Shown in pieces: positions 1 to 36,169 of a stretch of DNA of 36,169 bases (within the stretch, counting starts at the first letter, position 1; the number at the start of each line of letters is the position of its first letter). The stretch comes from Hyphochytrium catenoides (taxonomy: Eukaryota > Protista > Hyphochytriomycota). The notes beneath the pieces are model-generated. The model saw only the letters and a program-made list of their open reading frames with translations. It did not search any database and had not been told where the DNA came from. Both the position numbers and the translations under genes were made by a program. The stretch covers positions 1 through 36,169 of the forward strand of contig FLMG01003956.1 of the NCBI GenBank assembly GCA_900088475.1, in the 5' to 3' direction.

Positions 1-53
1 AGAGTGGGTCTGTGGCTCGGCACGCCTTCGTACCGACAAATTCAGGAGCACGG

Positions 54-597
54 TTATGGAGATGAGAGCTCTTCATATAACGCGTCCTTGCTAGGACACT
101 GACAGACTTCCTTATGCACATCCAAGTCCATGACGTCTTTATTGATTAGCATATGCTTTGACTTGGCGGCCGCCGCGCCTCGAAAGAGGCGGTTAGGCGA
201 TACACTGAAGGTTGCAGAACTCTTGGATGAGGGCTTCTTTCGCTCTCTTTCCTAAAAAACAACGCCATGGCCCTGTAGTGGATTCGCAAGGGCCATGAGG
301 CTGCCTCTCCACCCTCTCTCCGCGCCTTCCTTATCTTCTAGATCTCTCCATCTGCGTCCTCTGACTAATAAATATGAAGGTGTGGCCTGGATCTCGTTAG
401 ACCAACTGCAAGAGCTTCGGATCGTCCTCATGGACCGCATAGACTCCGTCCGTTGAGTAATCATCCAACCTATCAAACTCAATAGTAGACGCATCTGCGG
501 AGAAAAGCACACAGGGCGTCAGATCAAGTGGTTCAGAGGGAGAGAGAGACGAAACAGAGAAGAGGAAGAGAGAGAGAGAGACAGAGAGAGAGCGAAG

Positions 598-628
<31 letters not shown>

Positions 629-3600
629 TATATGTTACGGTCTCATTCAAGGTACCTGTCGGCGTCATTGAGGAGAGCTGCCCTCCATCTGGTCCCAAAC
701 ACTGCTTGAAGGACTTGGCAGCCACCATTACCTTTCCTTGCACCTTCCCTTTCAGCTGACTGCCCTTCGTCAGTTTTGAAGAGAAATTTTGCGCCTTGCC
801 AGGCTCCCGAGACGCCTTTCTGAGGGCAATGACACCTTCACCAAGGCTCTTGTTCTCAGCGTCTAGGAACTAGAGCAATAGTAAGGCAGTGAGGCAGAGA
901 AAACAATAAGCCAGCTAACGGGAGGCGTTCTGACCTGAAGAAGGACATGCACGCCATGATGTATCTGCGTCTGTCCCTTAAAAGTGAGGCTCCCTGACGA
1001 GTCACCGAGGTGAGAGTGGAGGGTTAAAAAAAAGAAGAAAGCAGCTCAAGGTACGTCACAAAACAAGAGAGAGAGACAGAGACTCAGAGTGTGAGAGAGA
1101 GACAGAGCGAGAGAGAAGCGAAAAGGCAAAGAAATAAGAGCATAGAATAGTCCGAAGAGGAAAAGATACATGTCGCGCTCACCTGTACTTTGCACCTGAC
1201 TCCAGCTTGTCTGTGTGATATTAGGAAACAGCACAGAGTCCTGTCTAGCGCTCGGGATGGAGAGAATACCTGCCACTTCGTGGATCTTACGTTGTCCCAT
1301 GTAGGGATCTTCAGGAGGAAGGGGAAACAGCGTGACGACGGACGAGATCTTGGAGAGATCCTGGTCTACCAAGGTCGCCATTATGTTGCTCAGCTCCACC
1401 TACCGGACGGAGTCGAGAGGCAGAGATCATCAGTACCGGGCTGACATTGTATTTACTCTAGCCTTTTTTTTCTCCATGCTCCACATTCTAGGTTTACAAC
1501 TATAAAGTTCTTGTTATCTCTCTCTTTTTACTCCCTCTTTTTCTCTGTCTCCTTCTCTCTCCCTATGTATGTCCCTCAATGTGTGTGTGTCTCTCTCTCC
1601 TTCTTGTGCAGCACAGCCTGAAGTATGTGGCATGATCTCCTCACAATATTTGTTACGCTGCTAGTTGCCTCCAACAATGGTTCTATGTCTCAGTCTCCTC
1701 TGTCAAGTTTCAACCCCAACAGTGATAATCGCTTTCTCTTCTGCCCTTCGCTGCGGCGCACTGAGACTTTGCATCTCTTGGCATCTCTCATTCCTTTGAC
1801 TCACCTCAAAAATGAGTAGCGAGTTCGCGGTTGGGTCACCTCTCGGAGGCAGCGTTCGGAAAAGCGTATCCACTTGAACCTTGACCTCAGAGCAAACCGG
1901 CCGATGATCGCTCATGACCAGACTCTCACAAATAGTGTATGACTTGGCGGAGAGACGACCCTGGGAAGAGANNNNNNNNNNNNNNNNNNNNNNNNNNNNN
2001 NNNNNNNNNNNNNCTTTACCTTATAGTCAGGCAAGGAGTGGAAGAGTATCCTATCTGTGTACGAAGGAGTACGTGCGCCCTGATGTAGGTTAAGGTTAGT
2101 ACGGAGGACTCATGAGTCTACTGAGCCACATTGAAGGCCTTGAAAGACTATCAGAGTCTGTTCTTGGAGGAGGCAAGTAGCTATCTATCCATGGTTCTCT
2201 CTTTCTCTTGTACTCTCTCGCTCTCTCTCCTCCTGTCTTCAGATCTACCTTGTCATTGCTGCCTCTGATGGAGTAGAGCTCAGCTATCCGTTCTGAAGTG
2301 AAGAGCTCATCTGTTGCCGCAGCTCCCTTCTGCCGCCGGTAAGAAGGAGGGAAAGCGATGGGCGGCTCGAAAAAGTTGCAGAAGATCTGCAGAAGGAGAC
2401 AGACCATAAGACTTGGAAGGGCCATCATAGAGGGAGGGGAGGAGAAGAGCACTGATAAGAGAGAGCCCACAGAGTCAATTAGTGGAAGAAATGGCGTAGC
2501 AATGAGAAGACTGGTTGAGGTGCGCACCTTAGATCGTTGCATAACCTGATACAGCTCATCGAGCTCACGTAACTCCTTCCAGCACGTATCAGCGGCACTG
2601 AAGGAAAGGAATGGCGGCGATGTGTAAGACAAGTCATGAAGGCATAAAATCTAACTCAAAAAAGATTGTGTCTTCTTACCTTTGGAGCTTTAACGCCCGG
2701 GCTGAACCCGTCTGAGATTCTCCCGCCTTGAGCTTGCTGACTAGCGGAGCTCGAGCTCTTTGAGCCTCTTCTTTAGCTTTTATCGCCTCTCTCTCTTGCC
2801 GCAGTTTCGACTCTAGTCGCATCACAACCTGGAGAAAGAGTCAGGCTTAGGACAGCGATCATGCAGATACCGCGGTCTTTTGCCACGAGTGCTTCTCCCT
2901 TTTCTTTTTTCTCTCTCTTTCTGTACTCTCGCCTCTCACTCTCTTTTCTCTCCCTGGGCTGAGCTTTTCCTTCCTGTCTGCTCAGCATCTGCAGTGCCGG
3001 TTCTCGTACCGAGACTTTATCCAGGACATTCTCCGGCGTCTCTAACAAGCGGTAGTTAAGATCACCCAGAAAGATTGTATGCTGGTGCACCAAAGGAAAG
3101 TCAAAGCCGTAGTCCTGCTCCTCCAACACCATGTCCTTGATAATCTGCCGTAGAATAAGAGAGTCACGTTCTGTCAGCACTCGTCACATCTATTGCGTGC
3201 TCTGCGCTCGTTTCTTCATATTGTCTCTCACTGATCCTTCTCTCTAACCATGCCAGTACTGGACTCTCTCTCCTCCGTACTCATCCTGCATCATACAGCG
3301 ATGGACTTACGCTGTAGACGTCCTCATTGCGCTGCTCAGCCATATTCTTGCCCTTGTAACCCAAAACGGTTAGGACAGGATCAGACTTCAGTGTAGCGAA
3401 GGGGCCTCCACCCCCAAGGAAAACGAGTAAATAACGAGGGAGAAACGTGGCAATATGGAAGAGTGAAAGAGAAAGAGACAGACAAACAGAGAGAGATGGA
3501 GAGAGAGAGAGAGAAACAGAGTAAGTGTAGGAGTTTCACCTTTTGGTCGGAAGACAGATGAGCAGTAAGGAACGCGAAGGTGGAGTCGTAAAAGCGGAAT

Positions 3601-6600
3601 GCCATGCCCACTGCACCCTTGTTGGGAGCTCTTCTGAGAAGGAGGTTTATTCCGCGGTTAACGCGCGCCTCTTTCAGATCAAACTGCCCCGCAGAGAAGA
3701 CTCCAGTGTCAACATACTGCTTCTTTGCGTAGACCGTTAGCCCGATATAGCCCTGAGGATATAGATCGGACATTAAATCACTATGCAGAGATTGCTAATG
3801 CTTAAAGAGAGTCAGAGAGAGAGGAGAGTACCCCGCACAAAGGTAAAGAGGATGACAAGGTGGCAGCTTATGAATAGGTTGCCTGGTCTTTCAGACTCAC
3901 ATGAAACCCGAGCTGCGTCGCGTTGCTGCCGATTTGGTCGCTGAACTCTACGTAGCACTCCGGGCCTCCAAGATGCTGGTGCATGACAGCCCTAACATTT
4001 GCGTCATGGTGAGGAGGCGACAATGAGGCCCTGTACAATCGATTGGCCGTCCATTGCTCTCTCTTATTCATGCTTCTCCGGTTCCTATTCTGTTTCCTAT
4101 CTACAAGGATGGCGTACCTGAGCTCGTTGAAACACAAGCATTCTTGTACGCCAATGATATAGACATCGTGATCCAATGGCAGCCATTCGTCTACATTTGG
4201 CGGGACACCTGTCAGGAGAGGCCGAGGAAGCACCATGGTGAGACAATATATCGAAAGGATTACTTGGCATTTGTGGCAAAGTGCGAAGACAAGATAGGTC
4301 AGAGACCGCACGGTGGAGGTGGGAGACGAACGGAGAAGCCCAGGATAATTCCCCAACATCCAGCACCTGTCTCTCCCATGTTAAAGGACGTGACATAGAA
4401 ACTCTTCTCCTCTAGCTTTTTGTTCTCTTCCTCGAAGAACTCAGGCTGCACGTCGAACATCTGCAGAGTACGTGTGAGATCAACAAATTGGAGGAAACGT
4501 AGCATCAACATCGTCATCTTTACAAAATGCAAACAGCATCAAATCAAAGAGAACCCGCGAAATTAGCGAGAGCAATAGGAATGGAGCCCTAACCTCGCTT
4601 CGCGTGTGCTTTAATGTTGGGGTCTTGAGCCATCTGGACCGCCACCAGTACTGAATAATTTTATCCGCATTGGAGTAGACGATAGCATTCAAAAAGCCTG
4701 CGAATTGATCACAATGTGGGCACGAGGGGACAGTTATTAGTTATTTGGAGAATGGCAGGCAGGACGACTGAGTGTATTTAGCGATGAGCTATTCCATTGG
4801 GGCAAGGAGAGACACAGACAGACGACAGACAGAGACAAGAGAGAGAGAGAAAGGGAGAGAGAGAGACAGAGAGAGACAGAGAGAGAGAGAGAGGAAGAGA
4901 AGACTCTTCTTTGATATGGATGAGTTGCCTTTGAAATAGTATAGATCGTCACGCATTGGAAAGAGAAGAGTCAAGAAACGCTACCCTGCAAGGGCTGGGA
5001 TACAGCGTGTACGACAGAGGCTGGGAAGTACGGCCGTCCTCTTATGCTCCAGATTATTCGATCCAGAAGCGCAAAAACCCAGATGCCTAAGAATGCAAGA
5101 AGATACTGCTGCAACTTCCGCACTACCGCGCGCTCAGAGGCGAACAAAGTCAATGCTATGGCAAGACAGGGAGACGGTGAGTGAAAGAGGTAGCAGAGGC
5201 GTGAAGCGGCAAGGGAACAAGTCATTGAAGGTTAGGCTGGAGTCAGGACAAAAGGGACAGGTCCTCTCCTTACCAGATGCCTCAGTCCTCTCACACCGGT
5301 GCCGAATCTCCTTCTTGACCCTCTCGGAGACCACGAGTACAAAGAAGAAAGCGATAAAGACAACGGAGTAGAAGTGATGGAGCTGCCAGGAAGGCTCAGA
5401 TATCCAGCACCAGAGTACAGAGTCTCCGTAAACAGCGGCTGAGCAGGAGGCGAGACGTTAGGGTCGTGGTGACGGGAATTTTAAGTGACCAAGATGCAGA
5501 AGGCAAAGTGCTCTCATTATTCTGGACGTGAGTGAGGACAAAGGCTGAGAAACGACAGCGGAGTTTAAAGGACCAAAGAGAGGGAGAAAAGAAGAAGCAA
5601 ACAAAAGGGAGAACAGCACAGATGAGGGACATGAGAGGAAACAGATTGATCTCTTCTGATAAAAGAAAGCGAGGAACCAAACTCAGCGATAGGCTAGGGA
5701 ATTGCAGCAGTGCACCAGAAAGAAGCTCTGCGGAAGGTCCTACCGATCGCAGGTGTGATAGTCATGATGGTACATATAGAGAAGGTGATGCCAGCATAAT
5801 AAGGCAGATAACGGCGGGTGCTCTCCTCTGTCTCCCTCCAACAGACCCAGAGATACATGTTGGTTGCGATGCAGGCTGTCCAGACTAACGAGCCGAGCGC
5901 TAGCCACTGTGTGGCTGCCGCTTGTAAGGTGCACACCCATGAGAGAGGCGTGTCAATTGATTCCGGGCCCGCCCTGCCCACGAGGTAGACAATGCTCAGA
6001 GCCAAGTCCTGATAAGAGCAAGAACAGAAGGCAGCCAACCGATAAACATCCGGCGAAGGCGAGAAGAGGTGAGGGCAAGCGTGTGCAAGTGTTAGGACGT
6101 GACAGCAACAGACAAGGACCGGGACGAATGAGTGAGTGAGGTCAAAGAGCTAATACAGCGGTGAAGCTTTTATGAAGGTCCGTTCAGAGGTAGGATTTAA
6201 GCCACAAGGAAAGAAGGAGACATAGCAGAGTAGGTGTCGAGGGGAGAGAGGAAGGGAGACAGAGAGAGAGAGATGAGGAGAGAGAAAGAAACAGAGAAAA
6301 GAGACAGAGAAGTGAATGAGAGAGAAACAGAAAGACGAGCGGGAAAGAAAAAGTGAGAAGTTGTTGAAAGGAATCAGTAAGCGAGAGTGAGAAGAGAGTA
6401 GTGATGACGAAACAAGAGAGAGACAGGACAACTCCTTCTTACAATGCTACATAGAACATAGACCAATAGATTGCTGAAGATGATACGTCGCTTCTGATAG
6501 CAGTTCCGGGCAAAGGAGTAGAGCACAACGGAGGCACCTGCATGAGGCCCCATAGGTCAGCGCATTAGACCCTGCAGGGGAAGGAAGAGCTCTGAAGGTG

Positions 6601-6699
6601 TTGGACGGCCTTACCCAGCATAGACAGCACGGACGAGACCGTGATGCCTACCACCAGCGCATAATTCTGACTCTCAGAGAGATCCTCGATGGCCATCAT
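54..6699 (-). CDS. GPCR-inositol polyphosphate 5-phosphatase fusion (cAR/GCR1/Git3-like 7TM + INPP5 catalytic domain + C2-like domain), multi-exon
   Basis: Spliced by hand with GT-AG junctions, in frame from ATG 6699. The 7TM part reads MMAIEDLSESQNYALVVGITVSSVLSMLG-ASVVLYSF...CSI-DLALSIVYLVG...CTLQAAATQW...WTACIATNMYLWV...YGDSVLWCWI...RKLQQYLLAFLGIWVF...PLQGFLNAIVY. It is followed by the 5-phosphatase motifs TSFNMGE, IGVQE, NKGAV, TAHL, GDLNYR, FPPSY, PSYTDRIL and SDHRPV, and then a C2-like segment. The 3' end is uncertain: stop at 397-399 if unspliced, or at 54-56 if the in-phase 66-codon exon 251-54 (preceded by TTTTTAG) is used. Confidence 0.9.
1972..2013. other. Assembly gap (N run) inside an intron
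   Basis: The Ns lie between the exon ending ...LPDYK and the exon starting GRLSAK; both splice sites are intact. Confidence 0.95.
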
Positions 6700-7059
6700 T
6701 CACGCCCAAGAGTCCCCAAGGTCCTGATGAAGCCTAATCCAGGGCCTCTAGCCTACTGCACAGCAGAGCATAGCACAATCTCTTTGCGCGTGGATGATGA
6801 ATCATAGCGCCAACGCTGTCAAAGCTAGAGAGACCACCTCATCAATAGGAGCTATTAAGGCAGCGAAGCGGCATAGGGACAGAGACGGACAAGCATATGC
6901 TATGCACTGTGTGTCTTTATCAACTTCTGGCCGTTCTCTTTCAGTCTCTTTTCTAAATCGAGATGCGACGGATTGTGGCCCTGCTCTTATCTCCGCTCTA
7001 AGTCCTTCGGAGCTCCGCCATGACGTTTGGCCCTGGCGCCAGGCCTGAGAGCCCTGTCT

Positions 7060-7353
7060 TTCCTCCTCTTTCTCCGTCTCTCTCTCTCCCTCTCTCTCTC
7101 TCTCTTTCTCCGTCTTCTCTCTCTTTGCCTTTCTTCTGCCCTCGGTGGGCCTGCTGCTGCCTCCGCCTATCTGACGGGGCCAAGAAAGAGAGCTGAAGTT
7201 TAGATAAGCGTTCATCGGAGAGACAAATAGGAGTTTGCAGAGGGCGGAGGAAGTTGACGGGAACAGTAGACATAGCAGAAGAGAGAGCGAGACAGAGAAA
7301 GAGAGAGAGACAGAGAGTGACACAGAGAGGGAGAGAGAGAGACAGAGAGAGAA

Positions 7354-7418
<65 letters not shown>

Positions 7419-7425
7419 GAGAAAG
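7060..7425. repeat. (CT)n tract followed by a long (GA)n microsatellite
   Basis: Directly visible: CT-rich 7060-7140, GA-rich 7275-7425. Confidence 0.9.
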
Positions 7426-8327
7426 TGTGATGAGTGGGAGGTCTACTTGATAGAAGCTGGAGAGGGAAGGAGGAAGGGTTATTCTTAGCCATGACACCTG
7501 GATCAGCCATTGAAACCCAGATATGGCGTGGGTATTATAATAAATGACAGAAGAGGCAATTAGTAGTTAACTAGGTTCAGAAAAATGAGGTAGTGTCGGT
7601 TACGGAGAGACGGTGTGGACAGGTGGAGGACAGCCTTTCAGTGAGAGAGGAGCCCAACAAGCTCAAGAACCTCTTCTATCACTGTTGCCACCAGCTCTTG
7701 GACATAGACACAAAGAGCGAAGGTGCAAGAGATAGAAGAAGATGCCAGGAACTATCTCGGGGAGCTGAAGAGCGCAGTGAGTCAAGTCTTGTTGCAGTAT
7801 TGTGGGAGAAGGGAAGGAGTTTCCAAAAGGTGAAGGAATAAGGTCTCTGGCCGCGTAAGCTCTCGGGGAATGGTTGACAGTTTGTGAATGAGGCAGAAGG
7901 TTCTTGCAAGAGCTACCCTTTTTAACGGTTCTCTGTACTGCAGCCTTTTCCTTCTAGCAAGTAGCTTAGCTTCGACCACGGGTTTCCACGTCCATTTCAG
8001 GACGATAGGCCCAACCACTTATACTCTCGAGAGTCTCTTCTCTTATGGCCTTTGTTCTTTCCACAAGGTGTTTCTCTCTATGATCTATCCGGTACGCTAC
8101 TTTGTGGTAGCTATCGGCATGAGGCTGAGGTAGAGGGCGCTGCAAACACTTGCAAATATTATCGAGGGTGGAAAGAAAGTCTGATTTACCAGAGGAGCGT
8201 TGAAAAAGATAAACCTTTCAGGGTATAACAGTACTTGCAGGCATGTCCGTCCTTAGGTTTAGGTCCAGGAGCCAGTTATAATGGACGCAGGCTCTTGGCA
8301 CATATACATATATATATACTTGCTCCG

Positions 8328-8899
8328 TCAGATGTGACGCCACCATTCGGGATACCACTCTGCGTAGTTATTATCTGTGCTGCGAGCACTACTAGAAGGC
8401 TGGAGAGTCTGTGAATCCAGCGGTCCTTCCGGAATGGGTTTCTTTTTCCATCGCCGCTGCCTGGAATGACCCTTAGAACATCTCTAGTCGGGTGGGGTGG
8501 GTTCTGGCGAGGATAGCTGCTTACCTGCTTCAGATTGTAATCATACAAAGCTGATTGAAATGGGGTATAGACAGAGCCCTGAGATCACCAGCAGAGAGTC
8601 GTAGAAAAGGGACTTTAGTCCATGTTTAAATCAACCCGTAAGTTATGAACCCTTACCATCTTCCTCTCTGCCTCTCGGAGCTTTTCACTAAGAACAATGG
8701 ACTGAGAGGTCATCGTTGTCAAGGTGGCATTCAGCTATGACATCAAGGATTGTGAGACATAGCCAATAAAAACTAGAGTGTGAGCCGCACACACATCGCA
8801 ATCAGTAAGTCATGTTGAAAGGAAGAGGGTGCTTACCTCCTGCACCTGCTGCAGGAACTGTCCTAAGGCCTCGAGATTCCTAAGCTCATAGTCGTCCAT
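8328..8899 (-). CDS. DAD3: DASH/Dam1 kinetochore complex subunit Dad3-like protein (~88 aa, 4 exons)
   Basis: Exons 8899-8837, 8734-8657, 8578-8525 and 8399-8328 are all phase 0 with GTAAG donors. Product: MDDYELRNLEALGQFLQQVQE-LNATLTTMTSQSIVLSEKLREAERKM-GSVYTPFQSALYDYNLKQ-PSSSARSTDNNYAEWYPEWWRHI. LREAERKMGSVYTPFQSALY fits the Dad3 pattern LRxLERKxGLVxTLxKASVY as I recall it, and the size fits. The last exon is less certain. Confidence 0.75.
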
Positions 8900-9415
8900 G
8901 GTTGCGCGTCTCCTCTTTTTCTACTATGTGTTCTTGACCTTGTCTAAGCGGTCTACCCAACCACAACCAGCTGTTTGAGCGTAGATGCAAGACTCCAGCT
9001 CAGTTATCGTTCACCGGGACAGGCGACTCTCATCCGACACCCGCTATTTCTGTTTGAAAGGAGCTGTTAATCAGCCAATAGGCTTTGGAAGCACCGCGGA
9101 GCTTGGGGTCAACTGTATTGTTACACAGAAAGGCCTCTCCAAAGATGTCGACGCTGAATGCGTGATGACAGCAGGGTCTCACCACTACGTGTCCTATCCT
9201 CCCAGAGATGAGTCTTCGAGTTTCTTCGTTTAAAAAACAGCGCGGCAGTAGAACATGGTCCCGTTATTCCTTGCGGTTCCTACAGAGATCAGTGACAGAG
9301 CAGCAGCTGTTTTATTTGAAGAAAAGTTCATCACAGATCCAAACTACCAAGGAAGGCGGGAAGGCCGTCTCCATCTGTTATATCTATAATTATTCTTCGG
9401 CAGAAAGAAAACAGT

Positions 9416-9497
9416 GTCATCATGGGAGAGTGGTCTAATCCGCCAGTTTCAGGTACTGGTCTCTTCGGGGGCGTGGGTTCGAATCCCACTGATGACA
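9416..9497 (+). tRNA. tRNA-Leu (anticodon CAG), copy 1
   Basis: Acceptor stem GTCATCA/TGATGAC with discriminator A; D loop AGTGGTCTAA; anticodon arm CCAGT-TTCAGGT-ACTGG; long variable arm; T arm GTGGG-TTCGAAT-CCCAC; TTTTT Pol III terminator just downstream. Confidence 0.97.
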
Positions 9498-9796
9498 AAA
9501 TCTTTTTGCCCTCTTGACTCTTGTCTGCTTGAACTTTAGATTTCCTAAAAGTAGCTACCCCATTATTACCCAGTCTGGCTAATACTCGTACCAAGGGAAA
9601 CACCCTTATTTCGTCGCAATAAAGTTGCAACAAAGCACCAGTTAACAGTTCCAAGGCCTACCAAATGTGGTGATTTGAAGCCCTCTACCACTGCTGCTCT
9701 AATCTGGTTGGACTGTCACAGCAGAGACGTCCAGAAATTGCCCATTGCTATTCAGCGTATAATTGCTTGCTTGATTCTTCTCTTTGTATGACTGGT

Positions 9797-9878
9797 GTCA
9801 TCATGGGAGAGTGGTCTAATCCGCCAGTTTCAGGTACTGGTCTCTTCGGGGGCGTGGGTTCGAATCCCACTGATGACA
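9797..9878 (+). tRNA. tRNA-Leu (anticodon CAG), copy 2, identical to copy 1
   Basis: The same 82-nt sequence, followed by AAACCTTTTT. Confidence 0.97.
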
Positions 9879-10019
9879 AAACCTTTTTGCTTTCCCCAAT
9901 ATCGACTCAATCTATTCGTTAACGGCTAGGGATTCTGATTTCTCTTGGTGGTGGCTGCTTGCCTGCCAACGCGAAGAAGAGCAGCAAAAACGGCCAGCAC
10001 CTGATCTGCTGTTAGCGTC

Positions 10020-10056
10020 ATTCTTCTCTCTCTTTTTCTCTCTCTGTCTCTCTCTG

Positions 10057-10115
<59 letters not shown>

Positions 10116-10210
10116 CCTCTCTCTTTCTTTCCCTTTCTCTCTCTCTCTCTATCTATCTCGCTCTCGCCCTCTCGCTCGCTCTCTGTCTCTCTGTCTCTCT
10201 CTCCCCGTCT
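10020..10210. repeat. (CT)n microsatellite upstream of the WD40 gene
   Basis: Directly visible. Confidence 0.9.
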
Positions 10211-10460
10211 CGCGCTTGCTATCTCCTTTAATTTTGGGGTGAATCAGACCAAGCAGCCCCGGGCTATCTGTGCCCTTCGCCTGCCCTAAGAAGAGTTAGT
10301 AGGAGAGACAGAGGAGACAGGAGAAAGAGATCTGAGAGGCAAAGCGGCGTCTGCAGCAACTTGGAGCTGACATAGAAGTTAGGGTCCATACTTTCTGAGA
10401 CACTTAAGAGACTGTACGGGCAGACAGAGAGGGCGAGCATCTTTCTAACCTGAAGACCTG

Positions 10461-11906
10461 ATGCGGATCGTCGCGGGCACCTATGAGGGCTACCTCTTCG
10501 GCTGGGAAAGTACCCGCACAGTATCCCAGCCAGGTGAAGACCCAGCGCTAAGCCTCACATTCGCCTTTGAAGCCCATGACGAGTGCATCAGAGCTATTGC
10601 CATGGTCAAGGAAACAGGAGGCAACTTCCTCGTGACAGGCGGCAACGACGAGACCATCAGGTGCAACCTCAGACTGGGTGGTCTTTTTTCCGTCGTTCTC
10701 CTCAAGCGAAGTGGCATAGAGCTTCACTTGCCACTTTTTCGAGCTGGACAGCGCCCACAGGCATCTCTTCTTTCCCCAAAGACTCTGCTGCTCTATTGCG
10801 CTCGAAGTCATACCTAACCAGCTTTCTGCTTTCTCTCTCTCTCTCTTTGCATATACTAAGGATATACAACCTGCAGAAGCGGGTAGAAGTGGGCTCTCTG
10901 ATGCAGCACGCCGCCGCGATCATGGCGCTTGACTTTTACCAAGATTTGAATCTTTTGAGTGGAAGTAAGGATGGCACCATCTGCATCTGGAGGACTAGCG
11001 ACTGGCAGTGCCTGCACATCCTAGGAGGACACAAGTGAGCTCTTGCCTCCTGTCTCTGTCTCTCCCATGCCTTTCTCTCTCCCCTCCTTCTCCTGTCTGT
11101 CTGTCCCTTAGTCCTTTTCTGGCTCTGCATCTTTGTGTCCCACTTTTTCTCATTTGTTCTCTCCTTCTCTCCACTTTGAACCTTGAACTTGGTCTCGCTC
11201 TCTGCCTCTTTCTCTCTTTGTATAGTTTCCCTCAGACAGATGGTCAGTGCCTATTTCCTCCTTGCTCTCTCTGCCTCCAGACCTGGGACTCGACCAGGTT
11301 TCAGACTGATTTCTTGGTTTACCTGGCTTGTGTTCATTCTCTTTTCTTCACTTCCTGACCCCTGGGTTTCTCCACTCTTTATGGCTCTCACTCGTCTCTA
11401 AACTTCTTCTGCGGACAGAGACGCTGTGAACAGCATTGCGGTGCATCCCTCAGGCAAGCTGGCCCTTTCTGTCTCCAAAGACCGAACGTTGCGGATGTGG
11501 AACCTGGTGAAGGGGCGCTCGGCCTTTATTAAGAGATTGGAGAAAGAGGCCACTCTTGTCCGCTGGTCGCCCAAGGGAGAGAGGTAGACCCCATCTCTCT
11601 GGCGCTATATCTTTGTGAGAATATCTCTCTCCTCCCATTGCTCTCTGTGCCTCGCCTGATTCTCTCTCCTTTTCATCATTCCACTGGGTTGATTCTTCTC
11701 TGCTGAGTCTTACATAGCTCTTCTGTATGTCCCCACAGCTATGCGACGGTGATTGATAAGACTGTCTACCAATACAACGCGGCTGGCGATGTAAGTCTCC
11801 CTCTGCCTTCTTCTGTCTTGCTTCTTTGCATCCATCTAGCATTGCTAAACAGGAGGTGCTTGCCCTTCTCTCTCTCTCTCTCACATTCTCTCTCTCTCTC
11901 TTTCTT

Positions 11907-11947
<41 letters not shown>

Positions 11948-13112
11948 CTCTCTCCCTGTTTCTCTTTCTCTCTTTCCTTCTCTCTTTTTCTCTCTCTCTC
12001 TCTTTTCTCTCTGCTTCTCCCCTCCTAGCCAGCTCCTTTGGGCCCTGCGTGGCAATTTATCTTTTCGCAGAGTGATGTGCAGTGGCGTTGCTCCATAGAG
12101 TCTTCTTCCCTCACTAGTTTCGCGACGCCGATGATTCACCCTCTTCCCGCCTACAGTTAACAGCGACATTGGCACACTCCGCGCGGATCAATGGGATCGC
12201 CTTTCTTTCTGAGAAGACGCTCGCGGCCGCTGGCGAGGACAGGAAGATTTACGTCTATGACAAAGAGGGAAGGTAAGGCACCTGAAAAAGGAGTGGAAAG
12301 TGAGATGGAGTGGGTGCGGAGCAAGGAAGAGAGAAATAGAGGGGAAGAGAGAACAGGTTTCGAAGTGAGATAAGACAAGTAAGAGCGAGTAGCAGACAGA
12401 GAGCGGAAGTAATATGTGTAGCGCGGAGAGGTGAACGATCAGCCAAAGAAGAACAAGTCGAGGAAAGTGAGGGCGCTAGGAGACATCTAGGGTAGAGAAG
12501 TCTGACGAAGAGTGCAGAGAGGAGAGCGAGAGATAGTGCAACTTCGCATAAAGCCAGCTACGGATTTCTGACTTGCCTCTCTTCGCAGGCTGTCCAAGAC
12601 GATAGACACCAAAGGTGGCTCTCGGATCAAGGACCTGCACACGGTGGAGGAAGAAGGGAAGCACTTTATCGTCTCAGGCACGTCCACTGGTCTCATTCAG
12701 GTACAATATGAACGGGGATTTACAGAATCGTTCAAAGAAGAGGGAGAAAGTGCTAACTTTGTCTATGGGGCAGGTCTGGGACCCGGCAGGTAGCGAAGAC
12801 AGTGGCCCCTGCGGCAGCGTCCAGCTTACGGAAGGCTTGCGCCTGACAGCCCTCTGTTGCGGAGCGAGCAAACCGCAGGAACAGGAGAAAGGAGATAGGA
12901 AAGAAGAGAAAGAGCAGTCAACTGAAGAACAAAGGGATGAGGAAGAGGACGATGAACCAGAGGAGAAGGAGGATCTGTCCAAGCTCAAGCGCAAACAGAA
13001 GGCAGTGGTCACGGTAGAGGGAGATGGGAAAGACACTGCCCAGCAGAAAAAGAAGAGGCGGAAGAAGGGTGGGAAGAGGCACAACCCTAAGTACCGGCAG
13101 GGCGGGAAGTAA
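10461..13112 (+). CDS. PAK1IP1: WD40 60S ribosome biogenesis factor, PAK1-interacting protein 1 / Mak11 family, multi-exon
   Basis: N-terminal MRIVAGTYEGYLFG; TGGNDETIR-IYNLQKRVEVGSLMQH; LLSGSKDGTICIW; GHK-DAVNSIAVHPSGKLALSVSKDRTLRMWNLVKGR (family hallmark); RLTAL in the last blade; acidic then Lys/Arg-rich (NLS/NoLS-like) tail. Confidence 0.9.
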
Positions 13113-13287
13113 ACACACAGAGAAGTTAATATTTATTGTTCCTTTCCCAAAAGAATCGACTCTCTTTTTTCTCTGTGTCGTCCATTCTCAGCTCTGAAAG
13201 CTTCCCAGAGCCATCTAACTGTTCCTTCTCTCTTTTGGCATTGCCTAGCCGCTTCGTTGCCTCTTTTCTCTCTCTGTCGTTCTAACC

Positions 13288-16200
13288 CTAGGCGGTGCTG
13301 TCTTCCTCGATGCCTGTGGCCACAATAGATACACGGAACTTGCCGTTCATCCCAAGCTCGTAGGAGGAGCCAAATATAATGTTAGCCATAGGATCCTCGA
13401 CCTCCTACACCAAGACAAGGCAGTAATTAAAAGAGGGTCGCAACTCGGACTGCCAGCGCTAGTAGTGAGTGGCGGGGAAAAGAAAGGGGAGCGAGAAAGA
13501 GAACGAGGGTATCAAACAGACATAGATAAAGATAGGAGAGGGGACAATCCTCAGCTGAAGAAGAGTCAGCCAAGGCTTCTGAGATGAGCGAGGCAGAGTC
13601 CCCACCATCTCGTCAAAGGAACAGAAGGCAGAGGCCACAGAAAGAAGTCAGAGTTGATGCGAGATAATCGACGTAGAGTAGTCTAGAGTTACCCTGGTAA
13701 TGCGGTCTGCCGCGCGGTCCACCTCAAAAAGAGTCATGTCGGGACCACCAGTGATGTTAACAATCATGCCCTTTGCGCCCTGCAGCGTTTGAGTGAGAGA
13801 GAGAGAGAGACAGAGTGAGGGCGGACCATCAGGGGGAGGAGAGCGACAGGACGGAATGAGTGAGTAGGAGAAAGAGGTTCAACGAGCACAGTCCCATCAC
13901 GTTGAAGATGAGGGTCTGCTCACCTTTATTGAAATATCCCCAAGAAGTGGATTGCTCAGGGCCAGTTCGGCTGCGGCAATCGCTCTGTTTGCAAGAGAAA
14001 GCGTAAGATGGATTCTCCAAAGATCTCACACTCTCCCGTCTGACGCCCTCCGTTCTTCCCCACTGTCCTTCACTCTCTCTCGCTCACGCTCTCCATATCC
14101 TTTACTTTCTCTTCACCTTCCTTTTCTGTCTTCTCTCTCTTTGTACTATTCGCTCCAACTCTCTCTTGCGCTTCCGTTCTCTCTCTCTCTCTGTGCTCTC
14201 CTTTTTCTCTCTGTGCTGCGGTCACCATCTCACCACCTTCTCACTCCTCCGCAAAGGAGCATGTTGGAAAGGGTCTCTTCACTCTCTTCCACCGCACCGC
14301 GATCGACTTACCTATTATCTCCCTCTGCTTCTCCACTACCCATCATTGCATTGCCACCGTTCACCATCACCTTATCGCAGGACATTGACCGAGAGATTGA
14401 AAGCGAGGCAACAGACAACAAATGTAAGCTGTATGGGCAACTGCTTATCTGTGACAGAGATATTTTCTGTTTGTGCTTGGTCTCTTACCGACTGGACGTC
14501 CGCAAAGTCAAGATTGATGAGCCCGGGCTTCACCATAAGATCCGTCACGTTCTTCACTCCGGCCAGGAGAACATCATCCGCCATCCTTCGGGGCGTTCGC
14601 AGGTAATAACAGACAAGAGAGTTCATCAGCTCTGACGGCTGCTTGTCAACGCGCAACAAGGAAGGTCTCAAAAGAGAGAGAGGGAGAAGAGACAGGGTCT
14701 ATGTTGACATCAAGTAATGGACAGTCACCTAAAAGCATCCATATAGGCTGTGTCTTTGGTTGCGGAGAGGAAGAGGTTTTGGTTGGGGATGATAATCATT
14801 GTGTCTACTGACTCCCTCAGACACCGGATCCCTTCATTCGCAAGGTTCATACGGTGGGGACCCTCGAATCTGAAAGGCTGAACAAAGCAAATTTGAAAGA
14901 CAGCGAAGGTAGAGCAGGCGGTGCGTAGAGGAAACGACAGGTCATGGTGAGCGGTTGAAGAGAGAAGAAAGAGGAAAGAGCTACAAAGCAGAAAGGAGGG
15001 TGAGCGCTAGAAGTAGGTAACTAACTGATAGGGGTGAACTAAGCGTTTTGGGACATGAAGAGGTCCGGCAGAGATGAAGTTGGCGATGAAGTTGGAAAGA
15101 GGAGCAGAGTCGTTGGCGCCTTCTTGGACGGCAGCGACAAAAGAATGCGGCACCTTGGTCACGACACCGACGGTGAGCATATCTGAGTCCATACAAGCTC
15201 GAGCGATGACTGGGGCTGCCCCTGTACCAGTCCCGCCGCCCATGCCCGCGGTGATGAAGACCTGGCACCAAAGGAAAGCGAGAGAAAGAAAGAGAGAGTA
15301 GAGTGTCCACATTTAAAAAGAGTGAGAGACAAAACGAGGGAATGCAAGTATATAGGTAGCGCGACAAAGAGTGACAGAAGACCTGGGATTGGAAGATAGA
15401 AAAGAAAGAGAAGAGAAAGAAAGAACGATAGAGAGAGAGAGAAAGAAAACCGACATATAGAGGGAGGGAGAGATATGCATAGAGAGCAGGACAGGGGAGG
15501 AGGAAGGGAGTCAAAAGAGATACAAACGGCATTAAAAGGGTAAAGTGTGAGAGAGAGAAAAGAGCAAAGCAGGTCATACAAGGAAAGGAAAGAAGGCTCA
15601 AACCTTACCATGTCGACGTCACCGATGGTGTCCAAGATTTCTTCCTGAGACTCCAAAGCCGCTTCTCGCCTGTTATTCACTCACGTCAATCTCTGCGCAA
15701 GGGCACAGCAGGACGGGTATGGCTCCTAATCACTTGGAGAAGTATAGTATACCACCATTGTCTTCCGTCTGATGCTCTCTCTCCTCTTGCCAACCTACAA
15801 CTCACCCTATCTGGGGCTTGGCACCTGCCCCTAAGCCACCAGTCTGTCCCCTTCCCATCTGTACTCTATTGTCAGCGAGCGTGGCATTGAGGTGCTGCGA
15901 GTCAGTATTGCACACGACGAACTTGACGCCTTCCAGACCTCGGGCTATCATATTGTTCACTGGTAACACGTGCGAAATCGTCACCAGGCTATTAAAGCAG
16001 GTAAGAATGATAGCTGAGTGCCTAAGTAGGACAACACCACGGACGTGCTGATCCTGAACGGACATGAAGGAGAAGGGAGTGAGAAAGAGAGGCCCGGTAC
16101 CTGCATTACCCCCTGCTCCTCCTACTCCGACAACCACAATCTTCGGTGCAAAGATTTCAATGTGATAGTGTTCTTGATGTCGGGGCAGCGGGTACGATGA

Positions 16201-16570
16201 ATTTGGCATCTTGAACTCTTCAGGCTGTGGAGTGGCCGCTGCGCTGCTGGCGGCCGCGGGCTCTGAGGGAGAAATAGGAGAACTTGGTGGAGCCTTCTCT
16301 AAGGATGGTACATCCACTATTGTCTGAAGTCTCTCTTTTTCCTTCTGCTTCATGCCCTACTTTCATCCCAATATCAGAGGAGGGATACCATCGCACCTGT
16401 TAAGAAAGGTAACTGACCTTTTGGAGAACTGAAGCAGCGGTTTTGGTTGCCGAGGCTGCGGCTTCTGCCTTCTGTCGAGTCTGTTGGAAGCCCGCCCTCC
16501 CCAGAGAGCCCCGAGAGGGCAAAGCCCGCAGGGGTTGCAGCAACGTGCTGACCTTAGTACGAGCCCACAT
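13288..16570 (-). CDS. ftsZ: Mitochondrial FtsZ (alphaproteobacterial type) with N-terminal presequence, lacking the C-terminal tail; 11 exons
   Basis: Spliced motifs: [132 protein letters not shown]. Exon 1 (16570-16418), [34 protein letters not shown]..., is Arg-rich and acid-poor. Confidence 0.95.
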
Positions 16571-17114
16571 GGTGCTTCCAGTCTCTAGAAAAGGTATACT
16601 GGGGCTTGTGAGTCTGCCGCCACCCTCTCAACGGCTATCTCTGTGACTGCTGGGCGAGCCTTGACCCACTTACGACTATAGAGTGCTTCTTGAAAGGAGG
16701 ATTGGCTTCTTACTAATTACCGAGAGGTCTGGTCAAGCTGCACGATCTCTTCCTCTCTCGTGCTGCTTCATCTGAGTCAAAGAGCGGTTCGTTGCCCTTG
16801 CCTTCGTGCCAGGTAGTTGTCCAAGCTATGAATGATGGGTCTCTGATCTCTGATTCTGCTGAAGCTCTGGGCTGCCTTCTTTGATGATGAGGGGAACTGT
16901 GTTCCTTTTGGCGGCAGATCTTTGATCTTTGGCGCTACCATTACGATAATCAATAGATATTACTTACAGTAATCATTTTATTCACTTTTCGTTAGCGGCC
17001 TCAGGTGTAACGCACATTGGACCAGTGAACTGTGCGAGCGGGAGGCGTGAGATAAGAAGAGACATAGTGTACGATCGAGACGAAGAGTTAGTTCTTCTTC
17101 TCTCTCTCTCTCTC

Positions 17115-17328
17115 TGTCGTCTCCTATGAGCGGTCAATAGCTGTAAGGCTTGAAGGGTGGCTCTTCCTGGTTGTTCCGATGATGCTGTCGTCTCCTATTA
17201 GCGGTTAATAGCTGTTAGGCTTGGAGGGTGGCTCTTCCTGGTTGTTCCGATGATGGTGTCGTCTCCTATTAGCGGTCAATAGCTTTTAGGCTCGAAGGAT
17301 GGCGCTTCCTGGTTGTTCCAGTGATGCT
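17115..17328. repeat. Tandem minisatellite, 3 x 71 bp
   Basis: Units start at 17115, 17186 and 17257 (TGTCGTCTCCTATKAGCGGTYAATAGCT...CTTCCTGGTTGTTCC...) with a few substitutions per copy. Confidence 0.93.
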
Positions 17329-17812
17329 GACACTCATTGACAGTGCATTCGTACCGCTGCTGGAGAGCGCTCCCTCTCTATTGCTGATGATACATGTTCT
17401 GGCTGCGCACCATCGTCAATGAAGCAATCTATAGCAGAGATCTTGTGCAGATCCTTACTTATCATCAATGTCTCATGGTCTCAGGTAGCTGCACGGCGAT
17501 CCCTTCGCTCTCAGAGGTCCTTGTAGCTTCTGAATGCGAAGCCAAGCCTGCCGCTCTTACTAAAGGTCTTTAGAGCCAACTTCACGCAGCCTATATTCTC
17601 ATTCCAGGAATCGTTAGACTCCTTTAACACTCACTGACGGAGAGCGAGATACCTTAAATAGGTCGCACTCCTTTCTCAAGTTCTTAGTGTCATGAGAATA
17701 GTATTTACTAACCGTTGAAGCTCTAATTAGTCTCTATGATAAGTTCGCTCTTGCCTCTGTTGCCATCTCCGCCTGCTGTGCTACGTCTTGGAGTACTACC
17801 ACTGCTGCTTGG

Positions 17813-18967
17813 CTAAGACGGGTCTTCCCTATCGTGGCTGGACTTGTCACACATTTCGGGTGAGGGATTGGTCCTTGTGGCCGTATCACTCCCCGTCAGT
17901 CCGTGAACTCTGGTAGACTCGTTTCGTCTTAGGTCATTCCCAGGCTCGTCTTCTGGGTGGTCTTGCCTGGGAGTATCGTGGCTATCAACTAACTCCAAGT
18001 TGAATGGAACCGAGCGGTGTCCCTCTTTGTGATGATGTTTTTCAGGGCTAATGTGGTTTGTCATTGTGGTCGTTGTGCAGACATTGCTCTGTGTCCTAGC
18101 GAGAATAGGCACTTCAATGTCACTCAGGCCAGTGTAAGGCGCTTCCGATGACGGTGTGGCAGTAACATCTGCAGAAAGGTTGGATATGGACCTTGTCGAA
18201 GCATGCTCTTCAATCCTTACTTCTTCTCTCTTGATGTCCTTTCTATCCGCGCTGCTCTGACTCTTTCTCGCAGCTGCTGCTCTTCGGCGCCTCCTTGCGA
18301 GTCTTCCTCCGCGACAGACCTGACACCAGACACAGAGGCAGCCGACAAGGAGCACGGCCAGAACTCCAAGCACAATGATCAGAGCTAGCACGGCCCTGCT
18401 GATGCCCACATATGCCGGACCATACACGCCAGGGTCGTCAGTGGGCGTCAAGGAAGTAGACGGCTGTCCATGTGGAAATAGCACATTCCGATCGTTGCAG
18501 CGCATGACAGGACTGCTTTCTGGCGATGTGATAAGCTTCTCTACAAGGCATGCGCAGTACTCAATGGCGGGGGAAGTAGCAGTATTGGCAGAGGATGCAA
18601 AAGAGGCGCATGCTTTGCATCCGTGGGCCACAGGGTCATCGGAGCACCTATGAGCAGTGTTTGTCTGTTTGTATAGACATTGCACGACCTCGACCTCCTT
18701 CTCCTCTAGAGCGGAAGAAGATAAATTGCCCTTCATCCCTTCAGCAGGGAAGCTCTGCTTGTAGCAGTGACAGTAGGAAGATAAGAACGTGCTAGGAAGG
18801 CCTGTATAAACATTCGACGATCCAGGTAGGCAATCTGAAGCGTTGGTGGAAGAAGTTCTTCTTGTTCCCACCCGCAATCCTGCCTTTTTGTCTAATCTGC
18901 GAGCAAGTAGCCGCCAGGAGGGCTGCCGGGCTTTGCTACTATTATCTTCTTCGCTGAACTCGCTCAT
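17813..18967 (-). CDS. Uncharacterised single-pass membrane protein with Cys-rich ectodomain
   Basis: 384-codon uninterrupted ORF. Ten Cys precede a hydrophobic span (AVLALIIVLGVLAVLLVG), which is followed by CLCVWCQVC, the polybasic stop-transfer RLARRRRR and a low-complexity tail. The frame stays open upstream to a CTGACAG acceptor-like site near 19064, so the true start may lie in an upstream exon. Confidence 0.7.
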   Translation of the reverse strand: MSEFSEEDNSSKARQPSWRLLARRLDKKAGLRVGTRRTSSTNASDCLPGSSNVYTGLPSTFLSSYCHCYKQSFPAEGMKGNLSSSALEEKEVEVVQCLYKQTNTAHRCSDDPVAHGCKACASFASSANTATSPAIEYCACLVEKLITSPESSPVMRCNDRNVLFPHGQPSTSLTPTDDPGVYGPAYVGISRAVLALIIVLGVLAVLLVGCLCVWCQVCRGGRLARRRRRAAAARKSQSSADRKDIKREEVRIEEHASTRSISNLSADVTATPSSEAPYTGLSDIEVPILARTQSNVCTTTTMTNHISPEKHHHKEGHRSVPFNLELVDSHDTPRQDHPEDEPGNDLRRNESTRVHGLTGSDTATRTNPSPEMCDKSSHDREDPS

Positions 18968-20658
18968 GGCAGGAGAAGACGAGGCAGCACGGACTTGCTT
19001 GAGAAGGAGAGGAGCTAATCTGTGGCAGACAACCTCTCTTGCTTCGCATGCACGACGACGAGGCTGTCAGCAATGAGTTGAGAGATTTGGTGATTACCTA
19101 GAGTTCCCGTCTTCCTTTCATGGCTTTACACGTTGTCTTCGCCAAGTGCTCCACATAATAGTTCTGGCAGTGAGGATTTCGTAGGATGAGAGAGCACCCT
19201 AGGGGCCGTCGCAGATCGCAACTCGTCTGTCGACTCTTCTGCTTTTTTAGGGGTGGTGGACTAGAACCTCAGTGGACCAGCAGCAGCAGCAGGAGAAAAC
19301 AGAATGTTGCTTTATAATGATCCTATGAAGACGATGCAGAAGCGTTCCTCTTCCTGTCCTCTTCTCACCCAGGTCCACCGTTGTTAAACTGGACGCCTAG
19401 CATGCCTCTTTCTTTCCTTCCTTCCTAAAAGATATTCTAATCTGTGTAGGATGATGCAGGTTGTGAGGCACAGGGACTCAATGAAGATAGAGTGATGAGC
19501 TTGGCTGCTGCTGCTGGTGCCGCTAAGGTCCAGCTGGAGATGTGACGAATCCGTCCATCCGAAGATCATCATTCTGGGCCGGGATGGGCAGCCTGAGTGC
19601 CAGCTGTCAGACGATCAGAAGATTAGCAGAAGACTTCTTGGTCACTTTTGGCCTTTCACAGGACGCCCTCTCCCTAATTTTACCTATGAGAAACCCAGTT
19701 TTTGGTCTAAAAAGAAATCCATGACGTCGCTTGGGCCATCATTATCTCTCTATCACACTCTGTCTCGTCGTGCAAACCCTGATCTGTACCACAACAGGTT
19801 CCTCTCATGGTAGTCTGTCTGTCGTATGAGGGTTTTTCGACTAACTCCTCCATACTCTGCCTTGTGGGGTGGGGGCCAACCAGTTTCTGTCGCATTTGAA
19901 GGGTCCTAACAGTGTCCTAACAAGAGCTCATAGACATTCTGATTCCGCCCTAGACCCTCCTCTTTTTGTCGTATTTGAAGCCTGAGGGTACGACCTTGGT
20001 GGCTCAACTTCATCCTCAGATCCTCCGAGACATCAATCAATCTGCTGTCAGCAGCAGCAGCGCAGCAAGAAGTGCACCATCTGGCTCAAAAGCAAGGAAA
20101 AACATCAGGTAGACGCAAGGGTCAGCCAGTCCTATCTTCCCTGAAGCTCTCCAGGTGGCTGCATACTGCTGCAGCTTGATGAATGCCTCAGTCAGGGCAG
20201 TACACTCCAGTCTTCTTCCCTCTTCACCCTCCTCCTAGCTACACTGTCGGCTGGCTGGACAGACCTATTTGCAGCTGTTCTGAGCTGGCTCTCTCAAGGG
20301 CCGCTGCACCACCATCATGCGAACGGTTGAACACAGGTGACATCCTTTCCCTTGATTGTTCAACACCATACCAAAGCTTCCCTTTGTTGCATCCATCATG
20401 CCATTATTATCATGACACCACGCTGCCTAGTGGGAGTTTAGTCGTTCCGCTCCTCTTCTTTAAAATAAAGCTCCTTGCATGCCTGGAGACCTCGTTGTTT
20501 GGCAGCACACAACGGAAGAGGAACACAACGCGGAGTTTTGCTCTGTTACTATTCATGCTGATACGAATGAACGAGCCTGCTGTCTGCGCAGACCAAGAAG
20601 AAGGGGTAAAGCCGACAACAAGAGAGAAAGAAGAGAAAAGGGCAAAAGAATTCCGTCC

Positions 20659-23335
20659 TTAAGGCTCTGAGGCTTCGTTGCAAGCTGGGGGTACATCGAA
20701 GGCATTTTCAAAGCCGTCAGGTTTGGCAGACACACCCAGTCCACGCTTAGCAAAGCCCTTCCAGATGTCGCAGTGGTTGGCTCCGTTATTGTTTGCTTCA
20801 TCAGCCTGCAAAATGGCATCTCGCGCCTGTACGAGAGTTGGATTGCAGGGCTGGAGCTTCATCCCATCCATAACGAGCTGCATCATCAAAGTGTTGCCTT
20901 TCCCACTCTTTGCGTCGTCCTTATACTGAGGGGTGAAGCCCAGCTTGTCGATGAGGTTCCAGTACACCTCCAACAGCATCGCACACCAGACTTCTCCAAT
21001 CTTATGCACCTTGTTATACTCCTTCAGATAGGAGTACGTGTGCGGGTTCACTTGCATGTCCGTCGTGTAGGGAAAGCGCCGAATGCCGAGAGGGTTCTCC
21101 GTCACATATACACCCACAGCGAAGGAGCTCTGTCGTGTGTCTGTCTCCTTCGTCCTTAGCGCTGTGGCGTAAAAGTCTGACCATCCTTCACCCATTCCTC
21201 GGGACTGAAGGTTGCTTAGACAGTTAGGAGTGTCCGCTCCACCGGTGAGTCTGTTGGAGAGTCCGTGCGTGACCTCATGCACGATAATATCGTTCGACAG
21301 AGCGCCGTCTCGCATAGGTTTGGTACTATCCCTGTTGATGATTTTCAGTGATTAGTTGGGGCAAATCGGGCAAAAGCTAGAAGCGAGAAGAATTGTGGAA
21401 GAGCAAAGAGTAGCAGTGTGGTGCAGGATCTAATGACGGAATCCCAAAGACCCAGGAGCCACTTCAATAGAAGCGTCAGTAGAGTCCTTTTAGGCGGTAC
21501 CGTTGCAAGAAACGCCAGACATTCTCAAGCAACGTGGTAGGACTGCAGACTCAGACAGAACGAGAGACGAAAGGGCGGGAAGAGGGTCAAGTTAAAAAGG
21601 ACATCAGTACATACCAGAGGAACATTGTCATTCGCGGAGACCGTCCGTCGACCGGTGTTCCAAAGACTGCGTTATTGAGAGCCGACTCATCCTGGCAAAC
21701 TGCCAGCACTGGGTCATTCGCCTTGCCTCCACCACTGTTGGCATTCTGGAAGTTCCCAGCCTCTTCGGTGAAGCCGTAAGCGTAATAGATGTCATGCACA
21801 GCGTTGGTCATGTAGAACATGTTTGTCACTGCCACCTCCCTATTCGCCTGGGGCGCGGCGCTCTCATTGAAGGTGAAGTTGAAGTTATAGCCTTCAGCTC
21901 GCACTGCTTCATTCTTCAGCCAGTCCACGGCGTAGACATTGTTTCCTGTCGTCAGGCCTGCAGGTCCGGAGCCGTTATTATGCCAACCCTGTGGTGAGTA
22001 TCGCAGGTCCTGAGGGTCCGTTAAGATGTTAAATGGGCCATCCGAAGGGTCCGCGAAGCCTAAAGGGATAACGTTATAGCTAACATCAGATACGCCAGGC
22101 GCCAATCTCCGCCTAAGATAGCTGTTCCCGCTGTTATAGGTCGTCTCTAGATCGTCATCAGGCGTCTCTACTAGGAGCTTTAACTGCTCAGTCCTCAACA
22201 GAGAGCGATAATGTCTGTCTCCACTGGGTAACTCCAGTTCAAACGTGTCCATTTGCAATTGTCCCGAGAGGGAGGAGCGTGGTACGTTGGACTCAGAGTT
22301 CCAGTCGGAAACAGCTATGATACGTCCTTCCTTATTGGCGCTGACGAAAACGTTGAGCCTTCAATGGAGGCGTAAAGGGAGGAAGGGTGTGGGACAGAAT
22401 CATGAGTATCAAACACCGACAATAATGGCTGCTTAGCCTCAGGTGCTGTTTAGAAACATGCAGGGCAAACGAGGAGCAGGATGTGGCCAGCAGAGAAATG
22501 GTAGCGGGAATGAAGAGGACCGCAGGGGCTAGCATAACAACGAGAAGGATTAGATCACAGAGGCAAAGCAGCTTTTCTTTCGCTGGGAGGCTTACCAGTT
22601 CTTTGGCATCTCAACTTCCAGACTCCAGACGAGCTCAAGGGCATTGTCAGTGGCTTGGTAGAACTTCAGCTCCGCCTGCACCTCACGTCCTAGGGCGAAG
22701 GAAGCGCCCTTGATGGTCCAATCAATCGGAACTCCTCTTACTTCCTTGGATCCTTTGACTCCCTCCAGCAGCAACTGCGACGTATCTATGCCAGCAGATC
22801 TCGCGAAGCTTTTCACGGCATCGACCGCAGAGATCTCTGGAACGATGTTCCCTGAACCCGTGCCGTCGCCGCTGACTGGCGTGTCGGCGTCTGCCACAGT
22901 GCTGGCATAGGTTAGGATGTTATTGTTCTTGTCAACAGTTACCTTGAGCCCCCCATTTTCCACCTGCAGGCCCTCCTTAGTCTGTGCCATGTAGATGTGA
23001 TAAAGCCCGTTGTGTGCGTCTCTGAACTCTCGAATGGTCTCTACCGTGGGCGTTTCTGCGCCTCGGGCAGTGCCTTGAGCGAGCTTCTGCTGGATGAACT
23101 TCAGAGCAGACTCTGACTGGCTGGAGCCTCGGCCAGGCAGATGAAGGCCCGTTGTGAACTCTCCTTTCGGTTGCCAATAGGAGGGAGCAGTGAGAGACAC
23201 CTTAACAGTCTCCTCAGCCGTAGCTGAACGGCCTGCAAGCCCTCCTGCTGTCACCAGCAAAGCGGCTAGCATGCTTACTCTCATTCCCTGCCTGTTGCAT
23301 GCCATTCGGCCGCGAGGAGATGTTTTGCGGGCCAT
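20659..23335 (-). CDS. Secreted fungalysin (peptidase M36) zinc metalloprotease preproenzyme, 3 exons
   Basis: Exons 23335-22596, 22358-21615 and 21331-20659. Signal peptide (MLAALLVTAGGLAG); FTP-type propeptide (GLYHIYMAQTKEGLQVENG); SPQGWH, TTGNNV, TNMFYMTNAVHDIYYAYGFTEEAGNFQ; HEVTHGLSNRLTGG; third Zn ligand in GMGEGWSD; VHKIGEVW; DGMKLQPCNPT; WKGFAKRGLG. Confidence 0.95.
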
Positions 23336-26300
23336 TGGCTATTAGGTAATGAGCCCGAAGCTTGAAAGAGACGGATTAGCAGCCCCTCCTATCGGACTAA
23401 GAGTAAAACTGAGAGTGACAAGGAAAATAACTCCGGCAAGCAGTCAAAAGAAGACGGGCTTTCGTCCTGCCATAGAGCCAGCTATAGTACCATCATTATG
23501 AGAGAGAGATTGAAATAGTAGGGAAGAGGGGAATTGGAAAGGAATCGAGCTGGTAGCAGGGAACGAAAGGATCAGGGGATGCGAGCTGCTCTTTGACGAC
23601 AAGCGCGGAAGGTGCCTTGGAGACATGCGTTTATTCTATTTATCAATTGCAGACAGGGGCCACGCGAGATGCTAGCAGGGGAATGCTCCTAAATGCAGCT
23701 CCTCGAACAATGATGCGTCACGACTCTTCTTATGATCATCTCAGCGGGTAAACTTCTTCTTGATGGAGGACCGAAGCACTTGTACCTGTAAGATAAGGAT
23801 AACTGCAGGGGCGGGCATGAACCCACAGGACAGCCACCGTAAGAAAGAGAAATTTGATCACCGGTTTCTATTGAGGAAAGTGAAGGAAGCCGGAGCTAGA
23901 ACCAAGAAGTTCAACACAGAGGATGCCCTATTCGCCACCATGGCTACCCTCATCATATAGAGCTATCATCATATCGTCGCCCGTTCAATGCGGCCCAACT
24001 CTCCCGCTGCTTGCTCTCCCATCCTCAAGTCTTCGGCTCTGTCCAATGCTGGAGCTTGACCCCGCGGTCATCAGGCAAGATCCGTGTTGCTCCTCAGCCA
24101 GTGCACCATGGAATAAACTCCTCCTGTCCGCAGTGAAGAAGGACTGTCCGACTGGCTCTTCTGTCCGGGGCAGGAGGAGAAGGTGAACGTTCCTTCTTCC
24201 TTTTCTGTCCTGCCGTCGGCCCTTCGCCTTCTGTCTCCGCCGCCCTTCGGCCCTTTGGACGGCAGTCTTCGATCTGTTCATACTCAAGATCTTTGTTGCC
24301 TTTGGCCTTTGAACAGAAGATAGGAGAGAGGGAGAGACAGAAAGGCGAAGAGAGGAGTTAGGCTGAGATTATGTACAGAGTAGAAGGAGAGGAGTTGTTT
24401 AGTTGGAAGAGACAGAGGGAGAAAGAGAGAAAGGGTGGTGAGAGACAGAGAATGGAAAGGCAAGTACAGAATAACAATTCCCTTTCTGAATAACACCTGC
24501 GACTTACACCCCAATCGTAATCCGCACAGAGTTTCAGTTCCTAGGTCAGAATAGAAGTTTAAGGTGGCCTGTGCCCCATACCTTTACCGCTTGATGTCCC
24601 CCCTTTTTTGAGATGGGCGACAGTTGAGACCCGTCTACCAGGACCGAGACCGCATATGCTAGTCGTGTACCTATGGTGCTTGTCCTACCGGTTCTGACCC
24701 TGAGGTGCCCATACATAAGTGCGATTAGTAGACGTAAAACGGTAGTCTCCCCTCCTTCCTGTCATATCTCTATCTTGTTAATACTGTATAGATACATAAC
24801 TACTCTTTCTCTCTCTCCTTTTCATACCACCGCTCTTCTTCTCCTCCCTTTCGCTCTCTCTCTCTTTCTCTTTCTATATATATACTCCCGCTCCTTCTCT
24901 CTCTGTCTCTCTCCTACTCTCTGAGGCTTCTTTCCTTCTGTCGTCGCTCTTACTCCTCTCGTCCCTGATAGTGGTAGCAACTATAGTAAGAGGTCAGAAG
25001 AAGGAGAAGAAGAATGGGAACGGTGGTTATTTTTTCGTCCTGCTGTCTCCTCCTTGTTTTTCTTCTCCCAATGACAAAGATTGACTAACTAGCACAAAGT
25101 GGACCAATGGAAGCCTCAGCGCTGGCCAGAACATGAGGAGGACGGCTGGTACGTCTTCTGGTAGAAAAGAGGAGGAGAATGATGATCATCGAGCTCATCA
25201 TTCTTTGATAAGCCAGAAGCAGCAGGGAGAAAAAGTAGACAAAGAGGAATTAGGTGGGAGCATCTAGCAGCTGCTGTTGACGGTGGTGATGATGATTGAG
25301 TTGATAAGTCACTTGTATTCCTTGGTCTCCTCGGTCGTGCTCAACTGTTCTTCTCATCATGCGACGGCTATCTTCTTCTTGTCCTTCGTGGCTGTTTAGG
25401 CTGCCTCGTGCATTTCTAACTAGCTTATTATGCTTGTGTACCGCTGTCTGCCAAATCAACCATACTCAAACACCTTAGCATTTATAGCTGGATAATAAGG
25501 CTTCTCCCCGTCTTCCGCCTCTAAAGCGTAGAGGTGTCACCAGCTAGCTACTACTATCAATTCTGCGGTGTTAACCGTTTCGTTGTTAACCTCTTGGGCG
25601 TCTTTCTACTACTGGTGCCAAAAAAGAGAAGAAGAACAAGTACGTCTAAACGAGGTTAGAATTACAACAAGAAGGCTGTGCGCTTCTCTATGAAGTGCCG
25701 TAGTATTGACTGCAGCGCGCGCAGTCTTTCCTGAGTGACCCAGCCCGCATTAAGACGAACGAATCATAGTGCTGTGTGGCCGGGTTTCCTTTGACTCCGA
25801 CTCTTGCGACTATTTATCGATGGACTCGCATATAAAGAAAAGAAAGAAGTCTAGAGGCTTCTTATTGGAGACCCAAAGTGAGCTTTAAACCAGCATCATC
25901 TTTGCCGTGATATCTCCAGCATAGCAAAAGCGAACCCGACGAGGAGGCTGAGAGACTGATGATGACTTATTATTGGGACTCCTCGTCTGGCATCTGCCAC
26001 TCTTCTTGGTCCCCTTCGCCGCTCAGTTGCCTCAGTTGCCTCGTGGTTCTGTCTCCACTTAATCTCTCCCTCAGCTCTCTCTCCTTCCTCCTCTTGTTTC
26101 TCATTCCCTTTGTTCGCCGCTTGGGGCATCTCAATTCTTCTGTAGCCTTCAATGCATGCGTGAGGGGTGTGCCACCCAGCAGGAACTATGGACACATTTG
26201 CACCTCGTCCCTCCTCTTATGGCACTTGGCACTGCCTCTCATCATTGATAGTTCCTCCTGGTCCTATCTATCTCATTGCCTACTAGCGCTGCTTTATGGC

Positions 26301-26726
26301 TCCTGAGGAGCTTGAGAGACTGAACTGATAATAGGCCAACCCAAGCTTGTGGCTCCCATACCTCACATCTCACACTTAGTCCTCCTTATGAGGTCACCAC
26401 CACCTCTCCTCCTGCTGCGGCTCTCCGATGAAGCTTTGGACGAGCGCTAAAGAGCATCACTCACTCAATTTGACCGCTAACGGACGGAATAAACTCAAGC
26501 AGCCCACCCATCCTTCTTCCCTGGCTGGTTGTGTACATGTAATCGTATGATTCTGAGCACCCCACCCACGGGTGTTCTGAAAGGCAAGGGCTGGGGCTGG
26601 GGTGGCCGCGATCAGAATCTCTGGGAAATATCTTGAAAATAGCATCTGCAGATCTGAGCTTCAGAGACAGATCCAAAGATTCGCGGTCATTGCCTAGCTC
26701 GCTGTCAAGCAAAAGGAAGCGAGATC

Positions 26727-29700
26727 ATGAGCACAGCAACTGCAACAGGAGGGGACATCCTCGATGCCGACTTCCAGGCGGCACATAAGCTGCTGGAGGA
26801 GGAGGCGACCATTCGCAGCGCCTTCATCCAGAAGGTATCATACGATGTGGCTTTGGAGCTGAGGAAGGATGGAACTTACAGCGGGAGGAACATCATCAAG
26901 TTCACCTTCGTTGGCAGCAAACAACCAGCCGACTTTACTCCCTTCTTGGACTTCACGGGAAAAGCTATCCACAAGTTCGTGGTCAACGGCCAAGAGGCAG
27001 CTCGCACGTTGGAAGTTGCCCTACAGGGCCAGAAGAAGGAGGTGGGCGTCTGGAGTAACAATCGCCTTTACTTGGATCCCCAGCTTCTGAAGGAAGGCGA
27101 GAATCTGGTGCAAGTCGAGTATACCAATAACTATGACAAGACTGGGGCAGGTCCGACAACAAGCTGCTTCGTTTTACCTTCGTCCCCGATGTCTCCTAAG
27201 TGGATCCAAGTGCTCCCCTCATCTTACGTTTCTTGTCTTTCGTAAGCCCCGTATGCTTTCCTTCTTCAACCTGCGCTTCTCAGTCCTTCTTCTCTATTTG
27301 GAGCCATTGCCTTGCTCTTTCCTTACTTGGATGGTTTAGCTCACCAACGTACCGTGTCCTGTCACTCCCGGTTCATCTATCCGAAGACGTGGCCTTCCAT
27401 CCCGTACTTCCACTCGCTCATTCTTCTCTCAATCATTTGACGCCCCAATCTTCCCTTCATATTCTCCAATCGTGATAAACGGCAGGCTTGCACTGCTTTG
27501 AGGACCCAGAGGACGGAGAGATCTACGTCTATTCCAACTTTGAGCCGTATGACTGTCACATGATGATCCCTTGTTTCGATCAGCCGGACATCAAGGCGCC
27601 CTGGACCCTAAAGGTCATTGCCCCTAACACCTGGAAGGTAAGATAGACGAAGATGCAGAGGAGGTGAGGAGAGGAGGACGTGGAATGGAGAGGATAGAGA
27701 CGCTCGTTGTTTGTCTTCTTATCAGCAGCGAGAGCAAGACTGACAAATTTGCACTGATTACTTCTCTGCAATCCCTCTTCTCTATGCCTATCGGACTCTC
27801 CCGATCAAAGGTTGTCGCCAACGCCCCTGCCGTATCCTCTGCTGTCCCAGTGAATGGCTCCAAGGATTTTGGAGAGTGGACTTTTGAGGCGACGCCTGCC
27901 ATCTCCACCTACCTCTACGCGCTGGTGGGCGGACCTTACGAGGAGTTTAAAGATGTCCATAAGAACGGTAACATCCCTCTGGGAATGTACTGCAGGTACG
28001 GTCTTCTAACCCGACAGTCTAGGAGGAAAAGAGGGAGACAGAGCTACTAGCGAACAGTACGAGCGTTGACCAAAGAACGAGAGACAGAGGCAGAGAAGCT
28101 CTAGCACATAACGTTAAAGGCAAAAGTGAGATATGGAGAACAACCTTCTGGGACCTTCGGTATCTATTGACCATGGTACTCTCTCCTTCGTTGTCTTGTT
28201 CTCTCCTACCTGCAGAAAGACTCTGGTTAAGTTTCTGACCGCTGAGGAGCGCGAGGAGCTGTTTACCGTCACGAAACAAGGTCTTGACTTCTTCGGAGAG
28301 TTCTTTGGCATCGCATATCCCTTCAAGAAGTACGACCAAATCTTCTGCCCCGAGTTTAACGCGGGAGCTATGGAGAACCCGGGCTGTGTGACGTTCACTG
28401 AGTACTATATCTTCAGAGACCCACCCACTCTTGTCCAAAGGTACGTGATAAGGCGCGAACAGCAGCAACCGCTAAGTGGAGAACCATGTGTGACGACAGA
28501 GAATGGCTTTCAAGTTAGGGCGGCTAGGGAGAGGTGGGCAACGATCGAGGATCCGCGGCGAGTAGGAAGCTAAGAGACTTAGAAGATATGGGCGATAGAG
28601 AGTTATGGACCCTTGGGCTGTCCTTATGCCCGCTAGCAACTTTCTTGTTCTCACGTCGCTTTCCTATTACTCTCTCCGATAACTTGTCAACGTAACCGCG
28701 ACTGGCAGGGTTGGGCGTGCTGACACCTTCCTGCATGAGATGGTGAGGCTTTTAACGCGTCTTTCACATTTTCTGTTTCTTGCGAGCGCCTCATCTTCTC
28801 CCCTTTACCTTCCATCCACCTCTAATGCACCCACTTCAAACACTAGGCACACATGTGGTTTGGCAATCTGGTCACTATGAAGTGGTAAGTACTCTGGTCT
28901 TGGATGAGGGCTAATTCTGTAGACTTAGCCATGGGACTGACTGTCCTCTTCTTCTGCCTCTTCCGACACTTCTCTTTACCTGAATGTCTCACCCTATAGG
29001 TGGAACGGCCTCTGGTTGAACGAGTCCTTCGCAACCTACATGGCAGCGCTTGCCGTAGCTGAGTGTACCAAATTTGGTCAAACTTCCTGGGTGATGTTTG
29101 GCTCTTCTCTACGACGCTGGGCAATGGACCAGGACGAGTTGGAGACAACTCATCCCATCGAAGGAGCTGTAAGAGACACCTCAGAGACGTTCCTCAACTT
29201 TGACGGTATCACCTATGGAAAAGGCGCTTGTACGCTGAAGCAGCTTGTCTTCCTCGTCGGCATGGACAACTTCAAGGCAGGAATGCAGGTACATGGTGAC
29301 TTTCTTGTGGGGTTGACGTGTTGCTGTTGCTCTTTCTGTTACCTACCTTTGTGTCCAAGACGTCCTAGTGGGCCAGCGTGCTCCTCTGCTGTTGGGAAAG
29401 TGTCGTCGCCCTGGTTTGACATTTGGTCGCCTCCTCTCCCTTCTTATGTTTTCTCGAGCAGTCCTCCGTTGCAAAATCTTGCTTATCTCTGATTGCTCTC
29501 CCTCTCGTTCTCCCATTTAGTACTATTTCTCTAAGTACAAGTGGGGCAACACGACGGTCGAAGACTTCCTCCATGCCATCCAAGAGAAATGTGCTGGCGT
29601 CGACCTTGATGCTTGGGAGAGGCAATGGCTTCGCACTTCGGGACCCAGCACACTGACTCCTCAATGGTCCGTAGACTCTGAGGGCAAGATCCAGAATTTT

Positions 29701-31819
29701 GATATCATCCAGACGGCGCCTGAGGAGCATCCGCACCTCCGGCAGCACAAGGTGGAGGTCGCAATGTTTGACGAGGCAGGGAGGATGCTGCATAGGACCA
29801 AAGCGGAGATCAATGGGGAGAAGTCCTGCGTGAAGGAGGTGAGAGTTATAAGCAGTCCTTCGTTGGTGCTCCAGCCTCCTGTTCTCTTTAGATTATTCCC
29901 CTCAGCTTTCGAAGAATTGTCAAGCTCTTAAGGTCGTGAGCTCTCCTCCTAATCCGGCTCTCTCTTCCCGCTCACAGCTGGTTGGCAAGGCAGCTTCCAA
30001 TGTAGCCTTTACCTATATCAACTTTGGAGACCACGGTTATGGCAAGTTCAACCTAGGCGAGCGCTCAATCAGCTTTCTCAGCCAGGCTCTGCAGCCAGAC
30101 TTCTTCAAGGTATGGCCTTGCATATGTTTTCGGTCTGCTCTGTTGTCTCTCACTTCCTGCCATGCAGGATGATCTATTGACGAAGCAGGCTGTGTGGGAC
30201 TCGGCCTGGTACATGGTTCGAGACCGCAAGCTGAGCGTTCTTCGCTACCTTTCCTTCGTCAGAGAGGCTCTGGTCAAGGACGATGGTGATGATTGGCTAT
30301 CTTCCTTCCCTTCTTTCTTCTCTGGATCTCATCGTTTGTTCCCTTTTCTATTCACTTTGGCTTCGCTACTTCTCTCTATCTGTGGTGCTCTTAATGATTT
30401 CTCTTTTTGCACGTGGATGGGCTGGTGTGCACTCTTGGTCTTCTACCTCCTTTTTAGCTTATTTGGTGAGCTCGTTAGTAGCATCCATTAACGATGAGTC
30501 CCTCTCATAGACTCGCGTCTGGTGGACCTTGTACGCGGTACCTTGATGCGCGCCCTCTACTCCTACACGCCTTCGGAGTATCTGGAGAGAGAGTGCTCTT
30601 CTCTTTTCTCTGCCGCTCTAGGTCGGCTCAGTACTCTTCCGATGGAGTTGGAGGGCCTCAAGAGCTCTTGGGGCAAGGTCCTTGTGCTCGCAACGGAGAC
30701 AAAAGATGACCTTGAGAGAATGCTCGGCGTGATTGATAACAACGAAGTAATCAATGGCTATTCTCTAGATCAAAGTTTAAGGTAAGGTACCGTCCAGATC
30801 CAGTAACACATTCGAACCTGCTGATTGCAGTGAATTGGGCAGATACGAGTTCTTCTCCGTTTGTCACTAGCCATTCTCTCACTGTGGCTCAGAACGGATG
30901 GCCGATGGGTTGCTGATGCCTTTCCGTTGTCCTGTCGTCCCTGCTGTTCTCTCTTTGCTGCTTCAGGCTTGCCTCCTTTCCCACCTAGTCCTCTCATTCA
31001 TTCCCAAACATCAATTTGCTACTAGGCAACTGGCTGCACGTGTGTGACTCCCTCTCTCTATCCATTCGCCTACCGTCACTTTCATCAGGTGGACCATCAT
31101 TGAGCTTGGGTTTGCGCATGGACTGCCTGGTATGGAAGAGCGCCTGGAGCGCGAGCTTGCTCGGGACCCAAGTGATGTGGGGAAACAGAGTGCCAAGACC
31201 TGCAGAGCCGCGCAGCCTACGGCAGAGGCGAAAGCGGCAGCCTGGGCCCGGTACGTTGCTGAGAAGCCTGAGGACACGAACCACATGATGTTTGCAGGTG
31301 AGACGCAAGGAAGCGAGTCACTGGCGCTTGTGTTATGTATCAATCTTCTCCTCACCTAACCCTACTACATATTTTCTTTCCTGCAACAATGGTCTCAGCT
31401 ACCCTACTCTCTCTTTTTCTCTCTCTCTTCCTCTAACTGGGCGTCTTGTTCCCTCTGTTTCTCTCTCTCTCTTCTACGAAGACATGAGTGGCTTTCAACA
31501 GCGGAACCAGGCAGCCCTCCTAGAGCCTTATGTGGAAAAGTACTTCAACACCATTCGTGATATCTGCAACACGAGGAACAAGGAATACGCCATGTCTTTC
31601 CTTTCTCTCCTGCACCCTCTCCTGCATGACAAGTCGGAGGGGGGAAGTCTCACGACTGGAGAGGATCTTGTGCGCCGTTGGGAGCAGCTGTTAGCTCAGG
31701 TTGAGCAGGGACAAAGCGGAGAAGCAGGGGACACGATCCTGAAGAGACCTGGCAAGGATCGCATCAGCAATCTGAAGAGAGCGATGGGCATCAGAGCTTT
31801 TGCCAGAGAAAATCCTTAA
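26727..31819 (+). CDS. pepN: M1-family aminopeptidase N (bacterial PepN-like) with C-terminal helical domain, multi-exon
   Basis: [97 protein letters not shown] (HEXXH-X18-E), THPI, NFDGITYGKGA, LRQHK, NFGDHGYGK. No signal peptide. Confidence 0.93.
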
Positions 31820-32295
31820 GTTGGCTGGGTGCCTTTAGGGGCAGATATACTCTCTGATAGCACTTTACTCTCTCTCTCTCTCTCGTTTGCTGGAGTAGGG
31901 TAGCTGCATAAGACCAGATAACACGGACATCTCTAGTCTTCTTTGAATCGATAGATGTCACTCTAGTCGCTTGCAAGCTCTGCAACGCCACCCATAGCTC
32001 TCTTAGCTCACTCTTACTCTATCTCACTCAGACGCGTACTTGCTCTCTCCAGTCTATCGCTCATCTCAGGCTAGGTCCTTCCCACAAAGGTGCCGCTCCT
32101 CCTTGTGAGAAGGAAGCCAAAGCTCCCTATGTGCCTTCAAAACTCCCTATCTGTATATTTACCTCTTGTTATAAAGGGAACATCAGGCCGTGAAGCCCAC
32201 CCATTACATATTAAGGAACTCCTCCCTCTCCTTTCCTGTCCGTTCCCCATCTACGCTTTCTCTGGAGAGGCTCTTCTCCCGTTATTTCTCTTGTC

Positions 32296-35200
32296 TCACT
32301 CTTTCTTTCGCGCTGCAATGGCGCTCATGAGGTCTCCACGCCCTCCTCCTCCTCCTCTCCCTCTGCCACCTGATCGCCCTCTGATAGCTCCAAGCAAGTC
32401 ATTCATAGGAGGAGCGGGTCCTCTTCCTCCTCCTCCTCTCCCTGGTCCTCTCCCTCTGATGGAGGCCAGAAGGTCGTTCTGAGGTGCTTCTGCTGCATCT
32501 CCTCGCCCTCCTCTTCCTCCCTTTATCGCACTGAACAGATCTGCCCTGCCTCCTCCCCTGCCTCCCATGGGACCTCCCCTACCCGCAGGCGGTCCTCCAC
32601 CTCCTCTTGCGCTGCTTCCTTCCTCTCCTCCCGCTTTTTGTTCTATCTCCTGTCTGCGTACGCTTCTTGGCTTCAGTGGCCGCTGCGGCGGCGGAAGCTT
32701 TGCTTTCTGCTCTGCTAGCGTGCGCTCGTTCTTTGTCCTGAGTTCGTGGACAAGCTGCTCCACGCTGCTCACAGCGGAAGTGACCTTGCTATCCTTTGCG
32801 CCGTTCTCCTGCCAGAGAGAAAAGGAGTTCGTGGGAACAGTGAGCAAGGACCAGGAGAGAGATCGAAGACTGTAAGCTCTAGTAGGATGCAAGGAAAGAG
32901 AGAGGGTCTCGAAGGGTAGACGCCCTAAACACTACTTAGAGAGGGAAATCGAGCACCGACAGCTGGAAGGAGGAGCTACTATTTCTCACTGGGGTCCAAA
33001 CAAGGCGAACGGAAGGCGAATCAGAGGAGAATATCTGAGAGAAAGAGAACAACAGGGCCAAGAAAGCGATACGACGCGCGTGAAATCGTGGACCTGCATG
33101 AGGGTCTGGATGACATCTGTGTACTCTGTGATCCAGTCCAAGAGCTCCTTGGAGAAGGAAATCTCTAGCGGGCTTCGCGTGTCTGGGCCGTCCAGAGCAG
33201 CGTTTCTTTTCCCTGAGAGCTTCATTCCCGCTCTCTCTGCCATCATCATCGTCACCGCCTTCATGTCGTTCAGCACAGACGAAAAGGAGGCAAGTTCCTC
33301 GCGAGCTTCAGAAGTGCCCTTGGACCGATCGGTGTACCACTTCGTCTCCGCTACCTCAAGCCTGGAACAAGAAGGAAGCTAATTAGAAGCGGCCAGGCTG
33401 AGGACAATTGCGCAAGGACATTAAGAGGATTTCTATAAAGTGATTTCTAGAACAGCCGCCCAAGTGACACAGAGGGATTGGCCGTACTTGTCCATTAGAT
33501 TCTCGATGTCTGCCAGTGCTCCTTCTGCCGCCGCAACCGCTCTAATGTCCCGCTTATAATGCTTCTTGAGTTCAGCCTGACGAGCATTCGCCCTCTTCTG
33601 TCGCGCATGTGCCTGTGCCTCCTGCATCGCTTTCATGCCCGCGTCCTCCACATCTGCCTTCGTCACCTCTACTTTGTAATACACTGAAGGACAGATAAGG
33701 GGAGATGTGAGGGTTAACAAGGTCACATCATAAAGGGCAAAAGGATAGCATTTCGTGGGTTGAAAGCGAGAGTTCAACAAGAGAGAGCGGCGGGCCATAC
33801 AGAGACATATAGCGGTAGCGTTTGGAAGGCTGGGAACAAGAAGGTGAGCTCTATGTACAAGACGCCATGACAAATGAGAGTGGGCACGCATACCATCCTC
33901 TGGTGGGAAGCCGAGGTCCAGGTCATAGCTGATTCGACTCTTAGGGGCTTGCCCTCTCTCATCGGCTAGCAGTTGGCTCTTGAAGGTTTGCTTCAAACCC
34001 TGTGGAAGAGCGACGAGGTGAGAGATGAGACAACATAGCGGAACAGGAGGCAAAAATCTGAGACCACAAACGTCCTTTCAATTTGGACGAGGAATACCAA
34101 TAGGAGACTTGGCTAATTACCTTGAACCATCCCCACTTTCTACCCGCCAGCTCTTCCTTCTCCTGTTCCTGCCACTTCTCTGCAATATCTTTCAAGTGAC
34201 AGTGCAATGCCCGCCTCTCTACCAGCGTCAGACCTAACAGTGAGGCAGAAATCAAGGTTCAAAGGAAGAGTCAGCTTCATTATGACGATCAGGAGATTTT
34301 CATCAAGAAACAAGTGCAGCTCCGCAGTCAAACCTGTCATTCTTAGGGATTCTAAGGTTGAAGGATGCCACCGCATAATGTTCTGAGGGTCCGTGCGCAG
34401 CAGCTGTAGCACGTTGGTCCTTTTGAAGCGCATTGCGATGGCCGGAGGAACACCCTTCTCCTTCAGTGCCTAAAGAGCCGGCACCAGAGAAGCGGAAGGT
34501 AATAGCAGAAAATATAAGACGGTAGCACCATTGCTCCTTTCACTCTTGACCACATCACTTCGTCAGTTCCCTCTTTCGCTTCAGAGCTATTGGGCTGGTT
34601 ACCTGCTCAGTCATAACATTAACCTCCACCGGCATCATTCTTCTAATGGCACGCAAGGCTTCCATGTTTGGTACTGCATGCTTCTCATCCCACTCCCTCT
34701 CCTGCCGACGTTGCTCCTCCTGGTACTCCTCCGTCAGCATGAGTGCGTTGTTATATTTCTCCATGTCCTGCTCCAAGCGGAAATATTCCTCTCTCAGAGC
34801 CTTCTGAGTCGCAGGGTCCGGATGTGTCACGTCTGCAGACCCAATCTCTGCCATTCTCTTCGAAATCTGAATAGACAAGAGGAAAAATCACTGAGTGCTG
34901 GAGATGTCATAACGCTGCCAGGGATGCATAACACTCGAAATAACTTCAGAGGAGGGGAAGAAAAGAAAGAGAGAGGGAGAAAGAGAGGGAGAAAGAGAGA
35001 GAGACAGAAAGAGACGAGAGAGAGTATGCAAGACCGGACACGAGAAGAATGAACAGGAGATGAGCGGCAGGTGTAACGAAGAAGGAAAACGAAGAGTTCT
35101 TAGACGGTCTTCCTGGTGCCCTACCTCTTCCACCTTAGCTTTAGCCTCCTCATACGGAATATCCTCTGCAATCTGAATGCCCGCATTTGCCAGCTGCTTC

Positions 35201-35444
35201 TCAAGCTTCGCAAGCCGCCGCAGTAGGGCAGTCTGGTCAGCAGAGAGCCCCGCGAACATCTCACTAACATCAGAACACAACAGCGTCAGACAAGCCGAGG
35301 AGTAAGGCGAGACCCAACCATAAGACGGATCGGACCGTCAGATGGAAAGAGGCGCGTGAGCATCGATGGAAGAGAAGCTTGTACAAGGTAAGAGGGGGAG
35401 AGAGANNNNNNNNNNNNNNNNNNNNNNNNNNNNNNNNNNNNNNN

Positions 35445-35475
<31 letters not shown>

Positions 35476-36169
35476 GAGTAGCAGGAGAGTTCTGGACGAG
35501 GTCTGCAGCCTCTCCTGGAGCAGCATACATTTCTGAGGCTTTCTTCGCGGCCTGTTCCTTCTTTCTCTGCTCCTCCTTCTCCTTTGCCCATTGTTTCTGG
35601 TAGAACGAAAATGTCTCTTCCATGGCTCGATGGCCTTCGATGAAAGCCTTCACCGTCATCTCAGGTACTCCGTCCGCTATCATCCGCTTTTGAACTAAAT
35701 CTAAGGACTCCTGCAAAGCCGCGTAACAAATTAGACTGATTTATGGGTAAGAGCAGCATCACGGCCACAAGAAAAGCATGTATAGTGTCGGACGAATATT
35801 CTGGCTTCGAGGTGACGGTCCGCTTACATGTGCAGCGATCATCTTTTTGTAAGGCACAAGCGCTGATGAAATGTCTTGTTCTAGAAGCGCACGCGTTTTG
35901 TTCTGGACGTCGCGCGTGGCCTCTGTCAGCTGCTCAACCTCCGACTGCTGAGCTGCTGCTGCTTCTTTCGCGGCCTCAATCTCTTGGCTACATTAACAAA
36001 GGCGTTAGAGGCAGCTTTCACAGCAGGAGCAGGAAGGTATTTGGGCCCATCAGGTGCCAGAAGGGTTCAGCGTGACAACATGGAAATAGAGCGTCTCATA
36101 GGTCCACCAACGGGCTATACGGCGAGATTTCCTAGTTAGGACGATTTGTGAGTCGTACCGTGCTTTCTC
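32296..36169 (-). CDS. Uncharacterised coiled-coil protein with CCDC53-like motif and C-terminal WH2-like/RGG repeats (5'-partial; continues beyond the window)
   Basis: A chain of in-frame GT-AG exons runs from the window edge (EKAR-QEIEAAKE...PYKKMIAAH-ESLDLVQKRMIADGVPE...) through EDIPYEEAKAKVEE-ISKRMAEIG... to the stop at 32296. The last exon has ADLFSAIKGG, NDLLASIRG, NDLLGAIRG and GDLMSAIAARK. Confidence 0.8.
35406..35444. other. Assembly gap (N run) within an intronic GA microsatellite
   Basis: Ns flanked by (GA)n. Confidence 0.95.

What the first reader, a model, noticed from the sequence alone, without database searches (positions are those of the whole stretch)
54..6699. One-polypeptide signalling system: 7TM receptor fused to an intact inositol 5-phosphatase
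Seen: about 20 small exons splice in frame, with no stop between TM7 (QGFLNAIVY) and the first phosphatase strand (FYVTSFNMGE). The linker is only ~40 aa (SNADKIIQYWWRSRWLKTPTLKHTRSE-MFDVQPEFFEEENKKLEEKS). All 5-phosphatase catalytic motifs are present (QE, AHL, GDLNYR, PSYTDR, SDH). Known: GPCR-INPP and GPCR-PIP-kinase fusions are reported mainly from oomycetes and are functionally poorly understood, so the architecture class is not wholly new. Inference: this could be a ligand-gated or membrane-anchored phosphoinositide phosphatase able to signal without a heterotrimeric G protein. The ORF track shows only fragments of it.
Basis: partly seen in the sequence, partly recalled or inferred. Interest (0 to 1): 0.85.

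Follow-up and report, generated by a model that had tools for sequence, protein, structure and literature searches.

The report
Receptor fused to lipid 5-phosphatase gene
This is one real, expressed 21-exon gene that joins a cAMP-receptor-like seven-helix membrane receptor to an intact SHIP-like inositol-lipid 5-phosphatase plus C2 domain; this "GPCR-INPP" design is already described in oomycetes, so it is a new member of a known but functionally untested class.

Summary
On the minus strand, 21 GT-AG exons (6699..397) splice in frame into a 903-aa protein. It has a Dicty_CAR-like 7TM receptor (aa 1-270), helix 8 plus a flexible linker of about 45 aa, a 5-phosphatase domain (316-686) and a C2-like domain (700-852).

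- **Junction:** spliced RNA contigs from two runs remove introns 5-8.
- **Assembly gap:** the gap at 1972-2013 lies inside intron 16, between a donor and an acceptor. Homologues align across the exon 16|17 junction without an indel.
- **Family:** the spliced protein aligns end to end with more than 25 proteins of the same architecture. These include oomycete GPCR-INPPs (Aphanomyces) and transcript-derived proteins from Ancoracysta, Mataza and Paraphysomonas.
- **Conservation:** all 34 invariant family columns are kept, including every catalytic residue.
- **Phosphatase-C2 module:** at family level it is closest to human SHIP1/SHIP2 in both sequence and predicted fold.

Verdict: a new member of the published GPCR-INPP "bigram" class. 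Two modest additions are a wider taxonomic spread than published and a SHIP-type C2 domain as a constant third part. Ligand gating and G-protein independence remain untested inference.

The parts
397..6699 (-). Whole coding region of the GPCR-INPP gene. It has 21 exons: 6699-6615, 6537-6443, 6008-5744, 5438-5274, 5155-4985, 4697-4594, 4460-4367, 4208-4118, 3991-3901, 3752-3540, 3352-3311, 3144-3010, 2828-2680, 2597-2528, 2386-2249, 2079-2020, 1960-1805, 1399-1183, 993-935, 869-656, 494-397. The product is 903 aa.
   Evidence: Model built and translated. All introns are GT..AG. The family profile scores it at 810 bits, E 1e-247.
4669..6699 (-). 7TM receptor domain (aa 1-270, exons 1-6), cAR/Dicty_CAR-like. 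TM cores lie at about aa 13-35, 48-70, 86-108, 128-150, 168-190, 219-241 and 249-270. The Cys86-Cys159 pair (TM3 top to the ECL2 WCWI hairpin), R236 (TM6) and G261/N264/Y268 (TM7) are present.
   Evidence: Pfam Dicty_CAR matches exon 3 (20.1 bits, profile 73-132) and exon 5 (18.1 bits, profile 204-239). Helices were mapped from the AlphaFold model of P0007. K+R counts are 14 in inside loops against 3 in outside loops. The core residues are shared with unfused cAR-like receptors.
4401..4668 (-). Helix 8 and flexible linker (aa 271-315), interrupted by intron 6 (4593-4461). This is the junction between receptor and phosphatase.
   Evidence: An X1 RNA contig joins 4460|4594 with no mismatches. 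The equivalent stretch of P0007 has pLDDT below 50. No column is conserved here in alignment A1. The distance from the TM7 Asn to the strand-1 Asn is 58 aa, against a family range of 51-90.
1871..4400 (-). Inositol polyphosphate 5-phosphatase catalytic domain (aa 316-686, exons 7-17). Key residues are N322, E349, H452, D500/N502/R504, R639/P641/S642/T644/D645/R646 and S673/D674/H675. Exon 13 encodes a charged insert (about aa 525-565) at a site where the family is variable.
   Evidence: Pfam Exo_endo_phos2 matches exon 10 (22.9 bits) and exon 12 (18.8 bits). All invariant family columns are kept. The family profile matches SHIP2 5okm at E 3.9e-51. RNA joints are seen at 4208|4367 and 3991|4118.
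1972..2013 (.). Assembly gap (N run) lying inside intron 16, between the donor GTAAAG (2019-2014) and the acceptor ...CCCAG (1971-1961).
   Evidence: Sequence read. Homologues align across aa 656|657 without an indel. No read spans the gap.
714..1831 (-). C2-like beta-sandwich domain (aa 700-852, exons 17-20), SHIP-type, directly behind the phosphatase. It holds the conserved FPLPPEDP...RK and HVLLQ...LGEGVIALR motifs.
   Evidence: A family C2 profile matches the model at aa 720-852, E 9e-33, and matches every full-length family member including the oomycete ones. Foldseek places the P0007 model on SHIP1/SHIP2 Ptase-C2 two-domain structures over about 550 columns, TM 0.72-0.75. Exon 20 weakly matches Pfam C2_SHIP1-2_2nd (15.8 bits, E 0.016, below the cut-off).
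397..713 (-). Unconserved C-terminal tail (aa 853-903) and the TAA stop (399-397). This 3' end of the model is the least certain part.
   Evidence: There is no homology beyond aa 853 and no RNA coverage. An alternative extra exon at 251-55 is possible from the sequence alone.

Best explanation
**What it is.** A single expressed gene encodes a three-part membrane protein of the GPCR-INPP 'bigram' class:
- a cAR-like seven-helix receptor, N-terminus outside;
- helix 8 and an unconserved tether of about 45 aa;
- a cytosolic SHIP-like module made of a catalytically complete inositol-lipid 5-phosphatase packed against a C2 domain.

**Shown.**
- the reading frame and the architecture;
- removal of introns 5-8 in RNA, including the intron at the receptor/phosphatase junction;
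- retention of every residue that is invariant in the family;
- the same architecture in distant protists.

**Inferred.**
- The enzyme is held permanently at the membrane. There it removes the 5-phosphate from PI(3,4,5)P3 and/or PI(4,5)P2, and the C2 domain helps engage the bilayer as in SHIP2.
- Because the receptor core keeps all hallmarks of unfused cAR-like receptors, an extracellular ligand most likely controls where or how strongly the phosphatase acts. The route could be the conformation of TM6/TM7/helix 8, clustering or trafficking.
- This would give a receptor-local sink for a phosphoinositide signal, with or without G proteins.
For: **Gene and RNA**
- In-frame 21-exon model.
- Spliced RNA contigs across 4594|4460, 4367|4208 and 4118|3991, plus exon 5 running into exon 6, from two runs.

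**Domains and family**
- Co-linear Pfam hits on exon pieces for Dicty_CAR and Exo_endo_phos2.
- The nearest relatives of the receptor exon alone are themselves Dicty_CAR plus Exo_endo_phos2 fusions.
- Single blastp alignments span both domains with more than 25 fusion proteins, including Ancoracysta (E 1e-125) and Aphanomyces astaci (E 4e-97).
- P0004 is encoded as one uninterrupted ORF on a 3-kb transcript contig.
- All 34 invariant family columns are kept.

**Structure**
- The AlphaFold model of P0007 (pLDDT 80.6, pTM 0.78) has seven TM helices, helix 8, a disordered linker, the phosphatase and a beta-sandwich.
- Its best solved-structure matches are SHIP1/SHIP2 Ptase-C2.
- The C2 domain is present in all full-length members.

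**Topology and receptor core**
- The positive-inside rule puts the phosphatase in the cytosol.
- Receptor-core residues are shared with unfused cAR-like receptors.
Against: - There is no enzymatic, ligand or localisation data for any GPCR-INPP (PMC5784254, PMC6033456).
- RNA support is thin: depth is 2-3, the contigs are 151 nt, only exons 5-9 are covered, and no single molecule spans the whole gene.
- The structure was predicted for a 32%-identical homologue, not for the window's own protein.
- The linker is unconserved and predicted to be disordered, which argues against rigid allosteric coupling.
- Substrate preference is inferred only from the SHIP/INPP5E-like affinity of the catalytic domain.
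- On separate exon pieces, every Pfam hit is individually below the curated cut-off.
Confidence: 0.8

Rival explanations
1. Anchor only. The 7TM part has lost or never had ligand-dependent control. It serves only to fix and target a constitutively active 5-phosphatase to a particular membrane.
For: - The tether is unconserved in sequence and variable in length (51-90 aa).
- It is predicted to be disordered.
- No fusion-specific conserved intracellular motif was found. The conserved 7TM positions are the general cAR-like ones.
Against: - Over very deep divergence (about 30% identity) the receptor keeps the TM3-ECL2 cysteine pair, the WCWI hairpin, the TM6 N/D-R motif and the TM7 P..QG..N...Y motif, exactly as in unfused receptors. 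A simple anchor would not need these.
- pTM 0.78 for a three-domain model hints at a defined arrangement of the domains.
Confidence: 0.3
2. Conventional GPCR with a passenger. The receptor signals through heterotrimeric G proteins like cAR1. The attached phosphatase acts as a built-in terminator or feedback arm, not as the primary output.
For: - The 7TM core is indistinguishable in its conserved positions from unfused cAR-like GPCRs.
- The family profile matches G-protein-coupled class A and class B receptors in the PDB.
- Unchecked first-reader notes report 7TM-RGS genes elsewhere in this genome, which suggests active G-protein signalling.
Against: - Nothing in the sequence tests coupling.
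- ICL3 and the tail carry no recognisable coupling motif.
- The published view leaves this open (PMC5784254).
Confidence: 0.3
3. Two neighbouring genes (a receptor and a phosphatase) wrongly joined by the reader, or an assembly artefact at the gap.
For: - Only short RNA contigs are available.
- Exons 1-4 and 10-21 have no read support.
- An assembly gap lies inside the locus.
Against: - An RNA contig with no mismatches covers all of exon 6 (TM7 and tail) and joins it to exon 7 at the predicted GT..AG intron.
- There is no stop and no start signal between the two domains.
- More than 25 homologues have the same fusion, several from transcriptomes.
- The gap is intronic and homologues align across it.
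Confidence: 0.03
4. Decaying or catalytically dead copy, that is, a pseudo-phosphatase used only as a lipid-binding module.
For: - The window protein sits on a long branch (1.6 changes per site).
- It departs from the family consensus at a few 7TM positions: D235 for N, S256/Q257, and S269/N270.
Against: - The 2.7-kb frame is open across 21 exons.
- All catalytic and metal-binding residues, and all 34 invariant columns, are intact.
- The gene is transcribed and spliced.
Confidence: 0.03

Closest known systems
Oomycete and Nannochloropsis GPCR-INPP 'GPCR-bigrams' (van den Hoogen et al. 2018, mBio, PMC5784254; for example Aphanomyces astaci H257_05900 = P0040)
   Same: - The order of parts is the same: an N-terminal cAR-type 7TM domain, a short tether, an inositol polyphosphate 5-phosphatase and a C-terminal C2-like domain.
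- The proteins are homologous over both domains (31% identity over aa 19-678, E 4e-97).
- The C2 profile is shared.
- The invariant residues are the same.
   Different: - The window's protein sits on its own long branch and is no more than 34% identical to any member. It does not group with the oomycete sequences.
- Its gene has 20 introns.
- The published survey limits the class to oomycetes and Nannochloropsis. Here relatives also appear in Provora (Ancoracysta), Cercozoa (Mataza) and chrysophytes (Paraphysomonas).
- The window's organism is not identified.
Human SHIP1/SHIP2 phosphatase-C2 module (PDB 6xy7, 6ibd, 5okm)
   Same: - These are the best solved-structure matches for the family by sequence (E 3.9e-51, with a separate co-linear stretch on the C2 domain) and by fold (two-domain alignment of about 550 columns, TM 0.72-0.75).
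- The catalytic motifs are the same.
- The window's ...LGEGVIALR strand resembles the aligned SHIP1 stretch ...YGEGCIALR.
   Different: - There is no SH2 domain, no proline-rich or NPXY tail and no second SHIP C2 domain.
- Membrane attachment is through a covalent 7TM domain, not through recruitment to phosphotyrosine.
- The Pfam C2_SHIP1-2_2nd hit is below the cut-off (15.8 against 27.5 bits).
- Substrate specificity is untested.
GPCR-PIPK (Dictyostelium RpkA, Phytophthora GK proteins)
   Same: It also has a cAR-type 7TM domain fused to a phosphoinositide-metabolising enzyme in one polypeptide. Its coupling mechanism and ligands are likewise unknown (PMC5784254; PMC10445921).
   Different: - The catalytic direction is opposite: a kinase that makes PI(4,5)P2, against a 5-phosphatase that removes the 5-phosphate.
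- GPCR-PIPKs have a conserved LRxGI linker motif. The GPCR-INPP linker has no conserved column.
Dictyostelium cAR1 and cAR-like (Crl) receptors, Pfam Dicty_CAR
   Same: - The 7TM domain matches this Pfam family on co-linear exon pieces.
- The conserved core positions are shared with unfused relatives.
   Different: cAR1 has a long phosphorylated C-terminal tail and signals through G-alpha-2. Here the tail is replaced by an enzyme. The ligand is unknown.

Membership tests
GPCR-INPP bigram (van den Hoogen et al. 2018) | N-terminal GPCR-type domain with seven transmembrane helices | tested here: met
   - Seven helices were mapped from the AlphaFold model of homologue P0007 onto aa 9-268.
- Hydropathy of the seven cores is 0.65-2.1, with TM7 the weakest.
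- K+R counts are 14 inside against 3 outside.
- No dedicated TM predictor was available.
GPCR-INPP bigram (van den Hoogen et al. 2018) | Inositol polyphosphate phosphatase domain C-terminal to the 7TM domain in the same polypeptide | tested here: met
   - The exon 6 to exon 7 splice is in frame.
- It is confirmed by an RNA contig joining 4594|4460.
- No single read spans the entire gene.
GPCR-INPP bigram (van den Hoogen et al. 2018) | Homology to the oomycete members over both domains | tested here: met
   - blastp to Aphanomyces astaci P0040 covers aa 19-678, E 4e-97, and to A. invadans P0048 covers aa 6-687, E 3e-63.
- The model falls inside the fusion clade relative to INPP5E and synaptojanin outgroups.
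Inositol polyphosphate 5-phosphatase (Pfam Exo_endo_phos2 / IPPc) | Pfam profile match above the curated cut-off | tested here: inconclusive
   - Only exon pieces could be scanned: exon 10 gives 22.9 bits and exon 12 gives 18.8 bits against a cut-off of 27. The hits are co-linear (profile 98-140 and 165-190), and their rough sum is 41.7 bits.
- Homologues that align full-length score 128-152 bits.
Inositol polyphosphate 5-phosphatase (Pfam Exo_endo_phos2 / IPPc) | Catalytic and metal-binding residues: strand-1 Asn, QE Glu, xHL His, GDxN(Y/F)R, P(S/A)(W/Y)xDR, SDH | tested here: met
   - N322, E349, H452, D500/N502/R504, P641/S642/D645/R646 and S673/D674/H675 are all present, and all sit at invariant family columns.
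- They are aligned to SHIP1/SHIP2.
Inositol polyphosphate 5-phosphatase (Pfam Exo_endo_phos2 / IPPc) | 5-phosphatase activity and substrate preference | not testable with these tools
   This needs an enzyme assay. The closest solved relatives are the PI(3,4,5)P3 5-phosphatases SHIP1/2, followed by INPP5E.
SHIP-type Ptase-C2 module | C2 beta-sandwich directly after, and packed against, the 5-phosphatase domain | tested here: met
   - At family level, Foldseek aligns the P0007 model to SHIP1/2 Ptase-C2 two-domain structures, TM 0.72-0.75.
- The window's aa 720-852 match the family C2 profile at E 9e-33.
- The window's own protein was not folded.
SHIP-type Ptase-C2 module | Pfam C2_SHIP1-2_2nd match above the cut-off | tested here: not met
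   - Exon 20 scores 15.8 bits, E 0.016, against a cut-off of 27.5. P0004 scores 16.4 and P0034 scores 13.4.
- The family profile matches the SHIP2 C2 domain at 16.9 bits, i-E 0.013.
- This is a fold-level relative, not a Pfam-level member.
SHIP1/SHIP2 orthologues | N-terminal SH2 domain and a C-terminal proline-rich or NPXY region | tested here: not met
   The N-terminus is a 7TM domain, and no SH2 hit appears in any family member. The protein works like the SHIP catalytic core but is not a SHIP.
cAR-like GPCR (Pfam Dicty_CAR, class E) | Pfam profile match above the curated cut-off | tested here: inconclusive
   - Exon 3 scores 20.1 bits and exon 5 scores 18.1 bits against a cut-off of 21. The hits are co-linear, and their rough sum is 38 bits.
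- 22 of 24 aligned homologues pass.
cAR-like GPCR (Pfam Dicty_CAR, class E) | Ligand binding and G-protein coupling | not testable with these tools
   Only the conservation of core residues shared with unfused relatives could be shown.

The most novel reading that the evidence does not exclude
The protein is a true one-component chemosensor. Ligand binding to the cAR-like 7TM domain would directly switch a tethered SHIP-like PI(3,4,5)P3/PI(4,5)P2 5-phosphatase, without a heterotrimeric G protein. The design would be ancient, because full-length relatives occur in Stramenopiles, Rhizaria, Provora and this unidentified intron-rich protist, not just in oomycetes. Unchecked first-reader notes report other receptor-enzyme fusions (7TM-kinase, 7TM-PI3K-like) in the same genome. 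If those hold, receptor-local writing and erasing of phosphoinositide marks could be a general signalling logic in such protists.
Probability: 0.25. Interest if true: 0.8.

Novelty: new member of a known kind. Interest (0 to 1): 0.45.

Why it matters
GPCR-INPPs have been known on paper since 2018, but no member has a ligand, an activity or a phenotype.

This locus gives a well-supported full-length example from outside the published host range. The receptor/enzyme junction is confirmed in RNA. The analysis also adds two points about the family as a whole:
- The enzyme part is a SHIP-like phosphatase-C2 module, which suggests PI(3,4,5)P3 or PI(4,5)P2 as the substrate and a C2-assisted membrane mechanism.
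- The fusion is spread across at least three eukaryotic supergroup-level lineages, so it is old and maintained by selection.

If ligand gating were shown, it would be a direct receptor-to-lipid-phosphatase switch. That is relevant to chemotaxis and phagocytosis models built on PIP3 gradients. As it stands, the gene itself is an expected member of a described class.

Tried and rejected
1. **Searching with the spliced 903-aa protein directly.** I used exon pieces, local blastp/hmmsearch in scripts, and the homologue P0007 as a proxy for structure prediction.
2. **Looking for an orthologue.** phmmer of exon 3 against 1.8 billion representatives found no close orthologue (best 38-40% identity, no E below 1e-10). 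The window's own protein therefore seems absent from the collections.
3. **A second search for RNA runs.** Using exon 3 alone as the query listed none, so exons 1-4 and 10-21 stay without read support.
4. **Exon pieces against PDB sequences.** Exon 20 gave only chance-level hits, and exon 10 gave weak INPP5E/SHIP2 hits (E 0.02-0.05).
5. **Identifying the organism.**
   - Names are coded or hidden in the tool outputs.
   - The length filter of the homologue search makes exon pieces of the neighbouring genes uninformative.
   - Notes of the scan say only 'protist'.
   - The pyrimidine-rich repeat introns and gap-ridden assembly resemble the published description of Physarum (PMC4758236). That is only a resemblance.
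   - The amoebozoan GPCR survey does not mention a phosphatase fusion.
6. **Skipping exon 13 (the charged insert).** This would break the frame. Both ends of the exon align to homologues, so I kept it.
7. **An earlier donor for exon 20 (GK|GTAATG).** I rejected it because the family C2 profile aligns through ...KVMVAAKS beyond that site.
8. **The ORFs at 6802-7510.** These are translations of GA/CT microsatellite and were not taken as an upstream exon. Homologues start at the same N-terminus as the model.


Full report
**1. Is it there?**

Reading the minus strand and its three frames, I assembled a model of 21 exons from the ATG at 6699 to a TAA at 399-397.
- Every intron is GT..AG. The CDS is 2712 nt, giving a 903-aa protein.
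- Introns range from 59 to 434 nt (median 160). They are pyrimidine-rich on the coding strand (60% C+T, against 50% in exons), with CT microsatellites.
These are the TM7 motif, the linker split by intron 6 (4593-4461), the first phosphatase strand and the five catalytic motifs.
Nothing supports or excludes it, and it does not affect the finding.

**2. The assembly gap**

The N run at 1972-2013 is bounded directly by GTAAAG (2019-2014) and by TCTCTTCCCAG (1971-1961). It therefore lies inside intron 16, and its estimated length cannot change the frame.
- Exons 16 and 17 meet in phase 0.
- Five homologues align across aa 656|657 with no indel.
- The distance from the PSxTDR Asp to the SDH Asp is 29 aa in both the model and the Ancoracysta homologue.
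- No read crosses the gap, so DNA continuity is inferred, not shown.

**3. One transcript or two?**

Two RNA runs hold spliced fragments.
- A 151-nt contig of X1 with no mismatches covers 4415-4460 and 4594-4698. That is all of exon 6 (TM7 and tail) joined to exon 7 at the predicted intron.
- A second X1 contig joins exons 7, 8 and 9.
- X2 is a soil metatranscriptome. It has the exon 8-9 joint, and also an exon 5 contig whose 13-nt overhang is the start of exon 6.
- Depth is low (2-3). Exons 1-4 and 10-21 have no reads, and a search with exon 3 alone listed no run.

**4. What the parts are**

*Pfam on exon pieces*
- Dicty_CAR matches exon 3 (profile 73-132) and exon 5 (profile 204-239).
- Exo_endo_phos2 matches exon 10 (profile 98-140) and exon 12 (profile 165-190).
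- Each hit is below its cut-off alone, but the hits are co-linear.

*Relatives*
- phmmer of exon 3 against 1.8 billion representatives found only distant relatives (at most 40% identity).
- The long relatives among them (P0002, P0004, P0007, P0009, P0021/P0024) are themselves Dicty_CAR plus Exo_endo_phos2 fusions.
- A search with P0007 returned about 25 such fusions. They include Aphanomyces astaci H257_05900 and an A. invadans protein.
- Locally, the spliced model aligns in single HSPs across both domains: P0007 at E 1e-125, P0004 at E 1e-121 and the oomycete P0040 at E 4e-97.
- A profile of 24 family members scores the model at 810 bits.
- All 34 invariant columns of that alignment are retained. 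They are N322, E325, Y343, Q348, E349, C350, G378, G385, H387, G388, I390, H452, G459, R466, G499, D500, N502, R504, W573, E597, R608, R639, P641, S642, T644, D645, R646, Y664, S673, D674 and H675, plus R236, G261 and N264 in TM6/TM7.

**5. Fold and topology**

The spliced protein cannot be handed to the structure tool, so I folded the closest complete homologue, P0007 from the Ancoracysta transcriptome, using the family alignment.
- Quality: pLDDT 80.6, pTM 0.78.
- Elements: seven long helices, an ECL2 hairpin, helix 8, a disordered stretch at 275-311, the phosphatase at 314-657 and a beta-sandwich at 671-826.
- Mapped to the window protein, these give TM1-7 within aa 9-268, helix 8 at 272-280, the linker to 315, the phosphatase at 316-686 and the C2 domain at 700-852.
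- Inside loops carry 14 K+R against 3 outside. The N-terminus is therefore outside and the enzyme is cytosolic.
- TM7 is only weakly hydrophobic (0.65), as is usual for GPCRs.

**6. SHIP-like module**

- P0007 residues 300-887, and also the family profile, hit SHIP1/SHIP2 Ptase-C2 constructs best (E 1e-28 and 4e-51). A separate co-linear stretch falls on the SHIP C2 domain.
- Foldseek's top 25 matches are SHIP1/SHIP2 Ptase-C2 structures aligned over about 550 columns (TM 0.72-0.75). They rank ahead of the phosphatase-only structures.
- The C2 profile is found in every full-length member, oomycete ones included. It matches the window protein at aa 720-852 (E 9e-33).
- Exon 20 alone gives a sub-threshold hit to Pfam C2_SHIP1-2_2nd.
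- There is no SH2 domain anywhere in the family. The protein works like a SHIP core but is not a SHIP.
- The 2018 papers do not mention a C2 domain or SHIP.

**7. Receptor or anchor?**

- Positions conserved in at least 13 of 16 fused receptors are mostly the same residues in unfused cAR-like receptors. They include the C86/C159 pair, Q89, W103, WCWI, Y221, F225, N/D235-R236, P258, G261, N264 and Y268. The 7TM part therefore looks like a working receptor core.
- The tether has no conserved column. It varies from 51 to 90 aa (58 in the window protein) and is predicted to be disordered. A rigid allosteric rod is unlikely. Control by proximity, docking or trafficking is more plausible.
- None of this can be decided from sequence.

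**8. Comparison with the literature**

- GPCR-INPPs were defined by van den Hoogen et al. (PMC5784254; review PMC6033456).
- They reported seven genes in Phytophthora infestans, one to nine in other oomycetes, and otherwise only Nannochloropsis. There are no functional data.
- Later papers that cite the term add nothing on INPP fusions.
- In AlphaFold DB clusters the only full-length matches are three entries, one of which is the Albugo protein F0WRX1.
- Here the family also appears in Provora (Ancoracysta), Cercozoa (Mataza, with an EF-hand pair inserted in the phosphatase) and a chrysophyte (Paraphysomonas).
- In a quick ML tree the window protein sits on a long branch inside the fusion family, with no close relative and only weak (80) placement.

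**9. Verdict**

The gene is a new member of a known architecture class. The interest is moderate and rests on three points:
- an RNA-supported example from an apparently unsampled lineage;
- a broader phyletic spread than published;
- recognition of the SHIP-type C2 domain as a constant third part.

The mechanism (ligand-controlled, possibly G-protein-independent lipid 5-phosphatase) is still inference.

Noticed in passing
window 55-251 (minus strand): A possible extra terminal exon. A strong acceptor (GTTGTTTTTTAG|G at 252/251) opens a 65-codon frame ending at 57-55. It could be reached from a weak GTCTAA donor just before the TAA at 399-397. This would replace the last residue and lengthen the tail. 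There is no homology or read support.
   Followed up: partly
P0009 / P0022 (Mataza sp., Cercozoa), residues about 380-445 of P0009: This GPCR-INPP relative carries an EF-hand pair inserted inside the phosphatase domain, between the QE strand and the next conserved strand (Pfam EF-hand_7, E 1.6e-13). It would be a Ca2+-sensing variant of the same fusion.
   Followed up: partly
window 1-36169, introns of the gene at 397-6699: Introns are pyrimidine-rich on the coding strand (60% C+T) with CT microsatellites. GC and AT skew flip along the window. Assembly gaps sit next to such repeats (1972-2013 and 35406-35444). This resembles the published description of the Physarum genome (PMC4758236), but the organism was not identified.
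   Followed up: partly
window 3939-5121, run X2: A soil metatranscriptome holds spliced fragments of this gene with 1-2 differences: F225F (synonymous) and D339N. The organism or a close strain is therefore transcriptionally active in soil.
   Followed up: partly
window 6802-7510 (minus strand): ORFs of 231 and 170 aa just upstream of the gene are translations of GA/CT microsatellite (runs of LSLSLS and ERERER). They are almost certainly not coding.
   Followed up: no
window 15802-16353, 20659-23335, 26727-31819, 32296-32892: Neighbouring genes seen in the ORF list are an FtsZ-like gene (GGAGGNA motif), a three-exon M36 fungalysin-like metalloprotease (HEVTH), an M1 aminopeptidase-like gene, and a Gly/Arg-rich protein with repeated DLLxAIRG (WH2-like) motifs.
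   Followed up: no
model aa 898-903 and P0002 C-terminus: The window protein ends in ...KLLQLV and the relative P0002 ends in ...LLQPSSLV. This may be a shared hydrophobic C-terminal (PDZ-ligand-like) ending, or it may be coincidence.
   Followed up: no

What the first reader, a model, noticed from the sequence alone, without database searches (positions are those of the whole stretch)
655..1399. SHIP-like C2 domain behind the phosphatase of the receptor fusion
Seen: the exons after SDHRPV encode LLIFE-VELSNIMATL...FPLPPEDP...GSLTFKGQTQIHHGVHVLLQ-FLDAENKSLGEGVIALRKASREPGKAQNFSSKLTKGSQLKGKVQGKVMV. Known from memory: the C2 domain that follows and allosterically supports the phosphatase in metazoan SHIP1/2 ends with a similar pattern (H-hydrophobic strand, GEGCIAL, LT..G...G..QG.I). 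Inference: the enzyme half is a SHIP-type phosphatase-C2 unit, making the protein a three-part GPCR-Ptase-C2 in which a 7TM replaces the SH2 recruitment module. Routine annotation would probably miss this.
Basis: partly seen in the sequence, partly recalled or inferred. Interest (0 to 1): 0.75.

Follow-up and report, generated by a model that had tools for sequence, protein, structure and literature searches.

The report
SHIP-type C2 domain in receptor-phosphatase fusion
The stretch behind the lipid 5-phosphatase of this receptor-enzyme fusion gene very probably folds into a C2 domain. Its closest known relative is the C2 domain of animal SHIP1/2, so the phosphatase-plus-C2 unit is older and more widespread than annotation shows.

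Summary
**Observation: confirmed.** On the minus strand, GT-AG exons at 1960-1805, 1399-1183, 993-935 and 869-656 encode exactly the peptides quoted.

**Family membership.** The exons tile a domain profile built only from other organisms' proteins, in order (positions 1-34, 74-123, 139-155, 159-205 of 209). Exons b and d rank 1st and 2nd of 1,136 open six-frame segments of the window.

**Interpretation: supported, by several individually modest lines.**
- Exon d's only Pfam hit is the SHIP1/2 C2 model (E 0.016, below cut-off).
- The family profile's only hits in all PDB sequences are SHIP chains (E 0.032; C2-only 0.21).
- An AlphaFold model of a contiguous Aphanomyces relative (pLDDT 69) has eight strands.
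- In an exhaustive comparison with 48,161 solved chains, SHIP2 C2 (residues 746-875) is rank 1: Z 9.3, against at most 8.2 for other C2 domains.
- A two-chain prediction reproduces the SHIP2 phosphatase-C2 interface (0.75 against controls 0.00).
- The window keeps all five C2-side interface residues of SHIP2.

**Limits.**
- The window's own spliced protein was never joined or folded.
- There is no transcript evidence.
- No relative reaches Pfam's threshold.

**Prior knowledge.** GPCR-INPP fusions are published; their C2 is not mentioned in the papers I could search. This scan noted the same domain earlier in a degenerate paralog of this genome.

The parts
1805..1960 (-). Exon a. It carries the last catalytic strand with SDHRPV (1895-1912), a linker of about 24 residues, and the first half of C2 strand 1 (SLLIFE, 1805-1822).
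   Evidence: Acceptor cag|GGT at 1960 and donor GAG|gtgagt at 1805. Matches family HMM positions 1-34 at 13.8 bits. tblastn of relatives covers 1963-1811.
1183..1399 (-). Exon b. It carries the second half of strand 1, strand 2, the family's most conserved motif FPLPPED...QRKIHEV (1274-1327; a loop plus helix in the model) and the conserved Trp.
   Evidence: Acceptor tag|GTG and donor ACAG|gtgagc. Family HMM positions 74-123, 33 bits, rank 1 of 1,136 segments. Profile A2 found it in the genome at E 1.3e-17. BLASTP against the paralog gives 9e-9.
935..993 (-). Exon c. It encodes the strand ...HHGVHVLLQ, whose H and L align with SHIP2 interface residues H820 and L822.
   Evidence: Acceptor cag|GG and donor CAG|gtcaga; phase 1 in, phase 0 out. 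Family HMM positions 139-155, only 1.3 bits. The position is fixed mainly by collinearity and reading frame.
714..869 (-). Exon d, C2 part. It encodes the last three strands, including SLGEGVIAL (822-842), where E, V and A align with SHIP2 E836, V838 and A840, and LTKGSQLKGKVQGKVMV.
   Evidence: The only Pfam hit is PF24147 C2_SHIP1-2_2nd: E 0.016, 15.8 bits, profile positions 68-105 of 106. Family HMM positions 159-205, 17.5 bits, rank 2 of 1,136. Language-model neighbours are C2 clusters.
656..713 (-). Exon d, start of the C-terminal tail after the C2 domain.
   Evidence: It lies beyond the end of the family HMM and of all relatives. Donor ACAG|gtacct at 656.
397..494 (-). Putative last exon e. 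It encodes an acidic tail ending ...EDDPKLLQLV, followed by a TAA stop (397-399).
   Evidence: Supported only by the splice signal cgcag|AT and the frame. No homology and no RNA support.
2020..4260 (-). Exons of the inositol polyphosphate 5-phosphatase catalytic domain. Examples are 3752-3540 (NKGAVG...AHLSS), about 3171-3007 (GDLNYR) and 2109-2020 (PSYTDRILFHSLPDYK). All catalytic motifs are intact.
   Evidence: Exon-level PF22669 hits. Collinear tblastn matches of oomycete relatives. Motifs read.
4983..6699 (-). Exons of the N-terminal seven-helix receptor (cAMP-receptor-like).
   Evidence: PF05462 Dicty_CAR at 21.8 bits (cut-off 21) and 17 bits on two exons. tblastn of the Phytophthora GPCR-INPP P0019 covers 5972-4983.
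1972..2013 (.). Run of N (42 bases) inside the intron between the PSYTDRIL exon and exon a.
   Evidence: The donor AAG|gtaaag at 2020 and the acceptor at 1960 flank it, so no coding sequence seems lost.

Best explanation
**What it is.** The roughly 190 residues encoded after SDHRPV (exons a to d, window 1822-714, minus strand) form a divergent, Ca-site-unassessed C2 beta-sandwich. It is homologous to the C2 domain that follows the 5-phosphatase in animal SHIP1/2. It belongs to a small, poorly annotated family found behind the phosphatase of stramenopile (oomycete and hyphochytrid) GPCR-INPP proteins.

**How it likely works (inferred).**
- The C2 packs against the face of the phosphatase opposite the active site, through the same hydrophobic interface as in SHIP2.
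- This makes a rigid Ptase-C2 unit that stabilises the enzyme and orients it on the inner membrane leaflet.
- The seven-helix receptor, rather than an SH2 domain, supplies the membrane tether and the input.

**Shown here:**
- the gene structure, by sequence signals;
- family membership of the exons;
- the C2 fold, and SHIP as nearest neighbour, for a relative;
- a SHIP2-like predicted interface for another relative.

**Inferred only:**
- that the window's own protein folds and packs the same way;
- lipid binding;
- any allosteric effect on catalysis;
- the substrate.
For: 1. **Context.** The domain starts about 24 residues after SDHRPV of an intact 5-phosphatase, as in SHIP.
2. **Pfam.** Exon d's sole hit among 24,736 models is the SHIP1/2 C2 model, matching its C-terminal third.
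3. **Family.** Contiguous relatives were recovered, including P0022 from Aphanomyces astaci, P0014, P0015, P0018, P0032 and P0002-5. They align with exons b and d. An HMM built without the window's rows places exons a to d collinearly.
4. **Profile against all PDB sequences.** The only five hits are SHIP1/2 Ptase-C2 chains (E 0.032-0.13). With the SDH motif removed, the only two hits are still the SHIP C2 end (E 0.21 and 0.57).
5. **Fold.**
   - The AlphaFold2 model of P0022:380-564 has pLDDT 69.3, with the core at 75-89, and eight strands.
   - The top 13 Foldseek hits are SHIP1/2 (E 1.4e-3).
   - VIA-align gives Z 9.4 and 9.3, rmsd 2.5-2.7 A over about 110 residues, on SHIP1 727-855 and SHIP2 746-875.
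   - In the exhaustive search of 48,161 chains, SHIP2 is rank 1. Every other top-50 hit is a C2 or C2-like domain with Z of 8.2 or less.
6. **Language-model features.** Exon d and the paralog's domain both fall among C2-clan clusters.
7. **Catalytic domain.** The catalytic domain of a relative is closest to SHIP2 (7e-12) and SHIP1 (3e-10) among solved 5-phosphatases.
8. **Interface prediction.**
   - Predicting the P0018 phosphatase with its C2 as two chains gives score 0.75, best control 0.00, partner pLDDT 56-57 and at least 76% contact agreement. That mark was reached by 51 of 78 solved complexes and 2 of 108 mismatched pairs.
   - The confident contacts are the equivalents of SHIP2 F593, L597, R649 and Y697/P698 on the phosphatase side, and of H820, E836, V838 and A840 on the C2 side (residue list from PMC5550278).
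   - The window has H, L, E, V, A at the five C2 positions and F, L, P on the phosphatase side (reading).
Against: - **Sequence statistics.** No single sequence statistic is significant.
  - The Pfam hit is 15.8 bits against a cut-off of 27.5.
  - I scanned about 35 sequences and saw unrelated hits of similar E-value: Arteri_env 0.021 and Fungus-induced 0.03.
  - None of the relatives or the paralog hits the SHIP C2 model on its own.
  - An earlier profile (A3) found nothing in the PDB.
- **Structural margin.** SHIP leads generic C2 domains by only about 1 Z unit, which the tool calls close to a tie.
- **Quality of the models.**
  - They are of relatives at 25-30% identity to the window's exons.
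  - The AlphaFold alignment had only 12 rows.
  - Both predictors may reproduce the solved SHIP2 Ptase-C2 structure from memory.
  - The first fold attempt failed (pLDDT 33).
- **Window-specific gaps.**
  - The window's own joined protein was never searched or folded.
  - Exon c is statistically unsupported on its own.
  - There is no transcript evidence.
- **Interface and motif.**
  - The SHIP2 polar contact R649-E862 is not conserved here (N and L).
  - The family's strongest motif, FP.P.ED...RK.HEV, has no evident counterpart in the SHIP alignment.
Confidence: 0.75

Rival explanations
1. It is a C2 domain, but not specifically of the SHIP lineage. A generic C2 was fused behind the phosphatase independently in stramenopiles, and the resemblance to SHIP at the last three strands and the interface is convergent or due to chance.
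For: - The structural lead of SHIP is only about 1 Z unit over E-Syt, Itch, ferlin and Notch-ligand C2 domains.
- The sequence E-values are weak.
- The oomycete relatives lack the GEG.IAL signature.
- The same genome also has a 5-phosphatase followed by a canonical PF00168 C2. This shows that such fusions arise more than once.
Against: - The only sequence hits in Pfam and in the PDB are SHIP, in both search directions.
- Sequence identity in the structural alignments is highest for SHIP: 14-17% against 5-11% for most others.
- The catalytic domain next to it is itself closest to SHIP1/2.
- The predicted interface uses the same residues as SHIP2.
Confidence: 0.15
2. It is another beta-sandwich known to follow 5-phosphatases: a SKICH domain (as in INPP5J/K) or an ASH/Ig-like domain (as in OCRL and INPP5B).
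For: These are the other accessory folds that follow 5-phosphatase domains (established knowledge). All are beta-rich, so a reading of the sequence alone cannot separate them.
Against: - No Pfam hit to SKICH or OCRL-type families at E up to 10.
- None appears among the top 50 structural matches in either search, where every hit is C2 or C2-like.
Confidence: 0.03
3. This is not a real folded domain in this gene. The exon model would be wrong, or this copy would be decaying, and the region would be linker or untranslated sequence.
For:
- Exon c is only 19 codons and statistically unsupported.
- The paralog on contig C3462 has lost catalytic residues.
Against: - Four exons keep frame with canonical splice sites.
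- They map in order onto a profile made from other species.
- The catalytic motifs of this copy are intact.
- The interface residues are conserved.
Confidence: 0.05

Closest known systems
SHIP1/SHIP2 (INPP5D/INPPL1) phosphatase-C2 unit; Pfam PF24147 C2_SHIP1-2_2nd; PDB 5OKM, 6IBD
   Same: - A C2 sandwich sits directly behind a 5-phosphatase whose catalytic domain is itself SHIP-like.
- It is the best structural match: Z 9.3-9.4 over the whole C2.
- The window shares the strand signatures H-h-L-L, S.GEG.IAL and LT..G...G..QG.
- The hydrophobic interface residues are conserved: equivalents of H820, L822, E836, V838 and A840 on the C2 side, and of F593, L597 and P698 on the phosphatase side.
   Different: - It stays below Pfam's threshold.
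- The recruiting module is a seven-helix receptor, not SH2; I found no PH-R, proline-rich or SAM parts.
- It carries a family-specific, nearly invariant FP.P.ED...RK.HEV loop-helix.
- The polar R649-E862 contact is absent.
- The organism is a stramenopile, where the substrate may not be PI(3,4,5)P3.
GPCR-INPP 'GPCR-bigrams' of oomycetes and Nannochloropsis (van den Hoogen et al. 2018, PMC5784254; PMC6033456)
   Same: - Same architecture: an N-terminal 7TM receptor plus an inositol polyphosphate phosphatase.
- The window's catalytic and C2 exons align with oomycete members from Aphanomyces, Pythium and Phytophthora.
   Different: - The published description has two parts only. 'C2 domain' does not occur in that paper.
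- The organism here is a hyphochytrid, outside the taxa listed there.
- This gene has many introns.
Voltage-sensing phosphatase (Ci-VSP): voltage sensor, PTEN-like phosphatase and C2 (PMC4389355)
   Same: The working principle is the same. A transmembrane sensor is fused in one polypeptide to a phosphoinositide phosphatase that is backed by a C2 domain.
   Different: The parts are unrelated: a four-helix voltage sensor and a Cys-based PTEN-type phosphatase, with a PTEN-type C2. This is an analogy only.
Canonical Ca-dependent C2 (PF00168), for example behind another 5-phosphatase of the same genome (contig C1143)
   Same: It has the same fold superfamily, and language-model neighbours of the domain are PF00168 clusters.
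   Different: There is no PF00168 hit for the window or for any family member. The C1143 copy does hit it, at 28.4 bits, and carries the DxxGxSDPY signature.

Membership tests
SHIP-type C2 (PF24147, C2 of SHIP1/2) | Lies directly C-terminal of an inositol 5-phosphatase catalytic domain | tested here: met
   SDHRPV is at 1895-1912 and the domain begins about 24 residues later in the same exon. Exons are collinear with relatives.
SHIP-type C2 (PF24147, C2 of SHIP1/2) | Scores above Pfam's gathering threshold for PF24147 | tested here: not met
   Exon d scores 15.8 bits against a cut-off of 27.5 (E 0.016). Other exons, the paralog and about ten relatives get no hit. The joined spliced protein was not tested, by rule.
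SHIP-type C2 (PF24147, C2 of SHIP1/2) | Eight-strand C2 beta-sandwich fold | tested here: met
   Met for a contiguous relative, not for the window's own protein. The AF2 model of P0022:380-564 has pLDDT 69.3 and eight strands. All top-50 PDB matches are C2 or C2-like.
SHIP-type C2 (PF24147, C2 of SHIP1/2) | Closer to SHIP C2 than to other C2 families | tested here: inconclusive
   SHIP2 ranks first of 48,161 chains, Z 9.3 against at most 8.2, a margin of about 1. The only PDB sequence hits are SHIP, at E 0.032 and 0.21. All evidence points the same way, but each margin is small and no phylogeny was made.
SHIP-type C2 (PF24147, C2 of SHIP1/2) | Hydrophobic Ptase-C2 interface (SHIP2 F593, L597, Y697, P698 with Y770, H820, L822, E836, V838, A840) | tested here: met
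   - By alignment, the window has H, L, E, V, A at positions 820, 822, 836, 838 and 840, and F, L, L, P at 593, 597, 697 and 698.
- The two-chain prediction for relative P0018 scores 0.75 against 0.00 for controls, with contacts at these positions.
- Y770 could not be placed.
- This is a prediction, possibly from memory of 5OKM.
SHIP-type C2 (PF24147, C2 of SHIP1/2) | Binds phosphatidylserine and raises catalytic turnover | not testable with these tools
   This needs purified Ptase and Ptase-C2 constructs, as in PMC5550278.
GPCR-INPP (GPCR-bigram) | N-terminal seven-helix receptor domain | tested here: met
   Dicty_CAR at 21.8 bits (cut-off 21) on 6149-5697 and 17 bits on 5231-4974. tblastn of Phytophthora P0019 also covers it.
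GPCR-INPP (GPCR-bigram) | C-terminal inositol polyphosphate 5-phosphatase domain on the same polypeptide | tested here: inconclusive
   The catalytic exons are present with intact motifs, on the same strand and collinear with full GPCR-INPPs. That they form one transcript is inferred, with no RNA data.
SKICH / ASH accessory domains of other 5-phosphatases | Pfam or structural match to SKICH or OCRL-type ASH | tested here: not met
   No Pfam hit at E up to 10, and none among the top structural matches.
Canonical C2 (PF00168) | Pfam PF00168 match with the Ca-binding Asp signature | tested here: not met
   No PF00168 hit for any exon or relative. It shares the fold superfamily only.

The most novel reading that the evidence does not exclude
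The phosphatase-C2 unit is an ancient eukaryotic module, predating the split of animals and stramenopiles. In these organisms it is driven directly by a seven-helix receptor, much as a voltage sensor drives the phosphatase-C2 of VSP. The nearly invariant FP.P.ED...RK.HEV loop-helix is unique to this family and lies outside the predicted phosphatase interface. It would then be the element that couples receptor state, or membrane lipid, to enzyme activity, giving G-protein-independent receptor signalling.
Probability: 0.2. Interest if true: 0.75.

Novelty: new member of a known kind. Interest (0 to 1): 0.45.

Why it matters
- **A third part for a published architecture.** GPCR-INPP proteins are described as two-part fusions of unknown mechanism. 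A SHIP-like C2 clamped to the phosphatase gives them a third part and a concrete structural template (SHIP2 5OKM).
- **Direct experiments follow.** One can compare Ptase with Ptase-C2 constructs, and make interface mutants at the equivalents of SHIP2 F593 and L597.
- **The SHIP unit is not an animal invention.** The SHIP Ptase-C2 unit may have been paired with different recruiting modules in different lineages.
- **Annotation.** It marks a C2 family that Pfam currently misses in oomycetes, which include crop and fish pathogens, and in their relatives.
- **Limit.** It does not change what is known about how C2 domains or 5-phosphatases work.

Tried and rejected
- **Exon-by-exon phmmer against the PDB**: only chance hits.
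- **PF24147 search of the genome**: nothing. The control genomes also gave nothing, so this is uninformative.
- **The one big protein search, with the paralog's 153-residue open frame**: one true hit (P0002) and one spurious LRR protein (P0001).
- **Profile word search with A2**: no new members.
- **Metagenome contig scan with A2**: 331 pattern matches, none confirmed.
- **Pfam on all recovered relatives and on the paralog**: no C2 model hit. The SHIP signal at Pfam level is therefore unique to the window's exon d.
- **Profiles A3 and A2 against the PDB**: no SHIP hit. Only the better alignments A5 and A6 found SHIP.
- **First AlphaFold job, on P0003 with 7 rows and long disordered inserts**: pLDDT 33, unusable.
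- **hhalign of the 20-residue exon c against A5**: uninformative.
- **Other copies of the domain in this genome**: only the window and contig C3462 carry it.
- **SKICH and ASH readings:** rejected on the fold searches.
- **A cGMP-phosphodiesterase GAF hit to the linker of P0003** (E 0.016): judged to be chance.
- All window evidence is exon by exon, by reference.
Full report
**1. What is in the sequence**

The finding lies in a multi-exon gene on the minus strand. Reading that strand gives five exons after the N-run, all with GT-AG borders.

| Exon | Coordinates | Content |
|---|---|---|
| a | 1960-1805 | End of the catalytic domain with SDHRPV, a linker, then SLLIFE |
| b | 1399-1183 | VELSNIMATL ... 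FPLPPEDP ... SWSQVQST |
| c | 993-935 | SLTFKGQTQIHHGVHVLLQ |
| d | 869-656 | FLDAENKSLGEGVIAL ... GKVQGKVMV, then a tail |
| e (putative) | 494-397 | Acidic tail and stop |

The phases close (0, 1, 0, 1). The 42-base N-run (1972-2013) sits in an intron. The stated range 655-1399 only misses the first half of the first strand, which is in exon a.

Upstream, the exons carry an intact 5-phosphatase: FNMGE, GVQE, NKGAVG...AHLSS, GDLNYR, PSYTDRIL and SDHRPV. Further upstream is a cAMP-receptor-like seven-helix domain, with Dicty_CAR at 21.8 bits against a cut-off of 21. Oomycete relatives align exon by exon in the same order along the strand (tblastn).

Everything on the window was done exon by exon, by reference.

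**2. A family behind the phosphatase**

Exon b has a weak match elsewhere in the genome, on contig C3462. It lies 700 bases downstream of another 5-phosphatase. That locus is a second receptor-phosphatase gene in which nearly the whole post-catalytic region is one open frame of 164 residues. BLASTP of exon b against it gives 9e-9.

The domain is therefore rare or very divergent in public data.

Word searches from P0002, and from the catalytic part of a relative, then recovered more members:
- P0003 to P0006;
- contiguous phosphatase-plus-tail proteins P0014, P0015, P0018 and P0032;
- P0022, from Aphanomyces astaci.

Pythium and Phytophthora proteins were among the catalytic hits. These are oomycete GPCR-INPP proteins; P0019 carries Dicty_CAR plus the phosphatase.

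Alignment A5 shows one domain shared by all of them and by window exons b and d. An FP.P.ED...RK.HEV motif is nearly invariant, and the ending follows the pattern LG.G.h.h ... L(T/S).GG..G.l.h.

An HMM built without the window's rows places the exons as follows:

| Exon | HMM positions (of 209) | Score |
|---|---|---|
| a | 1-34 | 13.8 bits |
| b | 74-123 | 33 bits |
| c | 139-155 | 1.3 bits |
| d | 159-205 | 17.5 bits |

Exons b and d rank first and second among all 1,136 open six-frame segments of the window. Only the window and C3462 carry the domain in this genome.

**3. Is it a C2, and is it SHIP-like?**

*Sequence.*
- Exon d's only Pfam hit is PF24147, the SHIP1/2 C2 model, over its last third. 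The hit has E 0.016 and 15.8 bits against a cut-off of 27.5.
- This is not significant by itself. I scanned some 35 sequences and saw unrelated hits of similar E-value. No relative hits the model.
- In the reverse direction, profile A5 searched against all 177,635 distinct PDB sequences returns five hits, all SHIP1/2 Ptase-C2 chains, at E 0.032-0.13.
- After removing the SDH motif (profile A6), the only two hits are still the end of the SHIP C2, at E 0.21 and 0.57.
- That the sole hits in both directions are the one family that shares the domain context is hard to ascribe to chance, although each E-value is weak.

*Language-model features.* Exon d and the paralog's domain both fall among C2-clan clusters. 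For the paralog, 23 of 30 hits are PF00168, with RPGR1_C, DUF1005 and Aida_C2 also present.

*Structure.*
- A first AlphaFold job failed, with pLDDT 33.
- With the richer alignment A5, the compact Aphanomyces domain (P0022:380-564) gave pLDDT 69.3, core blocks at 75-89, and eight strands.
- The 13 best Foldseek hits are SHIP2 and SHIP1 Ptase-C2 entries, at E 1.4e-3 to 4e-3.
- VIA-align gives Z 9.4 on SHIP1 727-855 and Z 9.3 on SHIP2 746-875. The rmsd is 2.5-2.7 A over about 110 residues, at 15-17% identity.
- In an exhaustive comparison with 48,161 representative chains, SHIP2 is rank 1. All other top-50 matches are C2 or C2-like domains with Z of 8.2 or less.
- ESM Atlas shape neighbours are also mostly C2 proteins.
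- No SKICH or ASH domain appears anywhere.

The C2 fold is well supported. The SHIP-specific affinity is consistent but rests on small margins.

**4. How it probably works**

In SHIP2 the C2 packs on the face of the phosphatase opposite the active site. The hydrophobic core is formed by A592, F593, L597, Y697 and P698 on the phosphatase side and Y770, H820, L822, E836, V838 and A840 on the C2 side. There is also a polar R649-E862 contact. The C2 stabilises the enzyme, helps bind phosphatidylserine and raises turnover (PMC5550278).

Numbering the PDB alignments reproduces those residue numbers. The window then compares as follows (reading):

| SHIP2 residue | Window residue | Location in the window |
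|---|---|---|
| H820, L822 | H, L | exon c, VHVLL |
| E836, V838, A840 | E, V, A | exon d, GEGVIAL |
| F593, L597 | F, L | YGFDFPL |
| Y697, P698 | L, P | HSLPD |
| R649 | N | not conserved |
| E862 | L | not conserved |

The oomycete relatives are less SHIP-like at these C2 positions (Q, T, C). This explains why only the window's exon touches the Pfam model.

I also ran a two-chain prediction with the complete phosphatase of relative P0018 (30-385) and its C2 (400-565).
- The score was 0.75 and the best of three controls 0.00.
- Partner pLDDT was 56-57, and the runs agreed in at least 76% of contacts.
- The mark was reached by 51 of 78 solved complexes and 2 of 108 mismatched pairs.
- The confident contacts are F179 and L183 (equivalent to F593 and L597), L267-G270 (646-649), L322/P323 (697/698), H95 (820), Q113, V115 and S117 (836, 838, 840), and the loop equivalent to E862.
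- Because SHIP2 Ptase-C2 is solved, this pass may come from memory. It shows likeness, not binding.

I therefore infer a rigid SHIP2-type Ptase-C2 unit hanging from the receptor's C-terminus at the inner leaflet. Lipid binding, allostery and substrate are untested. The family-specific FP.P.ED helix lies outside the confident interface and remains unexplained.

**5. Comparison with what is known, and novelty**

GPCR-INPP fusions were described in oomycetes and Nannochloropsis as two-part proteins. The paper does not mention a C2 (PMC5784254; PMC6033456). A later review of oomycete inositol signalling does not either (PMC9694693).

An earlier follow-up in this scan (s1-347929) named the organism as Hyphochytrium catenoides. 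It described a degenerate copy with a 'SHIP-like 5-phosphatase plus C2'. This fits the C3462 paralog, whose lost catalytic residues I could read. The scan has thus seen this domain before, on other DNA.

The window's copy differs in having an intact active site and the most SHIP-like C2 of the family.

I file it as a new, divergent member of the SHIP-type C2 kind inside a published architecture. Pfam membership fails formally. Fold, context and interface criteria are met, partly through relatives only.

The same genome also has a 5-phosphatase followed by a canonical PF00168 C2.

**6. Verdict**

| Item | Result |
|---|---|
| Observation | confirmed |
| Interpretation | supported |
| Confidence in the C2 fold | about 0.9 |
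| Confidence in specific kinship with SHIP C2 | about 0.75 |

The finding refines annotation, gives a structural template and suggests clear experiments. It is of moderate interest.

Noticed in passing
L005 (G000:C3462:108000-117999), about 4400-8587, plus strand: A second GPCR-INPP gene of this genome carries the same post-catalytic domain in one open frame (L005:8096-8587) and stops right after it. Its phosphatase has lost key residues: QE is QQ, the CHL His is absent, and NYR is NFI. It is probably the copy an earlier follow-up called degenerate.
   Followed up: partly
L011 (G000:C1143), minus strand 2400-2654: Another 5-phosphatase of the same genome is followed directly by a canonical Ca-type C2 (PF00168, 28.4 bits; DVNGKSDPYVKF). 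The genome therefore holds two different phosphatase-C2 designs.
   Followed up: partly
window 1274-1327, minus strand; alignment A5: FP.P.ED...(R)K.HEV is the most conserved element of the whole family, with F, D and K nearly invariant across hyphochytrid and oomycete members. It models as a loop plus helix and is not in the confident predicted phosphatase interface. Its role is unexplained.
   Followed up: partly
window 397-713, minus strand: About 55 residues follow the C2 that relatives and the paralog lack. The tail is acidic and ends with EDDPKLL, which fits the acidic dileucine sorting pattern [DE]xxxL[LI]. The last exon rests on splice signals only.
   Followed up: no
P0006 (metaclust, 405 aa): This database protein joins receptor helices and the start of the phosphatase directly to the middle of the C2-like domain, skipping most of the enzyme. 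It may be a mis-assembly or an alternative transcript.
   Followed up: no
window 530-650, 1050-1110, 1500-1600 and other introns: Introns of this gene are full of GA/CT dinucleotide runs. Translated, these give long fake open frames (LSLSLS...), which inflate ORF lists.
   Followed up: no
L014 and L015 (Logan contigs of SRR15309551 and SRR15309535), 7987-10894: In these oomycete-like assemblies the orthologous gene is nearly intron-free. It was called as four adjacent pieces: two without Pfam hits that are probably the receptor, then the phosphatase, then the C2 part. The neighbours are a polycystin/RyR-type channel and an M28/TFR-like gene, conserved in both contigs.
   Followed up: no
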